Positions 1-64,000 of a stretch of 64,000 nucleotides of DNA are shown here, in pieces. The notes beneath the pieces were generated by a model. The model did not search any database and was not told the DNA's origin. It saw nothing but the letters and a program-made list of their open reading frames with translations. The DNA lies in IMG/VR virus record IMGVR_UViG_2703718775_000013; one strand, given 5' to 3'. This DNA is from a virus. Lineage: Duplodnaviria > Heunggongvirae > Uroviricota > Caudoviricetes. The position numbers and the translations under genes were made by a program. How positions within the stretch are numbered: position 1 is the stretch's first letter; every line of letters starts with the position of its first letter.

Positions 1-1059
1 CAAAGCCTTCAGTGAGCGAGAAATCTCGGCAATTTCCAGCGTTCGGTTATCTTGCAGCTCGGGGACGCGCATAAGTTGCAGGTAGTCGATCATAATCATG
101 CTCAAACCACCATTTTCTTTATAAACACGACGAGCGCGGGAACGAAGCTCTGTAGGTGTTAGGGCGCTTGAGTCATCAATAAAAATATTCTGCTTGTCCA
201 ACAGAATCCCCATTGCGCCAGAAACCCGCGCCCAATCCTCGTCGTTAAGTTGCCCTGTTCGAATACGAGTCTGATCAACGCGTGCAAGAGAAGCCAGTGA
301 GCGCATCATCAGTTGGTGGCTCGGCATCTCAAGGCTAAAAACCAATACGGGCTTATCGTTACGGACTGCGGCATTTTCGACGAGATTCATCGCAAACGTA
401 GTCTTCCCCATCGATGGGCGGGCGGCGACAATAATGAGATCGGACGCCTGAAGTCCTGCCGTCTTCTTATTGAGATCGGTAAATCCGGTATCAAGCCCCG
501 TTACACCATCATGCGGTCGCTGAAACAACTCTTCTATGCGAGATACCGTTGCATCGAGAATGCTGGCGATATCTTTTGGACCACTACCGCTCTTTTGTCG
601 TTTTTCAGCTATTTCAAAAACGCGGCGCTCGGCCATATCCAGCAATTCATTGCTGCCCCTGCCATCCTGCGCATATCCAGCTTCAGCTATTTCATTTGCG
701 ACGGAAATCATTTCACGAACAACCGCGCGTTCACGAACGATATCCGCATAAGCACAAATATTTGCCGCGCTGGGCGTGTTCTTTGACATCTCCGCAAGGT
801 ACGCAAAACCACCGGCGCGTTCTAATTTACCGTTCTGTTCAAGTGCTTCAGCAAGTGTTATCAAATCAATCGGTTTGCCATGACTTAATAACCTCTCCAT
901 CTCACTGAAAATTTCACGATGAGCACTGGTATAAAAATCATCAGCAACTATACGATCTGCAACTTCATCCCAGCGGCAGTTATCAAGCATTAAGCCACCA
1001 AGTACAGCTTGTTCTGCACTAAGGGAATTTGGCATGGATTCAAGAGGGGATGCAGACAT
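1..1059 (-). CDS. ban: DnaB-family replicative helicase, P1 Ban-like (3' end outside window)
   Basis: Minus-strand translation from ATG at 1059 (GGAG about 7 nt upstream) gives MSASPLESMPNSLSAEQAVLGGLMLDN...ARPSMGKTTFAMNLVENAA...IDYLQLM, collinear with DnaB N-terminal domain and Walker A; reading frame continues past position 1. Confidence 0.85.
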   Translation of the reverse strand, partial: MSASPLESMPNSLSAEQAVLGGLMLDNCRWDEVADRIVADDFYTSAHREIFSEMERLLSHGKPIDLITLAEALEQNGKLERAGGFAYLAEMSKNTPSAANICAYADIVRERAVVREMISVANEIAEAGYAQDGRGSNELLDMAERRVFEIAEKRQKSGSGPKDIASILDATVSRIEELFQRPHDGVTGLDTGFTDLNKKTAGLQASDLIIVAARPSMGKTTFAMNLVENAAVRNDKPVLVFSLEMPSHQLMMRSLASLARVDQTRIRTGQLNDEDWARVSGAMGILLDKQNIFIDDSSALTPTELRSRARRVYKENGGLSMIMIDYLQLMRVPELQDNRTLEIAEISRSLKAL

Positions 1060-1339
1060 TAGCACTCCACCCAGGCGTGCTGAATGTCAGATATAATCGG
1101 CATACTCAAATCACTCCTAACGATATGAGTCATCACCAGAAAATCAGGATTAATGCGCCGGACTCTTCCCGGCTGTCACACCGAATCGCCAGGATGGTGA
1201 ATCCGCAGTCCGACGCTATGAACGGGGCTTGCACATTCCGGCTACCTGGTTTGTTGCCTGAGCTAGGGGAAAGGTTACCCCTTTAACGTCACCAGACCGC
1301 TAACGACGCATGTGCCAGACGCCGTGTTACAACCAAATA

Positions 1340-1415
1340 TGGTGGCCCCTACCGGACTTGAACCGGTGACCGTGCGATTATGAGTCGCCAGCTCTAACCA
1401 CTGAGCTAAAGGGCC
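1340..1415 (-). tRNA. tRNA with CAU anticodon (Met or lysidine-Ile type)
   Basis: Reverse complement GGCCCTTTAGCTCAGTGGTTAGAGC...CTCATAA...GGTTCAAGTCCGGTAGGGGCCACCA folds as cloverleaf with 7-bp acceptor stem, T-loop GGTTCAAGTCC, anticodon loop CTCATAA, encoded CCA. Confidence 0.8.
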
Positions 1416-1442
1416 GGATTACTGCCAATTTTGCTTACGCTT

Positions 1443-2270
1443 TTATTTCACCGGAACAAACGGAACAGCGGTATTACTGGTCATATACTGCGGTAATGTA
1501 CCGTTCCATTTGTTGATCGCTTCCAAGTCCATAACACCGGGGTTCTGGCGCAGAGCTTCACCACGTAAACGAATGGCATCAGCTTCGGCCTGGGCTTTTG
1601 TGCGAATAGCATCAGCCTGTCCGGCAGCTTCCGCGCGCAGCATGTTGGCCTCTGCTTCACGTTGTTTGACCTCTTGCTCGCGTTGCAGGGTTTTTTGGTT
1701 TGCCGTGACTTTGGCGTTAATACTGTCAATAACTGTTGGCGGGTATTCTGGCTTACCTACATAAGAGAGGCTCATCACCTGAATGCCGATTGGCGTCATT
1801 TCTTCCTGAATGTCTTTAAGGGCTGCATCAAGCAATTCAGATTTGCCACCGTCGATAAATTTGTCGGTGGTCATTTTGCTGGCTAATCGGTTCAGAGCAT
1901 CTGCAACCTTCTGGCGTAGATCGGTATCAGTAATATCATCTACACCTTTGCGATAGGTCTGAAATACCGTTGTGACTTTTGCTGGATCAACCTTGTAGGC
2001 TACGCCGATGTGGTAACCAATGGTTGTTCCGTCGCTCATCTGGAAGCTGAACGGCTCATCGTATGTCTTCATTTGCTTAAAGGTCGGGAAGATATAAACT
2101 TCAGTATTCAAGCCTGTCCAGTAGCGACCAACGCCAACTACTTCACCGATACCTTTATCATCCCCCAGCTTATTTACTTTGATCCCTACGTTACCTGGCT
2201 CTACCCGATCGCATCCGGTCAGACATAAAGAACCCAAAATAATCGCTGCACTAATCAACGTTTTTTTCAT
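1443..2270 (-). CDS. SPFH/band-7 (prohibitin-like) domain lipoprotein
   Basis: 275-aa ORF; N-terminus MKKTLISAAIILGSLCLTGC has a lipobox (LTGC); C-terminal Ala/Glu/Arg-rich coiled region typical of SPFH proteins. Confidence 0.7.
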   Translation of the reverse strand: MKKTLISAAIILGSLCLTGCDRVEPGNVGIKVNKLGDDKGIGEVVGVGRYWTGLNTEVYIFPTFKQMKTYDEPFSFQMSDGTTIGYHIGVAYKVDPAKVTTVFQTYRKGVDDITDTDLRQKVADALNRLASKMTTDKFIDGGKSELLDAALKDIQEEMTPIGIQVMSLSYVGKPEYPPTVIDSINAKVTANQKTLQREQEVKQREAEANMLRAEAAGQADAIRTKAQAEADAIRLRGEALRQNPGVMDLEAINKWNGTLPQYMTSNTAVPFVPVK

Positions 2271-2487
2271 TAATTAATTTCCTGGTTTTTTCACGAAAAA
2301 AGACTACTGCGAAAGCCGGGTAAATGAGCGCGAGAAGGACTCCCAACAATACAAGTATTGTGCTGTTAGATGAGATCATATTTGGCAAAAGCCAAACATA
2401 CAGAACCAGTGACACAATCAAACAGAGGACGGCATAAATATATAACCGCACCCATAGCGTTCGACATTTGTTCGGATTGTTCTGCAT
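2251..2487 (-). CDS. small membrane protein (two predicted TM helices)
   Basis: 78-aa ORF overlapping the start of the lipoprotein gene by 20 nt (coupled); hydrophobic segments LYIYAVLCLIVSLVLYVWLL and TILVLLGVLLALIYPAFAVVFF. Confidence 0.55.
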   Translation of the reverse strand: MQNNPNKCRTLWVRLYIYAVLCLIVSLVLYVWLLPNMISSNSTILVLLGVLLALIYPAFAVVFFREKTRKLINEKNVD

Positions 2488-2645
2488 CCTCTCACTCCAT
2501 TATTTAACGAATAAAAAAGCTGCGGTGCCGGGTTCCTCCCGGTGTCCTTTGGCTGGTTATCCACCGTGGACGTGGAAACAAGGAGAAATAATGGACAGAT
2601 ATAACCATTTCCCCGCGTGCGCTTAGCCGCATTCACCGCAACGGA

Positions 2646-2705
2646 AAGAGCATTCTTGGTGGACCTGTAGATTGGGATATGAACCCGTTACAGGAGAATG
2701 CTCTT
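2646..2705. repeat. stem-loop element A (10-bp stem AAGAGCATTC/GAATGCTCTT, conserved loop core GTAGATTGGGATATGAACCCGTTAC)
   Basis: Inverted repeat read directly; loop core shared with element B, right arm shared with element C. Confidence 0.6.
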
Positions 2706-2903
2706 ACCTGTTACGTGCTCCGTTTCGTGGAGCTAACGGCGGGTGATCAGACCGCACCAGACTGGACTTATTTCAGCGTTATGCTCATGCCAGAGAATCA
2801 AACTGTGATGGTCGGTGCTGAACTCCGACACAGGGTTGTAGCAAGCCCCGCAAAGCGCGCACTACTGTAGTTGCGGCACATCAGCCTGTGCATTCACCAC
2901 AAT

Positions 2904-2985
2904 GTTGAGAACACTGGTTGTCACGCAGCAACGCAACATTTATTCGTAGATTGGGATATGACCCCGTTACGCCAGTGTTCTCAAC
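2904..2985. repeat. stem-loop element B (14-bp perfect stem GTTGAGAACACTGG/CCAGTGTTCTCAAC, same conserved loop core)
   Basis: Perfect inverted repeat; loop contains GTAGATTGGGATATGACCCCGTTAC, one substitution relative to element A; stem sequence entirely different from A yet still complementary. Confidence 0.6.
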
Positions 2986-3297
2986 GTTGTAGTTGTTATG
3001 CGTATTCTCTTACTAACCGCACACCAATACATTTCCCATCACGTTCATTTGTCTCGAAACGTGAATACTTAAGTTCGCCGTTAATAATCGCTGTTACAAC
3101 CCGTATCCCGTTAAACGCCCACATATTTCGCTCCATTTACACACATTACCAGTCGCCGGTTACGGTTCCGGCCAGGCCTCTTCCTCAACGGGGTGTTCTC
3201 CATACGGACTACCGTTTATTGGTCGTTCCTGCGGTTTATGTTGTGAAGCCAGATGCTTATCTTCTGGTTGCTTCTAAGATCTGCACTTCATCACAAC

Positions 3298-3352
3298 GGT
3301 AAGAGCACTCGATGCATTTAAGCCAGGCCCCATAAGGGAGAATGCTCTTACC
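3298..3352. repeat. stem-loop element C (13-bp stem GGTAAGAGCACTC/GAGAATGCTCTTACC, different loop)
   Basis: Right arm GAGAATGCTCTTACCTGTTA is identical to the right arm of element A (2694-2716); lies 9 nt from the 3' end of tRNA-Thr. Confidence 0.55.
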
Positions 3353-3360
3353 TGTTATGT

Positions 3361-3437
3361 TGGTGCCGATTAACGGGATCGAACCGCTGACCATTCGCTT
3401 ACAAAGCGACTGCTCTACCAACTGAGCTAAATCGGCA
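3361..3437 (-). tRNA. tRNA-Thr (anticodon UGU)
   Basis: Reverse complement TGCCGATTTAGCTCAGTTGGTAGAGCAGTCGCTTTGTAAGCGAATGGTCAGCGGTTCGATCCCGTTAATCGGCACCA; acceptor stem, T-loop GGTTCGATCC, anticodon loop TTTGTAA, encoded CCA. Confidence 0.75.
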
Positions 3438-3440
3438 ATG

Positions 3441-3527
3441 TGGTGGGGAGTGATGGAGTCGAACCACCCGAGTCGCAATGACAGTAGATTTACAGTCTAC
3501 CCCGCTACCCCTACGGACTAACTCCCC
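3441..3527 (-). tRNA. tRNA-Tyr (anticodon GUA), class II with long variable arm
   Basis: Reverse complement GGGGAGTTAGTCCGTAGGGGTAGCGGGGTAGACTGTAAATCTACTGTCATTGCGACTCGGGTGGTTCGACTCCATCACTCCCCACCA; anticodon stem GTAGA/TCTAC with loop CTGTAAA, long variable arm resembling E. coli tRNA-Tyr, 7-bp acceptor stem, CCA. Confidence 0.75.
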
Positions 3528-3532
3528 TAAAG

Positions 3533-3607
3533 TGGCGATGGTGGGTGGATTCGAACTACCGACCAGTTGGTTAACAGCCAACTGCTCTACCGCTGAGCTA
3601 CACCATC
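3533..3607 (-). tRNA. tRNA-Asn (anticodon GUU)
   Basis: Reverse complement GATGGTGTAGCTCAGCGGTAGAGCAGTTGGCTGTTAACCAACTGGTCGGTAGTTCGAATCCACCCACCATCGCCA; anticodon stem GTTGG/CCAAC with loop CTGTTAA, T-loop GGTTCGAATCC. Confidence 0.85.
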
Positions 3608-4272
3608 ACTTGCCGGGTACGTCTCCGGCGAGGGCTTCCACCTCCGTATGCTTTTCGGCGCACCGCGCCCTGGCTGCAATTCGGTAACAGGGGATGCATA
3701 ACCCTGGCTTCCAGCGTGATTAGCGCCTTCAGCATGACGGGATATACCCGTAAATTCGTGGAACTGTACCCAAAGTGCTGTTAAGCACCGCTGTTACGCT
3801 GAAAAGAAAACGCAACAGGAAAGGACGCTGACCAACAGATGGCCCCTTCTCGTTCATCTGGTTAATCACACCAGCGCCCTTACCTGTTGTGCCTCCCCGT
3901 TCCCTAATACACAGACGGGGACACTCTGCGGTCGATTTTTTGACGGGGGACGACTCATACCCCATGGCATCTGGCTTCTTAGGCCGCTACCATCATCAGA
4001 TCATCGTTTGCATTTACTTTAATGGTCAGTTTCTAAACCGCCGCAAAGTCGCTAACCATGACGAAAACCCTGAAAAAAACGCCCACCCGAAGATGGGCAA
4101 ACTGGACGCTCGTAACGCACTTCGGCGTTGCCACTTAGGCGCATGGTCAACCTGGCAACTCGGTGGTTTGTCTGGGAGGACTAGGCCCAGCCATGCTTAC
4201 CGCCGCGCCTGTCGCGGCTAACAGCTAAATCGCTCTATAAATCACGATTCATTGAGGTAATATTACACTAAT

Positions 4273-4289
4273 AAATTTATTAGAGCAAT
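4273..4289. promoter_or_regulatory. C1 repressor operator-like site (perfect match to reverse complement of ATTGCTCTAATAAATTT)
   Basis: AAATTTATTAGAGCAAT read directly; sits at the head of the minus-strand leader/tRNA/ban operon, analogous to the P1 ban-operon operator. Confidence 0.7.
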
Positions 4290-7200
4290 ATACCCAAAAC
4301 GTCATGAGCTACACCTCGAGTGTCCCCCTTACAAGACACAGAACGTCTGGCAAAAAGAGGTTCCACTCTGAAGCCACTGTCATGATAAAGCTCTCTGATG
4401 TTTGGCGCGCCACTGTTAGTAATGAGAACCTTTGCACCTCGACGATGAGCATCCGTCAACAGAGACACCAGGCGTTTTTGCTCTTCAAACTTAAAGTCAT
4501 GACCGGAATAGTTCGTGAATCCCTCTGTATTTGGAAGCGGTTCATACGGCGGATCGCAAAAGATGACATCTCCTTCTCCGGCAGCTTCAATCACCGCTGC
4601 AAAATCACCGCATACAAACTCAGACCGCCCTTCCGCACCGAGGAAGGCTTCCATCTCCTGTAATGGGAAATACGGAGTTTTATACTTCCCATAACCGACA
4701 TTGAACTCACCGGCCTGGTTGTAACGCGTCAATCCGTTAAAACAATGTCGGTTCAGGAACAAAAACGCCGCTGCGCGATGTAAATCATCATAGACTTGTT
4801 TGTTAAACGCATTCCGTACTGCCAGGTATCCTTCCTGTGTGTTGTAGTCCTGGAAGAAACGATGTGCCAGAGTGATAAGTGAATGCGCCTCGCGTTGCAG
4901 AGTCTTGTAAAAGTTAATCAGGTCAGCATTCACATCATTTAGCAGATTTTCCTGGTATCCGGCATTCATGAAGACAGCTCCGCCACCAACGAAAGGTTCA
5001 ATCAGGCGCTTCCCTTCTGGCAAATAGCGAAAGATTTGTTCCAGAACACCAAATTTTCCACCAGCCCATTTGAATATGGACCGTTCGAATTCTGCCGCTG
5101 GTTTAACTTTTCGCTCTTTTGTTTCACTTCCTTCTTTCTGCCGACATACGGCCTTAGTAATCCGATCGCCAATCCAGCGCATTACTGGTATTGCCATACT
5201 ATTGCCGATCGCTTTGTAACGCGGTCCGTCAGCTGCAAGCATTGCGGCCTCTTCTTCGCTTAAATCTGGATAGTGATTGTGCAGATATGCCAGTTCATCT
5301 GAATTAACTTTTTTACGCTTTTCCGTAGGGATCAACGTATGCCAATCAGGAAAACCTTGCAGCCTTTCACATTCGACAGGGGTAAGACGGCGCATTCTAC
5401 CGTCGCCGAGCAATACAATTGGTGCTTCATGGTTACATGTCAAAGTTGGTGCCGAATTATCGGTTTTTATCTCAGCCCCTCCTTGCCCATGTGCCATGGC
5501 AATTATGTTTGTATCATCGCAAGTTCTGATAGCGATGTTTGAAGTATATCTGGTAGTTTCCTTCCCCTCGCCTCTGCTCGGCGCAATATTCCGGCGCACG
5601 CCTTCGAACTCAAAAAGTACCGTTGCGGGATCGAGATCTGTTCGAGCACTTGCGACAACAAACACGCGTCGGCGTCGTTGTGCCACTCCGAAGTATTGGG
5701 CATCAAGGATTCTCCAGGCCACTTTTCGCTGCGGTCCATAAATACAACCACACTGCGGCCACTTTGGAACATGGCAACCGGTTTTGCCATCCCACCGCCA
5801 GAACGCGTTGCTTTTTCCTGATTCAGGTCGATCACCTGGTTCAAATGGCACATCTTCTCCAGCCAATCCGGCAAGGAAACATCCGAAGGCGTTATCTGCC
5901 GATGACAAGACTCCTGGGACATTTTCCCAGACGATAACGGCTGGTTTGAGAAATGACTCAGCCCGTTTGTCGTCAATTGCATTTGCAAGCTCCACATACT
6001 TTAAAGTTAGCGCGCCACGCTCATCATCAAGCCCACCACGTAATCCCGCGATACTGAATGCCTGACAGTTATGGACCACCGCACCATTGAGGATATAGGA
6101 ATGATCACCTTCGACTTCTATGTTGTATACAGTATCTAGGCCTACCGATTTAAACTCTTTGACTGTTCGTAAAAGCATTCCATGAGCCAATCTTGATTTA
6201 CGTGACAATTTCTGCGGGCAGATTGTTACCTGATAATAATTCCGTTGATTTACCACGCGATCCTCGATCACTTTTTTGGGCTCAACTTCAATAAAGCTGA
6301 CCGAAGAAACATAACCACAAGTCTGTGACAACCCCGCAACGCCCCAAGCAAGCGCAGAACTAACACTATTAATTCTAAATCCCGCTTTACCACTTGGTGT
6401 CCCATCAGTATCAAGATAGCCTTGTAAAAACACATGACGCAATGGATGCGACATCACCCATGCAGGGATACGCTTAGCATGGCTTAACTCGCCAAAATGT
6501 TCATTAAGCCAATTGGCATAACACGTATCATTCAAGGTTACTTTGATGCTCCCTCGGATTTCGCTTGCCACGGAAAATATGTTTTCTGGTATGCGGCAAT
6601 GAAACTTTCTCAATTTCTGGCAATTTATGCCAAAAACAACCGCCTTCTTAGATTTACCTCTCCATCTCCTAATATATCCATCGCCAACATAAGCGCCCGC
6701 AAGATACATAGCCTGTTCTTCAGACAAGAACCGAGAACAAATATCTGGAAATGCAATATTGAAATTAGTTAGAGCGCACCATTGATATCCCGGCATATCA
6801 CATGCTGCTCGCCATTCCGGTTCAGACAACAACTCTCTCTTAAAATATGTGCCATTTTTCCGGGTGTTTTGGGCTTTCCACCGAACAGCCAGGAAGGGAT
6901 GGTCATTGGTTGTTCTTATACCTAAAGGCTGCCCAACGGCATTAAGTAACCCCGTATTAGCTATTTTTGAACCAACTCTTTTTACTTGTTGTAACCGCCC
7001 GAGATGACTGACTACGTAATCACCAGGGCAAACATTTTCTATTGGTTTATAGCCATTTTTACAAAGAACCATATGCCCCGCGGTAAAACATGGTGTTCCC
7101 CCGACGAGCACGTCAGGGGATTCGATTTCCCCAGCCAAGACTTTTTTGGCAAGTTTTTTCATGTCGCCAAGGTTGGCAACATGGGGCCAGCGGAGCGCAA

Positions 7201-7321
7201 GAACGGCCGATGGAAAAGGCTCGATTTCAGCAAACCACGCCGGACGCATACCCAACGGTTCCCAGGCAATACTCGCGGCTTCAATTCCACTGCAAACAGA
7301 TCCATAGCACAGCTCTTTCAC
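4280..7321 (-). CDS. dmt: bifunctional DNA methyltransferase: N-terminal C5-cytosine MTase (interrupted by an intein) fused to C-terminal Dam-like N6-adenine MTase
   Basis: 1013-aa ORF. C5-MTase motifs: GGTP|...|CQAFSIAG (split motif IV), VIVWENVPG (ENV), QRRRRVF, GNSM. C-terminal domain has FxGxG-like EPFVGGGAV and DPPY. Start ATG overlaps rdgC stop (ATGA). Confidence 0.85.
6068..7090 (-). other. intein with LAGLIDADG homing-endonuclease domain (residues 78-418 of Dmt precursor)
   Basis: Starts with Cys (CFTAGHMVL, block A), block [11 protein letters not shown], two LAGLIDADG-type motifs [11 protein letters not shown] and [11 protein letters not shown]-terminal [21 protein letters not shown] followed by +1 Cys; excision rejoins GGTP + CQAFSIAG. 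Confidence 0.8.
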
Positions 7322-8223
7322 TGCTTAGCCTCTCCGCCAAGGGCATTTACCAGAGCATCAACCAGGCACGAAATTTCACTGGTCAACAGGAAGAAATCTG
7401 CGTCCAGTCGCTGCGCAACATCTTCACTATCAATATCAGAGTTCTGCTCAAGCAATTCATCCGCAAATTTGACGCTGGTAAGGCTGAAGTTATGGTCCAG
7501 TGTAAATTTAATGCGGTTCTGCCAGTCGAGTGCCAACTTAGTGACGAGCTTGCCAGCTTCCAGGTGTGTGGAAATTTCATCGCTTCCCAAATCCTGCTTT
7601 TTCACTCGGGCAATACCGCCATCCTCAAGCACTGCCTTAAGTTCTGCCGCATCCCCCATTTGAAATCCCTGTGGAGCACTACCATCACGTACCCAGTCGG
7701 TCAGCGTTAATTCAATGGGATTTTCAACACTCAGGGAAACAGCAGGAAGAGAACCCAGAGACTTACGCATAAGCGCGAGCATATCCTCTGCCTGCCGCGC
7801 GCTGGCATTGATATAGATACGTTTAGTTGAACCGTCGTAGATCGCCTGGATAACAGAAAACTTTGAAAAAGCCCGTGGCAGAAGAGAATGCAGAACTTCG
7901 TCTTTCAGGGAGTCCTTCTCTGTTTTCTTCAGTTTACGCGCTTGTTCTTGCTCAAGTTTTTCAATTTTTTCTTGAATAGCTCGCTGGATAACCGGCGGGG
8001 GAAGAATTTTTGTTTCGCGCTTTGCTTCAACAAGGATAAAACCATTTCCATGCATAGCGATAACTTCAGAATTATCACCAAATGGCGATACAAAACCGAA
8101 CTTGGCCATATCCTGACTACCGCATGGCGTGAAAAGGATCATTTTCTTTTTATCTTCTAAGTCGGTCAGATCCGCCTCACGAGAAAGTTTATAAATAGTA
8201 ATGTTTTTCCAGTGCTTAAACAT
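7318..8223 (-). CDS. rdgC: recombination-associated protein RdgC homolog
   Basis: From ATG at 8223: [16 protein letters not shown]...[17 protein letters not shown]...[24 protein letters not shown]...[30 protein letters not shown], collinear with E. coli RdgC; upstream ORF stop overlaps its start. Confidence 0.8.
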
Positions 8224-8572
8224 GTTGTAACCCTTGAATATCAACCACAGAAAGCTCGTCTTTGTAGAAAAAGGCCAGGTTGTGGCACCCCCTCGTTTGA
8301 GCGTATGAGCTGGGACCAATTTCGTTCTTCCAGACAAATGGCTTCAAATCCGTACGGCGAAGCATAAAAACGCGATTTATTCCGCTCTGATTCCCAATGA
8401 GGCAAAAGCCTTCTTTCACCTTGATAGCCTGCAAGTTGTCGAGTTCACCGCTGGTTACACGGCTATCGAACTCTTTGCGGCTTATTAGCTCCATCTGCAT
8501 CTGACGACTCCAAACAAATGCCCATTGAAGGGCGATGGCTGAATGGTACCGAAAATACGACATAAAAAACAA
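8216..8572 (-). CDS. hypothetical protein (first gene of rdgC-dmt operon)
   Basis: 118-aa ORF, stop overlaps rdgC start (translational coupling); start may be ATG at 8572 or 8563. Confidence 0.5.
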
Positions 8573-8588
8573 TATTTATTAGAGCAAT
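8572..8588. promoter_or_regulatory. C1 operator-like site (16/17 match)
   Basis: ATATTTATTAGAGCAAT at the 5' end of the minus-strand operon and in the divergent intergenic region. Confidence 0.6.
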
Positions 8589-8669
8589 TTTGCGATAAGT
8601 AAACGCCATACAGACCACAAATAACCTAAGTTAAAATAACGAAAATCAGAGCAAATAATTGGTGATGGC

Positions 8670-8954
8670 GTGGCAAGCATTGCAACAAAAGACAGCATTT
8701 GTTCGGGGCACGGAGGATTCCCATCCAGGCCTCCTGTAGAGAGTGAACCACTACTTAAAGTCAACGGAGTCGAAGTGTTAGTTGATGGTAAGCAATATGC
8801 ACAGCATACCGATGGAAACAGTACGCACGGTGGGCAAGCTATATCAACCAGGGCATGGTTTACCGTCAATGGTAAAGGGATCGTATGCGTTGGTGACCCT
8901 GTTTCATGCGGATCTACCGTAGCGTCCGGAGACGGCCTGGTTCAGGTAAGTTAG
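8670..8954 (+). CDS. PAAR-like small protein (possible spike-tip protein)
   Basis: 94-aa ORF with Gly/Cys/His pattern CSGHGG...VNGVEVLVDG...THGG...CVGDPVSCGSTVASGDG reminiscent of PAAR-repeat proteins; assignment by motif only. Confidence 0.4.
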   Translation: MASIATKDSICSGHGGFPSRPPVESEPLLKVNGVEVLVDGKQYAQHTDGNSTHGGQAISTRAWFTVNGKGIVCVGDPVSCGSTVASGDGLVQVS

Positions 8955-8962
8955 GAGATATC

Positions 8963-9751
8963 ATGCTGGAAAAAGACTACCAGTTATCCGCATATAAAAA
9001 ATTGGCCGCCGCCGGTGGGATGAAAACACCTGGTGCCATAACATCGGCACGAAACAGTGCTAACACAGCAAAACTGCTTGCAGAAGAATTGACCGGATTA
9101 ATTCTGGATACAATTGTCTATCCCGACACTATTACCAGCTATGTTTCAACGATCAGAACAACCACAACCGGCTTAACGAACATTGGAGAACTGGCAACTA
9201 AGCACGCGGACCTGTTGGCTGGTTATGCAGATCTGTCAATGCTGCTTCAACTCGATATTGGTTGGGATGTTTACTGCCGTGCTAATGAGCGAGAAGTTTC
9301 AGAACTGCCGATCTCTATTGCCATTGGTGATGTGAATATTACTAAATCGCTTGAGGACGCTGTTAACGCGCTTAATACATCAAGTTTAGTCGCTGCAATG
9401 GGGGAGATTAACCAGGCCCTTAACACTGGCTCAGAAAGCTCGTCAGGCTCTGGTTCAGGCGGCGGCACTGCCACTCCCCCACCAGCACTAACAGAAGAGC
9501 AAATTGAATCTCTGAAAGTAGCAACTGAACAGTTTGGGGTTGTTTTCAACCAGACAACAGCACCCACAACTGCGTTACAACAGCAGTATGAACGAGCGAA
9601 TGAAAGCGCCAACGTAGCCATAACTGCTTATAACCATGCTATCGGTACCGCGCTTGCGGAAGCATCAGCAAATAAGGCCAGCACAGCCAGCGCAGTCGCC
9701 GCTTTGGTTCCTGATTCTGTTCTTGATGAATTAAACAAAGCGGCACGGTAA
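8963..9751 (+). CDS. hypothetical protein with Ser/Gly-rich linker
   Basis: ATG at 8963 preceded by AGGAGA; 262 aa (ORF track gives a longer 8906 start). Confidence 0.6.
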   Translation: MLEKDYQLSAYKKLAAAGGMKTPGAITSARNSANTAKLLAEELTGLILDTIVYPDTITSYVSTIRTTTTGLTNIGELATKHADLLAGYADLSMLLQLDIGWDVYCRANEREVSELPISIAIGDVNITKSLEDAVNALNTSSLVAAMGEINQALNTGSESSSGSGSGGGTATPPPALTEEQIESLKVATEQFGVVFNQTTAPTTALQQQYERANESANVAITAYNHAIGTALAEASANKASTASAVAALVPDSVLDELNKAAR

Positions 9752-9790
9752 CAAAGGACTTCATTGATAATTTTTCTTCAGGAGGAAGAC

Positions 9791-10213
9791 ATGTCATTCT
9801 TTTCTACGTTAAAAACAGCTTTGTCTTTGAAGGAGAAACTTGCTGCTACTGGTGTTCTTGTTCTGATTTGCGCACTTGTTGGTGCTGGGTTTGCATGGGA
9901 ACGTCATCAGCTAAAGCAAGCCATGGAGAAAATTGGCAGTCTTGATCAGGCTGTTAAGGAACGTGATAAGTCAATAATGGATCTTAACCAGACCATTGAG
10001 ACGATGAACAAAGCAGAGCAACATTTTCACAGCCAGGAAGTGAAAAATGAATCAGAACAAGCCAAATATGCTGACAGGCAAATGGAACGAAAAGCTGAAG
10101 TTCAGAAACAACTGGTTGCGGCGGGTAATGTTCGCCAGCGCATTCCTGCTGACACTCAGCGGTTGCTCCGGGAGTCGATCAGCGAATTTAACGCCGACGC
10201 CGACAAAGGTTAA
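9791..10213 (+). CDS. i-spanin (Rz-like)
   Basis: ATG at 9791 preceded by AGGAGG; N-terminal TM helix (ATGVLVLICALVGAGFAW) followed by coiled-coil-like charged region; overlaps an out-of-frame lipoprotein ORF. Confidence 0.65.
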   Translation: MSFFSTLKTALSLKEKLAATGVLVLICALVGAGFAWERHQLKQAMEKIGSLDQAVKERDKSIMDLNQTIETMNKAEQHFHSQEVKNESEQAKYADRQMERKAEVQKQLVAAGNVRQRIPADTQRLLRESISEFNADADKG

Positions 10214-10379
10214 CCACCCTGCCCCCAAAAGTGCGTTTATGTGCAGGATGCCAGAGTTTAGCAGTGAATATTTTGATGATCTGCCAGCGTATATCCTCGA
10301 TACAGAAACGATGCTGATGGGGATTAACAGGAAGAATCGCAACGTTAATGATTACAACCGCGCTATCAGCGGTAACTAA
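10068..10379 (+). CDS. o-spanin (Rz1-like outer-membrane lipoprotein), overlapped with i-spanin
   Basis: Alternate frame inside and beyond the i-spanin gene; signal peptide plus lipobox LLTLSGC, Pro-rich mature part (TPTPTKVNHPAPK). Start could also be ATG at 10128. Confidence 0.6.
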   Translation: MLTGKWNEKLKFRNNWLRRVMFASAFLLTLSGCSGSRSANLTPTPTKVNHPAPKSAFMCRMPEFSSEYFDDLPAYILDTETMLMGINRKNRNVNDYNRAISGN

Positions 10380-10390
10380 AAGGGATTTTT

Positions 10391-10783
10391 ATGTCTGATA
10401 AAGTAACAGTAAAGCAAACTATCAACAAAGCGACTTCAATTTACAAAATTGAGCACATCACTGTTGGCAAGCCAGGATCTGAACAATACCGTCATGCTTT
10501 CGAGCTTGCCGATCAGCTTGGTTTAAAACACCCGGATTGCATCGAGCATGTATTTCCGACCTATGCTGATGAGCAATGTACTCATGTTCTTACCGAAGAG
10601 GATTTTTTCAGCACTGAAGAACGAGAAGGCGTTGATCGCTGCATTGGTGTGATTTGCTCTTCAGTGAGTTATGAGTTATTCCCTAATGTCCATGAAAATG
10701 GTGGTATTGGATACCAATTCCTGTACGAAGGCGATGAGCTTAAATGTTATGAACATGGTCTTCTTATCGAAAGCGTAGAATAA
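10391..10783 (+). CDS. hypothetical protein
   Basis: 130-aa ORF with RBS-like spacing, followed by hairpin plus T-run. Confidence 0.6.
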   Translation: MSDKVTVKQTINKATSIYKIEHITVGKPGSEQYRHAFELADQLGLKHPDCIEHVFPTYADEQCTHVLTEEDFFSTEEREGVDRCIGVICSSVSYELFPNVHENGGIGYQFLYEGDELKCYEHGLLIESVE

Positions 10784-10825
10784 TACCCTTCCTTCCAACC
10801 GGCTATGTTGGCCGGTTTATTCAAC

Positions 10826-10905
10826 TTATCCACAGCATAGATCCAATAAACAGATCCTAAAGAGAACCCAGGAAGATCCAAAGAAGATCCCGGATCGCTG
10901 TAAGC
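10826..10905. promoter_or_regulatory. oriR-like origin core: DnaA box TTATCCACA (10826-10834) and cluster of five GATC sites
   Basis: Perfect DnaA box consensus and GATC-rich segment directly upstream of the iterons and repA, as in P1 oriR. Confidence 0.7.
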
Positions 10906-10936
10906 CGCGCCATTTCTGGCCTGAAATGGGATCAAC

Positions 10937-11058
10937 ATTGACTATACGCGATTTTATGTTGACTGTGCACGATTTATTGTTGACTGCACGCGATTTATTG
11001 TTGACTATATGCGACAGAAACATTGACTGTACGCGATTTTAGAGCCTGACTATTCACA
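10937..11058 (+). repeat. origin iterons (five to six direct repeats of about 21 bp, TTGACT(A/G)T(A/G)(C/T)(A/G)CGATTT)
   Basis: TTGACT motif recurs at 10938, 10959, 10980, 11001, 11023 (21-22 bp phasing) immediately upstream of repA. Confidence 0.85.
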
Positions 11059-11116
11059 GTTGTTGATAACTGCAATCCAGATGACGCCAGGCCGCGCCAC
11101 ATATGGAGAAACCACG

Positions 11117-12001
11117 ATGCTGGAAGAAAATAAAGGCTTCCTTAGCGTTGAAGAAGTTGCAGGAAATACAGGAGAAATCCACAGCCTGAAACCCAATAAC
11201 AATAGCACTATACAACCCATTGCTTTGTTGCGCTTAGGTGTGTTTGTGCCAACCTTAAAATCTACCAATGTGGCACTACGTCGCGGATCGTCAGTTACTA
11301 CAAACACAACGAACGCAACCGAAGAACTATCAAGCCTCAAAATTGTTGAGCAGGAAGGCTATGAGGGAATTGAAATTCATGGTCCACGCCTGGATATGGA
11401 TACTGATTTTAAGGTGTGGGTGGGCATAACCTCCGCGTTGTTTGACTACGCACCTGATGATGACGGCATAATCACCCTGCCATTCTCCGAGTTTGCCGAT
11501 CGATGCGGCTATCCACGTAAGCGCCTTTCAAAGGCGTTCCGTAAAAGTATTGATGACTCTCTGACACGCATTCAGCAGACAGTTGTCAAATTCCGCTTCC
11601 CGGCGGCAAAAGGTCATCTCAATAACATTAACGTCAACTTGTTGGCATATAGCAGCCTGAATACCGAGCTTGATGTTATCGAGATCCAGCCGCAGAAACA
11701 GCTATCTGAACTTTACTATGTTGACTATAAGCGAATCCTGAAGCTGAAGATGCTGGATAAGCTCGGGCGCAAAGAGACGGCCAAGGTACTGTATACATTC
11801 TTTGAGGCTCTACCCGCCAACCCGGCACCTGTCAGCATTGAGCGCCTTAGAGCAAGGCTTAATCTCAAATCATCCGTTAGCGTGCAAAATAGCGTTATCA
11901 GAAAAGCCATGAAAGATTTGGAAGCTATTGAATATCTTAAATTTTCAGAGATAAAAAACGGCAGGAAAATCGGCTTTCAGATCCATAAGCGCAATCCATA
12001 A
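11117..12001 (+). CDS. repA: plasmid replication initiator RepA (iteron-binding)
   Basis: ATG at 11117 with GGAG 9 nt upstream; protein contains LRLGVFVP...HGPRLDMDTDFKVWVGI segment as I recall for P1 RepA; flanked by iteron arrays on both sides. Confidence 0.8.
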   Translation: MLEENKGFLSVEEVAGNTGEIHSLKPNNNSTIQPIALLRLGVFVPTLKSTNVALRRGSSVTTNTTNATEELSSLKIVEQEGYEGIEIHGPRLDMDTDFKVWVGITSALFDYAPDDDGIITLPFSEFADRCGYPRKRLSKAFRKSIDDSLTRIQQTVVKFRFPAAKGHLNNINVNLLAYSSLNTELDVIEIQPQKQLSELYYVDYKRILKLKMLDKLGRKETAKVLYTFFEALPANPAPVSIERLRARLNLKSSVSVQNSVIRKAMKDLEAIEYLKFSEIKNGRKIGFQIHKRNP

Positions 12002-12003
12002 TA

Positions 12004-12259
12004 TTGACTATATGCGATAGCGAGAAGTTGACTATAGGCGACATTCGTTGACGCTGGTGGATTTTTGCTGGCGTCAATATTCTGCAAGTCGCTATTGAGA
12101 TGGCTTTTAGGGTCATTTCATCGCGTATAGTCAACGTTTCTCCCGACAATATCTTACATAGTCGATCTTTGGTGGAGTTAAATCGACTACAGTCAACTTT
12201 TGACTGTAGTCACATCGCGCATAGTCAACTATTCACATTAACTTTCGCGCATAGTCAAC
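12004..12259. repeat. incA-like control iterons (about nine copies in both orientations)
   Basis: TTGACTATATGCGA, TTGACTATAGGCGA and reverse-orientation CGCG(C/T)ATAGTCAA copies downstream of repA. Confidence 0.8.
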
Positions 12260-12293
12260 ATTTGCGCGGTTCTCATCAAGCAGTGGTATTGAT

Positions 12294-12629
12294 ATGCAAG
12301 AAGAGAAACAACACTACCTCTACGTTCTGGTGCCGGAGAACGGAGATACTTTTAAAATCGGCATTTCATGTGGTCCATTGGCACGGTTTAAAGGGCTACA
12401 AGTGAGTCCCGATTTTGCGCTTTCACGGGTCTATCGTGGTACGCGTTTGGCAATGGTTAATCTTGAGCGGGCTTTACACGCAACCTTTTTCCCCTGGAAT
12501 GCGCCGTGGGAGAAAAGCGCCGGTGGCGGGCATACTGAATGGTTTACACGAGAGTGTCTTGATAAGGTTTTGGCTCATATCGAATATCTAAATGATATGT
12601 GGGGAGGGATTCTCGAGCGCATTAAGTAG
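12294..12629 (+). CDS. GIY-YIG-like (T5orf172-type) domain protein
   Basis: 111 aa; N-terminal YLYVLVPENGDTFKIGIS followed by conserved R, H and EWF, the pattern of T5orf172/GIY-YIG-like domains; motif-level inference. Confidence 0.5.
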   Translation: MQEEKQHYLYVLVPENGDTFKIGISCGPLARFKGLQVSPDFALSRVYRGTRLAMVNLERALHATFFPWNAPWEKSAGGGHTEWFTRECLDKVLAHIEYLNDMWGGILERIK

Positions 12630-12698
12630 AATGATTTACTTCAGCGTCCAGTAGATGCTGCTCGCTCTTTCGAAAAAGAACTGGATGTTACTTCTATC

Positions 12699-13103
12699 GT
12701 GACTTTCAAAGATGACGCAGGAATGAGGGACGTGGCTTATGTCTCCATATCTGGCTATGAACCGGACGCGATCCGCGCTCAATGTGAATTGCTGAAAGCA
12801 ATGTTTATGCTTCGGACTAAATATCCCTGGGAGACAGGGCGGGTGTGCTTCCCTATGGAAGAGTTAACCGCCACCATTGATTCTCAGCTTTACCACGATA
12901 ATCCAGAGAAGTTTTTTAGCCTTTTAGCCGGTAATGGGCTTAACTGTGTGTCCGGGCTGGGGCGAAGTAGAATCCAACATGCCTCGCTCTTCGGTCCCTT
13001 CTTTTACGATCGACACGGGTACTTTGAGGCTGAACTTCCGGCGCTTACGCGTGCTATAGATACTATCGATTTCGAACGATTATTCGCTGCTCTTAGCAAA
13101 TAA
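12699..13103 (+). CDS. hypothetical protein
   Basis: 134-aa ORF followed by strong rho-independent terminator. Confidence 0.55.
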   Translation: MTFKDDAGMRDVAYVSISGYEPDAIRAQCELLKAMFMLRTKYPWETGRVCFPMEELTATIDSQLYHDNPEKFFSLLAGNGLNCVSGLGRSRIQHASLFGPFFYDRHGYFEAELPALTRAIDTIDFERLFAALSK

Positions 13104-13107
13104 CACT

Positions 13108-13132
13108 GATGCCCCTGAACGGGGCTTTTTTG
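13108..13132 (+). terminator. rho-independent terminator
   Basis: GCCCCTGAACGGGGC hairpin followed by TTTTTT. Confidence 0.75.
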
Positions 13133-13271
13133 TGCCTTTCTTGTAACTCTCAATCGTGCAAAATGAACAAAACATGCAGAGAATGCCATGTACAAGCATC
13201 TACGCATACATTATTATTTTATGCAGCATTTTTAATTAAATTCAAAAATACAGCATAAAGGATGACTTTCG

Positions 13272-14468
13272 ATGAGTGATTCCAGCCAGCTTCACAAGGT
13301 TGCTCAAAGAGCAAACAGAATGCTCAATGTTCTGACTGAACAAGTACAGTTGCAAAAGGATGAGCTACACGCGAACGAGTTTTACCAGGTCTATGCGAAA
13401 GCGGCACTGGCAAAATTGCCTCTACTGACTCGAGCGAACGTTGACTATGCCGTAAGTGAAATGGAAGAAAAGGGTTATGTTTTCGATAAACGCCCTGCTG
13501 GCTCTTCAATGAAATATGCGATGTCAATTCAGAACATCATTGACATATATGAACATCGCGGAGTGCCAAAATACCGGGATCGCTACAGCGAAGCGTATGT
13601 GATTTTCATCTCCAATCTTAAAGGCGGTGTGTCAAAAACTGTATCGACGGTTTCTCTGGCGCATGCAATGCGTGCTCACCCTCATCTTCTGATGGAAGAT
13701 TTAAGGATTCTGGTTATTGACCTTGATCCGCAATCTTCAGCAACGATGTTTTTAAGCCATAAACACTCTATTGGTATCGTAAACGCAACATCTGCACAGG
13801 CTATGTTGCAGAATGTAAGCCGTGAAGAGCTGTTAGAGGAGTTTATTGTTCCTTCTGTTGTACCTGGGGTTGACGTTATGCCTGCGTCGATTGACGATGC
13901 CTTTATTGCATCCGATTGGAGAGAGCTGTGCAATGAGCATCTACCGGGTCAGAACATCCATGCTGTCCTGAAAGAAAATGTGATTGATAAGCTGAAGAGC
14001 GATTATGACTTTATCCTCGTTGATAGTGGTCCTCACCTTGACGCCTTCCTGAAAAATGCTTTGGCCTCGGCCAATATACTGTTTACACCTCTGCCGCCAG
14101 CAACTGTCGATTTCCACTCATCGCTTAAATACGTTGCCCGCCTTCCTGAGTTGGTGAAACTCATTTCGGATGAAGGCTGCGAGTGCCAGCTTGCGACTAA
14201 CATTGGTTTTATGTCCAAGTTGAGTAACAAGGCAGATCATAAGTATTGCCATAGCCTGGCTAAAGAAGTGTTCGGTGGGGATATGCTCGATGTCGTCCTC
14301 CCTCGCCTTGACGGTTTTGAACGTTGCGGCGAGTCTTTTGACACTGTTATTTCAGCTAACCCGGCAACGTATGTTGGTAGTGCTGATGCATTGAAGAACG
14401 CGCGAATTGCCGCGGAAGATTTTGCTAAAGCAGTTTTTGACCGTATTGAATTTATCAGATCTAACTGA
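13272..14468 (+). CDS. parA: partition ATPase ParA (type Ia)
   Basis: 398 aa; deviant Walker A NLKGGVSKT, N-terminal DNA-binding extension; sequence and length as I recall for P1 ParA. Confidence 0.9.
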   Translation: MSDSSQLHKVAQRANRMLNVLTEQVQLQKDELHANEFYQVYAKAALAKLPLLTRANVDYAVSEMEEKGYVFDKRPAGSSMKYAMSIQNIIDIYEHRGVPKYRDRYSEAYVIFISNLKGGVSKTVSTVSLAHAMRAHPHLLMEDLRILVIDLDPQSSATMFLSHKHSIGIVNATSAQAMLQNVSREELLEEFIVPSVVPGVDVMPASIDDAFIASDWRELCNEHLPGQNIHAVLKENVIDKLKSDYDFILVDSGPHLDAFLKNALASANILFTPLPPATVDFHSSLKYVARLPELVKLISDEGCECQLATNIGFMSKLSNKADHKYCHSLAKEVFGGDMLDVVLPRLDGFERCGESFDTVISANPATYVGSADALKNARIAAEDFAKAVFDRIEFIRSN

Positions 14469-14484
14469 GGAGTAAGAAACCCCC

Positions 14485-15486
14485 ATGTCAAAGAAAAACA
14501 GACCAACAATTGGGCGAACCCTTAATCCTTCAATATTAAGCGGATTTGATAGTTCTTCAGCCTCTGGCGATCGAGTCGAGCAGGTATTCAAGTTATCAAC
14601 TGGTCGCCAGGCCACATTTATTGAAGAGGTAATACCTCCGAACCAGGTAGAAAGCGATACCTTTGTTGATCAGCATAACAACGGGCGTGACCAGGCATCT
14701 CTTACGCCAAAATCATTAAAAAGTATCCGAAGCACTATTAAGCATCAGCAATTTTACCCTGCAATAGGTGTTAGACGGGGTACAGGGAAAATTGAAATTT
14801 TGGATGGTTCCCGGCGTCGAGCTTCTGCCATCTTAGAGAACGTAGGGTTGCGGGTTTTAGTCACGGACCAGGAGATCAGCGTTCAGGAAGCGCAAAATTT
14901 AGCGAAAGACGTTCAGACAGCATTGCAGCACAGCATTCGAGAAATAGGTCTGCGTTTGATGCGAATGAAAAATGATGGGATGAGTCAGAAGGATATTGCA
15001 GCCAAAGAAGGGCTGTCTCAGGCTAAGGTCACGCGTGCTCTCCAGGCAGCGAGTGCTCCGGAAGAATTAGTCGCCCTTTTCCCTGTGCAGTCGGAATTAA
15101 CCTTTTCGGACTACAAAACGCTTTGTGCTGTTGGCGACGAAATGGGGAACAAGAATTTAGAGTTTGATCAGCTTATTCAAAACATATCCCCGGAAATAAA
15201 CGACATCTTATCCATTGAAGAAATGGCCGAAGATGAAGTTAAAAATAAAATCCTGCGCTTGATAACAAAGGAAGCCTCACTACTCACGGATAAAGGTTCT
15301 AAAGATAAGTCCGTAGTTACTGAATTATGGAAATTTGAGGACAAGGATCGCTTTGCAAGGAAGCGCGTGAAAGGCCGTGCATTTTCTTATGAGTTTAATC
15401 GACTTTCAAAAGAGCTACAGGAAGAACTCGACAGGATGATTGGGCATATCCTTAGAAAGAGCCTCGATAAAAAGCCGAAGCCTTAA
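14485..15486 (+). CDS. parB: partition protein ParB (centromere-binding)
   Basis: 333 aa; immediately downstream of parA and upstream of parS. Confidence 0.9.
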   Translation: MSKKNRPTIGRTLNPSILSGFDSSSASGDRVEQVFKLSTGRQATFIEEVIPPNQVESDTFVDQHNNGRDQASLTPKSLKSIRSTIKHQQFYPAIGVRRGTGKIEILDGSRRRASAILENVGLRVLVTDQEISVQEAQNLAKDVQTALQHSIREIGLRLMRMKNDGMSQKDIAAKEGLSQAKVTRALQAASAPEELVALFPVQSELTFSDYKTLCAVGDEMGNKNLEFDQLIQNISPEINDILSIEEMAEDEVKNKILRLITKEASLLTDKGSKDKSVVTELWKFEDKDRFARKRVKGRAFSYEFNRLSKELQEELDRMIGHILRKSLDKKPKP

Positions 15487-15487
15487 A

Positions 15488-15575
15488 CTTTCGCCATTCA
15501 AATTTCACTATTAACCTACTGTTTTTAAAGTAAATCCATCTAAAATTTCAAGGTGAAATCGCCACGATTTCACCT
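15488..15575. promoter_or_regulatory. parS centromere (box A ATTTCAC and box B TCGCCA motifs flanking an AT-rich IHF-like site)
   Basis: TCGCCA at 15491, ATTTCAC at 15503, then GTGAAATCGCCACGATTTCAC at 15552-15572; architecture matches P1 parS. Confidence 0.8.
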
Positions 15576-15710
15576 TGGATTTTACCTTCCTCCCCTACTC
15601 CCGAAAAAATAAAAAAATTGCTTGTCACGAGAAAGTCAACAAGTGACTTTCAATAAAATCTCTTCCGAAAAGGGATTCACACAAGTGCCTTGTGTTTAAG
15701 GAAGAGTAAA

Positions 15711-17417
15711 TTGAGTAACTTACGCGAATACCAGAATCGTATTGCAGATATCGCAAAACGCTCTAAAGCTGTGCTTGGCTGGGCAAGCACTGCGCAGTTC
15801 GGTACTGATAACCAATTCATTAAAGATGATGCCGCGCGTGCCGCATCTATCCTTGAAGCTGCACGTAAAGACCCGGTTTTTGCGGGTATCTCTGATAATG
15901 CCACCGCTCAAATCGCTACAGCGTGGGCAAGTGCACTGGCTGACTACGCCGCAGCACATAAATCTATGCCGCGTCCGGAAATTCTGGCCTCCTGCCACCA
16001 GACGCTGGAAAACTGCCTGATTGAGTCCACCCGCAATAGCATGGATGCCACTAATAAAGCGATGCTGGAATCCGTCGCAGCAGAGATGATGAGCGTTTCT
16101 GACGGTGTTATGCGTCTGCCTTTATTCCTCGCGATGATCCTGCCTGTTCAGTTGGGGGCAGCTACCGCTGATGCGTGTACCTTCATTCCGGTTACGCGTG
16201 ACCAGTCCGACATCTATGAAGTCTTTAACGTGGCAGGTTCCTCTTTTGGTTCTTATGCTGCTGGTGATGTTCTGGACATGCAATCCGTTGGTGTGTACAG
16301 CCAGTTACGTCGCCGCTATGTGCTGGTGGCAAGCTCCGATGGCACCAGCAAAACCGCAACCTTCAAGATGGAAGACTTCGAAGGCCAGAATGTACCAATC
16401 CGAAAAGGTCGCACTAACATCTACGTTAACCGTATTAAGTCTGTTGTTGATAACGGTTCCGGCAGCCTACTTCACTCGTTTACTAATGCTGCTGGTGAGC
16501 AAATCACTGTTACCTGCTCTCTGAACTACAACATTGGTCAGATTGCCCTGTCGTTCTCCAAAGCGCCGGATAAAGGCACTGAGATCGCAATTGAGACGGA
16601 AATCAATATTGAAGCCGCACCTGAGCTGATCCCGCTGATCAACCACGAAATGAAGAAATACACCCTGTTCCCAAGTCAGTTCGTTATCGCGGCTGAGCAC
16701 ACGGTACAGGCGGCGTATGAAGCACAGCGTGAATTTGGTCTGGACCTGGGTTCCCTACAGTTCCGCACCCTGAAGGAATACCTGTCTCATGAACAGGATA
16801 TGCTGCGTCTTCGCATCATGATCTGGCGTACTCTTGCGACCGACACCTTTGACATCGCTCTGCCGGTTAACCAGTCCTTTAATGTATGGGCAACCATCAT
16901 TCGTGGCAAATTCCAGACTGTATATCGCGACATTATTGAGCGCGTTAAATCTTCTGGTGCGATGGGGATGTTTGCTGGTGCTGATGCAGCATCTTTCTTC
17001 AAACAGTTGCCGAAGGATTTCTTCCAGCCAGCCGAAGACTATATCCAGACTCCGTATGTTCACTACATCGGTACCCTGTTCGGTAACGTGAAAGTGTACG
17101 AAGTACCTGCTGGTATTTGTAAGAACTTAACGACAGAGAACATTCAGTTCAGCTCGATGGATGTGCTGTGCTACGTCCGTGATGAAAATCCGGGTAAAGC
17201 AGGCTTCGTGACTGGTGATGCTGTCCCGGCTATCCCGTTCCAGCATCCGACCACTCCGGCGCTGGTCAACCGTACCACACTGTGGGGTTCGGCTATCAAC
17301 GATATGCACCCACGCAACGGCGCTGATTACTTCACTCGTGTAACGCTGACAATGGCCAAAAAAGGCGGGCTTAACTTCATAAGCGGCGACACGATTGATG
17401 CCGGTGACTCTGAGTAA
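15711..17417 (+). CDS. major capsid protein candidate (P1 gp23-like, about 62 kDa precursor)
   Basis: Probable TTG start at 15711 with AAGGAAG SD (ORF track ATG at 15690 lacks SD); size and position after parS fit recalled P1 gene 23; no homology search done. Confidence 0.5.
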   Translation: MSNLREYQNRIADIAKRSKAVLGWASTAQFGTDNQFIKDDAARAASILEAARKDPVFAGISDNATAQIATAWASALADYAAAHKSMPRPEILASCHQTLENCLIESTRNSMDATNKAMLESVAAEMMSVSDGVMRLPLFLAMILPVQLGAATADACTFIPVTRDQSDIYEVFNVAGSSFGSYAAGDVLDMQSVGVYSQLRRRYVLVASSDGTSKTATFKMEDFEGQNVPIRKGRTNIYVNRIKSVVDNGSGSLLHSFTNAAGEQITVTCSLNYNIGQIALSFSKAPDKGTEIAIETEINIEAAPELIPLINHEMKKYTLFPSQFVIAAEHTVQAAYEAQREFGLDLGSLQFRTLKEYLSHEQDMLRLRIMIWRTLATDTFDIALPVNQSFNVWATIIRGKFQTVYRDIIERVKSSGAMGMFAGADAASFFKQLPKDFFQPAEDYIQTPYVHYIGTLFGNVKVYEVPAGICKNLTTENIQFSSMDVLCYVRDENPGKAGFVTGDAVPAIPFQHPTTPALVNRTTLWGSAINDMHPRNGADYFTRVTLTMAKKGGLNFISGDTIDAGDSE

Positions 17418-17477
17418 TCAGGGGAAGTTCTCCGTTTAACATAGCGCCCCCGTGCGGGGCGCATAACAGGGAAAGTT

Positions 17478-19067
17478 ATGTCTCAATATTCAATTCAACA
17501 GTCATTAGGTAATGCATCCGGCGTCGCGGTTAGCCCGATCAATGCCGATGCGACGTTATCTACCGGTGTTGCATTAAATAGCAGCTTGTGGGCTGGTATT
17601 GGCGTATTTGCGCGTGGCAAGCCGTTTACTGTTCTTGCGGTTACTGAGTCCAATTACAAAGATGTTCTCGGCGAACCGCTGAAGCCGTCTTCCGGCTCAC
17701 AGTTCGAACCAATTCGCCATGTATACGAAGCTATTCAGCAAACGTCAGGTTATGTTGTTCGTGCTGTTCCGGATGATGCGAAGTTCCCGATTATTATGTT
17801 CGATGAATCAGGCGAACCGGCTTACAGTGCGTTGCCATACGGTTCTGAAATTGAACTTGATAGTGGCGAAGCCTTTGCTATCTACGTTGATGATGGTGAT
17901 CCGTGTATTTCACCTACCCGTGAGTTAACCATCGAAACGGCAACAGCGGACAGCGCGGGTAATGAACGCTTCCTCTTAAAACTGACCCAGACGACTTCGC
18001 TCGGCGTGGTAACGACCCTGGAGACACACACTGTGTCTTTGGCGGAAGAAGCGAAAGATGACATGGGCCGCTTGTGTTATCTGCCTACGGCTCTGGAAGC
18101 CCGTTCTAAATATCTGCGCGCGGTTGTTAATGAAGAGCTGATTTCGACGGCGAAAGTAACAAATAAAAAATCGCTGGCGTTCACTGGTGGTACCAACGGT
18201 GATCAGTCGAAAATCTCAACCGCTGCGTACCTGCGTGCGGTTAAGGTGCTGAACAATGCGCCGTACATGTACACCGCTGTTCTCGGCCTGGGTTGCTATG
18301 ACAATGCGGCGATCACCGCGTTAGGTAATATCTGTTCTGATCGCCTGATTGATGGCTTCTTTGATGTCAAACCGACATTGACGTATACGGAAGCGCTCTC
18401 TGCTGTTGAAGATACCGGTTTACTTGGTACCGATTATGTAAGCTGTGCTGTCTATCACTACCCGTTCTCCTGCAAAGACAAATGGACCCAATCCCGTGTG
18501 GTCTTTGGTCTGTCTGGCGTGGCGTATGCGGCGAAAGCTCGTGGCGTCAAGAAAAACTCTGATGTCGGCGGTTGGCATTACTCACCGGCTGGTGAAGAAC
18601 GTGCCGTCATTGCTCGTGCGTCAATTCAACCGCTGTATCCGGAAGATACCCCGGACGAAGAAGCAATGGTCAAGGGCCGTCTCAATAAAGTATCTGTTGG
18701 CACCTCTGGCCAGATGATCATCGACGATGCTTTAACTTGCTGCACGCAGGATAACTATCTGCACTTCCAGCACGTCCCATCCCTGATGAATGCAATCAGC
18801 CGTTTCTTTGTCCAGTTAGCCCGACAGATGAAGCATAGCCCGGACGGTATTACTGCGGCTGGCCTGACTAAAGGGATGACCAAACTTTTAGATCGCTTTG
18901 TCGCCTCCGGCGCTCTGGTGGCTCCTCGTGATCCTGATGCTGACGGTACAGAACCGTATGTGCTGAAAGTTACGCAGGCGGAATTCGATAAATGGGAAGT
19001 AGTCTGGGCCTGCTGCCCGACTGGCGTAGCCCGTCGTATCCAGGGCGTACCGCTGCTTATTAAGTAA
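17478..19067 (+). CDS. tail sheath protein candidate (P1 gp22-like, about 57 kDa)
   Basis: 529-aa ORF in late structural operon; size and synteny argument only. Confidence 0.45.
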   Translation: MSQYSIQQSLGNASGVAVSPINADATLSTGVALNSSLWAGIGVFARGKPFTVLAVTESNYKDVLGEPLKPSSGSQFEPIRHVYEAIQQTSGYVVRAVPDDAKFPIIMFDESGEPAYSALPYGSEIELDSGEAFAIYVDDGDPCISPTRELTIETATADSAGNERFLLKLTQTTSLGVVTTLETHTVSLAEEAKDDMGRLCYLPTALEARSKYLRAVVNEELISTAKVTNKKSLAFTGGTNGDQSKISTAAYLRAVKVLNNAPYMYTAVLGLGCYDNAAITALGNICSDRLIDGFFDVKPTLTYTEALSAVEDTGLLGTDYVSCAVYHYPFSCKDKWTQSRVVFGLSGVAYAAKARGVKKNSDVGGWHYSPAGEERAVIARASIQPLYPEDTPDEEAMVKGRLNKVSVGTSGQMIIDDALTCCTQDNYLHFQHVPSLMNAISRFFVQLARQMKHSPDGITAAGLTKGMTKLLDRFVASGALVAPRDPDADGTEPYVLKVTQAEFDKWEVVWACCPTGVARRIQGVPLLIK

Positions 19068-19076
19068 GGGAATACA

Positions 19077-19892
19077 ATGAGCAAAAACTTTTTTCAATCC
19101 GGGGCATTTTTGGGGAATGGACTGTCTCGTTTCGCTTTGAACTCTGATCCTGTGCAGCTGATGGAGTCTGCCCGAGCAAGCGCCGAACAGCCAACAGATC
19201 CGGTTATTAATAATAATCCGGAACCGGCGGCACAGACTAACGATAACGTTCCATCTGCCCCGGCTCCTGAGCAAATCCTGGAAGGGAAAGACGGTAAAGA
19301 ATGGACCGTCGAACAGGCGCACCAGATGATTCTGGAAGCTGCAAATAGAAGTGCTATGCAGAATGCGTTGAGTGATGCGGCCGACGCCGTTTTCGCCTGG
19401 GCTGATAGCGGTGATCTGACTTTCGACTCCCTTGATGGTTTCGTTCAGGCTATCGCTGGTATCTCTGATGACGACGACTCCGAAGTTACAGAAGAACAGG
19501 ACGATGCCTATAACGAAGCATGGGCAAATGTTGCTGACTTCCTCGCAGCATGCGGTGTAGATGATGACCTGATCGAAGCACTGGCTGACGATGAAGACGA
19601 CGACGCAGCTGCTGATGTTGGTGCCTCTATCGCTGGTTTAGATAGCGACGACCGTGACGAACTGGAAGCGGCGTTTGTTGTTGCTGGCACTTCTGATGAA
19701 ATGCTGACTGAAGCATTTAAGAAGGTTGTTCGTAACGGTGAGATCAAACTCATCCGTAAACGCCTGCGTAAAAAACGTCTGACTGCGGCTCAAAAATCGG
19801 CGCTGAAAAAAGCGCGTCGAAAAGCCCAGACGGGTGCGGCAAAACTTGCCCGCAAAAAGTCAATGAAACTGCGCCGTAAGCGCCTTGGCTAA
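19077..19892 (+). CDS. bipartite protein: highly acidic N-terminal/central region and strongly basic Lys/Arg-rich C-terminal tail
   Basis: 271 aa; DDDDSEVTEEQDD... and ADDEDDDAAAD acidic runs, C-terminus KKRLTAAQKSALKKARRKAQTGAAKLARKKSMKLRRKRLG. Confidence 0.6.
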   Translation: MSKNFFQSGAFLGNGLSRFALNSDPVQLMESARASAEQPTDPVINNNPEPAAQTNDNVPSAPAPEQILEGKDGKEWTVEQAHQMILEAANRSAMQNALSDAADAVFAWADSGDLTFDSLDGFVQAIAGISDDDDSEVTEEQDDAYNEAWANVADFLAACGVDDDLIEALADDEDDDAAADVGASIAGLDSDDRDELEAAFVVAGTSDEMLTEAFKKVVRNGEIKLIRKRLRKKRLTAAQKSALKKARRKAQTGAAKLARKKSMKLRRKRLG

Positions 19893-19927
19893 AGGAGGAG
19901 GCCGGAGAACTCCGGCCTTTAACTTGA

Positions 19928-20509
19928 ATGGCACCTATACCTTATGGGGTTTACAGCCAGGCTGACGGTGTATCGCCATTTCTGAAAGTTACTTTAACGA
20001 ACTCTCAGTACCAGGTTACCGGATATATCAGCCAGGGGGCAGCAATGAACATGGCCCAGAATTGGGAAGCGCCGTTTACCGGTATGTCCATGGGGTCTGT
20101 TGCTGGTGCCTTCAGTGGTTTTGCGCAGGTTGGTACTGAAACAACGTCGGTGGCCCGTTGGAACAGCTTAATGGTTTGGGAGGGGGGAACACCGCCAACT
20201 TTCACGCTGCCAGTAACTTTCATCGCTTTGTTTGATCCATTCACGGAGGTTTCAGGAGCTATCGCCGCATTGTCAGCGATGATTAGCCCGGAACTTAAAG
20301 ATGCCAGTATTGGTGGTCGAATCCCGGAGCGTGTGACGCTAAACATTGGTCGCCAGATCAACATCATTGATGTCGCTATCCAGGACATAAGTTTCGATCT
20401 CGATGCGCCCAGGGACAGCAATGGGCATTTCCTGAAAAACACCGTCAACCTCCAGTTGACCGGTTCTTCGATATATAACAGCTCCGATATTGTTCGGGCG
20501 TTCCAGTAA
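19928..20509 (+). CDS. tail tube protein candidate (P1 gp21-like, about 21 kDa)
   Basis: 193-aa ORF following sheath candidate; size and synteny only. Confidence 0.4.
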   Translation: MAPIPYGVYSQADGVSPFLKVTLTNSQYQVTGYISQGAAMNMAQNWEAPFTGMSMGSVAGAFSGFAQVGTETTSVARWNSLMVWEGGTPPTFTLPVTFIALFDPFTEVSGAIAALSAMISPELKDASIGGRIPERVTLNIGRQINIIDVAIQDISFDLDAPRDSNGHFLKNTVNLQLTGSSIYNSSDIVRAFQ

Positions 20510-20520
20510 AAGGATTTTAT

Positions 20521-21030
20521 ATGGGGCACAATAACACTAACGGAAACCGTAAATTTATTAAGGGCCGCTATACTGCCAACGCGGCCAAAGGCGAACGACT
20601 GGTATCTTCTGAATTCCAGCTCACTGTTGCAGGCCATGAAGATATCAGCGTACTGGTTCGCACGTCGCAAATTCCTGAAATGACCCGCGAGGATGTGGAG
20701 GACTATGGTCCGAATGGTGTGAAGTTCAACCAGCACGGTCCAATTCGAAACTCTGGGGAAATCCAGGTCCAGTGCGTGGAGACTATCGAAGGCGATATTC
20801 TTCAGTTCATTAAAGATCGCATTGCGGCGAAGGACTATGTTGATATCACGATGGCTGCTACCCCTGAATCCAAATCTTCCGGGGTTAACGCTGTGACAAA
20901 AGCTGCTACAACAATTGAAATGTTGGACTGCAAAATCTACAGTGATGCAATCGACTTTAGTACCGAAGATGTGACTGCCGCTGTGCGCCCGTCACTTCGT
21001 ATCGTCTACAACTGGATTGAGTGGGATTAA
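20521..21030 (+). CDS. hypothetical virion-associated protein
   Basis: 169-aa ORF, last gene before terminator at 21050. Confidence 0.5.
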   Translation: MGHNNTNGNRKFIKGRYTANAAKGERLVSSEFQLTVAGHEDISVLVRTSQIPEMTREDVEDYGPNGVKFNQHGPIRNSGEIQVQCVETIEGDILQFIKDRIAAKDYVDITMAATPESKSSGVNAVTKAATTIEMLDCKIYSDAIDFSTEDVTAAVRPSLRIVYNWIEWD

Positions 21031-21049
21031 TAGTAATCCCTTGTATTTT

Positions 21050-21073
21050 AAAGCTCCTTCGGGAGCTTTTTTT
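21050..21073 (+). terminator. rho-independent terminator
   Basis: AAGCTCCTTCGGGAGCTT hairpin followed by TTTTTTT. Confidence 0.75.
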
Positions 21074-21114
21074 GTGCTTAAATTATGCTGGTATAGCGAA
21101 ATTTTGAGCATATT

Positions 21115-21411
21115 ATGGAAATTGATTTTTCATACTCTCCTGAAACGATAGAACGAAGCTTCGAAATAATTGGATGCAAAACTATTTCAGAGGAGCATTA
21201 TTGGATTCTCTATGATGCCAATACATGGTTATGTGCCTTAGCAGAATGTCGGTCATCGTTATGTGCAGGGGAGGGAGGACTTCGACATAAGGTGCTGGCT
21301 ACACTTGAAGTGAACACGTTACGATATTGGTGTGTCGAAATACTTAGGAATAACAAAGAATTACATTTATTATTGCTGAATAAATGTGCACCTCTGCGCA
21401 GAAAAGCATAA
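21115..21411 (+). CDS. small Cys-rich hypothetical protein
   Basis: 98-aa ORF in AT-rich DNA, followed by hairpin plus T-run at 21539-21579. Confidence 0.4.
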   Translation: MEIDFSYSPETIERSFEIIGCKTISEEHYWILYDANTWLCALAECRSSLCAGEGGLRHKVLATLEVNTLRYWCVEILRNNKELHLLLLNKCAPLRRKA

Positions 21412-21577
21412 GAAAACCCAACAGCCATACTGGAATTATCAGAAGAATATGTGCGGAAAGTTATAGCTAGCTATTGAAAAGCTAAAGTAGATCGGTTAGA
21501 TTTGCCTTACTCATCTACCATGTGTAGAAAGAGCGATCGAACCCGATACATAGCAATATGTGTCGGGTTCAGCTTTT

Positions 21578-22042
21578 TTATGTCCCAAGCGCTCTTTTTC
21601 TGCTTTGTTTGAGTGTTCTGATTTTACTGTTATAGGTTACAACATAGGCTGTTTTAAGAAGCCAATAGTCTCTACGTGCGGATAGCACAACAACGTAGTT
21701 TTCACACTCGTTCCAGATTACCCATTCTTCAGTTGGTCCTCGTCTTTCAGACCAACATGATATATCGGAATGGTTATAATTCCTTATCATATGCGCGATC
21801 CAGCGGATCCGCTTACACCGTTCAAGATCAGGTATTCGTTCTTCTTCTATTTTTCCCTCTGATACTAAATGCCAAAATCCGAACTCTTTCCCATCATATT
21901 CCGGTGAATAACGTAATCGAACAGGGAGACCCTTAAACGTTATATTAGAGATTAAAATATCTTCTCTAACAACATCATATACATCGTCTATATACTCTTG
22001 CCAACTTCCATTGAAGTACAATAAATCTGGCATTTGAAGCAT
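21578..22042 (-). CDS. hypothetical protein, translationally coupled partner of upstream DUF3800-like gene
   Basis: ATG at 22042 overlaps upstream stop (TGATG); ORF track alternative start 22057; AT-rich codon usage. Confidence 0.55.
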   Translation of the reverse strand: MLQMPDLLYFNGSWQEYIDDVYDVVREDILISNITFKGLPVRLRYSPEYDGKEFGFWHLVSEGKIEEERIPDLERCKRIRWIAHMIRNYNHSDISCWSERRGPTEEWVIWNECENYVVVLSARRDYWLLKTAYVVTYNSKIRTLKQSRKRALGT

Positions 22043-22746
22043 CAGCGAGCCTCCCACACGAAAATATTAAATTTACTTTCTGTTGGAAGAGTGCTTTTTA
22101 GTAACTCCCTGTTTGTATGTGATTTTATCCTGTTTATGACTTGGATTTTTCCCGCGTTGCTATTCATTCCTCGATGAACGTAGCCTAACGCACCAATGAA
22201 AAGATCCGTTAGCTGCAATTGTTGCACTTCATGAGATCGTATATGTTGAATTCTGTTTATCGACTCATGATTGTAATCATAGCGATCATTGTGAAGAACT
22301 CCTCTTAATTTCTCAATTTTTTCAATACCTAAAGTATCTTTTATATCTAGGTAGATATTGTATGTGTTGTTACTTTCTATTATGTTTTTTAAGACATAAA
22401 AAAACATCTTATAATAGAAAGTATTATGATCTTGATGGAATCGAGCATGGTCCAGTTGCTCTTTATCAGGAACAACAACACCTCTAAAGCGCAATGCTGG
22501 GTTGCTGAAGAAGTAATCTACGACCTCTAAGTAAAATTCAACTTTGGACGCAGATACTTTAGTCCACTTGATTTCGAAATCAGGTTTTAAATTGTGTTTT
22601 AATTTTAATCCCTTGATGTCTCTAGCAATTTTTTTTGTGATAGTGCCAGGACACCAAAGCGCACCCAATACCATGACTTTATTATGATCATTTAGTAGGT
22701 GACAGGATTCATCGCAGAATACATTAAATGTTCTTCGGTTCAACAT
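22042..22746 (-). CDS. DUF3800-like hypothetical protein
   Basis: 234 aa; N-terminal FNVFCDESCHLL and C-terminal QLQLTDLFIGALGYV resemble my recollection of DUF3800 family conserved blocks; GGAG SD 6 nt before ATG; low GC. Confidence 0.55.
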   Translation of the reverse strand: MLNRRTFNVFCDESCHLLNDHNKVMVLGALWCPGTITKKIARDIKGLKLKHNLKPDFEIKWTKVSASKVEFYLEVVDYFFSNPALRFRGVVVPDKEQLDHARFHQDHNTFYYKMFFYVLKNIIESNNTYNIYLDIKDTLGIEKIEKLRGVLHNDRYDYNHESINRIQHIRSHEVQQLQLTDLFIGALGYVHRGMNSNAGKIQVINRIKSHTNRELLKSTLPTESKFNIFVWEAR

Positions 22747-22894
22747 GTTAACTCCACTTATTGTTAGGTAGAATTGTCCGTTAGTTGTTTATTAATTGCA
22801 ATAATTGGACGTTCTGATTTGCTAACTACGTCATCTTACCAGGACGCCTATGAGTTTTCCTCATGGCAAACTAGAGGTGTTGAAAGTATGCATG

Positions 22895-22910
22895 GTTATA
22901 ATTAGAGCAA
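22895..22910. promoter_or_regulatory. C1 operator-like site (core ATTAGAGCAAT)
   Basis: Core 11/11 match, flank diverged; lies between repL stop and the AT-rich cassette, overlapping a candidate -10 (TAATTAT) on the minus strand. Confidence 0.45.
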
Positions 22911-22914
22911 TCTA

Positions 22915-23760
22915 TCACCCTCTGAATCCTACCGGTATACCCCATTGTTCGTTATCTTTATTTTTGGCTAATACCGCATTAAGAGCTTCGTTTACCGTCA
23001 TGCAATGCGGTAGATTATCGAAGTTTGATATCCAGCCAATATCAGGAGAACGCTTGTTCTTCAGGTAAGCATATTTCCGCGCTGCCGCCTCTACTTTCTG
23101 CTTGAACTCATGTTTTTGAGCGCGTTTTTTGGATAACCGCAGATTGTCAGCCTTTGCTTTTGCTTCAGCGATCCATGAAGTCAGTTTTTTGAGGCTGGTC
23201 GTTCCGGCACCGTCGGAAACTGATCTTTTTGTTTTTTTAACTTGTGACTTCTTATTCTTTATTGCCACGTCATCCTGACAGGGGGAGGGGGTATCATTTT
23301 GACATGGGGGTGTGGATAAAAAATTAAATAAAGCCAATGTCTTAGCGAGAACAGTTTTAACCTTGGTTGCGGCTGAAGAGATCTTTAATTTGCTTTCAAT
23401 CAGCGCATTTTTGGCTTGTTGTGCGAAGGCCAAAAAGGATGGTGTAAACCGGTACAGGTTAGCGCGACGTTCACGGTGATCGCCGATAACAATCTCTACA
23501 GACAGAATTCCTTTGTTTACAGCTTCACGGAATGCACGAACGACGGTTGATTGGCTATAACCAGTTTCTGCCGCGATCAGGCGGTGAGGCTTGTGAATGA
23601 AGTATTCACTGGTTGTTGCCGCGAGATTTGCACATTGCGACAGGATATGCCCGGCGCTACGGGATAGACCGGAGTGTGTTACAAAGCAGGCCAATTCATA
23701 GCCAGAAAAAGTAAAATCGCTCATCGTTATACAGCTCAGGAAAGTGACTTTAGCCAGCAT
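22915..23760 (-). CDS. repL: lytic replication protein RepL
   Basis: 281-aa ORF immediately downstream of kilA on same strand; size and position match recalled P1 kilA-repL operon. Confidence 0.75.
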   Translation of the reverse strand: MLAKVTFLSCITMSDFTFSGYELACFVTHSGLSRSAGHILSQCANLAATTSEYFIHKPHRLIAAETGYSQSTVVRAFREAVNKGILSVEIVIGDHRERRANLYRFTPSFLAFAQQAKNALIESKLKISSAATKVKTVLAKTLALFNFLSTPPCQNDTPSPCQDDVAIKNKKSQVKKTKRSVSDGAGTTSLKKLTSWIAEAKAKADNLRLSKKRAQKHEFKQKVEAAARKYAYLKNKRSPDIGWISNFDNLPHCMTVNEALNAVLAKNKDNEQWGIPVGFRG

Positions 23761-23789
23761 TACAATGCTGGTGGTTCTTACTACGTCTG

Positions 23790-24590
23790 TTAGCGCGTAG
23801 CCGCGACAGGTACCAGCACACCAGCATCAAGCAATCGCTTCATCAGCCACTGCTGACCTTTGCCGGTTATACGAGTCGTGAAAGAAATCCTGCTTCCATT
23901 GCTTGTATCGATCACGGTTTCTTTAAGGGTGAAATACCCACGGGATATGTATTCTTGTTTGGGGACGTTCCTGCGTTCACCGGTTGCGATCAGAATTCCG
24001 TTATCACGCAACCAGGTGAAGAGATAGTTTTGGCCCAGGCCGAGCACTTTGGCATAGTTGCCGATTAGAACCCCGCTGGCGGTAGCAACGCGTTCGGCGA
24101 ATTCGACTTTAGGTGCATCCATCAGCATTTTTTGCTCCAGCCGTTGCTTTTGCTCTGCCAGGTCGGCAGCCAAACGGAGAGCTTCTGGGAGACTCTGCGG
24201 AATAGCAGGTTGTAATCTTCCAGCTCGATAGTCGATAAATGTCTGGTTTACCTTCAGCCGAAACGCAGGAGAAATCCAACCAGCGTACTCCACTGCGAGC
24301 AATTCATGGGCAAAAGTGCCGCCGCCACGGCCTTCGAACGAAACTATGCAATTCTGCATAGTTTCTTTTTCAAGCTCTTCGATGAGCTGTTTAGCTGACA
24401 GCGTTCTTAGCCATTGAGCTGGCGCTTTATGGGCACCGAGTCCGCTCGCTCTGTGTAGAGCATTAAGGTTGTAACGGCCAGCGCGGTCGGTCGTAATTTC
24501 AACACCACAAATAACGGGCAGAGTGGTTGAAGGATCGACATTTTGATGAAGGTTTGATATATTCATATCCGCATTGAATGTTTGTTGCAT
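23790..24590 (-). CDS. kilA: KilA (KilA-N domain plus C-terminal ANT/KilAC domain)
   Basis: 266 aa; C-terminal half (LPEALRLAADLAEQKQRLEQ...NYAKVLGLGQN...GKGQQWL) is paralogous to C-terminus of the adjacent Ant protein; C1 operator upstream. Confidence 0.8.
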   Translation of the reverse strand: MQQTFNADMNISNLHQNVDPSTTLPVICGVEITTDRAGRYNLNALHRASGLGAHKAPAQWLRTLSAKQLIEELEKETMQNCIVSFEGRGGGTFAHELLAVEYAGWISPAFRLKVNQTFIDYRAGRLQPAIPQSLPEALRLAADLAEQKQRLEQKMLMDAPKVEFAERVATASGVLIGNYAKVLGLGQNYLFTWLRDNGILIATGERRNVPKQEYISRGYFTLKETVIDTSNGSRISFTTRITGKGQQWLMKRLLDAGVLVPVAATR

Positions 24591-24659
24591 TTTTTCTCCA
24601 AATTTGCATCAACCTTCAATCACCAGCTCGAAATGGTGATTCTTTGCACTTAGAAAACG

Positions 24660-24676
24660 AAATTTATTAGAGCAAA
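24660..24676. promoter_or_regulatory. C1 operator-like site upstream of kilA-repL (16/17 match)
   Basis: AAATTTATTAGAGCAAA about 70 bp upstream of kilA start. Confidence 0.65.
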
Positions 24677-24754
24677 TTTTTCTGACTCGATCCAGATCGG
24701 GTTGGACGATCTGCTCAGAAACCTGCCAGTTTGCTGGCAGGTTTTTTTCTTTTG

Positions 24755-25801
24755 TTAACCTATTGCTACTGGTTTTAACAAACCAGCATCAAGTAGCTTG
24801 CGAGTTAACCACTGCTGGCCTTTACCCGTTAATTGGGGCGTCAGCCGTATCTGGTAGCCATTTTCATCATCCAGCACCACTTCTTTCACCGTGAAATACC
24901 CGGCGTTAATGTACTGCTGGCGCGGTACGTTTTTGCGCGCACCAAAAGCCATGAGAATGCCGTTCTGGCGCAACCATGAGAAAAGGGCGTTTTGCTTAAG
25001 TCCAACGACCTTTGCAAAGTTCCCGATCAGGATTCCATTAGCCGCTGATACCCGGTCGGCAAAATCGACTTTAGGGGCTGCGGCCACCAGCTGTTGTTCC
25101 AACTGCATTTTCTGTTCTGCCAACTCGGCAGCCAGGCGTAGAGCTTCTGGTAATGTTTGGGGGATCGATGGGGTAGGGGAGTTTGCCTGCTGCAATTCTT
25201 CCAGTTTGTCGATCAGCGAACGGCGGACCGCTTTCGATTCGCGAGCAGCAACGCGCAGGGCTTGTTTGTATGTCATTACTATAACTACCTGATCCGCTCC
25301 ACCTTTTTTCTTATCCATAGGGGTTACGAAGATTTCGTAACCCTCCCCATCAAGCTCATCCTTAACTCTGGCAATGAAATCATTGTTGCGAACTGGTTTT
25401 TCGCTACATAATTTCCGTGCCTCATTGACCATCTTTAACAGTGTCAGGCTGTCGATTGTGTCTCCGGTGTTGGGGATAATATTCACGGCTGGTGCTGGCG
25501 TAGCTGACGTAACAGGTGCTGGTTTTTCAACATTCAAATTATTACCGGTCATTCTATGTGCCTCCTTTCTCATTTCTGCTGCCACTGTTGCGTAACGTAG
25601 ACGTCCTTGTTCAATCAAATAATCCCTGATCTCGGCTATCAGTAGCCTGTTGATCACAGCCTTATCTGTTCGGGTATAAAAACGCCTGGTTATCATGAAA
25701 TAGTTAGCAATTGCGCCGGGGATCTCCCGTGTCGGCATACAGGCAGTATGCAGGGCGATCGCTTCGGCTATGTCATTACGGGTGACGAGAGGTTTTTTCA
25801 T
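24755..25801 (-). CDS. ant: antirepressor Ant (ANT/KilAC C-terminal domain)
   Basis: 348 aa; C-terminal domain shared with KilA; start overlaps icd stop (ATGA). Confidence 0.75.
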   Translation of the reverse strand: MKKPLVTRNDIAEAIALHTACMPTREIPGAIANYFMITRRFYTRTDKAVINRLLIAEIRDYLIEQGRLRYATVAAEMRKEAHRMTGNNLNVEKPAPVTSATPAPAVNIIPNTGDTIDSLTLLKMVNEARKLCSEKPVRNNDFIARVKDELDGEGYEIFVTPMDKKKGGADQVVIVMTYKQALRVAARESKAVRRSLIDKLEELQQANSPTPSIPQTLPEALRLAAELAEQKMQLEQQLVAAAPKVDFADRVSAANGILIGNFAKVVGLKQNALFSWLRQNGILMAFGARKNVPRQQYINAGYFTVKEVVLDDENGYQIRLTPQLTGKGQQWLTRKLLDAGLLKPVAIG

Positions 25802-26019
25802 AAACCCCCCTGAACGTCGGCAGAGAAGGGGAGGCTCCAGTAACTAAGTGAATTGCGCGAGTTAGTTGAAAAACGGGCAGTAAAAATGCAGGGGCCATCA
25901 GGCAATTGAGAGCGTGCTTCGTCTTCTGTTGCAGCGATAACGAAGTGATAGTGGTGTTTTTTACAGGAATAGAAACGCCAGATGAATTCTTGGCGTGCGC
26001 AAGGATTGGCATTAACCAT
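25798..26019 (-). CDS. icd: Icd-like small protein, translationally coupled to ant
   Basis: 73-aa ORF ending in ATGA overlap with ant start; matches recalled P1 immI layout c4-icd-ant. Confidence 0.55.
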   Translation of the reverse strand: MVNANPCARQEFIWRFYSCKKHHYHFVIAATEDEARSQLPDGPCIFTARFSTNSRNSLSYWSLPFSADVQGGL

Positions 26020-26039
26020 AGTTACGGCCTCGTAAGTTG

Positions 26040-26300
26040 ATAAACAACCTGCGACCCGCTGCTAAACAGGTGGCAGGACGTGACGGGGTTAGCAGACTGG
26101 CACTTACGAAACCAGCAGGCCGAAGCCTCCCCATCACGCCCCACCATAATTCGGGCGTAACGTGGTTTACGGACACAAAAATACCGCAATATCGGAAATC
26201 TGCGGTTGTCCGCGTAAGTATTCAGGCTGCTAAACCCGGTCGCAGAATTTGCTACGACGGCGGAACTATAAGCCTGAACGATTAAAAGGTCAATATGATG
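26040..26300 (-). ncRNA. c4-like antisense RNA region of immI (boundaries approximate)
   Basis: Leader between the operator and icd contains CTGCTAAAC twice (26059, 26226) and the complementary GTTAGCAG (26089) on the same transcript, the kind of antisense/target pairs described for P1 c4. Confidence 0.3.
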
Positions 26301-26331
26301 CGAAAAGATAGCATTCGCGACTTAAAAATAC

Positions 26332-26348
26332 AAATTTATTAGAGCATT
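26332..26348. promoter_or_regulatory. C1 operator-like site at immI promoter (16/17 match)
   Basis: AAATTTATTAGAGCATT at the upstream end of the minus-strand immI leader. Confidence 0.65.
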
Positions 26349-26444
26349 GCTTGTTTAATAAATGCACAATTGGATCTAATAACCTCTTTTTTTTAAAGGC
26401 GAAAATATGTACCCTAAATGAGTTATAAGGCAGGTGAGGTTATA

Positions 26445-26576
26445 ATGAGAAAACTATTACTACCGTTATTATTTATGGCCGGGACTGTTAATGCAGCATC
26501 AAGCGTGAAGGAGATTTGTACCGATTATACGAAATACCTTGGGCACGTTTACGCCTTTGCGATCAATGACTATTAA
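26445..26576 (+). CDS. small secreted peptide precursor (43 aa, signal peptide, about 23-aa mature product)
   Basis: ATG at 26445 with GGTGAGG SD; MRKLLLPLLFMAGTVNA-ASSVKEICTDYTKYLGHVYAFAINDY; not in ORF track (below 60 aa). Confidence 0.45.
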   Translation: MRKLLLPLLFMAGTVNAASSVKEICTDYTKYLGHVYAFAINDY

Positions 26577-26597
26577 TCCATGCGTAGGAGTGGATTT

Positions 26598-26915
26598 ATG
26601 CTGATTCGTTTGTTTTTAGTGCTTTCCTTTTTAACATTTAATGTTTTTGCTGATGAAGTTGACTTTTCGAAGGTAGATTGCAATTCAGTGGAAACAAGAA
26701 AAGCTCTTATTGAAGAATATAACGAAATATTATCGTTATATGGAATAACAGTGGTTGATTCTTATAATCAAAAAACTATTCAGAAAGGAATAAATAAACT
26801 GGTTTGTTATGGGATTTACCAATATTCAGATGGCTCTTCGGAGTATGTTATTTATAAAGCATACCCAAATAGTCTTGGTGAATTGATTAGTGAGTTTAAA
26901 CCGATTAATGAGTGA
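26598..26915 (+). CDS. secreted hypothetical protein (signal peptide, two Cys)
   Basis: ATG at 26598 with AGGAG SD; MLIRLFLVLSFLTFNVFA-DEV...; GC about 30 percent. Confidence 0.6.
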   Translation: MLIRLFLVLSFLTFNVFADEVDFSKVDCNSVETRKALIEEYNEILSLYGITVVDSYNQKTIQKGINKLVCYGIYQYSDGSSEYVIYKAYPNSLGELISEFKPINE

Positions 26916-26922
26916 ATGGAAA

Positions 26923-27702
26923 ATGAAATTATTTAATGTAATAACATTTTGTTGTGCTATTTTTGCTGGAAGCGCGATAGCTGATAATAAATTGCCAGAT
27001 TGGCTTTCTACTTCAAAAAAAGATTATGATTTAGTAAGGGTGTTCTATTTGTCTGGATTTGCCTCGAAAGCAATGAATAATCAATTTGGTTATCATTTTC
27101 CATCTGAGTTGGTTAATGATTTTAAAGATAATGAATTTGCCGCTCAGGAAAAATGGAATAAAATTTCAATTGTATATGGTGAAATAAAATCCATAAGAAT
27201 GGTGAATAATGAACCAATTGTAGAGTTATTTACTCCAGGGGAAAATGCAACGCCACTAAATTATATCAAATTGAAAGTGTTGGATTCAAAACAAAACTCT
27301 CTGTTAAAACTAAAAAAAGGGGATGATATATATGCAGTGTGCTCCGGTGCTAATTTTAGTTTAGTGCCAATTCTGAGCAACTGCACTCCAGCAACTGACG
27401 TCATTGATGCTGCACTCTCTTTTTCTGGTGAATATATGTTCCCTGCTTTTGATTCTTTTTCACCTACTAAGCAAAACGTCAAATATATATTCACAAATCA
27501 AGATCCTGTTCAGATGATGAATTTTATAGGGTACCTATCCTTAGTCGATACAACGAAGGATAAGAATAAAATGGATATGGTTCGTAAGTGTACGCCTTGG
27601 AAGCCGGAATGTTCACAACAATTCGTTGATGTAATGGAAGGATTTGATAACATCATGTATAAATATGAGAGGGAATTTAAAAATTACATAGAATTAAAAT
27701 AG
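26923..27702 (+). CDS. secreted hypothetical protein (signal peptide), candidate superinfection-exclusion-type function
   Basis: MKLFNVITFCCAIFAGSAIA-DNK...; 259 aa; AT-rich; followed by terminator. Confidence 0.6.
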   Translation: MKLFNVITFCCAIFAGSAIADNKLPDWLSTSKKDYDLVRVFYLSGFASKAMNNQFGYHFPSELVNDFKDNEFAAQEKWNKISIVYGEIKSIRMVNNEPIVELFTPGENATPLNYIKLKVLDSKQNSLLKLKKGDDIYAVCSGANFSLVPILSNCTPATDVIDAALSFSGEYMFPAFDSFSPTKQNVKYIFTNQDPVQMMNFIGYLSLVDTTKDKNKMDMVRKCTPWKPECSQQFVDVMEGFDNIMYKYEREFKNYIELK

Positions 27703-27735
27703 TATTTGAAATGATAGTCAATTTAAGTTTTAACA

Positions 27736-27766
27736 AAACGCCCATTAAAGGGCGTTTTATTGTTTT
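27736..27766 (+). terminator. rho-independent terminator
   Basis: AAACGCCCATTAAAGGGCGTTT hairpin then T-rich tract. Confidence 0.7.
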
Positions 27767-27887
27767 ACTCAAAACAATCTGATTATGTGATAACCATATC
27801 ATATTCCTCATTCCACCTACACTGATTACCCCCCAGACAACAACATTCCTACTCAATGAACAAATGACTACTCGTAGAATCGGTTAA

Positions 27888-28478
<591 letters not shown>

Positions 28479-28488
28479 GGGGGCTGAT

Positions 28489-29100
28489 ATGGGGCTTAAT
28501 GTTGCTTCAGTAAAGTCTTATGTATCTTCGGCATTAACGACGACATTATTTGGCTCCGGCGTTGGTGAGCGGGAAGTTGGTAAGCTGACGTCAATCATCA
28601 TGAACAAAATGCTGTTCGCGCAAGGATGGCAGTTCTCTGTCGAAGTTGATGGTCTGGAGGGGGCAGACTTCTTTGCCAAAGACATTACCTACCACGATTA
28701 CAGCATCGAATATGAAACGATTAAAATAGGCGGAGGGAATATCCTTCAGCCAACGGAGCGTTCGCCTGGGCAGATAACAATGATGGTCAGGGATACCGTT
28801 GATGGCCTCGTTTTGGACTGGTTTAAGACGGCAAAAGGTCGGGTGATCAATCCGGACGGTACCGGGAATATACCGTCTAAATATTTGCTCAATGTGCGTA
28901 TTTATCGGTTGCTGTCCTCCGGTTTAACCAAACTGGAAAATGAGATGACGGTATTCCCGGTCACTACCGGCGATGTCACCTATGCGCGGGATCAGGTTAC
29001 GGAATTTAAGTCATTCCCAATGACCTTCGCATTGCACAGCACGTTTAACCAATCCTCAAGTTCTTTAGCTTCCCTTCTGGGCTTTAGTTTTTCTCTTTGA
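28489..29100 (+). CDS. virion morphogenesis protein (function unassigned)
   Basis: 203-aa ORF, tightly packed in the same operon. Confidence 0.6.
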   Translation: MGLNVASVKSYVSSALTTTLFGSGVGEREVGKLTSIIMNKMLFAQGWQFSVEVDGLEGADFFAKDITYHDYSIEYETIKIGGGNILQPTERSPGQITMMVRDTVDGLVLDWFKTAKGRVINPDGTGNIPSKYLLNVRIYRLLSSGLTKLENEMTVFPVTTGDVTYARDQVTEFKSFPMTFALHSTFNQSSSSLASLLGFSFSL

Positions 29101-29114
29101 ATTAAGGAGCAAGG

Positions 29115-29996
29115 ATGCTTTTACCTCTTTTCCCGCTACCATCGCGGCCAACTGAATTGATCCAGTTCCGTCAGCCAAATATTGCTGATGCGATGCGTTT
29201 CAACTCGATAACACCGGAGGAACAAGAACAACAGACAACGGCGTATTTAAAAGCCTTGCTGGCTGAACCCGCGAAATATGATCCCCTGACATGGACGGCG
29301 CAGGACCGGATTACCGCGTTATGGTGGATATTTACTGGCTCCCGTGAAACACCGGTCGAGACATTCACCTACACCTGTAAACATTGCGGTAAAGAGCATT
29401 ATTACGATTGCGATATGAATGCTCTGGCTGAAGATATCCAGGTCCTGGAAGTGGAACCGTTCATTGACGATATTGAGGTGTCTGTAGAGGGCGTGCCTTA
29501 TCAATGGCGTATCGTGCCGCTTGATGGTTGGGCAATGGAAATGCTGGAGATGCGCCGTGCAGCATTGCCACCTGAAGACGACGCGGAATTCAAAGAAGCG
29601 ATCGTTGATTTGCGTTTTTGGGAATTCGCTTATCAGTGTGAACTTTATAACGATGTTAGCGGTACTCGTGAAGAGCAGGCTGAGCGTCGTTATGAAACGA
29701 TCAAACGGATGGCCATTGATACTGAATTTATGAAGCTGGCGGCACACATCCGACTGGCTCATGAAAAGCTCGAACATGGTTTACCGTGCTACATCGATAA
29801 AGGCGAAATGCGTCTTCGTCTCCCGCCGCACAAATGCCCAAACCAGGATAAAAAGGAGTCCACAGAGGGTGCGTATACCCGTCTGTGGGTGCCCTTTCGG
29901 GCTACCGACTTCATTCCACAGGTGGGGATTGAAAAGCTATCAGACCTTAGTGTCCAACCTGGTTTTGTATGGGGGTATACCGATTCAGGACGCTGA
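29115..29996 (+). CDS. virion morphogenesis protein (function unassigned)
   Basis: 293-aa ORF upstream of sit. Confidence 0.6.
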   Translation: MLLPLFPLPSRPTELIQFRQPNIADAMRFNSITPEEQEQQTTAYLKALLAEPAKYDPLTWTAQDRITALWWIFTGSRETPVETFTYTCKHCGKEHYYDCDMNALAEDIQVLEVEPFIDDIEVSVEGVPYQWRIVPLDGWAMEMLEMRRAALPPEDDAEFKEAIVDLRFWEFAYQCELYNDVSGTREEQAERRYETIKRMAIDTEFMKLAAHIRLAHEKLEHGLPCYIDKGEMRLRLPPHKCPNQDKKESTEGAYTRLWVPFRATDFIPQVGIEKLSDLSVQPGFVWGYTDSGR

Positions 29997-30077
29997 AAGG
30001 CTCACTGAATCCTATGCGTTTTTCCTGTTGGAGAAACTGGAAGAAAAACTTAAACCGAAGCGGTAGGCGATAAGATC

Positions 30078-33000
30078 ATGGAAAGAAAAAACGCCAACAT
30101 TGACGATGTGATAAGGACGGTTGAAACCGCCAGCGCAAAAGAGCTGGAAGAGCTTGCAGGTATTCGGGAAGCTGTTGAAGATTTGAAAGGGGGGCGAGTT
30201 GCTACTGTTGATCCTGTCTCTCGCAGCGTGTCGGCATTAAATCGCACAATCGAAAATTCCCGGCCTGACTTTGTGGCCAAAGCGCCATCCGTAGACCCTA
30301 TTGTTGACGCAATGAAACGGCTTAATTTAGGGGACGTTTCTCGTGTAGTTCAGGAAGATGTTGCTCAACAGGAACAGCGGGCCAAATCAACCACACAAAA
30401 GGGTAAAAAACGACGCAGGAAGGCTATACCAGAGGATGTAAAGGCACAACGGACCGAAGCAGCCGAACACGCTCGCGAAATGTTCGGTCAAAAAGGCGGT
30501 GCGCAAAAAAGCCAAAACCAACGCGATGCGCGTGGTCGTTTTATTGGAAAGTCAGGGAGTAAGGCCGCAGCGGAAGATGCCCGTGCTGAACGAGCAGAAA
30601 AGGCCAGGCGAAAAGAGGATGATGAGCGTCTAAATGCTGAATCAGGTTTATTAAAAAAACTGTCAAAAGTAGCTGAAGGCATAGGTAACCCTTCAGAGAC
30701 TCGTGCCGTCGATGCGTTAGGTTACGCCGTTGCTGGTCCATTGTGGGCAGCAGGGAAGGAGCTTGGCGGGATATCAAAAGAAGTTGGTGGATCGCTTAAT
30801 GGTGCCAGAAAGTCTATTGCCGATGTGATTCGTGGCAATGACGATAACAGCCGTAGAAAAGGTTTTTTTAGGCGTAAATCGCAAAATAGTGCCGATGTCG
30901 TTCAGGTTAACACCCAAAAACGGACGGTTCAGGAACTTCAGGAGCAGACCAGCGAAATTAAAGAGGGCAATGACAAGATTCTCCGTGCCCTTGATCAGAT
31001 AGCCAAAAACACCGGTAAAAAGAAGGGCGGCTTGCTGTCCAAACTATTTAGCCTGTTAGGGAAGGGGGCCGGTGGCGTCGCGTCGTTGTTAATGGGGCGT
31101 GGCATGCTGAAAAAAGCTGGAGCACTCGCTTTTGGCGCTCTGGGGGCAAAGAAACTTGTAGGAATGCTACGCGGTGGTGGCAAGAAGACTCTCGCTCATG
31201 AAGGCGGAGATTTGGCTGCCCGGGCAGCAGGTAAACTTGGATTAAAGGCAGTTGGTAAAGGGGCGTTACGCGCAATTCCCCTAGTCGGCACAGTGGCTGG
31301 AGGTATTTATGGTGCGGTAACCGGTTGGAATGATACAGAAGCGCAACGTCGAGCGTTTGGGCTTAAATCAGGACAAGATCCATCATTCCAGCAAAAAGCC
31401 GCTTATACGTTAGCTAATGTTCTTGATATGGGGGGACTGGTATCTGGTATTAGCAGCGCCATTGGTGAGGTTCTCAAATCACTTGGATTTGAGGATATCG
31501 GCAATATGTTGCAATCATTTTCGACGGAAAGTATTGCCCAGGCCATTGATAGTGGGATTACCAACTTAGAAACATATATTTCTAACCTTGGCGACACCAT
31601 TTCTACCAAGTTCGATGATTACACAGCAAAGATTGGTGATGCTGTTTCAGCATGGTTTAGCGATACATCTAATAAGCTGCTTGAAAAGCTGGATGCCATC
31701 AAAGACTTCTTTACTGTCGATAACCTGAAACAGGTTTTCAGTGATGCAATTGATAGTGCAATTGATTTCATTAAGAACCCAGGGAAACACATTAAAGAGG
31801 CGGCTGGTAATATTTGGGATGGGGTTAAAAATTTACCCGGTAAAGCATTAGATGCAGCGGTTGATGCCGTTAAAAATACCCCTGCGGCAATGATTGTATC
31901 AAAAATACCCAATCCGATCGGCGAGGCTAATGCGAAAGAAATCACTCCAGAGTTAAAAGCTCCGGTTAATAGCCACCAGGAGACATCTGATTCTAAAACT
32001 GAATCCGATGCCAAACAGACTAATATTGTTACCCGCGTGATAAATGCGGCACTGGACACGGCGAAAGATAGCAATAAAACAGTTAAAGAAACTGCTAATC
32101 AGATTATCAATGCAAATGCCGTAGAAACGGGCAATAGCGCGTTGCAGAAAATTGATAAAGCTATTGGTCAAAATAGCTCGTCATCATCGTCGCTTAATAC
32201 CACTGGCACTAGGAATGACATTCAGAAAGCTGCGGATACCTACAACAATGGCAACTTGGATGTAAAAGTCGGAAGTCTTGGCGCTGAAGGTAAGGCAAAT
32301 CTCGATAAGTTGGCTCCGTATTTTGCTGAACTAGAGAATAAATATAGCCTTCCTGAAGGTACTCTTTACGCGATCGCTGCAACTGAATCTGGTGGTGATC
32401 CTAACGCAAAATCTACGCTTACAAGATCACCAAATGGAAAGCTAAGTGGTGGCGCTCTCGGAATGTTCCAGTTTACGAGCGTTGCTCGTGAGGAAACTGG
32501 ATTATCCCGGGAAGATTCTTTTAATCCGGAAAAATCGGCAGAAGCTGCGGCTCTTCTCATGAGCAAGTATCTGAAGCAAGCCAATGGAGACTTAAACGAG
32601 GCCATCACTGCATATAACGCTGGGTTTGGCACTATTAATAAGTGGAAAAAAGGCACAGGTGACTTATCGAAAGAAAACCGTGAGTACGCGATCAAGGTCA
32701 ATACTCATCGTGCTCGCTATTTAGGTGGTGAAATCTATACACCTGGGGCAGGAGCACAGGGTGGGGCGCAATTTGGAGTGAGGGGACCACTGCCTGATAA
32801 CGCCGTTATCGATCAGTCTACTGGTCTGGCGTTTACCCCTGGTGATAGCCCGTTTGAGAAAGGCGGTCTGGTAGACAAAATCGGCAATGCTGTTGGCGTT
32901 AACGATCTGGTCAACAAATTCATGAATGGCCGGGGGATGCGTCGGGAAGTCGTCCAGGGAACCCTCGAAGAACGTGCACGAGGAAGGGGAACCGCAACGG

Positions 33001-33500
33001 CAGCTGGCAATGTGTATGTTGATACACCTATGCCAGTTGAAGAGGCACGTCCGGTGGCCAACAACTCAAGTTACTTTGACCAGCTCGGCGCACAAATGGG
33101 GATTGATGGACTGTATGACAAACTCATTAATGCCCGGGGAATGCGCTCAAATAATTCTCCTCAACCAGACTCCACGCCCCAGGTGACGACTGCCGCCAAC
33201 GATTTGCAGCAACCAACCGGTCGTATGCAGATAGACGGGCAGGTTATTAGTGACCTTGGCGGTTCTGGTGCCAAGCCGACAATGCAGTTGGCTGATAATA
33301 CCGTTTCACTTGATGGTGAAACGAAGCGGCTGTTTGCGCAGATGACCTCATTGCTTGCCAGGATTGAAGAGCACACCAAAGACTCGGCGAAAGGCCAGGG
33401 AACTGTCGTAAAGGTCAGCACGCCTCAACCGGGCGTTATGCGCACGGTGCCACTGTCAATTGATGATCCGTTGATGAATGACTACGCGAGAGTTGATTGA
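30078..33500 (+). CDS. sit: tape-measure-like protein with lytic transglycosylase (SLT) domain, P1 Sit-like
   Basis: 1140 aa; coiled/Gly-rich N-terminal part; SLT motif region ATESGGDPNA...GGALGMFQFT...AYNAGFG. Confidence 0.85.
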   Translation: MERKNANIDDVIRTVETASAKELEELAGIREAVEDLKGGRVATVDPVSRSVSALNRTIENSRPDFVAKAPSVDPIVDAMKRLNLGDVSRVVQEDVAQQEQRAKSTTQKGKKRRRKAIPEDVKAQRTEAAEHAREMFGQKGGAQKSQNQRDARGRFIGKSGSKAAAEDARAERAEKARRKEDDERLNAESGLLKKLSKVAEGIGNPSETRAVDALGYAVAGPLWAAGKELGGISKEVGGSLNGARKSIADVIRGNDDNSRRKGFFRRKSQNSADVVQVNTQKRTVQELQEQTSEIKEGNDKILRALDQIAKNTGKKKGGLLSKLFSLLGKGAGGVASLLMGRGMLKKAGALAFGALGAKKLVGMLRGGGKKTLAHEGGDLAARAAGKLGLKAVGKGALRAIPLVGTVAGGIYGAVTGWNDTEAQRRAFGLKSGQDPSFQQKAAYTLANVLDMGGLVSGISSAIGEVLKSLGFEDIGNMLQSFSTESIAQAIDSGITNLETYISNLGDTISTKFDDYTAKIGDAVSAWFSDTSNKLLEKLDAIKDFFTVDNLKQVFSDAIDSAIDFIKNPGKHIKEAAGNIWDGVKNLPGKALDAAVDAVKNTPAAMIVSKIPNPIGEANAKEITPELKAPVNSHQETSDSKTESDAKQTNIVTRVINAALDTAKDSNKTVKETANQIINANAVETGNSALQKIDKAIGQNSSSSSSLNTTGTRNDIQKAADTYNNGNLDVKVGSLGAEGKANLDKLAPYFAELENKYSLPEGTLYAIAATESGGDPNAKSTLTRSPNGKLSGGALGMFQFTSVAREETGLSREDSFNPEKSAEAAALLMSKYLKQANGDLNEAITAYNAGFGTINKWKKGTGDLSKENREYAIKVNTHRARYLGGEIYTPGAGAQGGAQFGVRGPLPDNAVIDQSTGLAFTPGDSPFEKGGLVDKIGNAVGVNDLVNKFMNGRGMRREVVQGTLEERARGRGTATAAGNVYVDTPMPVEEARPVANNSSYFDQLGAQMGIDGLYDKLINARGMRSNNSPQPDSTPQVTTAANDLQQPTGRMQIDGQVISDLGGSGAKPTMQLADNTVSLDGETKRLFAQMTSLLARIEEHTKDSAKGQGTVVKVSTPQPGVMRTVPLSIDDPLMNDYARVD

Positions 33501-33856
33501 TGGCCAACAATAACGAAATTGATCCTTTACTGACGCTGGAGTTATCCGGCGTAAAAACGTATGAGTCCCAGGAGGAGGCCTGGGGCGCTCGTTTATATGA
33601 GTGGCTAAACACTTATCAGGGTGAGGTATACGGAGATCCGTCATGGGGCAATGTTTTACCGCAGTTTAAACACGAACCGACCAACTTGTCGCATGTTCAA
33701 ATTGCGGTTGAGGCAATGCTGTTGCAAAAACTGACGGTAGATTTACCTGACATACCGATTTCTGGCTTGTCAGTAGCCGAGGGAGATGCTTTTGATAAGT
33801 TGAAAATATCCATTCGTATCAGGGATATAACTATCACACAGGACGTGGTGCTATGA
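33497..33856 (+). CDS. baseplate/tail assembly protein (small)
   Basis: 119-aa ORF with ATGA overlap to sit stop. Confidence 0.6.
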   Translation: MMANNNEIDPLLTLELSGVKTYESQEEAWGARLYEWLNTYQGEVYGDPSWGNVLPQFKHEPTNLSHVQIAVEAMLLQKLTVDLPDIPISGLSVAEGDAFDKLKISIRIRDITITQDVVL

Positions 33857-35286
33857 GTAAAACAACACCGACTAAAGACAGTATTCGTGCAGAGTTTGAA
33901 GAGCTTGTCGAGAAAGATTCATTCTGGTCGAAGTTTGTCGGCTCTCAATTTGTCTCGATGCTGACATTGTTTATTACCCAGATTGTCTACAGGTGCTTTC
34001 AGTATGCCGATGCGGCGCTGGCTGAAGGCTTTATATCGACCGCGACGCGGCGTTCCTCTATCCTGGCAGCGGCAGAAACGAATAGTTACGTTGGTACCAA
34101 GCCAACACCGTCATCGGGGATGATTGAGATCACCGCCACAAGTGAAGATGCCCCAGCGGTAATCCCCAAAAACATGCCTTTAATATCTGACGACCAGTAC
34201 CCTTACATGACTATGGATGTATGCAGGTTGGTTGACGGCACCGGTACGGTAGAAGTGGCACAGTTGGAAATCCAGGAGGTGACATATACCGTTACGGCAG
34301 CCAAAGAATTTCTGGAAGTCGTGTTATCAAAGGCTCTCACTGCTGTCTGCTATAAGCTGGAAGTATTCGTGACGACCGATGGTAAGACCACGCAGTGGTC
34401 TTCCAGCACTATGTTCCGGTTAGCCGGTAGTAAAAGCCAGGTCTACGTTGAGTTTTATAAGCCATCCGAGCAGTTGGGGGTTCGATTCGGTGATGGGCTA
34501 ATTGGGCAAATACCGCCAGAAGGCTCGACCATTACGCTTAAGGTATGGTGCACCAACGGCGATATAACCCTGGTTGCTGGCCAAAACCTGACGCCTGTCG
34601 ATTCTGCGGCTAATTTAGCTAATTTGATTTCAGTTAAGACAACGACACCTATAACCGCAGGTACCGATGCCGAAACAACGGAGATCACACGTAACCGTGC
34701 ACAATATTACCTTGCCTATGATGATCAGGTCGTATGGGGCGGGGACTATACGTATTTTCTGGTGCGTAACATCCCGGGACTGTCATGGGTAAAGGCATGG
34801 GGCGAAGGCCAGCAAGAGAAATTAGATGGTGCTTATAATGTTCGGAATATCAATAAGATATTTATTTCAGGGTGGCATCCAAATAAAAGCCAGTCAGAGC
34901 TTGAAGAAATGATCCTGGCTGCCTTTAAGAAGGTGCCGAATGAGTTGAACAAGAAATTCTCGTATAAAGAGGTCAGAAAACTACCATTTAAGATAACCAT
35001 CACCGGACGGATATCGGCAAGCCTGACCATTGAGAATGTGACCGATGAGCTGAAGTCGGCACTGGAAACAAAATTTGGGCGCGACTCAACTTTCTTTGAT
35101 CCGAACCGCGTCGGGAAGTACATCCTGATTAAGAAAAAAGACGTTTGGGCGTTTATCGAAACGCTGGGTTATTTCCGCGACTTTTATCTGGAATTTGTCG
35201 AGTGGAATGAGTCCAACGGCTTTTACGATTTCGTTTATCTGGATACAGAAAACTCCACCTTTAATATTTCGTATGAGGAGGAGTGA
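33853..35286 (+). CDS. baseplate protein candidate
   Basis: 477-aa ORF, overlapping start/stop with neighbours. Confidence 0.55.
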   Translation: MSKTTPTKDSIRAEFEELVEKDSFWSKFVGSQFVSMLTLFITQIVYRCFQYADAALAEGFISTATRRSSILAAAETNSYVGTKPTPSSGMIEITATSEDAPAVIPKNMPLISDDQYPYMTMDVCRLVDGTGTVEVAQLEIQEVTYTVTAAKEFLEVVLSKALTAVCYKLEVFVTTDGKTTQWSSSTMFRLAGSKSQVYVEFYKPSEQLGVRFGDGLIGQIPPEGSTITLKVWCTNGDITLVAGQNLTPVDSAANLANLISVKTTTPITAGTDAETTEITRNRAQYYLAYDDQVVWGGDYTYFLVRNIPGLSWVKAWGEGQQEKLDGAYNVRNINKIFISGWHPNKSQSELEEMILAAFKKVPNELNKKFSYKEVRKLPFKITITGRISASLTIENVTDELKSALETKFGRDSTFFDPNRVGKYILIKKKDVWAFIETLGYFRDFYLEFVEWNESNGFYDFVYLDTENSTFNISYEEE

Positions 35287-36122
35287 TGCAGCGTTCCTGG
35301 TTTAATAACCGGCTTACATCAGCTAAGCAAAAGTCATTGCTCTATAAATCATTGGCTGATTTGGTTCAGTCAATGATGGACACCTTTGTTGACCCATGGT
35401 TGGAGCGAATTACCAACCGGAAGTCTATTTTCTCCATGAGCAAGGAGGATCTGGAGACCAGGACAAATGAACTTGGCCAGTTCTTTACTATCAGAACCTC
35501 GGACTCATCTTCCGTTCCGATGTTGTTACAACAGCGGCTTGATGAGATCCACTTTAAGGGAACAGAACGTCCTATAAACCAGACAATTTACCGCGAATTT
35601 AACGGTATTTCTGTTTTATGGGATCCGATATATGCACCGGTGGACCTTGAGCGTCATCCCTATGGCACGGTTCTAATACCAGAAAGCACACTGGAGACTA
35701 CCGGCGGCACATTCGGCGAGATGTTTCTGACTTCCAGAGGGATGATCAGTATTCCCATAAACGACCTGGCCCGGACAATGGGTATTACTGGCACGATAGA
35801 TCAGTCCGCAATTACAGAAGAAATTCTCAGAAAGTTTAATCAGTTCGTAAAGCCTCTACTGCCACTGCATATAGTGTTTGATGGGCTTACGCTCTATTTG
35901 TCGGTTGTTGTAAATGAACAGGCCGACATGATCACTTTGAACGAGATTTCTGATACCGAAAAAGCATTCTGCTGGTTTGAAACTTCGGATACAACTTCGC
36001 TTACTGGAGTTACGTCGATTAGCGCCCCGATCACCGCAACGCCTGGTGGCACTATTGTGAAAGCGACACCTACGTTTGATCGCACCCGCGCAGATGATTT
36101 GTTGCTGGATAGCGACGCCTGA
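35283..36122 (+). CDS. baseplate/tail protein candidate
   Basis: 279-aa ORF coupled to upstream gene. Confidence 0.55.
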   Translation: MMQRSWFNNRLTSAKQKSLLYKSLADLVQSMMDTFVDPWLERITNRKSIFSMSKEDLETRTNELGQFFTIRTSDSSSVPMLLQQRLDEIHFKGTERPINQTIYREFNGISVLWDPIYAPVDLERHPYGTVLIPESTLETTGGTFGEMFLTSRGMISIPINDLARTMGITGTIDQSAITEEILRKFNQFVKPLLPLHIVFDGLTLYLSVVVNEQADMITLNEISDTEKAFCWFETSDTTSLTGVTSISAPITATPGGTIVKATPTFDRTRADDLLLDSDA

Positions 36123-36200
36123 CAATCACCCCGTCCGCAGGGCGGGGTGACAAGTTACTTCTCTTACAATGAGGCTTCACAACAGTGATTAGGGAAAATC

Positions 36201-36635
36201 ATGTCTGACGTCTCAACAAACCTCTATAAGAGTCAGTTGTTGGACTATTACTATCAGCGGCGCGCTGAATCGTCCATTAACAAAGGCTCTCGATTTTTAA
36301 TCAGCAAGGCCGTTTTCGGTACCAGTTCTCTGGTTACTAAGAAAGGAGATGGCACTTATGAGATTGGAGAACTGCCAAAGGCTTTCGATCTGGCAGAACT
36401 GACCAGCCAATTTTGTACCATCAACCTCGTGCCAACCTACTCAGGTGGGATAATTACTGTCCGAATGGACCTTGATCAAAGCCAGTTGCAGGAAGGGAAA
36501 AACTACCCATTCAACACTCTGGTTGTTCTGGATAACGAGAACAAGCCAATCGCCATTATTTGTGTCCAGGAAGACTCGCTGTATGTGGGCAAAACATATA
36601 CCGCAGTTATGGCCATAAACACGACTACAGCATAA
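36201..36635 (+). CDS. tail fibre-associated structural protein (R-like position)
   Basis: 144-aa ORF directly upstream of tail-fibre gene. Confidence 0.5.
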
Positions 36636-36646
36636 GGATATGCTTG

Positions 36647-39496
36647 ATGAATGACGTTACAGTTGTTACATCGGTTACTTACCCATCACCCGAGTCGTTG
36701 GCTCTGGTTGCTGATGTGCAATACCACGAACCATATCTGTCAGCCGCGCTAAACCGAAAATTCAGGGGGATTGTTGACCCGGGATTTTATGCCGGTTTCT
36801 TACCTAAGCCTGGCGGTGGGATGAACCTGTTAATCACCTCTGTGGATGGTGATAAAACTGCTGGCGCAGCGTCAGTGGATATTGGTGAATTCTACCAGGT
36901 AACTATTCAGCATCGTAAGGATATTTCTCTTGCACTTAGCGCAGGTAAGAAATATGCAATTGTGCTGAAGGGAAGATACCTCCTTGGAGAGGATACCTAT
37001 CAGGTTAATACCGCGTCACATATTCATGCGGCTGAATTTGTTACCAGAACCTATACCGATTCATATCAGTTAGGAGATGGGGAGCTGCTTGTTTGTACGG
37101 TGAATATCCCTGCTGGAGTATCAGCCATTACCCAGGAGATGATTGATACATCCGAGCGTATTAACCGCACGATCGGCATTGATATTTCAGACTCTGTAAC
37201 CAGTACCAGAAGTGATGTTGCTGCAAGTTCGCTGGCAGTTAAAAAAGCCTACGATCTGGCGAAAAGTAAGTATACGGCGCAGGATGCAAGCACAACGCAA
37301 AAGGGATTAGTTCAGCTCAGTAGCGAAACTAACAGCGACAGCGAAACAATGGCGGCTACCCCTAAAGCCGTTAAGTCTGTAAAAGATCTTGCTGATACCA
37401 AAGCGCCAATAGAAAGCCCGAGTCTGACAGGAACGCCAACCGCGCCGACGGCAGCACAAGGTACAAATAGCACGCAGATCGCAAATACAGCCTTTGTTAA
37501 GGCAGCTATAACGGCACTTATCAACGGTGCACCTGGCACACTGGATACGCTTAAAGAAATAGCTGCTGCGATCAATAACGACCCGAATTTCAGCACAACT
37601 ATCAACAATGCTCTGGCTCTTAAAGCTCCTTTAGCAAGTCCTGCATTAACGGGAATACCTACTGCGCCTACCGCTGCACAGGGTACGAATAACACGCAGA
37701 TTGCTACGACCGCTTATGTAAGAGCTGCCATATCCGCATTGGTTGGTTCATCACCAGAAGCTCTTGATACCCTGAATGAGCTTGCCGCAGCACTTGGCAA
37801 TGACCCGAACTTTGCGACAACAATGACAAATGCGCTGGCAGGCAAACAGCCTCTGGATGCAACTTTAACCGCTCTCGCTGCCCTTGCGACTGGTGCAAAC
37901 AAACTGCCTTATTTCACTGGTAAGGATACGGTAGCTCAGACTGATTTAACGTCAGTCGGTCGCGATATTCTGGCTAAAACAAGCACACAGGCCGTTATCC
38001 AATACCTTGGTTTAAGAGAACTCGGTACCAGCGGTGAAAAGATCCCCCTGTTGAGCACGGCTAACACATGGAGTGCGCGCCAGAGTTTCAACGGCGGGAT
38101 CACCGGGGCGCTGACAGGGAACGCCGACACCGCGACGAAATTAAAAACAGCCATAAACATTAATGGCGTCAGGTTCGATGGTTCGGCTGACATTAATATC
38201 AATACTCTGGTATCTCGCGGTCGCGTAACGGCCCTAGAGGCGAATGCACAGGGAACATCCGGGATTCAGCTGTATGAGGCATACAACAATGGCTACCCTT
38301 CCACCTATGGCAATGTGCTTCACCTTAAAGGTGCCACCGCTGCTGGCGAAGGTGAGTTATTCATTGGCTGGAGTGGCACGAGCGGTGACCATGCGCCCGT
38401 ACATATCCGTTCGCGGCGTGATACTGATTCTGCCAACTGGTCTGAATGGGCGCAGGTCTATACGTCAAAAGATTCAATTCCCGGCGTCAATGCCAAAGGG
38501 GATCAGGACACCTCTGGTAATGCGGCTACAGCGACCAAGTTGCAGACAGCATGTACTATCAATGGCGTCTCGTTTGATGGTTCTACTGATATCACTTTAA
38601 CCGCTGCGCATGTTGCTGCTTTTGCCAGAAGAGCAACGGATACGTATGCCGATGCGGATGGGGGCGTTCCCTGGAATGCCGAATCAGGCGCTTACAATGT
38701 CATTCGCTCTGCCGACAGCTATATTCTGGTTAACTTCTATACCGGAGTCGGAAGTTGCCCGACCTTGCAGATGAAGGCGAATTACAGAAATGGTGGTCTG
38801 TTCTACCGTTCTTCAAGAGACGGTTATGGTTTTGAGGAAGACTGGGCAGAAGTTTATACCTCGAAAAATCTTCCACCAGAAAGCTACCCAGTCGGCGCAC
38901 CAATCCCGTGGCCATCAGATACCGTTCCGTCTGGTTATGCCCTGATGCAGGGGCAGACTTTTGACAAATCTGCATACCCGAAACTTGCAGTCGCTTATCC
39001 GTCAGGCGTTATTCCTGATATGCGTGGCTGGACGATTAAGGGCAAGCCCGGCAGTGGTCGTGCCGTATTGTCTCAGGAACAGGACGGCATTAAATCGCAC
39101 ACCCACAGCGCCAGCGCATCCAGTACGGATTTGGGGACGAAAACCACATCGTCGTTTGATTACGGTACTAAAACGACCAGTTCATTTGATTACGGCACAA
39201 AAACTACGAATAGCGCTGGAAATCATTCACACAATATACCTGTTGGTCACACTGGCGCGGGGAATGGTGTATCAGCCGGTTTTAACGCTGCGTTAGGTAC
39301 TGGTACCACGTCGAGCGCAGGCGAGCATGCTCACAATGTATATATCGGTGCCCATAACCACACTATCGGCATTGGTGCTCATGCCCATTCTGTCATTATT
39401 GGTCCCCACGGACACACCATCACCGTTAACGCTACGGGTAACGAAGAAAACACCGTAAAAAACATCGCATTTAACTATATTGTGAGGCTTGCATAA
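36647..39496 (+). CDS. S: tail fibre protein (S-like) with internal tandem fibre repeats and His-rich C-terminal tip
   Basis: ATG at 36647; repeats ...[29 protein letters not shown]... duplicated; C-terminus has triple [10 protein letters not shown] and HxH motifs ([33 protein letters not shown]). Confidence 0.8.
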
Positions 39497-40074
39497 TGAC
39501 ATTCAGAATGAGTGAACACTCACGGACCATAAAAATTTATAATCTACTGACCGGAACCAATGAGTTTATTGGTGAAGGTGATGCATACATTCCACCTCAT
39601 ACAGGTCTGCCTGCAAACAGTACCGATATTGCCCCGCCAGATATTCCGGCTGGCTTCGTGGCCGTTTTCAACAGTGATGAGGCATCGTGGCATCTCGTTG
39701 AAGACCATCGGGGTAAAACGGTTTATGACGTGGCATCAGGGGACTCGTTATTTATTTCTGAACTCGGTCCATTACCGGAAAATGTCACCTGGTTATCCCC
39801 GGAAGGGGAGTTTCAGAAGTGGAACGGCACAGCCTGGGTGAAAGATGCAGAAGCAGAAAAACTGTTCCGGATCCGGAAGGCGGAAGAAACAAAAAACAGC
39901 CTGATGCAGATGGCCAGTGAGCATATTGCGCCACTTCAGGATGCCGTAGATTTGGATATTGCGACGGAGGAAGAGGCATCGTTACTGACTGCATGGAAGA
40001 CATATCGGGTATTGTTGAATCGTGTTGATACAACAGTAGCATCGGATGTTGAGTGGCCAGTCGCCCCGCAATAA
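39496..40074 (+). CDS. U: tail fibre assembly chaperone (U/Tfa family)
   Basis: 192-aa ORF overlapping S stop; the ...[11 protein letters not shown]... segment resembles the conserved N-terminal part of Tfa/U proteins. Confidence 0.7.
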
Positions 40075-40117
40075 AAGGATAAAGCCATCGATAGAAATAT
40101 TGATGGCTTCATGTACT

Positions 40118-40621
40118 CTATTTATACAATACAACACCGCTCTTTTTTGTTATATATGTGCAGTTCGATGGTATATCTTTATTTATAAAAGACATTGCAC
40201 CTATTTTTACATTATCCCCAATTTTACGTGATAATCCAATGATGCAACAATTAGCTCCGATATCAACGTTATTACCAATTTTTACTCTTGAACCAGGCAT
40301 GTCACCATCTACCTGTCCAATGGTAGTATTCTGTCGCAAAACCAGATTTTCACCAGCATCAACAGCAAAATGAACAACAATTCCAGTATGATGGGGAATT
40401 GTTAAACCTTTTCCAATATTTGCGCCCAATCCAATTTCGCAACCAAATCTGTTAATTATATTATTGTTTAACTTTCTGGCTGCTTTCTTATGTAATTTAT
40501 TGCCATTAATATACATTTCATTAGCCAGTCTCCACCAGAAAAGGAAATTCCGATTGCGCTGCTTCTTCTCTCTTAATAGTCGCCAAACATCCATTTTTTC
40601 ACGCCTGATGATTTCAGCCAT
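40118..40621 (-). CDS. hexapeptide-repeat (left-handed beta-helix) acetyltransferase, WcaB/CysE-like
   Basis: Hexapeptide repeats (IGLGANIGKGLTI, VKIGNNVDIGANCCIIG, IGDNVKIGAMSFI); start chosen at ATG 40621 (ORF track gives 40690); very AT-rich context. Confidence 0.65.
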   Translation of the reverse strand: MAEIIRREKMDVWRLLREKKQRNRNFLFWWRLANEMYINGNKLHKKAARKLNNNIINRFGCEIGLGANIGKGLTIPHHTGIVVHFAVDAGENLVLRQNTTIGQVDGDMPGSRVKIGNNVDIGANCCIIGLSRKIGDNVKIGAMSFINKDIPSNCTYITKKSGVVLYK

Positions 40622-41180
40622 CCAATAGCTCAATAGAGCTTTTGAATTCCCGAAGATGACAAAGTGAATAGCTATTAAGTAACATAACATATTGCAACTG
40701 CCTATATTTTTTGGTTTCTATGGTTATATATTGACATTATAATTAAAACAATAATCATCAGTGTGTTACTGCGTTCCTGCTAAACTAAATCAACGCACAA
40801 TGTAAACACAAATGTTAATTTTAAGCTGAGCGCTAAAGGGATGTCAATATTGTATTGATAATGAGTTGCAAGATTGCCAACACTTTCTATATTTTTGGAT
40901 GCAATAATTTATATTTTATCTATTTAGTGTTTCTTTAGACTTATTAAGGATATCATTATTAATTTATGGCTTGCCATTTCTATACATATCTGTTAAAAAT
41001 TTTGACTTGTTTGTTGAAAATAGATTTAATTGATTGGTTTATTTTTTACATGACGCTCTTTAATATAACTTCAGGTATATATAAGCACAATGCATTATTT
41101 CCAGAGGAAATTAACAAAATTGTTAGCTCTTATTTGTTGAGCTTATAGATATTAATTAAGGCCCGATTCCGGGCCTTTCC

Positions 41181-41414
41181 TCATTCCGGCTTTTCGGGAA
41201 ACGTTACTGGAAGGATGGAGGTATCCGTGGATTCGACTTTCTGCGCATAGAGAATCCACTCGGTTAATTTTTGTTTACCCTGAACGGAAATAATGCCTAG
41301 CCGTAACTGTGAGTCCCAGAGCTGAGTTTTATCCCTGACGAGCTGTAGCAGGCTTTGCTTTTCTTTTTCCGCTTGTTGTCTTTGCATGACCGGTTGAGAA
41401 GTTACTTTGCATAC
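41181..41414 (-). CDS. small hypothetical protein
   Basis: About 78 aa from ATG 41414, divergent from lydA; longer ORF-track version would overlap lydA. Confidence 0.35.
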   Translation of the reverse strand, partial: VCKVTSQPVMQRQQAEKEKQSLLQLVRDKTQLWDSQLRLGIISVQGKQKLTEWILYAQKVESTDTSILPVTFPEKPE

Positions 41415-41445
41415 CATTACCTCCTGACAACGTAGGAGGGAACTT

Positions 41446-41775
41446 GTGCTTGACACACAGGAATTAGCTCCAGTTGCTATTGCGCTCCTGCTTTCAGTAA
41501 TTGGTGGGATAGGCACGTTCCTGATGGATGTCCGAGACGGTCGCCAGTCTGGCAATTTGTTGGGATTGGTTACGGAGATCTTTGTTGCAGTGACAGCTGG
41601 CGCGGTGGCGTACCTATTGGGGCAACACGAGGGCTGGGAGTTATCAATTACGTACTTAATGGTAACGATAGCCAGCAATAACGGTCATGAGGTGATTTCA
41701 GGGATGAAACGAGTGAATATCGATAGCATTCTGAATGTTCTTACAAGTTTGGTGAAAAAGGGAGGTGGGAAATGA
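41446..41775 (+). CDS. lydA: holin LydA-like
   Basis: 109 aa with hydrophobic TM segments, followed by overlapping lydB-like gene; layout of recalled P1 lydA-lydB. Confidence 0.65.
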   Translation: MLDTQELAPVAIALLLSVIGGIGTFLMDVRDGRQSGNLLGLVTEIFVAVTAGAVAYLLGQHEGWELSITYLMVTIASNNGHEVISGMKRVNIDSILNVLTSLVKKGGGK

Positions 41776-42215
41776 TTGGCTGGGGTGTATGCGCTCTTGC
41801 GTTAGCCTTAGCCGATCGCTATTTGCTAAAACGCAAGGACATCACGCATTTAGAACTTGGTGATGTGGAAATTAAACCGGGTTTCATCCGGGTGCCGTTC
41901 AAATACCGGTCTAAATTCCCGTTTTTGCGCGGCGCAACGGTCAGATATTGGATCCGCGATGTTCAGAAGCCAACGACAGTGATTGAAGGCGAACAACGTT
42001 GTCTGACGTCGGCTGAACAGGGCGAAAACAGTGAATGGTTGTACATACCCACTGAATATATGGGTAAAGGAGAACGGCTGTGGCATTTCAACGTCATGGT
42101 TACGCATGGCGACTCGTTCATTAACCCGTTGTATCGGATTTTCCCTGTTACTCAGCAAATCCGCAGAAGTTACGTAATAAATCTCGCACAGGATGTGTCA
42201 GATGACGAAAAATAA
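41772..42215 (+). CDS. lydB: antiholin LydB-like
   Basis: 147-aa ORF overlapping lydA stop by 4 nt. Confidence 0.6.
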   Translation: MIGWGVCALALALADRYLLKRKDITHLELGDVEIKPGFIRVPFKYRSKFPFLRGATVRYWIRDVQKPTTVIEGEQRCLTSAEQGENSEWLYIPTEYMGKGERLWHFNVMVTHGDSFINPLYRIFPVTQQIRRSYVINLAQDVSDDEK

Positions 42216-42804
42216 GTATGCAACGGTCGATTTTGACCAGGTTAATGAAAAGGGGCTGAAATCCCTTATCGCGGCGATCAATAAAACCGGTGTTACGGTA
42301 ATTGAGGTTGACTCCAGCAACCGCGCAACAACGAAAGATGGCGTTAAAGTTAAAACCGCAAAGCTGGTTCTTAACGACGGACAAATTCTTGCCATACAGG
42401 TAAACGATACTGGCGATATATCGTCTGTGAGGCTGAATGGAAAAGCTATTCCTAACGCTCAGTCGCCGGATATCAAGACGCTTGGTACCGTCATGGGGCA
42501 AGCGGCCCGCAAAAACTCCGCAAAATTCCAGAAATCACTGATCGCCAAAGCGAAACGTGTTGCCAATCCGGTAGACAAGAAACCGGCAGTAAAATCCAAC
42601 TTTCAGCGCCTGCAAGAGGCAAAACAGCGGAATGCTCAGGTGGTTGCCGCTTATAAATCAGCGCAGAACTCGGTGTCTTTCAATCAACAGCAGATCACTG
42701 ATTTGCGGGCGAAGCTGGATAAGGAGACAGGCCGACTCAATAACGAAAAGGCCCGAAATGGCGAACTCAAACGCCGTCTTAAGCAACTGAAAGCAGGAAA
42801 TTAA
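42202..42804 (+). CDS. hdf: Hdf (homolog of DarA fragment)
   Basis: Shares a segment with the downstream DarA ORF (KNSAKFQ motif and flanking residues) and sits directly upstream of darA. Confidence 0.65.
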   Translation: MTKNKYATVDFDQVNEKGLKSLIAAINKTGVTVIEVDSSNRATTKDGVKVKTAKLVLNDGQILAIQVNDTGDISSVRLNGKAIPNAQSPDIKTLGTVMGQAARKNSAKFQKSLIAKAKRVANPVDKKPAVKSNFQRLQEAKQRNAQVVAAYKSAQNSVSFNQQQITDLRAKLDKETGRLNNEKARNGELKRRLKQLKAGN

Positions 42805-42805
42805 C

Positions 42806-44725
42806 ATGGAACAGTTCAATATCAATAAAGGGGTGACGATCAAGCCTGGGCTTGACGTGCTTCCCCCGCCAGTGACTGATGATGAATATCGCGCATTAAT
42901 GGCCGGTGAGGACCGCTATCTGATGACGGAATCCAACACCCTGGAGGAAATCGAGGCTACGTTCTTCTATGACACGCCGATCCACTGGTGTGCTACGGAT
43001 TTACTGGAGGCGATTAGTTCTACTCGTTTGCAGCTACACCGGACCATGCAGGCATTTGTCCGGGCATTGAACCAGAAGCTGAATGGTACCGGAATCTCTG
43101 CGGGGAGTGATAAAACGGGGGACGTGGCCCAGAACGGTGCACGCGCGATCGGCGGGGCTGAAATTGGCCGGGCACGTAACGTTAACGGGCTGCCGGTCCT
43201 GCCAGCCATTATTCCGCTCAGTGATGGTCAGACTATCAGCATTCTGTTTCATAGCCCGACAGCGGAAAACCGGATCACCAATAGCGATACGCTGATTGCT
43301 TTCCAGTTCTTACTGAATAAAAAAGACGTTACTCATACCGTTGCTCCGATGAGTGGACGTGATATGACGCTGGCGCAGGTCACCATGAAACTTGCCAACC
43401 TTGCAGAGAAAAACTCGGCAAAATTCCAGCGTGCGCAGAAGAAGAAAAAAGCCCTGGTTGATGAAATAACCCAACTACAGGCTGACAGTGACCAGAAAGA
43501 GGATGCCATGAGCGACCTCGCGGATCAGGTGGCAGCGGTAGAAGGGCAGAAGGTAGATCTGGAGCAGAAAATTAACGCTGTTGCATCGGAAGCGGATTCT
43601 CTTTATGAAGAGAATGAGCGTTTGCAGACGGAGATTGATCAGCTCAATCGAACTGGTGGGCGCGAAACCATTGCTCCTGCGGGGATGACTGGTAGACACT
43701 CTCGCGCGATGACGGATCGCCTTGCAAGTATCAAAAATCGTATGCATATGAACGGGGAAGTGACGCTCAGTAATGGTGCATCAATGAAGCAATTCATTGA
43801 GGACGGTGAAGGGTATATCCAGTTAACCGATTCGGATGGCAGCGTGTACATGATCAAGGCTAAATCCATACAGGGTGTGGACATGGCAGATGCGATCGGC
43901 AAGCTGTTTAAAGCCTATAAAGCGGGTAATGTATCGGAATATCTGGTCCAACCAGAAGAACATAAACCGGAAAACGTCGAACCTGAACCAGCGGAGGATA
44001 CCGGTAGCTCTTCGCCTGAACCAGAAGTCTCTGTAGGTGCATATCGATATGCCCTGCAAATGCGTCCGGCGGCCCCTGGCGCAATACCTGAAGGTAATAA
44101 AGCGATTCTGCCGCGCCCTGATGAAGGTGACCCGTATTATGAATATGCACGCTACGGCATTGCTACTTACGATACCCCGCTTTCTGATCAGCAAATGAGT
44201 GAGTACGACCTGAAGTTATTGCCTCGCGAGGATTCTTTCGACTTCCTGGCGAAGACACTTACTAATGGTCCGTTTGGCAAATATGCACAAAAAGCTCTGG
44301 AGCTGGCCACCAGCTCACCAGACGAGTTCCGCGTAATGCTGAAGACTCAGTTTCAAAAAACTTTCCCCAATATTGCGTTTCCGGGGGGCGCTGGCACCGA
44401 GAAAATGGTGCAGAGCATGATCAATGCATTGCAGGCCGAAGTCGGTGAGATTACTCAGCCAGAACCGGCCCCGGCACAGCCTGATGAAACGGTTAGCGAA
44501 GCAGATGCAGAGGCTAATAAAGCCATTGAATATCTCAATAACGTGATGGATATGCAAAGCACTGACATGGCGGAGATCCGTAACGCCCGGGGCAATGTCC
44601 GGGAAGCGATTGCAGCCCTTCAGGCTGCCGGACGTTTTGAGGAAAACGAAGAGCTGGTTAACGGTGCTGCTCGCCACCTGGCTGATCTGCTGGTAGCAAT
44701 CCAGAAAGCGGGGGTAGCGGCATGA
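42806..44725 (+). CDS. darA: antirestriction head protein DarA
   Basis: 639-aa ORF in hdf-darA-ddrA order; size matches recalled P1 DarA. Confidence 0.75.
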   Translation: MEQFNINKGVTIKPGLDVLPPPVTDDEYRALMAGEDRYLMTESNTLEEIEATFFYDTPIHWCATDLLEAISSTRLQLHRTMQAFVRALNQKLNGTGISAGSDKTGDVAQNGARAIGGAEIGRARNVNGLPVLPAIIPLSDGQTISILFHSPTAENRITNSDTLIAFQFLLNKKDVTHTVAPMSGRDMTLAQVTMKLANLAEKNSAKFQRAQKKKKALVDEITQLQADSDQKEDAMSDLADQVAAVEGQKVDLEQKINAVASEADSLYEENERLQTEIDQLNRTGGRETIAPAGMTGRHSRAMTDRLASIKNRMHMNGEVTLSNGASMKQFIEDGEGYIQLTDSDGSVYMIKAKSIQGVDMADAIGKLFKAYKAGNVSEYLVQPEEHKPENVEPEPAEDTGSSSPEPEVSVGAYRYALQMRPAAPGAIPEGNKAILPRPDEGDPYYEYARYGIATYDTPLSDQQMSEYDLKLLPREDSFDFLAKTLTNGPFGKYAQKALELATSSPDEFRVMLKTQFQKTFPNIAFPGGAGTEKMVQSMINALQAEVGEITQPEPAPAQPDETVSEADAEANKAIEYLNNVMDMQSTDMAEIRNARGNVREAIAALQAAGRFEENEELVNGAARHLADLLVAIQKAGVAA

Positions 44726-45087
44726 CACTATCAGCTATTGAGTTAATGGACCTCAGCGATAAGTTGGATGCTCTGATGTCCAAAGCGGCTACCGCGAGTG
44801 GCATGGAGTTGCTGGATATCAGCGATGAAATTGACCAGATCATGCAACAGATGGGGTACGGCGCGTCCGGCGGCAGTAGTGGCGAGGAAAAACAACCTTC
44901 GGTACATGATGGTGTGCCAAAACTGGTTGCTGATTTCCTGGCTGATAAATTCGTCGATCAGAGCACTGATGCATTTATCGGTACGTTACAGGACTTGAGT
45001 CAATATGTTGGCACATACATCGACCTGGACCAGGTTAAACAGCACACGGCGGCATGGATAGCCGCCAACATTAAAGAGGCAGCGTGA
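44722..45087 (+). CDS. ddrA: DdrA-like protein
   Basis: 121-aa ORF overlapping darA stop; synteny-based. Confidence 0.55.
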   Translation: MTLSAIELMDLSDKLDALMSKAATASGMELLDISDEIDQIMQQMGYGASGGSSGEEKQPSVHDGVPKLVADFLADKFVDQSTDAFIGTLQDLSQYVGTYIDLDQVKQHTAAWIAANIKEAA

Positions 45088-45089
45088 CA

Positions 45090-46425
45090 TCCTCCACGCC
45101 CCGAAGGGCGTGGATTCCTGCTACGTTCAGGCTGTCGCCTGAATCATTTTGGTGGGTTCCTGCTTCAACGGGCGGCCTGACTGCACCATCCCTCCACAGG
45201 CAAGTACGGCGTGCCCCGCCGCTAAAATGTTACGAGCGCCGTTTACATCGGCGTTCGCTGTATATCCACATACCTGGCATCTGAATTTACTTTGTGACAG
45301 GCGATTTTCTTTCGCTGTATGACCACAGCACGCGCAACGCTGGCTTGTGTACGCTGGCGGAACAGCAAGCACCTGACCGCCACGCCAGAGCTGCTTGTAC
45401 TCAAGCTGGCGGCGCATTTCATACCAGCCCTGATCCAGTATCGAACGGTTTAAACCTGATTTTGCCCGGACATTGCGACCCGGATGACTTATCGTTCCCG
45501 CCGCTGACTTTGACATGTATTTAACCTTCAAATCCTCAATGACAATCATTGCGTGGTTTTTGCTGACGGTCGTTGTGACTTTGTGAAGGTAGTCCCTGCG
45601 GATATTTGCGATACGGGAATGCAGTCGCTGTATTTTGCGTTTCTGCTTCTGCCAGTTGTTGCTGAATTTGACCTTGCGGCTTAACTGTCGCTGAAGTCTC
45701 GCCAGCTTCTTCTGGTTTTTCTGAAAACTATTTACAGGTTCAAAGACTGTGCCATCTGACAGCGTGGCGAGTTTAGCCACGCCAGCATCCAGTCCGACCA
45801 TTGATGCTGAAGGGTGAACAGGAGTGGATACCTCTCTTTCTGTCTGAATACTGATGTACCACTTACCGCAGGACTGGCTGACAGTAACATTTTTCACAAT
45901 ACCCGTGACCTGACGGCTATTCCGGTAGCGCATCCAGCCAAGTTTCGGCAGAAAAATACGGCTGTTTTCCTGATCGAGCTTAACACCCTGCGGGTAGCGG
46001 AATGCATCATTCTGTCCCCGCTTTTTGAATCGGGGAAAAGCTGCCCGATTCTGGAAGAAGTTTTTGTAAGCCCGCTCAAGGTCTTTCAGTGACTGTTGCA
46101 ATGGCTGTGAGGGAGAATCTTTAAGCCATTCGGTTTCAGTGTCTTTTTTCCACTCAACCAACCAGGAAGCCATTTTCGTGTAAGGGATGTATTTTTTACC
46201 GGCCTCATGATTCTCATTCTGAAGCGCCAGAGCACGGTTGAAAACGAAACGACAAGCTCCGGCAAAGCGCCTCATTTGACGCTCCTGTTGACCATCTGGT
46301 TTTAACCGGAATTTGAATGACACCTGTTGTTTCATGTCACTATTTTAAGCAAAAATAGCCGGGAGGAAAACTGTGCCTTATATCCCCACTATGAGGAGCG
46401 TAGGGGGCGGCACATTGGATAAGGC
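45090..46425 (-). mobile_element. IS200/IS605-family insertion sequence, tnpB-only (IS1341-like), inserted between ddrA and ddrB
   Basis: Single TnpB gene, subterminal hairpin CCACGCCCCGAAGGGCGTGG at 45096-45115 just past tnpB 3' end, TTAC (reverse complement of GTAA at 46426-46429) abutting the proposed left end; no tnpA. Boundaries approximate. Confidence 0.6.
45127..46335 (-). CDS. tnpB: TnpB (OrfB) RuvC-like RNA-guided nuclease of IS200/IS605 family
   Basis: 402 aa; C-terminal zinc ribbon [11 protein letters not shown]...[18 protein letters not shown]; typical OrfB_IS605 architecture. Confidence 0.85.
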
Positions 46426-46434
46426 GTAACAGGG

Positions 46435-49422
46435 ATGAGCTTAAGCGATCAGGTGGTAATGGCCACCAGCATAGAAACGCTGATCGAGCTGCTAAAGAAC
46501 CTGCCCGATTATGGGCGGGTTTCGTATGTGGTGACAGCGAAGGGAGACGAGGTAAAAACAGCGTTTGATATCGTCGATGCCTCAGCTATTTTGGTATCCA
46601 ATACTCTGGATGGGAAAATTAATCCTGACTATCCCCAGGAACTTCAGCCGCGCGACCGGACCCGCGCATCCAGCCTTCTTCAGGTTAACCAGATATCCAA
46701 AGATTTGCGGCCTGCTCAGCTTACCGATTCCGGATTATCCAGCCATGGCGCACCGATAATTGGTGAGGACAATGCAGTTGAGTCAGGTAATGGACGTACC
46801 ATGGGGATCATTAAAGCCTATCAGGACGGTAATGCGGATCGGTATCGGGAGTACCTGATTGAACATGCGACCGAATTCGGCATACGTACTGAAAAGGTTG
46901 AATCAATGACGGCTCCGGTACTGGTGCGCCGCCGGTTAACGAAGGTTGACCGCGTTCAGTTTGCCAAGGACTCAAATATTTCTGATCTTCAGGAAATGGC
47001 AGCCAGTGAAAAGGCTTTTGTTGATGCCGACAGCATAACACCGGCGATGATGGCGCTGTTTAATCCGTCAGAAAGCGGAGATCTGCTTAGCCGCAGTAAT
47101 GACGCGTTTATTCGCGGATTTATGACGCAAGTTGGTGCCACACAGGCGGCTGGCCTTGTAACTGAAGATGGGCGACCAACACGGCAACTTGTAGACCGTA
47201 TACAAAACGCGATCTTTGCCAAGGCATATAAGGATGCGCGCCTGGTAAGGATGGTTGCAGAAGAACCTGATCCGGATATGCGTAATGTTCTGACGGCGCT
47301 TAATGCGGCAGCCAATGATTTTGTCCAGATGCAGGCTTTATCAGGAGAAGCGCACAAGCAGGCTGTGACAACTATTGTTGATGGCATTGAGACAGCGGAT
47401 AGCCTCGATAAAAAGGCGCTGGCGGCATTGAAAGATGCGGTAGACCTGGTAAGGCAATCGAAGGAGTCAGGCCAGCATATTACCGATGTTATTGCTCAGG
47501 GGGATATGTTCAGCGAAATGGCCCCGGAAGTGAAAGCACTCGCGTTGTTCATCGTCGCGAATAACCGTAGCGCGAAGCGTATGGCCACCGCCTTTAAGTT
47601 GATGGCTCAACGTATCAATGATGAGTTACAGCACCAGGGCCAGGCGCTGGGGGATATGTTTGGCGGCGGCGATGTGTCGTTACAGGATATCCTTCGCCAG
47701 GTATCTCAGGAACTGGAAAACGAAGGTATGCAAGGGATATCCGGCGGTCTTTTCGAGTCAGCTTCCGGCGGTAGTTACAACGGTGTTGCTCCATATACCA
47801 GTTTGCTATTACATCGAGCATCCGGCATCAAAGACATTATTCATCTGATCAGGCTGCTTTCCCGTAAAGATCCCCAGGATGAACAGCTTGTACAAGTGCT
47901 TGCGCATTTTGTTCGAATGCCTGTTGCCGACGTGAAAAAATGGTGCCGATTATTCGGTATCAGCAATTCGTTACTTCGCGGCTTGTTAAATCACGCATCC
48001 TCCCTTGGGCGCGATGGCTTTGACGAGATAGCGCAGGCGATAAAAAACGGAGATATGCCACCAGCTATTGACTGGTTTTCCATTCGCCCAACCAGGGTGA
48101 AAGCATTCCTTAGCGCGGCGCATTCGGCATCACCATTGGCAGAAATGGTTCAGAGGTTGTCGCTCATATTCACAGACCATACCGCGTTGGGTGATCTGAC
48201 TCTGGACGAGATGAAAGAAGCCTCCATTCAGTGGGCCGATCAACAAAATGAGGTTAACTCAGACTTCTTGCCAGCATTCAGGAAGGCCGTTAGTAAAGCG
48301 GATGATGCCCGTGGAATTCTGAAGGCATTTAAGGCATTGCAAAGTCGTGTTAATAAACATGTCGGTGATATCGATGGGGTAACGGCGGAAGGCCGGGATA
48401 TCCTTAAAGAGCACGGCATAACGCCAGAGTTTATTGATGAGATCAGGACTGATATGCAGCGTGAGGTCGTATCGTCCCTGCAAATCGTAGCCAGAGCGTT
48501 GGCGGATGCTAATCCGAAGAGTGCGGCCATTGTTAACCGGGTTATTGGTGATATTGAAGCATCGGAGGGCATGGGGGCGCTGAAACTCTTCCTTTCGCGA
48601 GCGTTTAATCCTAACGGCAATATTCTCCCTGGCATTATTGGTGAGGCTAAAAAGTATGTCAGTGAAGAAGAACTTGAGCAGCTTGACCAACTACTTAAGC
48701 GATTCTCATATAACCCGCAGACACGCTGGCAAATGAATCAGCGAAGTATGGGTTCGGTCCACGAGAAAGTGTTATCTGCCATGAACAGTGCGATCGCAAA
48801 CTCATCCGTATCTGAAGAAAAAGCTCTTGAGTGGGCCGACTCTTTTATCACAGAAGAAGTGGAAGAAGCCCGCGCTGGACAGAATGGTGGGATAGACCTG
48901 CGCAAGGAACTTGCTGATATTTATCGCCTGACCGGCGGGAAAATATCGACCTTATCAAAGGTAGTTCACCACCAGGGAAGGGCATATGCAAATCTAAATG
49001 GTGTTGTTGCTGTCAATTTGAACGATAAAAATGCAAGTGCACTGTGGCACGAGCTGGGTCATCATCTTGAGTACAGTAACCCTGGTTTGTTAGAGAAAGC
49101 CCGGTCATTCCTGAAGGCCAATGTTGAAGGGGATAAGCCATCTTTCGTTAATATCGGTGGGCGTGGCAAGCCTGAATGGTGCTTCAGATCTCGATTGAGT
49201 AATATTTATATGGCGAAGGTATACCCGCCAGCCTCAGTAAGTAACACCGGGAAAATTCGGCAGAAATCACCGACTATTTCCAAAACGTCAGCAACGGAAG
49301 TATTCTCTATGGCTCTTCAGTTGTATCATGACAAAGAGGCCGCTGCCGCATCACTGATGAATGGTGACGGATTGCTGGAACTGTTATTAGGTGTGGCAAA
49401 GGAGCTAAATAATGCAGATTAA
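46435..49422 (+). CDS. ddrB: DdrB-like large antirestriction-associated head protein
   Basis: 995-aa ORF continuing the dar operon after the IS insertion; synteny and size. Confidence 0.6.
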   Translation: MSLSDQVVMATSIETLIELLKNLPDYGRVSYVVTAKGDEVKTAFDIVDASAILVSNTLDGKINPDYPQELQPRDRTRASSLLQVNQISKDLRPAQLTDSGLSSHGAPIIGEDNAVESGNGRTMGIIKAYQDGNADRYREYLIEHATEFGIRTEKVESMTAPVLVRRRLTKVDRVQFAKDSNISDLQEMAASEKAFVDADSITPAMMALFNPSESGDLLSRSNDAFIRGFMTQVGATQAAGLVTEDGRPTRQLVDRIQNAIFAKAYKDARLVRMVAEEPDPDMRNVLTALNAAANDFVQMQALSGEAHKQAVTTIVDGIETADSLDKKALAALKDAVDLVRQSKESGQHITDVIAQGDMFSEMAPEVKALALFIVANNRSAKRMATAFKLMAQRINDELQHQGQALGDMFGGGDVSLQDILRQVSQELENEGMQGISGGLFESASGGSYNGVAPYTSLLLHRASGIKDIIHLIRLLSRKDPQDEQLVQVLAHFVRMPVADVKKWCRLFGISNSLLRGLLNHASSLGRDGFDEIAQAIKNGDMPPAIDWFSIRPTRVKAFLSAAHSASPLAEMVQRLSLIFTDHTALGDLTLDEMKEASIQWADQQNEVNSDFLPAFRKAVSKADDARGILKAFKALQSRVNKHVGDIDGVTAEGRDILKEHGITPEFIDEIRTDMQREVVSSLQIVARALADANPKSAAIVNRVIGDIEASEGMGALKLFLSRAFNPNGNILPGIIGEAKKYVSEEELEQLDQLLKRFSYNPQTRWQMNQRSMGSVHEKVLSAMNSAIANSSVSEEKALEWADSFITEEVEEARAGQNGGIDLRKELADIYRLTGGKISTLSKVVHHQGRAYANLNGVVAVNLNDKNASALWHELGHHLEYSNPGLLEKARSFLKANVEGDKPSFVNIGGRGKPEWCFRSRLSNIYMAKVYPPASVSNTGKIRQKSPTISKTSATEVFSMALQLYHDKEAAAASLMNGDGLLELLLGVAKELNNAD

Positions 49423-49732
49423 AATCGCAGCGCCATTAGGCGGAGATGCCATTATCGAATTTGATGATAATGAAGAAGTTTCCGGGCGTTTAAGCATTAT
49501 CTCCGGTGACATTACCGAGGACATGATCGCTGAAGCCATAGCTGGGGCAAATCCCAATAGCTATATGGGATTCGTTAACACCCTTGATGCTCCCGCAAGT
49601 GATGTTCTCCGAACGCTGCATCTTTACGCTGGCTGGTTTGTTGATTGGCCAGCAGTAGATGGTGGCGATGAGGATGATGATGACGATGAAGAGGTTTTTA
49701 GTGATGAAACAGTAAACCAACTCTTGTATTGA
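49412..49732 (+). CDS. small acidic protein
   Basis: 106 aa, overlaps ddrB end; C-terminal DGGDEDDDDDEE. Confidence 0.5.
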   Translation: MQIKIAAPLGGDAIIEFDDNEEVSGRLSIISGDITEDMIAEAIAGANPNSYMGFVNTLDAPASDVLRTLHLYAGWFVDWPAVDGGDEDDDDDEEVFSDETVNQLLY

Positions 49733-49935
49733 CAGGAATTGGCATAGAATTGATTGTTCAAATTTCATCCATCACATAGACGACTTCATGTTATTTGCCT
49801 GATAATTATGGCCTTAATAACCCATGTATATCTTTTGGGTTATATTCTTATCTTTAACAAGGTTATAAGAGCGACAATGATAAATTTATCACTATCGCTC
49901 TTATAACTCTTTGTTAGCTATAGCTTTAAACAAAT

Positions 49936-50223
49936 TTAGTTTTGAGGCAATGCAACAAAAGTCAGCTCTTGATCTTTGATTAATGCTTTTGTTTGTTTGG
50001 ATGTAATTCCCACTTTAGTTTTTACATCATTGTGGAGCTTCTTATACGCTTTTATTTCATCTGCTGTATATCGGAAGCCATTTGCACTGTTACTGGACAG
50101 TTGAAGTGCGATTACGTCATCACTGACACCCGCATCGCTTAGCTTAGCTATGCGGGTAATAGTGTGGCCTGCGCGAGTGTTTGGGGTGGATATTTTGTCT
50201 AAGAAATTGTTCAGTTTTTCCAT
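49936..50223 (-). CDS. small hypothetical protein (possible HTH)
   Basis: 95-aa ORF in AT-rich DNA with its own AT-rich upstream region. Confidence 0.45.
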   Translation of the reverse strand: MEKLNNFLDKISTPNTRAGHTITRIAKLSDAGVSDDVIALQLSSNSANGFRYTADEIKAYKKLHNDVKTKVGITSKQTKALIKDQELTFVALPQN

Positions 50224-50441
50224 TGTTTACAACCTCTTACTTGAGTTTATTGCCAGTAGAATTGCCACTATTCTTTTGCCTCAACGAATCACAATGTACT
50301 GGAATAAGAAACTATGAGCAATACTTACGCTTTGCGAATACAGAAGATGAATAATCAACTTATTACTAAAATGTTAATAATATTATTCTGTTACATAGTG
50401 TTCGCTATAACAATCGGGAGTTGAATGCTAATTCAATAAAT

Positions 50442-50468
50442 AAAGAACCCGCCAATTGGCGGGTTCTT
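50442..50468 (-). terminator. rho-independent terminator (bidirectional hairpin)
   Basis: AAAGAACCCGCCAATTGGCGGGTTCTTTTT, T/A runs on both sides, directly after stop of the 262-aa gene. Confidence 0.7.
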
Positions 50469-50469
50469 T

Positions 50470-51258
50470 TTAATCACTTTCCACTTCTCCCGTGGTGTTT
50501 TCTTGCAGTTCTGTTAATGCAGCACGACATAGGTTCCGGGCATTGGCTATAGCCACACTTTTGACTTCATCCGTCATCGTGCAGGTAATGTACTGATCTA
50601 GTTCTTCATCGCGGATGATGCTTTTGCCAATCAGAAACTGTATTTGCCAGAGCAGATCGGCATCCATAATCAGAATTTCTGCCGGGCCTTCAGGGCCAGC
50701 CGGGAAGGAAACATAAGACTGTTTGCCCAGGCCGACAACTCGACAACTTGCTTCAAGAATTGCGCGCTTGAGGTCTGACTTTATAACGGAAACAGGTTGA
50801 TTTTCACCAGTGATTACGCCGTTGACATGGAAAGGCATGTAGCTTGAAATTCGCTCTACTTTCCATACGCCAGCAAGCGATCCTTCATGCAGCACAATGG
50901 GGGTAACCGCGAGTTTCATCTCACCATATAACTGCTGGCAGATAGCTGGATTGCTGAATACATCCAAAGGTTCACACTCAAACAGCGGCGCAATCTGCAT
51001 GAGGTCCATCATGGTCATCCCTGGGGTACGAGCAGTAATGAATCTGCGCATACCAGTATCCATTGCGCTCCAGATTGCTACACCATGCTTTTTGCTCACT
51101 TCTTCAGTAAAGCCAAGGTGGCACATGATGGTTTTTTCGATAGCCAGATCAGAGATAGAAACCGTTTCGCCTGGCACTCCATCATTATTGACGGTCACTT
51201 CGACACTCTGGCCATTACGTAGGCGGTATTGAATGGTTTTAGTATTTTGTGCTGTCAT
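50470..51258 (-). CDS. hypothetical protein
   Basis: 262-aa ORF downstream of ssb on same strand. Confidence 0.6.
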   Translation of the reverse strand: MTAQNTKTIQYRLRNGQSVEVTVNNDGVPGETVSISDLAIEKTIMCHLGFTEEVSKKHGVAIWSAMDTGMRRFITARTPGMTMMDLMQIAPLFECEPLDVFSNPAICQQLYGEMKLAVTPIVLHEGSLAGVWKVERISSYMPFHVNGVITGENQPVSVIKSDLKRAILEASCRVVGLGKQSYVSFPAGPEGPAEILIMDADLLWQIQFLIGKSIIRDEELDQYITCTMTDEVKSVAIANARNLCRAALTELQENTTGEVESD

Positions 51259-51455
51259 AGTCTTTTCTCTGCTTAAAAACTGATGTATTGCGCCTTCAGG
51301 TTGGTTAGGAATGTTTTCCCACCAGCGAAAGCAATATCTCGGGGTGTTCTATTCGTTAAAAGCGCGTGCCATTGCCAACTTTGGCGTTTTTGAGCGAGTT
51401 CGTGCTTTTGTCGGCGTCTGGACCACCGCTTTTTTTTCAGTCGTTTTTTACACAT

Positions 51456-51944
51456 TCAAAACGGAATATCGTCGTCAAAGTCCATTGGAGGTTCGTTATT
51501 AGCGTTGCTCTGAGGTTTACCGCCACCACTGTATTGCTGGTGGTTTTGAGGTTGGTTTGATTGCCCCCAGCCATTTGTGGACTGTGAATCGTCGCGACGA
51601 GCGCCGATCATTTGCATGGTGCCGCCCTGGCTGACGATAATTTCCGTCGTGTAACGTTCTACACCGGCGTCATCTGTCCACTTACGGGTTTTAAGTTTCC
51701 CTTCGATGTAGACCTGAGAACCTTTTCGTAAATACTCACTCGCAATTTCAGCAAGTTTTCCGAACAAAACGACTTTATGCCATTCTGTTTGCTCTTTCTG
51801 TTGGCCCGTTTGCTTGTCGCGCCATGATTCATTCGTTGCGATGCTGAGTCTTCCGACCGCGCCGCCATTTGGTATATACCTGATCTCCGGGTCTTGCCCC
51901 AGGGTGCCAATCAGGATGACTTTGTTTACACCGCGTTGTGCCAC
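51456..51944 (-). CDS. ssb: single-stranded DNA-binding protein
   Basis: [30 protein letters not shown]...[33 protein letters not shown]...[11 protein letters not shown], collinear with E. coli SSB including acidic tail. Confidence 0.95.
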
Positions 51945-51964
51945 TTATCTTACCTAATAAAATA

Positions 51965-51980
51965 AAATAATTAGAGCAAC
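51965..51980. promoter_or_regulatory. C1 operator-like site upstream of ssb (core ATTAGAGCAA)
   Basis: AAAATAATTAGAGCAAC about 25 bp upstream of ssb start. Confidence 0.45.
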
Positions 51981-52113
51981 AATGTATATCTTTGAAACGT
52001 AGCTAACAAGTGATTTGCATTATCCTGTGCCTTCTAAAGGGATCGAGTCAGTCGGTATTGGCTGTGAATGGGTGTTTGTCCTGGAGCGTAAAAAATTCGC
52101 TTATGAGGTCTTT

Positions 52114-52671
52114 ATGAAGGGAAAAACAGCCGCAGGAGGCGGTGCAATTTGCGCTATCGCGGTGATGATTACCATCGTGATGGGTAATGGCAATGTGCGA
52201 ACCAACCAGGCGGGGCTTGAGCTGATTGGTAACGCTGAAGGTTGCCGACGTGATCCATACATGTGCCCGGCGGGGGTATGGACTGACGGGATCGGTAATA
52301 CACACGGGGTAACGCCGGGTGTGCGAAAAACCGACCAGCAAATCGCCGCTGATTGGGAAAAGAATATCCTGATCGCTGAACGCTGTATTAATCAGCACTT
52401 TCGGGGCAAAGACATGCCCGATAATGCCTTCAGTGCAATGACAAGCGCGGCATTCAATATGGGATGCAATAGCTTACGGACCTACTACAGCAAAGCGCGA
52501 GGCATGCGAGTCGAAACGTCCATCCACAAGTGGGCGCAGAAAGGGGAATGGGTGAATATGTGTAACCATCTCCCTGATTTTGTGAACAGTAACGGCGTGC
52601 CCCTGCGAGGTTTAAAGATTCGCCGTGAAAAAGAACGCCAGCTTTGCCTGACGGGGCTGATCAATGAATAA
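52114..52671 (+). CDS. lyz: SAR endolysin (T4-lysozyme family), P1 Lyz-like
   Basis: From ATG 52114: MKGKTAAGGGAICAIAVMITIVMG (Gly/Ala-rich signal-anchor-release segment) then glycosidase core; 185 aa. Confidence 0.85.
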   Translation: MKGKTAAGGGAICAIAVMITIVMGNGNVRTNQAGLELIGNAEGCRRDPYMCPAGVWTDGIGNTHGVTPGVRKTDQQIAADWEKNILIAERCINQHFRGKDMPDNAFSAMTSAAFNMGCNSLRTYYSKARGMRVETSIHKWAQKGEWVNMCNHLPDFVNSNGVPLRGLKIRREKERQLCLTGLINE

Positions 52672-52918
52672 ACTCCGGCAGCTCCGCCGACTTTCGACAA
52701 TGAAGTTATCGCTGGCGGCGATAGTTTTCGACTCGATTTTCATGGCGGTATATGTGCTCAATGAGACGTGGCCACTGGAACCGCTATTATATGCCGGGCT
52801 TCGGCTGTGCCTGACATTTTTGAGCATGGCTGCAAGATTGATGCAGCAGAAAGAAACCGCTTCAGATTGCCCACGTCGCGCGGTGCGCAAATATATGGCA
52901 CGCAGACGAAGGCGATAA
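52664..52918 (+). CDS. small membrane protein downstream of lyz (possible lysis accessory)
   Basis: 84-aa ORF overlapping lyz stop, TM segment, Arg-rich C-terminus; followed by terminator. Confidence 0.45.
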   Translation: MNKLRQLRRLSTMKLSLAAIVFDSIFMAVYVLNETWPLEPLLYAGLRLCLTFLSMAARLMQQKETASDCPRRAVRKYMARRRRR

Positions 52919-52930
52919 TAGTTAACGATA

Positions 52931-52957
52931 ACCCCGGCAGCCGCCGGGGTTATTTTT
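52931..52957. terminator. rho-independent terminator between convergent lyz and pro operons
   Basis: ACCCCGGCAGCCGCCGGGGT hairpin followed by TTATTTTT. Confidence 0.75.
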
Positions 52958-52962
52958 GATGG

Positions 52963-55693
<2,731 letters not shown>

Positions 55694-55759
55694 TTAATTA
55701 GAATAATTCGCATCGTGTTTGAACGGAATTTAACACTAGTCACTTGTTAAGGATTACCA

Positions 55760-58700
55760 ATGAACAAGCTATCTATGGGGGTGTTTCGCTGTTCAAGTGT
55801 CAGCGAAATATTGAAATACATTAGGGCAATAACATCTCACCGAGCGCCGATTAAATACGGCGTGGAAAAGGTGGAAGGCAAAAGCTATGACCGACTGCGC
55901 CGGGAGGCGAATCAGAAGGCGATAGATTTGCTTAATTCACTGGTGGACGGCGCGACACTGACAGATGAACAGCGCCAGATCCTGGCTGGGTACACCGGTG
56001 AAGGCGGCATTGGCGGGTCCGTCTCCGAATATTACACACCAAAGCCGATCGCTGAAGGTGTCTGGGAGATCATGAAGCTCTACGGCGCGGACGTAGGTAA
56101 CACTCTGGAACCATCGGCGGGCACCGGCGTTTTTAATGAGACAAAACCGGTTGGTACGGTGATGACTGCGACTGAGATCAGCAGTGTTTCCGGTCGTATA
56201 AACCAGTTGTTACACCCGGAAGACAGCGTACAGATTTCCCCGTTCGAACAGCTGGCTATAAGCACACCTAACGATTCATTCGACCATGTTGTGGGTAACG
56301 TTCCGTTCGGCGGTCGTGATAACACACGCAACATCGATAAGCCTTACGCAGAAGAAACGGACATGGGTTCTTACTTCATGCTCCGCATGCTGGACAAGAT
56401 AAAGCCAGGCGGATTCATGTGCGTGATTGTGCCGCCGTCCATTGTTTCAGGTTCAAACATGAAGCGGTTACGCCTGCGCCTATCACGGAAAGCAGAATTT
56501 CTTGGTGCCCACCGCTTGCCTACCGGTACTTTTGACGCAAACGGGACCAGTACGGTCGTAGATGTGGTGCTGATGCGCAAACATCCGGCAGAGATGGCTG
56601 AGAAAATCCCCCTGGTGGATGAAAGCACTCTTGAATCAGCAAATGTGCTTTGGCCAACGTTTATTTCTGGCAAGTGGTTTGAAAAGGATGGCCGCCGGTT
56701 TGTTCATGGCACCCAAGAAAAGGGCTTCCGGGGGCGTATTGAGGTTCGTGCCGACGGTCAGATTGATAACCAGGCTCTTAAAGCGAAGCTGATTCATCGT
56801 TTCGAAAGCCGTATCGACTGGTCTTTGCTCGATATGGCTGAACCGTCACCGACCGCAGACGTTGTTGGTGAAGGGGAAATGCGCCTGATTAATGGCGTAT
56901 GGCAAAAATATGCTGGTGGTCGCTGGATTGAAGCTGATGCCGGGAAGGAACTTAAGATCGATGCTGCCAGTTATGGCGCGGATAGCTGGGAGGCTCTTCA
57001 GCGTAACCTGACTACAACAGAAGGCCGTCTCGGCATGACATTTACCCAGATGGCAAATGTCCGCGATAAGTACACCACATCAATCAGCGACGATATGGTG
57101 CAGCTGGTGGACTGGATTAACAGCCAGCCTGAAAAATACCGTGAACGCTTGTATCGCGGGGCGATGATTGGCCGGATGTTAATTGAATATCAGGACATGA
57201 AGGCCGCCGGGCATAGTGCTGAACAAATCGAACAGCAGCGCCTTTCTCTGGTATCCCGTTTGCAGGCAGAGATTGACCGTTTTGGTAACCCCGGTCGCGG
57301 TCCGATAGCGAAATTATCGGGGAGCGGTGCGCGCGCCTGGTTTGCTTTCCGTGGTGCAATTAAGCTGGATGGCACTATTTCTGACGAGCTGACAGGAAAA
57401 CTGGTTACGCATGATTCCAGCGCCAGTTATGACTCCACCAGCTATCAGGACACCCTGCGTTATCTCTACAGTGATCTCACTCGCGATCCAATCCAGCTCG
57501 ATGATTTCCGCCTTGCGTTTACCGGCGAACTGCCAGCCAGTGATGATGAGTTGCTTAATTTATTGGCCAGCACCCCTGGCATTGCGGTTTCACCGTATGG
57601 CGGGATTGTTCCGTTCGCCCGCGCCACCAGCGGCGACATTAACGAGATAGTGGCTCCAAAACAGGAATTCCTCGCCACGCTCCCCGACGGTCCAGTAAAG
57701 AACAACGTCCTTAATCAGCTGGCAGCGATCGAAGAGAAGCGCATCAAGACGCCAGCAGAGAATATCCGCTTTAAGCTCAATAGCCGTTGGTTCGACCGCT
57801 CCGTCATTCTGGAGTTTTTGCAGGAAAACGGCTATCCGGATCTGCGCTATGTGCAGTCAGTGCAGCTGGAAGGCGACGAAATGGTTTCTGACACCTATCA
57901 CGGTGGTGATGGTCTGTTCGTCGGGCACCGATACGGTGTCGTCCAGCGCAAGGATAAAGAAACAGGCGAGATCCGCTACGAGTGGGACCGTAAATCAGGT
58001 GAAAACGCGACCGGGTTCCCGGCACAACTGGAAAAGTATCTCAATGGTGCGCGTATCGGTGGCAAAGATAGCGCGACGGCGAACGGCTACCGCGAGCAGA
58101 TGGCACTGCTTGAGGACCAGTTCAATAAGTGGATCAAGACGCACGATCGCTACGATGAGCTGGTTGCCAAATACAACGATGTGTTCAATAGCAATATCCC
58201 GTATGAACACTCTGGCGATCCGCTTGGGTTGAAGGGATTAAGCGGTAAGCGCCAGCCATTTGATTACCAGAATAGCGAGGTGCGCCGACTGTCCGAAGAT
58301 GGGCGCGGCATCCTGGGCTTCGGCACCGGGCTGGGTAAAACCACGACCGCGCTGGCGCTTGAGGCGTTCAACTATGAGAACGGTCGCTCCACCCGTACTG
58401 CTTATGTAGTGCCTAAAGCAGTGCTGGAAAACTGGTATTACGAAGCAAAAGAGTTCCTGAGTGAAGAGGCATTCAGTAACTACCTGTTCGTCGGTCTTGA
58501 TGTGCTGATGGATGGCGATCAGATTCGCCAGGTGCCGGTGCTCGATGAGAACGGTAAACCTGTTCTTGGTACTGATGGCACTCCAGTTATGCGCGATGCT
58601 CTTAAGCTGGCAGATGAAGCCACTATCACGGCGCGGATGAACGCGATCCCGCACTCAAATTACCGTGCAGTCGTGTTTACCAAAGAACAATACGCCCGCA

Positions 58701-61700
58701 TTCCGCTACGTGATGACACCGTAGATGAGCATGCACAAGACATGCTTTATGACTTCGTTGCCGCCGGGCGCGTAGCCAGCGCAATGGATTCCGACTCCCA
58801 TCGTAAAGAGGCGGCGCGTCGCTGGGTATTGTCGGAGTATTCAGATACCGGTACCGAAAAAGCAGAGAAGTATCCGTACTTTGAGGATATGGGCTTCGAT
58901 AGTGTGATCGCCGACGAAGGTCACAACTACCGCAATAGCTATAAAAATGGTCGCGAAGCGTCACAACTGGCCTATCTGCCCACCAGCGCGGTGGCGCAAT
59001 CGGCGCGGGATATGGCAATCAAAAACGCGTACCTGATGAAAAAGAATGGCGGGCGCGGGCCGGTTCTCCTGACTGCAACGCCAGTCGTTAACACCCCGAT
59101 CGATGCATACAACATGCTTTCTCATGTTCTGCCGAAGGAATACTGGCAGAAGATGGGGATCTACGGTCCTGATGACTTCGTTAAATTCTTCGGCAAGACC
59201 AGGCTGGAAACGGTACAGAAAATCAGCGGTGAAGTTGAAGAAAAAATGGCGCTGGTGGGCTTTGAAAACCTTGATGCGCTGCGCGGTATATTCCATCGCT
59301 GGGTAACGCTTAAAACGGCGGAAGACGTTAAGGATACCGTGGAGATCCCGGAGCTGGACGAACACCAGCAGGATGCACCACTTACTGAAGAACAACTGGC
59401 GGCGTATGAAGAATTGCGTCAGCAGGCGGAAGCGGCGGCCAAAGCCAACAATGGCGTAACGACCTCGGTCAATGAAGACGGCGTGATTGAGCACGAGAAA
59501 GCCCGTCCGATCTTCTCAATAATCAGGGATATGGACCGCGTATGTACTGACATGGACCTGTACTATCGCCGGATCACCTATCGTTTCCTGCCGGAGTACG
59601 CAGATGCGGTGCAGCAGCTGGCGGACAGTTTGCCTAAACAAGCCACCAGCGAAGACGACGACAGTGATGATTCAATCACGCAGCAATCGCAATACTCCCT
59701 GATAGATAAGGGCGAGTTTATTCAGTTGCAGGTTCCGGAAGCGTTCGAGCAGGAAGTGAATAAGCGCCTGGCCAGGTTTGGCATTGACGAACAGACCGTA
59801 ACTCACCCCGTTACGCCCAAATACGCGAAGCTGATTGCCACGCTGAAGGAGTTTTTCCCGGAAGGTAAGCAAATCATCTTCACCGATGAAAAAACGCAGC
59901 ACCAGAAGCTCAAGCGCATTATCTGCAATGCTCTTAACCTTGAACCTTCAAAGGTGGGGATACTGAATGCTCAGACGGTTGCCGAGGCAGGTAAAACCGG
60001 TAAGAAACTGAAAGCGGTTAAACCGCCGAAAGAGCTACCGGATGAACCAACAGATGCACAGATAGCGAAATACAACGAGCAAATGGCTCTGTATGACGCC
60101 TATATCGCGCAGCAAAATGAAATGTCGCTGGGCGGGCTGGAAAAGATTGCTGCCGACTTCCAGGAGGGCCGGACTCCGATCATCATCTGCAACAAAAAGG
60201 CAGAGGTGGGTATCAACCTGCATCGAGGAACGACTGACATCCATCATCTGACGTTGCCATGGACACCAGCCAGTATCGCACAGCGTAACGGTCGCGGTGC
60301 CCGAGTTGGTTCCAACCGTGCAAGCGTTCGCGTTCACTACTACTGCGGCAAGGGTTCTTTCGATGAATACCGACTGAAGACGCTGAAGCGTAAAGCAGGC
60401 TGGATCTCCGATATCCTCCGTTCAGATAAGTCAGAAATGGAGAACGCCGACGCCAACGATATGATCGAAATGCAGATGTATACCGCTAAGGATGATGGCG
60501 AACGTCTGGCAATGATGCAGGTTCAAATGGATAAGGCGAAAGCCGCGCAACGCGCTCGCCAGAAAGAACAGGCTACTATCGACCTTCAGAACTACATCAA
60601 GGCGCAGCACGCAGCTGGTGAGGATGTGGAGGTGCTTACCGCTGAATTAGAGCGAAGAAAAGCGGAACTCGAAAAGACCACCGCCGACGTCGCCAAATTC
60701 AAACAGGCGGTAATGGCCAAAGCAGCTGATAACGCAGACTGGAAAGCCCGCTGGGGTAGCGTCCATCACACAGACCGTACGTTGTTAGCACAGTATCGCG
60801 CGTCGTTGAAAAGCGCCATTCAGCGCAAGGCTAATATCTCTCAAGCCATCTCCCGCTATGAGAAATTATTGAACCGTACTCAGAAGGCCGCGACGGATAT
60901 CAAACGCCTTCGCCCGCTGGTGGAGGATGCAATAAATAAAGGCATTCTGGATGTTGATCCTGACCTGGTTAACCATGCGAGTGAGTTCCTTATTATCGGC
61001 GATCGCTCATGGCGTGTAGGCCAATACTACGATTGTGCCGGTGATATCGTTCGCATTAAGTCGCTGGACTTCGACAGCCAGCGCGCAGACGTGGAGATTA
61101 TCTTTACCTTCAAAGGTACCAAATCGGGTAACTGGGATGTGAAGACGCTGGATAAACAGGTTGATGTAACTCCCGATGAAGATGCTGTTATGCAGAAAAT
61201 CAGTGGTGGCGTCTCCATCGCCGGGATTAACGACATCATTTCCTGTGACGATTTCTACCGTTTCCAGCAGCGCGGCATGATCAAAATCACTGACTCATAC
61301 GGCGTTCAGACTACAGAGTCAGGCTATAGCATTGATTTTGTTGGTACCTATACGGACCCACTGAAGCATGCGGTTTACCCGGATCGCCGTGACGGCGCGC
61401 TGAAGTCGTCAATTGCAAAATGGGTGCTTGGTATGATGTCTGAAGGGAATAACCGCCAGGTCCGTTTGGCAGAAGTATTCCTGACTGAACTGTTTGGCTC
61501 CAATTATGGCGATGTAATCGCGTCATATGGAGATACGCTATCCCCTGAAGCAATTCAGGAGAAAATAGCGGATGCGATCGCCAGAATGCCGGAGAAAACA
61601 AGCCAGGGGGCTACTCGTAACGGGGATTCTGAACTTGAGGTCACCAATGCCATTTTCGGTACCCATGAGTTCCGGGCGTCAGATTATGAGATCACCACAG

Positions 61701-62527
61701 CACAGTTTGGCACCATTGGCATTTACAGCAATAAAGCCGAGATCAAGCAGGCAATGGACGCAGCAAGCGCGCGTATCGCAGCAGAACGGGAAGCCAATCT
61801 GAATCATGCAGTCGCCGCACTGACTCAATCGTGGGTAACAGCAATCAGGGAGGCCGCCACCACAGGGAAAATCACACCTGCAATTGCGGATGTCGTAAAC
61901 GACGGCTCTAAATTTATGGATGCCTATCAAATGGATGCGGTGAAGTTGCCATCAGCCTATGGTCAACTCAGCTATCGCATGACCTACAACCTGGTATCAA
62001 TGTTTTCCGACCTTGCCATCCTTGGGCTGGTGGATCTTAACGAGGTTACGCCGGAATTGCTCAGCATGCGCAAGAATCATGTGGAGATATTGCAGAGAAT
62101 TAACACGGTTCTTGCCGGGCGCACCGATGAAGAGAAACAGGCCGACGCTGATCGGATAAACCTGGCCCTTGGCAACATCACGGAGGAAGAAATTGCCGCC
62201 AGAAACGAGAAACAAGAAGAGTTATCATCAATACAGGGTGATGCCACCAGCATAGCTCAGTCTCTTGGTCTGAATTATCGCGTATCCACCGCCGACCTGA
62301 AGATGATGTACGCACCAAAATTCGCCGCTGGCGAGGTATTTGGGCTTCAGGAAGCCTCAGGCATGAAAGGCGTTCTTTTCCGTGCGAAAGACGCAATCAA
62401 GGCGAAATTCGGCGCTCGCTGGCTGCCAGCGAAGGCGAAGAACAGCGATTTCCCGGGTAACTGGTGGATTATCGAGACAAAACACAACGTGGCGGACGTT
62501 CTGGCCGTCATCCAACAATACGCATAA
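55760..62527 (+). CDS. darB: giant antirestriction protein DarB (N-terminal methyltransferase-like region, central helicase domain)
   Basis: 2255-aa ORF; helicase motifs GFGTGLGKTTTALA (Walker A) and ADEGHNYRN (DEAH-like); N-terminal GNVPFGG methyltransferase-like motif; length matches recalled P1 DarB. Confidence 0.85.
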   Translation: MNKLSMGVFRCSSVSEILKYIRAITSHRAPIKYGVEKVEGKSYDRLRREANQKAIDLLNSLVDGATLTDEQRQILAGYTGEGGIGGSVSEYYTPKPIAEGVWEIMKLYGADVGNTLEPSAGTGVFNETKPVGTVMTATEISSVSGRINQLLHPEDSVQISPFEQLAISTPNDSFDHVVGNVPFGGRDNTRNIDKPYAEETDMGSYFMLRMLDKIKPGGFMCVIVPPSIVSGSNMKRLRLRLSRKAEFLGAHRLPTGTFDANGTSTVVDVVLMRKHPAEMAEKIPLVDESTLESANVLWPTFISGKWFEKDGRRFVHGTQEKGFRGRIEVRADGQIDNQALKAKLIHRFESRIDWSLLDMAEPSPTADVVGEGEMRLINGVWQKYAGGRWIEADAGKELKIDAASYGADSWEALQRNLTTTEGRLGMTFTQMANVRDKYTTSISDDMVQLVDWINSQPEKYRERLYRGAMIGRMLIEYQDMKAAGHSAEQIEQQRLSLVSRLQAEIDRFGNPGRGPIAKLSGSGARAWFAFRGAIKLDGTISDELTGKLVTHDSSASYDSTSYQDTLRYLYSDLTRDPIQLDDFRLAFTGELPASDDELLNLLASTPGIAVSPYGGIVPFARATSGDINEIVAPKQEFLATLPDGPVKNNVLNQLAAIEEKRIKTPAENIRFKLNSRWFDRSVILEFLQENGYPDLRYVQSVQLEGDEMVSDTYHGGDGLFVGHRYGVVQRKDKETGEIRYEWDRKSGENATGFPAQLEKYLNGARIGGKDSATANGYREQMALLEDQFNKWIKTHDRYDELVAKYNDVFNSNIPYEHSGDPLGLKGLSGKRQPFDYQNSEVRRLSEDGRGILGFGTGLGKTTTALALEAFNYENGRSTRTAYVVPKAVLENWYYEAKEFLSEEAFSNYLFVGLDVLMDGDQIRQVPVLDENGKPVLGTDGTPVMRDALKLADEATITARMNAIPHSNYRAVVFTKEQYARIPLRDDTVDEHAQDMLYDFVAAGRVASAMDSDSHRKEAARRWVLSEYSDTGTEKAEKYPYFEDMGFDSVIADEGHNYRNSYKNGREASQLAYLPTSAVAQSARDMAIKNAYLMKKNGGRGPVLLTATPVVNTPIDAYNMLSHVLPKEYWQKMGIYGPDDFVKFFGKTRLETVQKISGEVEEKMALVGFENLDALRGIFHRWVTLKTAEDVKDTVEIPELDEHQQDAPLTEEQLAAYEELRQQAEAAAKANNGVTTSVNEDGVIEHEKARPIFSIIRDMDRVCTDMDLYYRRITYRFLPEYADAVQQLADSLPKQATSEDDDSDDSITQQSQYSLIDKGEFIQLQVPEAFEQEVNKRLARFGIDEQTVTHPVTPKYAKLIATLKEFFPEGKQIIFTDEKTQHQKLKRIICNALNLEPSKVGILNAQTVAEAGKTGKKLKAVKPPKELPDEPTDAQIAKYNEQMALYDAYIAQQNEMSLGGLEKIAADFQEGRTPIIICNKKAEVGINLHRGTTDIHHLTLPWTPASIAQRNGRGARVGSNRASVRVHYYCGKGSFDEYRLKTLKRKAGWISDILRSDKSEMENADANDMIEMQMYTAKDDGERLAMMQVQMDKAKAAQRARQKEQATIDLQNYIKAQHAAGEDVEVLTAELERRKAELEKTTADVAKFKQAVMAKAADNADWKARWGSVHHTDRTLLAQYRASLKSAIQRKANISQAISRYEKLLNRTQKAATDIKRLRPLVEDAINKGILDVDPDLVNHASEFLIIGDRSWRVGQYYDCAGDIVRIKSLDFDSQRADVEIIFTFKGTKSGNWDVKTLDKQVDVTPDEDAVMQKISGGVSIAGINDIISCDDFYRFQQRGMIKITDSYGVQTTESGYSIDFVGTYTDPLKHAVYPDRRDGALKSSIAKWVLGMMSEGNNRQVRLAEVFLTELFGSNYGDVIASYGDTLSPEAIQEKIADAIARMPEKTSQGATRNGDSELEVTNAIFGTHEFRASDYEITTAQFGTIGIYSNKAEIKQAMDAASARIAAEREANLNHAVAALTQSWVTAIREAATTGKITPAIADVVNDGSKFMDAYQMDAVKLPSAYGQLSYRMTYNLVSMFSDLAILGLVDLNEVTPELLSMRKNHVEILQRINTVLAGRTDEEKQADADRINLALGNITEEEIAARNEKQEELSSIQGDATSIAQSLGLNYRVSTADLKMMYAPKFAAGEVFGLQEASGMKGVLFRAKDAIKAKFGARWLPAKAKNSDFPGNWWIIETKHNVADVLAVIQQYA

Positions 62528-62560
62528 CAGGAGCGCCCGGTTCGCCGGGCGTCGCATAAT

Positions 62561-63001
62561 ATGGCCACACTATCTGATACAATAAAACCGAATAAAACAT
62601 ATCTTGAGGCGGTACTGCGTACGGCGTTGTTAGGAAAGACAGAAGACGAATACGTTGATTTCTTCCTGTCAGGGCTACGTGGGCGATTACTGAAAAATCC
62701 CCGCCTGTACCGCAGCTATGGCCCATACTGGCCGGAAATTAAAAAATTATTACTGGAGCGCGGTTATGGTAATTTCGGTCGTCTCGTTGACCGTGACGTT
62801 CGCAAAATTTACCGTTATGACCGCCCGGCGCTAACACTCATAGCCGCGACGCTCTACAGCCAGGAGCGTTTTGATAATGGTCAGATATACTCAGCCTGGC
62901 ATTTACTGCCAGTGCCTGAAGAAGTTGACGACCAGGACTATGAGTTTGAGTCTTACGATTTGGAAGTTGAAGCCTTGGCACAGGCTGGAGAGAAAACTTG
63001 A
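62561..63001 (+). CDS. hypothetical protein
   Basis: 146-aa ORF immediately after darB, coupled to next ORF (ATGA overlap). Confidence 0.55.
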   Translation: MATLSDTIKPNKTYLEAVLRTALLGKTEDEYVDFFLSGLRGRLLKNPRLYRSYGPYWPEIKKLLLERGYGNFGRLVDRDVRKIYRYDRPALTLIAATLYSQERFDNGQIYSAWHLLPVPEEVDDQDYEFESYDLEVEALAQAGEKT

Positions 63002-63246
63002 AAAAGCGATACTACACAGTAAAGCATGGGACGCTACGAGCATTACAAGAGTTTGCTGACAAGCATAACGTTGAGGTGCGCAGGGAAGGGGGAAGTAAAG
63101 CTCTGCGCATGTACCGTCCGGACGGGAAATGGCGGACGGTCGTCGATTTCAAAACTAACAGCGTTCCCCAGGGCGTCCGCGACCGGGCATTCGAAGAATG
63201 GGAACAGATCATCATAGATAACGCATTGCTCCTGAATGCGGATTGA
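62998..63246 (+). CDS. hypothetical protein
   Basis: 82-aa ORF coupled to upstream gene. Confidence 0.5.
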   Translation: MKKRYYTVKHGTLRALQEFADKHNVEVRREGGSKALRMYRPDGKWRTVVDFKTNSVPQGVRDRAFEEWEQIIIDNALLLNAD

Positions 63247-63297
63247 TTTATATATCGGGCAGTTGTAGCTGCCCGTTAAATTTTTGCCGCTCTTCAA

Positions 63298-63888
63298 TTA
63301 CACTATATCTTTTACTATAGAATTAGCATCCTCCAGTACGCCAATTTCTTCGATGCGTTTTTTTATTATTAATCGATTTGAAGCAATGATTGTGGACCAT
63401 CTTGTTTCCCAAGCTCTATAAGCATGCCACGAATAACCTAATCTCATTTCTTTGCTCATGTTGGACATTGAGTATTCAACGGCGTCTAAATATTCATTTT
63501 CATACTTAGTTCCACCAATTTCTAAAAGGCTGCCGAAATATATAAGCCATTTTGCAAGCTGCTCGTATTGCTCCCAAGCACCACTCTCTCTTGTTAAATC
63601 TCTTTTTTGTTTTATTATTCTCTTGAAAAAATCAACTACTTGTCCGTCATTCCAGTCGAAACCCTCAGATATAATCGAGGAGGTTATTTGATAGAATGAA
63701 TCTTCTAATCTAAGGTATTCATCCTTATAGTTGAAAGTGCCTGATAAAACTCTTTTTATACTTTGTCTGGCTCTTGCTATGACGCCTTCAATTAACATTA
63801 TGTTAATGCTCAATCTCTTAAAGAAAGAGTCTATTTCGGTGTTGTCAATTACTCGTATTCCAAAACAATAAAAATAATAATCCTTCAT
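63298..63888 (-). CDS. AT-rich hypothetical protein preceded by C1 operator-like site
   Basis: 196-aa ORF, GC clearly lower than backbone; operator-like sequence 30 bp upstream. Confidence 0.55.
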   Translation of the reverse strand: MKDYYFYCFGIRVIDNTEIDSFFKRLSINIMLIEGVIARARQSIKRVLSGTFNYKDEYLRLEDSFYQITSSIISEGFDWNDGQVVDFFKRIIKQKRDLTRESGAWEQYEQLAKWLIYFGSLLEIGGTKYENEYLDAVEYSMSNMSKEMRLGYSWHAYRAWETRWSTIIASNRLIIKKRIEEIGVLEDANSIVKDIV

Positions 63889-63917
63889 ATCTTGACTTAC
63901 TTCACTGCGAGAGATGA

Positions 63918-63934
63918 AAAATATATTAGAGCAC
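63918..63934. promoter_or_regulatory. C1 operator-like site (about 14-15/17 match)
   Basis: AAATATATTAGAGCACA upstream of minus-strand gene 63298-63888. Confidence 0.4.
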
Positions 63935-64000
63935 AGAGCGTTACCTTTCGAGAATATTTTGTAATCATTTATGGTAATGACTCCAACTTATTGATAGTGT

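Follow-up and report, generated by a model that had tools for sequence, protein, structure and literature searches.

An acetyltransferase gene of the CysE/WcaB clade in the disabled C segment of a P1-like phage-plasmid and its possible role in lipopolysaccharide modification

Introduction

Among the closest described counterparts of the locus analysed here is the C segment of phage P1, a relative of the G segment of phage Mu that is served by Gin. A functional Cin/cix segment contains two inverted cix sites, which lie at the ends of 0.6-kb inverted repeats, the cin gene for a serine invertase, and two alternative Sv/U cassettes. In P1 itself the segment spans 4,256 bp, and the two genes U and U' at its centre are 28 bp apart, with the gap (GACAAGGCCCGATAGCGGGCCTTAATTT) being filled by a hairpin. 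Two further systems concern acetylation of the bacterial surface by temperate phages. NeuO, encoded by prophage CUS-3 of E. coli K1, is a phage-borne hexapeptide O-acetyltransferase whose gene adjoins the tailspike gene, and the Oac and OafA proteins of converting phages are membrane O-antigen acetylases of the acyltransferase-3 family. We know of no description of O-acetylation of the E. coli core oligosaccharide.

The stretch of DNA considered here (64 kb, hereafter the window) is that of a P1-like phage-plasmid. In the initial annotation, a minus-strand hexapeptide acetyltransferase gene of the WcaB/CysE type was noticed directly after the tail fibre assembly gene, in the place taken in P1 by cin and the invertible C segment, and it was proposed that the element may have exchanged host-range switching for modification of a surface polysaccharide. 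The acetyltransferase gene and its arrangement are already present in public databases, having been sequenced and annotated many times, and constitute an ordinary feature of such genomes. The gene appears as 'sacF' in JL22, a related P1-like element, whose authors listed its product as a serine acetyltransferase with an unknown role (PMC9603915). For Citrobacter phage PhiNP, which has lipopolysaccharide (LPS) as its receptor, a 'serine acetyltransferase' is listed among the cargo genes without a functional test (PMC6456863); it is a possible member of the family studied here. A literature search retrieved no functional study of, or experiment on, this acetyltransferase family.

Organization of the locus

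The window is 98.8 % identical over positions 36001–45083 to plasmid pO111_2 of E. coli O111:H- 11128 (NC_013370), the identity reaching 99.3 % for the query 39400–41800, and the corresponding locus of phage vB_EcoM-Ro157c2YLVW is 97 % identical; both share the gene order and the deletion junction (see below) of the window. The genes follow one another in the order baseplate genes, R, S, tfa, acetyltransferase gene (minus strand), a 490-bp spacer, and the operon of lydA, lydB and darA. The flanks, namely R, the constant part of S, lydA, lydB and the darA operon, are those of the P1 C segment. The tail fibre gene S (36647–39496, plus strand; Pfam Phage_fiber_2, Collar and gp37_C), the start of which was transferred onto the window from the PGAP annotation of pO111_2, joins this constant part to a variable part resembling lambda Stf and T4 gp37, which is locked in the expressed orientation. 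The adjoining gene tfa (39496–40074, plus strand) encodes a tail fibre assembly protein of 192 aa of the lambda Tfa type (Pfam Caudo_TAP, E=6e-43) and shares approximately 90 % nucleotide identity with lambda tfa. The acetyltransferase gene (40118–40690, minus strand) is convergent with tfa and lies 44 bp past the tfa stop, and the lydA holin gene and lydB (41446–42215, plus strand; Pfam Phage_holin_3_3 and LydB) form the start of the darA operon. A TnpB-encoding insertion was also observed in the dar region of the window; it is absent from pO111_2, Ro157c2YLVW and JL22.

The position of the gene, its strand and its clade were thus described correctly at the outset, as was the high AT content of the region; in P1 this place is occupied by cin and the distal half of the C segment. 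The GC fraction is 0.32–0.36 across the acetyltransferase gene and 0.27–0.28 upstream of it (40750–41200), compared with 0.45–0.50 in the flanks.

Remains of the C segment and the deletion that disabled it

Inside S, at 37997–38022, pattern matching located an orphan cix site (TTATCCAATACCTTGGTTTAAGAGAA) with the same sequence as the annotated cixR of P1 and the corresponding site in JL22. It occupies the edge of the only surviving copy of the 0.6-kb inverted repeat of the C segment (37997–38585; blastn), which corresponds to JL22 L001 10302–10890 at 97.3 % in inverted orientation; the S-internal cix site and the repeat are shared with P1 in identical form. The earlier statement that cix-like sites are lacking therefore stands for 40075–41180 but not for the S gene. 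The inverted copy of the fibre genes, likewise described as missing, has left a trace just beyond that interval, as the 3' end of U', the tail fibre assembly gene in inverted orientation, survives at 41181–41385 on the minus strand. This remnant of approximately 68 codons matches phrog_3792 (E=2e-32) and aligns to JL22 U'; its fused ORF extends to 41417 and is labelled U' in phage Ro157c2YLVW.

The U' remnant ends at a deletion junction relative to JL22, which was placed at 41385/41386 by blastn coordinates and base-level comparison. The 2.9 kb absent from the window (JL22 L001 8963–11860) contain the 5' two-thirds of U', Sv', the right 0.6-kb repeat, the cin-proximal cix site, cin and lydC. 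The P1 late promoter LPdar (41399–41417, plus strand; -22 box AAGTTACTT, -10 box TACCAT) is intact and identical to the annotated P1 LPdar, its -22 box starting 13 bp past the junction.

A tblastn search with JL22 Cin detected no Cin-type invertase in the 64-kb window or in complete pO111_2, in agreement with the reported lack of a serine invertase, and the possibility that cin resides elsewhere in the element was accordingly rejected. No inverted repeats of at least 18 bp were present in 36000–42500, and neither a second cix site nor a second repeat copy was found. The window contains neither two inverted cix sites, nor cin, nor two Sv/U cassettes. With one cix site, one repeat copy and no cin, Sv' or lydC, it differs from P1, and because it lacks the second site, the second repeat copy, cin and Sv', the segment cannot invert.

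A Cin-mediated origin of the deletion was rejected, since neither endpoint lies at a cix site. As judged from the sequence comparison, the loss of the host-range switch is a plain, separate deletion and not a functional trade. The Ro157c2YLVW record, which names STEC O157 as the host, has the same junction, and the deleted form is presumably still able to make virions.

Sister plasmids with an intact and inverting segment

In JL22, CP041922, CP126933 and CP009051, the same acetyltransferase gene lies centrally within an intact C segment of 5.46 kb that is invertible by Cin. In JL22, where, unlike in the window, the invertible segment is complete and cin and lydC are kept, the order is S, tfa (plus), acetyltransferase gene (minus), U' (minus), Sv' (minus), cin (minus), lydC and lydA. 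The JL22 acetyltransferase shows 95 % identity, and several plasmids share the JL22 arrangement. The Tfa, acetyltransferase, U' and Cin proteins of CP041922 and CP126933 are identical; the two segments are collinear over 5,464 bp at 99.9 %, their flanks are inverted, and cix cores are found at both ends. The flipped state is likewise found in CP009051. The acetyltransferase-bearing segment evidently inverts in the sister plasmids. Since both orientations are encountered, the acetyltransferase gene and the switch coexist, and a comparison of other P1-like genomes at this locus, which had been suggested at the outset, therefore overturns the proposal that switching had been exchanged for surface modification: sister plasmids carry both together, the acetyltransferase gene lying within a complete Cin/cix segment.

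In the flipped state the acetyltransferase gene is co-directional with and downstream of R, S (constant part joined to the alternative variable part v') and U', whereas in the locked state of the window it is convergent with S and tfa. The intact sister segment is longer than that of P1 (5,464 versus 4,256 bp) and accommodates non-fibre cargo in a 1.1-kb interval between tfa and U', in the place of the 28 bp of P1. Comparison with the P1 segment suggests that one P1 cassette (Sv-U) was replaced by a module in which a lambda-type Stf variable end and tfa are followed by a terminator hairpin and by the acetyltransferase gene with its AT-rich leader. This module abuts the central U/U' hairpin of P1, and the acetyltransferase gene therefore lies mid-way in the Cin-invertible segment. 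A GC-rich hairpin (AAGGCCCGATTCCGGGCCTT) is present in the window at 41158–41177, just past the U' stop, and is the counterpart of the hairpin in the P1 U/U' gap; it was identified by folding, with a z-score of only -1.7. The window thus shares with P1 the central hairpin and, as a remnant, U'. The later 2.9-kb deletion, in the window lineage of pO111_2-like STEC plasmids, locked the lambda-type fibre in the expressed state and spared LPdar.

The acetyltransferase and its family

The acetyltransferase gene is an intact ORF of 190 aa, the product of which is 100 % identical to the pO111_2 protein; the suggestion that it might be a fragment of a host gene was rejected on these grounds. Hundreds of homologues are found, with identities down to approximately 40 %. 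Residues 13–190 of the protein align with profile positions 3–181 of 185 of PHROG 2154, a phage family of unknown function (E=1.9e-83). Membership in the hexapeptide (left-handed beta-helix) acyltransferase superfamily is indicated by the Pfam Hexapep match (E=1.9e-5; 24.6 bits, slightly below the gathering score of 27), by matches to 23 NCBIfam hexapeptide families, by the structural model and by Foldseek. By NCBIfam scores, the protein is placed nearer to CysE and WcaB than to LacA, Maa and Vat. The nearest curated family is EpsC (77.5 bits versus a cut-off of 150), and the scores against CysE (65.6 versus 210.65 bits for TIGR01172; 42.2 versus 397 bits for NF008349) and WcaB (about 56.5 versus 194.65 bits) are also sub-threshold. 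None of the curated cut-offs is reached, the scores being two- to ninefold lower than each. Pfam reported neither a SATase_N domain nor an Acyl_transf_3 match in the protein.

Alignment to solved CysE structures identified His100 as the counterpart of the catalytic His158 of CysE and Glu85 as that of Asp143. Among 39 homologues, 90 % or more retain His100, and every alignment row has an acidic residue (Glu or Asp) at position 85. On the other hand, the position of CysE Asp157 is occupied by Pro99 and is variable in the family, the equivalent of His193 is deleted (alignment gap), the equivalent of Arg192 (Arg135) is not conserved in the family, and the C-terminus (...VVLYK), which varies among homologues, is without the C-terminal Ile that binds CysK. 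In the published CysE structures, Asp157, Arg192 and His193 bind serine, and the C-terminal tail binds CysK. The family has signature motifs of its own: FLFWWRLANEMY, RQNTTIG and IGAMSFINKDIP.

In the AlphaFold model (pLDDT 77, pTM 0.75), five N-terminal helices are followed, past residue 84, by short strand segments compatible with a beta-helix; confidence in this half is low (pLDDT 54–70). The best PDB matches of the model are serine acetyltransferases (TM-score approximately 0.65, Foldseek probability 1.0). The residue pattern, the sub-cut-off scores and the model argue for an acetyl-CoA-dependent enzyme of the CysE/WcaB clade that looks active and has an acceptor other than serine. With scores far below the cut-offs and the serine-binding residues missing, and with the His/acid pair retained, the protein does not appear to be a true serine acetyltransferase, and its database label of 'serine O-acetyltransferase' probably goes too far.

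The protein shares with the WcaB/EpsC/CysE clade the fold and the catalytic His and acidic residue, and its length is comparable to those of WcaB and EpsC; it differs in scoring under the cut-offs, in its own motifs and in its location outside wca, eps and cys clusters. With NeuO it has in common a soluble-type hexapeptide fold and a gene beside a temperate-phage receptor-binding gene; a plausible common role would be to modify the glycan recognized by the phage. It differs from NeuO in its CysE/WcaB-like character with a helical N-domain and in the lack of phase-variable tandem repeats, none of which were found in or before the acetyltransferase gene; it matches the NeuD/NnaD-family model, which is not NeuO's own family, at E=2.6e-7 only. 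The proteins Oac and OafA are unrelated, and the likeness, by analogy, concerns the proposed outcome, LPS acetylation by a temperate phage; the window protein is modelled as soluble and would act in the cytoplasm with acetyl-CoA.

Candidate expression signals in the AT-rich spacer

The spacer upstream of the acetyltransferase gene (40691–41180; 490 bp) has a GC content of 27–28 %. It occurs in 65 of 5426 E. coli genomes, on plasmids every time, and showed no similarity by blastn or tblastx to the other loci compared here, a distant search of E. coli genomes yielding P1-like plasmids only. Small ORFs within it (e.g. 40966–41148) received no support, and an Rfam scan of 39900–41600 produced no credible match there, cyano_tmRNA scoring 19 bits where the gathering score is 70. 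A sigma-70-like promoter candidate (TTGACA, 18-nt spacer, TAAAAT) is located at 40818–40847 on the minus strand, approximately 128 nt upstream of the ATG. This prediction, made by consensus match, agrees with the consensus at 11 of 12 positions, and both hexamers are invariant in five plasmid and phage variants.

A stable hairpin is predicted between the convergent tfa and acetyltransferase genes at 40082–40109, with folding energies of -16.6 and -17.0 kcal/mol and z-scores of -4.3 and -4.6 for the two strands. The spacing of 43–54 bp between the two genes is kept in relatives, and the hairpin is a probable bidirectional terminator.

Distribution and origin of the module

Close copies of the acetyltransferase gene are found in 530 of 5426 complete E. 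coli genomes (approximately 10 %). The 520 nt nearest to tfa, which include the hairpin and the C-terminal approximately 145 codons, match chromosomal P2-like prophages at 93–95 %; the carriers include O157:H7, O104:H4 and O111 strains, and the acetyltransferase gene is situated between tfa and tail gene U. P1-like plasmids alone carry the N-terminal codons together with the AT-rich spacer (65 genomes, all plasmid-borne; 33 locus-matching plasmid records). It appears more probable that the acetyltransferase gene came in as a passenger on a fibre module of the lambda-Stf/Tfa type that is also found in P2-like prophages.

The association with tail fibre assembly genes extends over viral contigs: of the 33 distinct protein variants for which the downstream gene could be seen, 27 have a convergent Caudo_TAP gene at a distance of 4–54 bp. 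The pairing is found in all variants of at least 62 % identity except two, which have HtrL as partner, and in three of the nine variants at 42–55 %. This adjacency could alternatively arise if the end of a late operon tolerates insertions and the gene hitch-hikes with fibre modules.

LPS gene contexts of the relatives

A profile search of a genome collection placed six of 80 loci in the family among the matches listed, the remainder being mostly distant generic hexapeptide enzymes; three of these six loci among the matches listed are located in LPS-core clusters. In Leminorella, a waa operon comprises waaP, genes of GT4 and GT8 glycosyltransferases, waaY, an ORF and the acetyltransferase relative, followed by a convergent waaL. 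The relative in Halopseudomonas adjoins hldE, msbA and a Kdo-kinase-like gene, and that in a Pseudomonas MAG adjoins an msbA-like gene, with weak GT8 and waaL-like matches nearby. Some of these neighbour assignments are weak (20.4 bits for the Kdo family; 23.2 bits for Wzy_C). All three relatives are full-length and contain the signature motifs in the alignment. Among prophages, the copy in Xenorhabdus is paired with an LPS glycosyltransferase of family 25 (GT25), and other copies are paired with HtrL. One copy of the family abuts ugd/arn genes. Several chromosomal homologues form isolated islands without LPS neighbours. No wca, eps or cys clusters were encountered among the acetyltransferase loci examined, and no conserved partner gene emerged, the neighbours not being homologous across loci and relaxed Pfam scans bringing no gain. 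The initial idea of surface polysaccharide modification is reasonable in the light of the members in waa operons and of the GT25 and HtrL pairings in prophages.

Discussion

The locus is interpreted here as a frozen derivative of a variant P1 C segment, in which the acetyltransferase would be a phage-borne moron that acetylates LPS, probably its core; this composite reading is favoured with moderate confidence. Acetylation of LPS is preferred as the function because of the linkage to tail fibre genes and the LPS-gene contexts of family members. Whereas the identity of the gene, the architecture of the locus, its deletion history, the inversion of the sister segment and the contexts of homologues are shown by the sequences, what the enzyme acetylates, when its gene is expressed and what phenotype results are inferred as follows. 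The enzyme would be cytoplasmic and, as expected from its family, a trimer using acetyl-CoA. Its acceptor would be an LPS sugar, as the gene contexts suggest, most probably one of the core oligosaccharide, acetylated at the cytoplasmic face prior to export. The gene's own conserved sigma-70-like promoter may drive its expression in the lysogen, and the effect would be an altered receptor surface for LPS-binding phages, resulting in superinfection exclusion or in a lower loss of progeny on lysogen debris, or else a change in antigenicity.

The strongest competing explanation is that another envelope glycan is acetylated, such as O-antigen units, colanic acid, enterobacterial common antigen or capsule, in the manner of classical serotype or lysogenic conversion. 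The closest curated models are indeed those of exopolysaccharide enzymes (EpsC and WcaB, at 77.5 and about 56.5 bits), polysaccharide gene clusters are similarly AT-rich, and waaL in Leminorella and the Wzy_C-type neighbours would also fit O-antigen work. However, no wca, wec, kps or O-antigen (wzx/wzy plus nucleotide-sugar) cluster is represented among the loci examined, and the informative chromosomal contexts are core or lipid A loci (waaP, waaY, GT8, msbA and hldE), which leaves this explanation unlikely.

A role in defence, counter-defence or the acetylation of small molecules (xenobiotics or antibiotics), exerted from a moron hotspot, is quite improbable. Hexapeptide enzymes include the resistance proteins Vat and CatB. 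The protein is nevertheless nearer to CysE and WcaB than to LacA, Maa and Vat, it is encoded by a lone gene without a partner, and PADLOC-DB v2 contained no model matching it even at E<=1. The site between fibre and tail genes in P2-like phages is a known moron region (PMC6823313), and hotspots of antiviral systems are described in P2-like phages in a further report (PMC9122126), but the word 'acetyltransferase' is absent from the main text of the P2 hotspot paper.

Even less can be said for a genuine serine O-acetyltransferase acting as an auxiliary metabolic gene that boosts O-acetylserine and cysteine, which is considered very improbable. The database names, the best PDB sequence and fold matches, which are to CysE, and the conserved catalytic His and acid residue are in its favour; the scores of 65.6 against 210.65 bits (TIGR01172) and 42.2 against 397 bits (NF008349), the missing SATase_N domain, the replacement of Asp157 by Pro99, the deletion of His193, the non-conserved Arg192, the absence of the C-terminal Ile and the contexts, which are phage tail and LPS loci and never cys genes, speak against it. 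That the phage's own tail fibre or its chaperone is the target would explain the tight linkage to tfa and the convergent Caudo_TAP pairing, conserved as far as three of nine variants at 42–55 % identity, but it is exceedingly improbable, given family members without phage genes in waa operons and isolated islands, the antisense position of the gene relative to the fibre operon in the frozen orientation, and the fact that we know of no hexapeptide acyltransferases that modify proteins.

In the intact sister plasmids the acetyltransferase gene is cargo of the inversion switch, and acetylation of the surface would be coupled to the choice of fibre if read-through matters. Independently of this, the family may be an LPS-core O-acetyltransferase that has gone unrecognized in approximately 10 % of E. 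coli genomes, O157:H7 and O104:H4 among them. This extended reading is speculative and rather doubtful.

Conclusions

The acetyltransferase belongs to a common gene family, which includes members in the major STEC lineages and nearly always adjoins a receptor-binding gene of a temperate phage. Its label in databases, that of an enzyme of cysteine biosynthesis, is contradicted by the residue analysis. If read-through from the fibre operon matters, modification of the receptor would be tied to the host-range state, and the window would represent a lineage in which one state has been fixed. If LPS is the substance acetylated, the family would be a common but hitherto overlooked factor in susceptibility to phages, and perhaps in antigenicity, which would be of relevance to phage therapy and to STEC typing.

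Variable regions and a TnpB insertion

Two stretches of the window, 21073-22900 and 26585-27859, have no long match in the related P1-like element pO111_2, while the remainder of the window up to position 63244 aligns to it at 96-99.97 % identity. Both stretches probably represent variable cargo near the antirepressor/icd region. A 1.3 kb insertion between ddrA and ddrB in the dar region (45084-46418) is missing in pO111_2 and in two further P1-like elements, JL22 and Ro157c2YLVW. The insertion includes a 402 aa tnpB ORF of the IS200/IS605 family (45127-46335, minus strand), encoding OrfB_IS605, Cas12f1-like TNB and HTH domains, and no tnpA was seen beside this ORF.

The acetyltransferase cassette

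Within the tail fibre assembly gene tfa (39496-40074, plus strand), a match to the Rfam family IS009 was found on the plus strand at 39900-40037, scoring 126 bits, which exceeds the family's gathering threshold (117). This hit spans model positions 62-199, is truncated on its 5' side by the edge of the scanned stretch, and shares DNA with the protein-coding part of tfa.

Homologues of the acetyltransferase also occur in E. coli prophages. In P2-like prophages (L008-L010, locus positions 6617-8244), the acetyltransferase gene is followed by a truncated 87 aa Caudo_TAP fragment, a 222 aa class-I methyltransferase, which is a second cargo gene at this spot, and a full tail fibre assembly gene. 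At a chromosomal prophage end (L004-L007, 5662-6573), tail-fibre genes and a toxin gene of the hok/gef type are followed by a family member with 55 % identity, which marks the prophage boundary next to a gene for a heavy-metal P-type ATPase.

The acetyltransferase gene (40118-40690, minus strand) and its AT-rich upstream spacer (40691-41180) exist as two haplotypes, approximately 5 % different, in the window and Ro157c2YLVW (L003). The surrounding backbone is otherwise near-identical, mismatches cluster in 40000-41200, and the deletion junction (41385/41386) is common to both elements. This pattern suggests either that recombination replaced the cassette once the deletion had occurred, or that another copy served to patch the region.

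Follow-up and report, generated by a model that had tools for sequence, protein, structure and literature searches.

A tnpA-less IS609-like element with an apparently intact TnpB at the ddrA-ddrB junction of a P1-like phage-plasmid

TnpB proteins are RNA-guided nucleases that cut at a target motif adjoining a match to their guide (Karvelis 2021, PMC8612924), and TnpB promotes the retention and spread of the elements that carry it (Meers 2023 preprint, 10.1101/2023.03.14.532601). An IS605-family TnpB was found to drive its element through plasmid populations and to defend F plasmids against insertion-free rivals (Mears 2025, 10.1101/2025.02.20.638934); natural guides were not identified in that study, and phages were not mentioned. 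In IS608, the cleavage site is recognised by four guide nucleotides on the 5′ side of the hairpin (He 2011, PMC3201880). Closest to the present locus are IS609 as described in pJIE250-3, a P1-like plasmid, where it is cleaved at TTAT and TCAA, and an “IS609-like sequence” at 25,544-26,881 of pSvP1 (Venturini 2019, PMC6906374). Derivatives with tnpB only are a recognised state for the IS200/IS605 family.

We analysed a window of 64 kb (the whole stretch of DNA under study), which by its sequence is a P1-like phage-plasmid. Its dar operon, hdf-darA-ddrA-ddrB, has the same gene order as in P1 and 97-99% DNA identity to P1, P7, and RCS47. Alignment against phage P1 revealed a 1335-bp insertion within the stop codon of ddrA, at 45084..46418 and in minus-strand orientation. 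The window's minus strand is thus the top strand of the element, whose left end is at 46418 and right end at 45084. The features of the locus are as follows.

42806..44725, plus strand: darA, 639 aa, the upstream dar operon gene, with DarA_N and DarA_C domains.
44722..45087, plus strand: ddrA, 121 aa, length unchanged, with a stop codon now supplied by the element.
45084..46418, minus strand: the whole element, 1335 bp, an IS609-like tnpB-only IS200/IS605 member delimited by the P1 alignment.
45127..46335, minus strand: tnpB coding sequence, 402 aa, a predicted RNA-guided nuclease.
46336..46418, minus strand: left end, non-canonical by comparison with the family's left ends.
46419..46422, minus strand: target tetranucleotide and putative TAM, read as TTAT along the element strand (ATAA on the plus strand).
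46435..49422, plus strand: ddrB, 995 aa, intact, with a ddrB-ParB domain, starting 16 nt beyond the left end.

P1 (locus L001) has the empty site GGCAGC/ATAAGGCG where the window has the insert. The P1 junction ...GAGGCAGC/ATAAGGCGTAAC... is thus opened in the window to ...GAGGCAGC + GTGACATCC...CACATTGG + ATAAGGCGTAAC..., and no target duplication is present, as the empty site GGCAGC/ATAAGG becomes TTAT/element/GCTGCC on the element strand. TTAT is the reverse complement of ATAA and takes in the P1 ddrA stop TAA. The new end of ddrA is supplied by the insert, in which G45084 completes the last Ala codon (GCG) and 45085..45087 reads as a TGA stop on the plus strand. Insertion 3′ of a specific tetranucleotide, with neither duplication nor terminal inverted repeats, is the behavior of the IS200/IS605 family. 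Together, these comparisons show a tnpA-less, IS609-like member of this family inserted 3′ of TTAT on the minus strand, within the ddrA stop codon. A sequence-only reading of this DNA had proposed a tnpB-only IS200/IS605 element between ddrA and ddrB, and this was borne out, with the type now given as IS609/insQ. The span it had assigned to the element, 45088..46434, is the intergenic gap; the comparison with IS-free dar operons that it suggested places the ends at 45084 and 46418. It had also named TTAC as the tetranucleotide abutting the left end, where TTAT is found instead; the TTAC at 46426..46429 starts 7 nt outside the element.

The same insertion is present in other phages. The 3-kb stretch around the element has 99.3% identity to phages RCS47 and vB_EcoM-813R1 and 96.9% to SJ46, and P1, P7, and other relatives match the flanks alone. 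The annotations of RCS47 and SJ46 place an insQ transposase between DdrA and DdrB. The left end in the window has its match in pSvP1 (NZ_MN510446) starting at position 25,544, and therefore the same insertion was already on record there. The element is mentioned in Venturini 2019 and goes unmentioned in the SJ46 paper and in one survey of P1-like plasmids. On bacterial chromosomes, copies with ~95% identity over element positions 100-1334 occur in 5015 of 5426 complete E. coli genomes (~92%), for example beside ydcO and yedK, where the chromosomal insQ is accompanied by a divergent tnpA pseudogene. Relatives in Serratia, Morganella, Klebsiella indica, and Photorhabdus have an intact tnpA of 138-147 aa, divergent from tnpB.

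We also checked whether the gene might simply reside at this site in all relatives, with no hairpin or target-site signature. Among 469 plasmid records that hold the junction flanks, 356 are uninterrupted and about 75-87 are occupied (16-19%), and occupancy in IMG/VR is 15%, so that overall ~15-19% of P1-like genomes carry the insertion. P1, P7, and most P1-like plasmids are without it, and both a target-site signature and a right-end hairpin were found. All 17 complete occupied loci share the junctions and both unusual ends described below, and they comprise 12 distinct element sequences up to 3.9% apart. This pattern suggests a single shared insertion that appears to have been maintained.

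What sets this copy apart from its family is the state of its ends. At the right end, three features bear on movement and on the RNA.

45084..45087, minus strand: cleavage tetranucleotide of the right end, which is TCAC in the window but TCAA in each of 33 relatives.
45093..45114, minus strand: right-end subterminal hairpin with a 9-bp stem, UCCACGCCC-UUCG-GGGCGUGGA, which is also the last omega-RNA stem-loop.
45084..45230, minus strand: omega-RNA scaffold of ~147 nt, overlapping the tnpB 3′ end and the right end.

The subterminal hairpin that had been proposed 3′ of tnpB was confirmed at 45093..45114, and the GGAAT guide (GAAT) is kept with it. The terminal sequence has nonetheless changed, reading ...GTCAC in every P1-like copy (17/17), those of the window, RCS47, and SJ46 included, whereas in 33 relatives with identities as low as 65% it reads ...GGAGGATGTCAA and then passes into unrelated flank. 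The left end has changed too. The canonical form is TTAY/CC.GTGCGCCG-TAAA(A/G)-CCCCGTCCTTCAGGGCGGGG-ATATAAGG, whereas the window has TTAT/CCAATGTGCCG-CCCCCTACGCTCCTCATAGT-GGGGATATAAGG. At element positions 12-31 (window 46407..46388), other sequence stands in place of the TAAAA guide tetranucleotide and CCCCGTCC/GGGCGGGG hairpin typical of the family: where the family has GTAAAA and CCCCGTCC..GGGCGGGG, the window has GCCCCC and a different, weaker hairpin, with 17 of 32 nt differing by manual count. That remaining hairpin pairs 46405..46400 with 46389..46384, and an outer stem, which covaries, pairs 46414..46409 with 46377..46372.

The replaced positions are those that would be expected to read the target. 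Among 19 family left ends, TTAT abuts 15 and TTAC abuts four, and the guide pairs AAAA with TTAT in 15 loci and AAAG with TTAC in three, leaving one exception (18/19). This covariation follows the IS608 rule (He 2011, PMC3201880). Because the left-end guide and hairpin have been replaced and the right site is TCAC rather than TCAA, the element is probably no longer mobilisable by TnpA, with neither end well suited to it by analogy with IS608 biochemistry. If so, it would therefore be inherited with the phage-plasmid or through homologous recombination rather than by transposition. Matches to the variant left end were confined to plasmids resembling P1 in size and type (75 records); 78 of 80 matching records are non-mobilizable, and most of those listed are ~86-147 kb. 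Every copy with this left end sits at the same ddrA-ddrB junction, which is in line with TnpA immobility. Between the window and SJ46, three of its 31 positions have changed.

By contrast with the left end, which is needed by TnpA alone and has diverged far more than tnpB, the nuclease gene looks well kept. The predicted protein has Pfam matches to HTH_OrfB_IS605, OrfB_IS605, and Cas12f1-like_TNB (E 1.6e-16 to 1.5e-34) and its whole length aligns with that of ISDra2 TnpB (E 9e-52); its homology to TnpB proteins of solved structure is unambiguous. Read off that alignment, the RuvC triad D183/E267/D363 stands opposite ISDra2 D191/E278/D361, and two CxxC motifs lie at residues 334 and 353. The open reading frame, Pfam matches, alignment, and motifs thus agree with the earlier description of a 402-aa TnpB with a RuvC-like core and a zinc ribbon. 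With its triad and full-length C-terminus, TnpB is apparently an intact nuclease. The tnpB reading frame is intact in all 17 complete occupied P1-like loci, one of which has an in-frame 15-bp deletion; the catalytic triad was found in 16 of the 17, the deletion copy having fallen outside the re-alignment. Between the window and SJ46, tnpB dN/dS is 0.21. The absence of tnpA, which the sequence-only reading had also claimed, held up: tblastn with TnpA proteins translated from related loci found no tnpA homologue in the element or the 64-kb window, where the best match was short (E 0.004).

The omega-RNA region appears to be similarly conserved. We aligned the last 240 nt in 31 relatives (alignment A5) and obtained a consensus of 49 pairs, 16 of them with compensatory changes, in which 96.9% of cells are paired. 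None of 500 shuffles reached the observed values, and partners slid by 1-3 columns paired in 39-51% of cells. Helix 9, which is the right-end hairpin, has compensatory changes in five of its nine pairs, and a long-range stem joins 45230..45225 to 45092..45087. This pairing is preserved in the window copy. Covariation thus shows that the predicted omega-RNA scaffold is structurally conserved. In Rfam, this strand gave only matches below the gathering thresholds, to RAGATH-18, HgcC, and sot0042, families that overlap TnpB-associated RNAs.

Directly beyond the scaffold lies the putative guide.

45068..45083, minus strand: 16-nt guide template, giving the guide GCUGCCUCUUUAAUGU, directly 3′ of the right end.

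From its position, we infer that the omega-RNA carries a 16-nt guide (GCUGCCUCUUUAAUGU) copied from the DNA just past the right end, where the template is antisense to the final 16 nt of ddrA coding sequence. A terminator-like hairpin at 45067..45047 comes directly after the guide stretch. An RNA guide from the right end, adjoining the ddrA 3′ end, had been suggested earlier, and the covarying scaffold at 45230..45084 supports it. The 16 nt past the right end, GCTGCCTCTTTAATGT, are the sole exact match in the window, and the same 16 nt come after TTAT in insertion-free relatives; we derive the TAM from insertion sites. Self-targeting was considered and rejected, as a near match to the guide at 31789..31804 has no adjacent TTAY.

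Given these parts, TnpB and its omega-RNA would be expected to cut TTAT-GCTGCCTCTTTAATGT, a sequence that should exist only at the uninterrupted ddrA-ddrB junction of element-free P1 relatives. The carrier genome would itself be immune, since in it the element stands between TTAT and the target. Were an insertion-free P1-like genome, co-resident or incoming, to be cut, the break could be repaired from the carrier copy (homing, or gene drive), or the rival genome could be lost (exclusion). It is the match between the predicted guide and the TTAT-flanked target of insertion-free P1 relatives that suggests a putative role in homing, gene drive, or exclusion. Of 80 DdrA-encoding IMG/VR loci, 12 carry the element and 68 are empty, and in 50 of the empty ones TTAT and the next 20 nt match perfectly. 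In the other 18, differences fall within these 20 nt beyond the TAM, at positions 1-3 in 13 cases. In the alignment of 67 distinct sequences, target variation among insertion-free relatives was not above background, with 33-42% of 16-nt windows at least as variable; for the 3-nt seed, this figure was 8-12%. We therefore rejected the idea of escape variants, since variation within background carries no signature of escape from targeting.

On balance, we favor, with moderate confidence, the explanation that this is a probably immobile tnpA-less IS609-like element whose apparently intact TnpB and omega-RNA would target the insertion-free junction, and which leaves ddrB unsilenced. A stronger form of this idea, in which the cassette is fixed, is no longer a transposon, and serves as an RNA-guided weapon and gene drive of, or on, P1-like phage-plasmids, is one that we hold tentatively. 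Under it, a lysogen would cut incoming or co-resident P1 relatives at TTAT-GCTGCCTCTTTAATGT, which would convert them to carriers or eliminate an incompatible rival. Several observations weigh against our favored explanation. A simple scan found no tnpB promoter, target variation is at background level, and the mosaic flanks fit ordinary recombination among P1-like plasmids equally well as homing.

Those flanks tell a mixed history. Compared with RCS47, the window's element differs at one of 1335 nt (99.9% identity) and the flanks are 1-1.6% apart, with the first flank differences 418 nt away from the element on its left and 169 nt away on its right. Compared with SJ46, the element is 3.9% diverged and the flanks are ~1.7% apart. 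Recent spread, with an element younger than its flanks, is thus favored by RCS47 and opposed by SJ46, and the comparison is confounded by gene conversion with chromosomal insQ; we did not retain it. Occupied and empty loci also interleave on flank distance, to the extent that the ddrB sequences of an occupied locus (L075) and an empty one (L084) differ at 8 of 2382 nt. Recombination has thus taken place around the element, and homing and ordinary exchange would account for these flank data equally.

The most serious alternative, although we think it doubtful, is that the element is an inert passenger: an old, stranded IS in a neutral site, with a silent or irrelevant TnpB and no excision. Both ends look degraded, the promoter scan is as this idea would predict, and nearly all E. 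coli chromosomes keep a similar insQ beside a tnpA pseudogene. Moreover, allele blocks within the element match the host chromosomal insQ, indicating that gene conversion with host copies occurs, and this weakens the argument from selection. Conversion from chromosomal insQ could keep the reading frame open without selection in the phage, which also counts against our favored explanation. The lack of excess target variation in insertion-free relatives is likewise compatible with a passenger. Yet tnpB is open across all 12 distinct sequences with its triad in nearly every locus, its dN/dS is ~0.2, the omega-RNA pairing survives in the window copy, and the end needed by TnpA alone is far more diverged than tnpB, all of which weigh against a passenger.

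It had also been suggested that the insertion may be polar on ddrB, and an insertion that lowers or abolishes ddrB expression and alters the antirestriction proteins of the virion is, in our view, improbable. The gap between ddrA and ddrB has grown from 12 nt in P1 to 1347 nt in the window, so that any translational coupling would be lost, and tnpB transcription is convergent with the operon. Two weak sites resembling terminators were seen on the plus strand (45125..45144 and 45701..45716). However, promoter and terminator scans of the element gave counts not above shuffled expectation (for terminators, four sites compared with 1.9 +/- 1.4), and a promoter-like site at 46317..46346 faces ddrB. 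The ddrB start and ribosome-binding region are unchanged, with 16 nt between the ATG and the left end of the element, and all 995 codons are present in every occupied locus that reaches the gene's end. For ddrB, dN/dS is 0.057 among occupied and 0.085 among empty loci, a comparison limited by recombination between backbones. Because ddrB is intact and under strong purifying selection, we argue against a strongly polar effect; the element seems not to silence ddrB, and the suggested polarity finds no support here. Phages with the insertion have their own phage records (RCS47, SJ46, and vB_EcoM-813R1).

We likewise give little credence to a still-mobile IS, that is, a tnpB-only derivative excised or transposed by a cognate TnpA in trans. 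Such movement is plausible for the wider group, since tnpB-only relatives that share element positions 32-1334 with the window but have canonical ends occur at several other sites, where they were moved in trans (L005, L006, L009, L016, L029, and L073). The right-end hairpin and GAAT guide of the window copy are intact, and its variant left end can still fold. Still, the AAAA guide that would pair with TTAT is missing, TCAC replaces the TCAA of 33/33 relatives in all copies, no variant-left-end copy lies away from the ddrA-ddrB junction, and the E. coli chromosomal tnpA copies are pseudogenes in the loci read.

A domesticated regulator, either a TldR-like dead TnpB acting as a repressor or a read-through RNA antisense to ddrA, is very improbable: the guide and any read-through transcript would be antisense to the ddrA 3′ end and phage-encoded TldR proteins are known from at least one account (10.1101/2025.07.22.666180), but the RuvC triad and zinc-binding motifs are intact in a full-length protein, on which ground we rejected a dead nuclease, and a carrier with no TAM beside its guide match should not have its own DNA bound by the complex.

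Returning to our favored explanation, the insertion is in most respects routine, being IS609/insQ in a minority of P1-like phage-plasmids, and it is already known as the annotated insQ of RCS47 and SJ46 and the “IS609-like” sequence of pSvP1. What appears to go beyond annotation is that TnpA recognition features were lost while tnpB and the omega-RNA were kept. Degraded TnpA sites beside a conserved tnpB and omega-RNA would make this a clean example of TnpB persisting without transposition. The predicted guide can be read straight from the sequence and matches most insertion-free P1 relatives (about three quarters of those sampled). That match opens a homing or exclusion role to direct test, P1 genetics keeps such experiments simple, and the locus, in which the target too can be read off, thus offers a natural test case. 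If the proposed role is true, this would be a natural instance of TnpA-independent, TnpB-mediated competition between phages. For annotation, a dar operon with this insertion should not be counted as knocked out.

Several known systems come close to the element. It shares 95% DNA identity (positions 100-1334), the same right end, and the omega-RNA region with IS609/insQ (ydcM) of E. coli, and it is the same insertion with the same junctions as the insQ of RCS47 and SJ46. Unlike the window copy, the chromosomal insQ keeps a divergent tnpA pseudogene and a canonical left end; the window copy has no tnpA, its left-end hairpin and guide are replaced, and it ends in TCAC rather than TCAA. With IS608 of Helicobacter pylori, it shares insertion 3′ of a tetranucleotide and, across its family, a TCAA-type right site ~10 nt 3′ of the right hairpin (TCAC in the window) and recognition of the target by four guide nucleotides 5′ to the left hairpin (AAAA/TTAT, AAAG/TTAC). 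It differs from IS608 in its target, TTAT rather than TTAC, in having no left guide tetranucleotide, and in that its full-length relatives have tnpA divergent from tnpB.

For the nuclease, ISDra2 TnpB aligns over its full length with D/E/D conserved. The ISDra2 TAM is TTGAT, whereas the TAM we derive for the window is TTAT. As in ISDra2 (Karvelis 2021, PMC8612924), the scaffold spans the 3′ end of tnpB together with the right end, with a predicted guide taken from flanking DNA. Phage homing endonuclease genes are alike in expected behavior only, cutting the gene-free allele so that the gene is copied in or the rival excluded; recognition there is protein-guided rather than RNA-guided as predicted for the window, and there is no homology. 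The plasmid TnpB system of Mears (10.1101/2025.02.20.638934) is similar in that the element is plasmid-borne in a conserved backbone, with a predicted guide that would cut the insertion-free version. That system used engineered ColE1, pSC101, and F plasmids, whereas the window holds a phage-plasmid element that is apparently TnpA-independent, and we infer that it fits the same scheme as a natural case in a phage-plasmid.

The element copies carried by P1-like plasmids are sequence mosaics, as seen when the insertion in the window (45084-46418) is compared with those of SJ46 (L072), L074 and L076 and with the chromosomal loci L003, L004 and L008. Blocks at element positions 113-533 and 824-1058 alternate between agreement with and divergence from the insQ alleles of host chromosomes. 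This alternation indicates that plasmid and chromosomal copies exchange sequence by gene conversion. Relative to the window, the right-end hairpin of SJ46 (L072 3795-3815, equivalent to window 45094-45113) has one broken stem pair and an inverted loop, reading CGAA on the element strand vs. TTCG. The tnpB of the occupied plasmid NZ_CP100532 (L075 4801-6120) has a 15-bp in-frame deletion and encodes 397 aa.

A second, independent insertion site for an IS609-type tnpB-only element was observed in the P1-like plasmid NZ_LC511659 (L005):

L005 2470-3804: IS609-type tnpB-only copy, between lysozyme and head-processing genes

Both ends of this copy are canonical, with TTAT directly abutting CCGGTGCGCCGTAAAA... 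on the left and ...GTCAA on the right. The pJIE250-3 insertion described by Venturini 2019 (PMC6906374) occupies the same site.

Two features of the window bear on the 16-nt guide inferred beyond the right end of the element:

31789-31804, minus strand: one-mismatch copy of the guide, GCCGCCTCTTTAATGT, within a 1140-aa ORF (30078..33500)
45047-45067, minus strand: hairpin resembling a terminator, TGGCGGCTATCCATGCCGCCG, with a U-rich tail after it

Self-targeting at the near-match is not expected because the preceding four nucleotides are ACCA instead of TTAT or TTAC. The hairpin starts exactly where the guide stops and could define the guide RNA 3′ end; alternatively, this placement could be a coincidence.

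On the ddrB side of the junction, the element itself may supply a promoter:

46317-46346, plus strand: weak match to a sigma-70-like promoter, ATGACA / 18-nt spacer / TATTTT

This match lies at the element left end, is directed toward ddrB, and could contribute to ddrB transcription. Some P1/D6-like plasmids from E. fergusonii and E. albertii (H151-H153, H164, and H165) matched the ddrA side of the junction alone (query positions 1-353 or 1-295). Such one-sided matches are consistent with a report that most D6-group phage-plasmids lack ddrB (bioRxiv 10.1101/2025.09.12.675607).

Across 19 related IS609-like loci, whose compared left-end regions include L003 1990-2060, L006 2460-2520, L009, and L022, the four nucleotides that precede the left hairpin on its 5′ side change in step with the target next to the element. 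AAAA accompanies TTAT in 15 loci and AAAG accompanies TTAC in three, with L007 as the sole exception to this pairing. By this covariation, the guide/cleavage-site rule of IS608 is extended to the IS609-like family.

Follow-up and report, generated by a model that had tools for sequence, protein, structure and literature searches.

The DNA analyzed here, referred to below as the window, is a 64,000-nucleotide stretch of a P1-like phage-plasmid that runs in the orientation opposite to that of the P1 reference, with darB, ulx, and lxc on the plus strand. These genes are 98-99% identical to those of P1, P7, RCS47, and SJ46, and the identity to every deposited P1-like phage ends at the lxc stop codon. 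The right-hand end of the window carries the following features.

55760-62527, plus strand: darB
62561-63001, plus strand: ulx
62998-63246, plus strand: lxc, a modulator of C1 and the last gene of the P1 backbone; a variable slot is bounded on the left by its stop codon
63256-63275, plus strand: terminator-like hairpin, in the 51 nt that separate the lxc stop codon from the convergent SIR2 stop codon
63298-63972, minus strand: 3' portion of a SIR2 gene, codons 212-435 plus the stop codon, with 100% protein identity to WP_032271833
63298-63888, minus strand: 196-aa open reading frame (ORF) with an ATG start, corresponding to the SIR2 protein from its internal Met240 onward
63919-63935, minus strand: C1-operator-like 17-mer TGTGCTCTAATATATTT, in codons 224-229 (LCSNIF), 30 nt upstream of the ATG
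63964-63972: one copy of the 9-bp IS1 target-site duplication, ATCATTTAT on the plus strand and ATAAATGAT in the sense of the gene, codons 212-214
63973-64000, plus strand: IS1 terminal inverted repeat, insB-proximal end, GGTAATGACTCCAACTTATTGATAGTGT; the element continues past the window end

A preliminary description of this DNA had reported a 196-aa ORF whose base composition departs sharply from that of the darB region. Both observations were reproduced: the ORF is present on the minus strand, and the G+C content falls from ~0.50-0.55 over darB, ulx, and lxc to 0.31-0.37 over 63300-63900. The SIR2 gene as a whole has a G+C content of 0.36. The hairpin belongs to the low-G+C cassette and not to the P1 backbone; RCS47 and SJ46 have other hairpins in the spacer beside lxc. 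No RNA family was detected by Rfam over 62900-64000. A distant blastn search of 63240-64000 against the phage collection gave no match, indicating that no deposited P1-like phage genome contains the cassette; plasmid records do carry it. Plasmids almost identical to the window (99.5% over 24 kb) have an annotated TnpB of the IS200/IS605 type (RNA-guided endonuclease family) within the stretch matching 40000-63972.

The 196-aa reading frame is the distal part of a longer SIR2 gene

The ORF had been described as lacking recognizable motifs. This holds for Pfam (E <= 1), PADLOC, and NCBIfam, none of which gave a match, but not for PHROGs: the ORF aligns with positions 240-434 of the 434 positions of PHROG 7567 and is part of a gene with a SIR2_2 domain. 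Among the profile sets tried, PHROGs alone exposed it as half of a longer family.

The parent gene is found intact on related plasmids. WP_032271833 is a 435-aa SIR2-family protein encoded by a 1308-nt gene (locus L001 6059-7366, minus strand), and its residues 212-435 are encoded in the window without any difference. The start codon of the ORF is the internal Met240 of this protein. Upstream of the ATG, the frame stays open and homologous up to 63972, with a stop codon ~33-37 codons before Met240. Up to this position, NZ_CP027575 and others share the DNA at 100% identity. Approximately 70 PLSDB plasmids, mostly non-mobilizable and IncY/P1-like, match 63240-63972 (12 of them at 99-100%), and position 63972 is the endpoint of every one of these plasmid matches. 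In the intact plasmids, the gene is annotated as "SIR2 family protein" and lies between lxc and mat, convergent with lxc. The ORF, initially taken for a complete gene, is the 3' part of this 435-aa SIR2 gene. Nor is the locus simply cut by the window end, as had been supposed; beyond 63972 it no longer resembles the intact gene, and the window's final 28 bases are an IS1 terminal repeat.

Of the SIR2 Rossmann fold, the remnant keeps the final helix and strand; the helical C-terminal domain is retained whole. The SIR2_2 match spans residues 117-252 in the intact allele, of which the window retains ~40 residues (212-252). Unlike the parent gene, the fragment lacks the NAD-binding GxG loop and the catalytic Asn and His: the conserved GTGFS 21-25, N121, and H155/H157 all precede codon 212, on the far side of IS1. 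No N-terminal SIR2 half was found elsewhere in the window. The supposed 196-aa gene is thus the distal fragment of an IS1-split SIR2 gene and has no catalytic residue. The fragment by itself is predicted to fold (AF2, pLDDT 87); its first ~17 residues, which in the intact protein are part of the SIR2 Rossmann fold, are poorly modeled alone (pLDDT 58-65). It lacks a convincing Shine-Dalgarno sequence and a promoter of its own, and IS1 separates it from the gene's own start. Most likely, the remnant is a non-functional pseudogene fragment.

An IS1 element accounts for the break in homology

The last 28 nucleotides of the window match the annotated IS1 end of P1 (L003 22626-22653) at 27 of 28 positions, and the single difference is the base noted as a mutant inverted repeat in the P1 record. 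This end is the only IS1 sequence in the window. P1's resident IS1, which in the reference lies between isaA and isaB, has no counterpart in the window. Transcription of insB is directed toward the SIR2 remnant. The insB stop codon (63988-63990, minus strand; translation HYQ*) is in frame with the remnant, which is probably a coincidence; read-through would fuse the transposase to the C-terminal part of SIR2.

Exact-protein look-ups recovered relatives of this junction. The exact 196-aa ORF is called in two E. coli assemblies, and the same junction occurs in assembly GCA_001609765.1 (contig L015), where 205 nt from the insB end of IS1 come after it. If IS1 inserted simply, with its typical 9-bp duplication, residues 1-214 of the SIR2 protein should be fused to GDAANLLI, encoded by the opposite IS1 end. 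This 222-aa fusion protein is found exactly in public data (WP_062859568.1 / KYV96619.1), and the GenBank accessions of the 222-aa and 196-aa pieces fall in one KYV/KYW series. A 97,216-bp contig of GCA_001607025.1 (L018) ends in the reciprocal junction, where ATAAATGAT is directly followed by the other IS1 end, GGTGATGCTGCCAACTTACTGATTTAGTG (also given as ATAAATGAT followed by GGTGATGCTGCC). The same 9-mer, ATAAATGAT, therefore abuts the insB-proximal end in the window and the opposite IS1 end in L018. The two junctions come from the window and sister assemblies rather than from one continuous read; exact scans of genome, viral, and metagenome contig sets for the IS1 junction returned none.

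Together, these data show a clean IS1 insertion with the layout c1 ... cre-c8-ref-mat-SIR2(1-214)::IS1::SIR2(212-435)-lxc-ulx-darB. As an insertional disruption it is in no way unusual, with a canonical terminal repeat, a 9-bp direct duplication, and, here, an AT-rich target. The window end is probably an assembly break within multicopy IS1.

The IS1 allele is present in two assemblies, compared with at least 1000 contigs that carry the intact protein. Other, independently disrupted SIR2 alleles were also seen. In P0014, SIR2 residues ~344 to ~405 are fused to a transposase fragment with the look of the IS3 family; P0138 is a 166-aa ORF that starts at Met270 and occurs on 37 contigs; and the SIR2 gene of CP016549 (L002 6059-7366) has two homopolymer indels that cause frameshifts. 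These alleles reflect either frequent gene decay or sequencing errors.

The operator-like 17-mer lies within SIR2 coding sequence

The preliminary description had placed a degenerate operator ~30 bp upstream of the ORF and suggested repressor-controlled expression. The match itself is real: TGTGCTCTAATATATTT agrees at 14 of 17 positions with ATTGCTCTAATAAATTT, the asymmetric 17-bp sequence that we take to be the P1 C1 operator consensus, in line with the operators annotated in the P1 record and a zero-mismatch site in the window. It lies, however, within the SIR2 coding sequence. A match of this quality is expected ~0.02 times in the 723-bp AT-rich stretch and 0.32 times in the whole window, making it mildly unusual and not compelling. 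The window holds eight sites with three or fewer mismatches against the 0.32 expected, five of them with 0-2 mismatches, and genuine operators can be equally degenerate, with three mismatches in Oref (14/17) and four in Omat (13/17), so that C1 may bind the 17-mer as well.

The suggestion of repressor control fared less well. The 17-mer occupies codons 224-229, and no sigma-70-like -35/-10 pair was found near it on the minus strand, either in the window or in the intact allele. Four plasmid alleles of the 17-mer have 3, 3, 4, and 4 mismatches, the changes being synonymous and away from the consensus; in non-P1 homologues, the same codons give 5-6 mismatches. Twelve of its 17 bases encode a family-wide SNIF motif in AT-rich codons, and the G at position 2 is unseen among the genuine or candidate operators collected. 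Judged from these alignments, the 17-mer appears to be largely a by-product of the conserved SNIF motif and AT-rich codons, and a physiological role for it is improbable.

In the intact plasmids, Omat is conserved upstream of mat, and the 57-nt spacer between mat and the SIR2 gene contains no recognizable promoter. Any C1 control of the intact SIR2 gene would more plausibly act through the mat promoter; tuning by C1 through the internal 14/17 operator is less likely. In the window, IS1 separates the remnant from these mat-side signals.

Several further operator-like sites were noted. The three-mismatch site GTTGCTCTAATTATTTT (51964-51980, minus strand) precedes a 162-aa ssb-like ORF (51456-51944) by 20 nt, where P1 has its Ossb, and differs at two bases from P1 Ossb, ATTGCTCTAATTAATTT; real operator positions can therefore score 14/17. 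Another three-mismatch site, ATTGCCCTAATGTATTT (55814-55830, minus strand), is inside the 5' end of darB, ~130 nt upstream of a divergent 569-aa prt-like ORF (53975-55684), and no operator is annotated at the corresponding position of the P1 record (17,251-17,322). Two overlapping matches on opposite strands at 4262-4289, with two and zero mismatches, look like a bivalent C1 operator. One-mismatch sites are also found at 8572, 24660, and 26332.

The intact protein is a compact two-domain SIR2 protein

The homology and structure searches proposed in the preliminary description yielded the SIR2 parent gene and a two-domain AF2 model. The intact protein matches Pfam SIR2_2 (PF13289) over residues 117-252 with 83.6 bits (cut-off 24.5). 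A database search with it returned 701 homologues; the best 120 of these, a few partial entries aside, are 52-88% identical and mostly 431-444 aa long, and come from Escherichia, Xenorhabdus, Pantoea, Vibrio, Pseudomonas, Halomonas, Paracidovorax, and other genera. The protein is widespread in Proteobacteria. In 54 aligned homologues, GTGFS 21-25, TTNYD 119-123 (with N121), and H155/H157 are invariant. GTGFS 21-25, N121, and H155/H157 are the NAD-binding loop and catalytic residues of defense sirtuins. Further invariant Trp, Tyr, Asn, and Arg residues occur in the C-terminal part of the same 54 sequences.

The AF2 model (pLDDT 85, pTM 0.81) consists of a Rossmann-type SIR2 domain (residues 1 to ~255) and an all-helical domain (258-431). 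The SIR2 half matches DSR2, ThsA, and KomC by both sequence and fold. For the helical domain, Foldseek against the PDB gave no significant match, only generic helical repeats with E >= 0.06; helical-repeat matches were likewise all that was obtained when the searches of this domain against the PDB and of the full model against BFVD were taken together (E >= 0.017).

The helical domain alone gave only 79 matches (clusters) among 1.84 billion representatives. The full-length matches are 406-480 aa long and carry the domain at their C-terminal end, and all 10 of those tested have SIR2_2 at the N terminus. P0010, a short "C-terminal only" ORF, proved to be a full-length gene with a frameshift (one such DNA read), and the record of a metagenomic 183-aa homologue, P0013, holds only 144 nt upstream. 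These data suggest that the helical domain is an obligate appendage of the 435-aa SIR2 family. So far it has been found only at the C terminus of SIR2 proteins, which speaks against a 196-aa gene that exists on its own in nature.

The SIR2 gene is solitary in all contexts examined, including an E. coli prophage and the Pseudoalteromonas and Paracidovorax chromosomes, and no neighbor is shared across these contexts that could serve as a conserved partner gene. A 207-aa gene upstream of the Pseudoalteromonas homologue was considered as a relative of Mat and proved to be unrelated. The E. coli chromosomal homologue (59% identical; L007-L009 6001-7311) lies at the integrase end of a prophage with yfdP-like genes and beside narP/ccm, again a position typical of prophage cargo and defense genes.

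Relationship to known defense sirtuins

DSR2 and DSR1 are single-protein SIR2 NADases, as exemplified by Bacillus subtilis DSR2 (PMC11850899, PMC10981675). DSR2 is the best match of the intact protein in both the Foldseek and the PDB-sequence comparisons. Both are stand-alone genes that encode a single polypeptide, in which a SIR2 domain of the NADase type forms the N-terminal part and an all-helical, repeat-like region the C-terminal part. The intact protein is much shorter, with 435 aa compared with ~1000-1200 aa for DSR1/DSR2, and lacks the MID domain. Its C-terminal domain has no detectable similarity to that of DSR2, and the Foldseek alignment superposes the SIR2 half only (TMq ~0.47, rmsd ~20 Å overall). 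The NCBIfam equivalogs for Dsr1 and Dsr2 reach 25.8 and 23 bits, respectively, against a cut-off of 1400, and align with the SIR2 region only. In the window, only the C-terminal part of the protein survives.

Thoeris ThsA has a similar SIR2 domain (PADLOC ThsA, 2.3e-17; PDB entry 6lhx, 2.6e-10) and a comparable length (~476 aa). Its C-terminal domain, however, is a SLOG/STALD nucleotide-binding domain, whereas that of the intact SIR2 protein is all-helical. No TIR-domain ThsB was present among the genes called next to the homologues in the contexts examined; the neighbors are lxc and mat in the plasmids and unrelated genes in the other contexts. Similarly, no HerA-like gene, as in SIR2-HerA, was seen beside any homologue examined. 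PADLOC returned domain-level matches only for the intact protein, the best being PDC-S25, a candidate system; the PADLOC "SIR2" models match weakly (2.6e-8). Our literature search returned no paper describing the 435-aa SIR2 protein in P1-like elements, and the protein therefore appears uncharacterized. We infer that the intact protein works like a compact DSR-type sirtuin, with an NADase-based defense function.

The lxc-mat interval carries different cargo in different elements

The slot that holds the SIR2 gene is bounded by the lxc and mat stop codons, where the homology between variants ends exactly. Each variant brings its own spacer and terminator hairpin. The contents in three P1-like phages are as follows.

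P1, L003 3469-9749: EcoP1I mod/res (type III restriction), with an IS5 in the reference
RCS47, L013 7848-7886: empty, a 39-nt spacer only
SJ46, L014 7848-9118: a RelA/SpoT-family gene (373 aa) oriented like the SIR2 gene; PADLOC PDC-S33

CapRel-SJ46 is an experimentally validated defense protein taken from phage SJ46 (PMC9712102). The record annotation together with that paper suggests that the SJ46 slot gene is probably CapRel-SJ46. EcoP1I mod/res and CapRel-SJ46 (for the latter, PMC9712102) are known prophage-borne defense functions; the former shares its slot with the SIR2 gene, and the latter probably does so as well. The SJ46 gene, like the SIR2 gene, lies downstream of mat in the same orientation. 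The proteins and mechanisms are unrelated to SIR2: CapRel-SJ46 acts by tRNA pyrophosphorylation, and EcoP1I by type III restriction. The systems that a DefenseFinder survey listed for P1-like phage-plasmids are type III RM, dGTPase, PrrC, and CapRel; no SIR2 system is among them (10.1101/2025.09.12.675607).

The sharp slot boundaries at stop codons and the foreign G+C content indicate that the SIR2 gene is acquired cargo in a slot that otherwise holds defense genes. The earlier idea of an acquired function agrees well with this foreign composition and with the differing slot contents of P1, RCS47, SJ46, and the window element; the SIR2 gene is not a core P1 gene.

Discussion

We consider it highly probable that the locus is the back half of a SIR2 cargo gene cut by IS1, an ordinary broken gene rather than a new repressor-controlled one. 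The P1-like element and ~70 related plasmids carry a single AT-rich SIR2 cargo gene in place of mod/res. In this copy IS1 transposed into codons 212-214, generating the 9-bp target duplication. With only the distal piece inside the window, the ORF call starts at the next in-frame ATG, Met240, and gives rise to the 196-aa gene. The intact protein would act in the manner of the defense sirtuins DSR2 and ThsA: the helical C-terminal domain would be the part that recognizes a phage component or governs assembly, and the released SIR2 NADase would deplete NAD+, abort the infection, and protect the lysogen from competing phages. In the present copy, IS1 would have switched this defense function off.

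That the ORF is instead a complete, independent gene, with a promoter under P1 C1 through the operator 30 bp upstream, is extremely unlikely. The ATG frame exists, gene callers have annotated it as a hypothetical protein (KYV96718.1), and a 14/17 operator 30 nt upstream has a local chance expectation of only ~0.02. However, the sequence 5' of the ATG is in-frame SIR2 coding sequence identical to that of the intact genes, the minus strand has no -35/-10 pair, the 17-mer is at four mismatches in two of four alleles, and the domain otherwise occurs as the C-terminal end of SIR2 proteins of ~400-480 aa. We also doubt strongly that the remnant is active, with IS1 read-through or a hybrid promoter producing a free C-terminal domain that serves as a decoy or dominant-negative form against intact SIR2 or a phage trigger. 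IS1 insertions can reportedly create outward promoters; insB is on the same strand, with its stop codon in frame ~33-37 codons before Met240, and the fragment is predicted to fold alone. Yet we found no promoter-like site on the minus strand and no obvious Shine-Dalgarno sequence before Met240, and the first ~17 residues are poorly modeled (pLDDT 58-65). The presence of this allele in two assemblies, against at least 1000 contigs with the intact gene, fits a recent loss rather than a selected form. Residual expression of the remnant through insB read-through is possible but unsupported.

It is unlikely that the 17-mer is a genuine site for C1 (plus Lxc) in the intact SIR2 gene, where it could tune expression as a roadblock or link it to the prophage immunity state. 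It matches the consensus about as well as some real P1 operators do (three mismatches in Oref and four in Omat), the P1-plasmid alleles score better (3-4 mismatches) than the non-P1 homologues (5-6), and the window is rich in such sites (eight at three or fewer mismatches against 0.32 expected). Against this stand the SNIF codons that account for 12 of the 17 bases, the lack of an associated promoter, the two alleles that depart from the consensus at synonymous positions, and a G at position 2 that none of the collected operators has. The RefSeq product name, "SIR2 family NAD-dependent protein deacylase," would fit a housekeeping deacylase rather than a defense effector. We regard this as very unlikely: the domain is of the SIR2_2 type (PF13289), the closest structures are those of the defense NADases DSR2, ThsA, and KomC, and the gene is solitary cargo in a phage-plasmid slot of restriction or RelA/SpoT genes and is also found at a prophage integrase end.

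Returning to the IS1-cut SIR2 cargo gene, a broader proposal is that its intact form constitutes an unrecognized single-protein, DSR-like abortive-infection system, that the lxc-mat interval is a swap-in slot for defense genes, and that the repeated decay of the SIR2 gene reflects its cost. We judge the case for this proposal to be about evenly balanced.

In summary, the window contains no new repressor-controlled gene but an insertion-inactivated cargo gene, and the "hypothetical proteins" of 196 and 222 aa are the two halves of one pseudogene. The intact allele, a member of a compact SIR2 family located in P1's restriction slot, is a well-motivated candidate for phage-defense testing. If the broader proposal is true, the lxc-mat interval of P1-like phage-plasmids would be a place where EcoP1I, a RelA/SpoT gene, and SIR2 are swapped in, and a place to look for further defense cargo in phage-plasmids.
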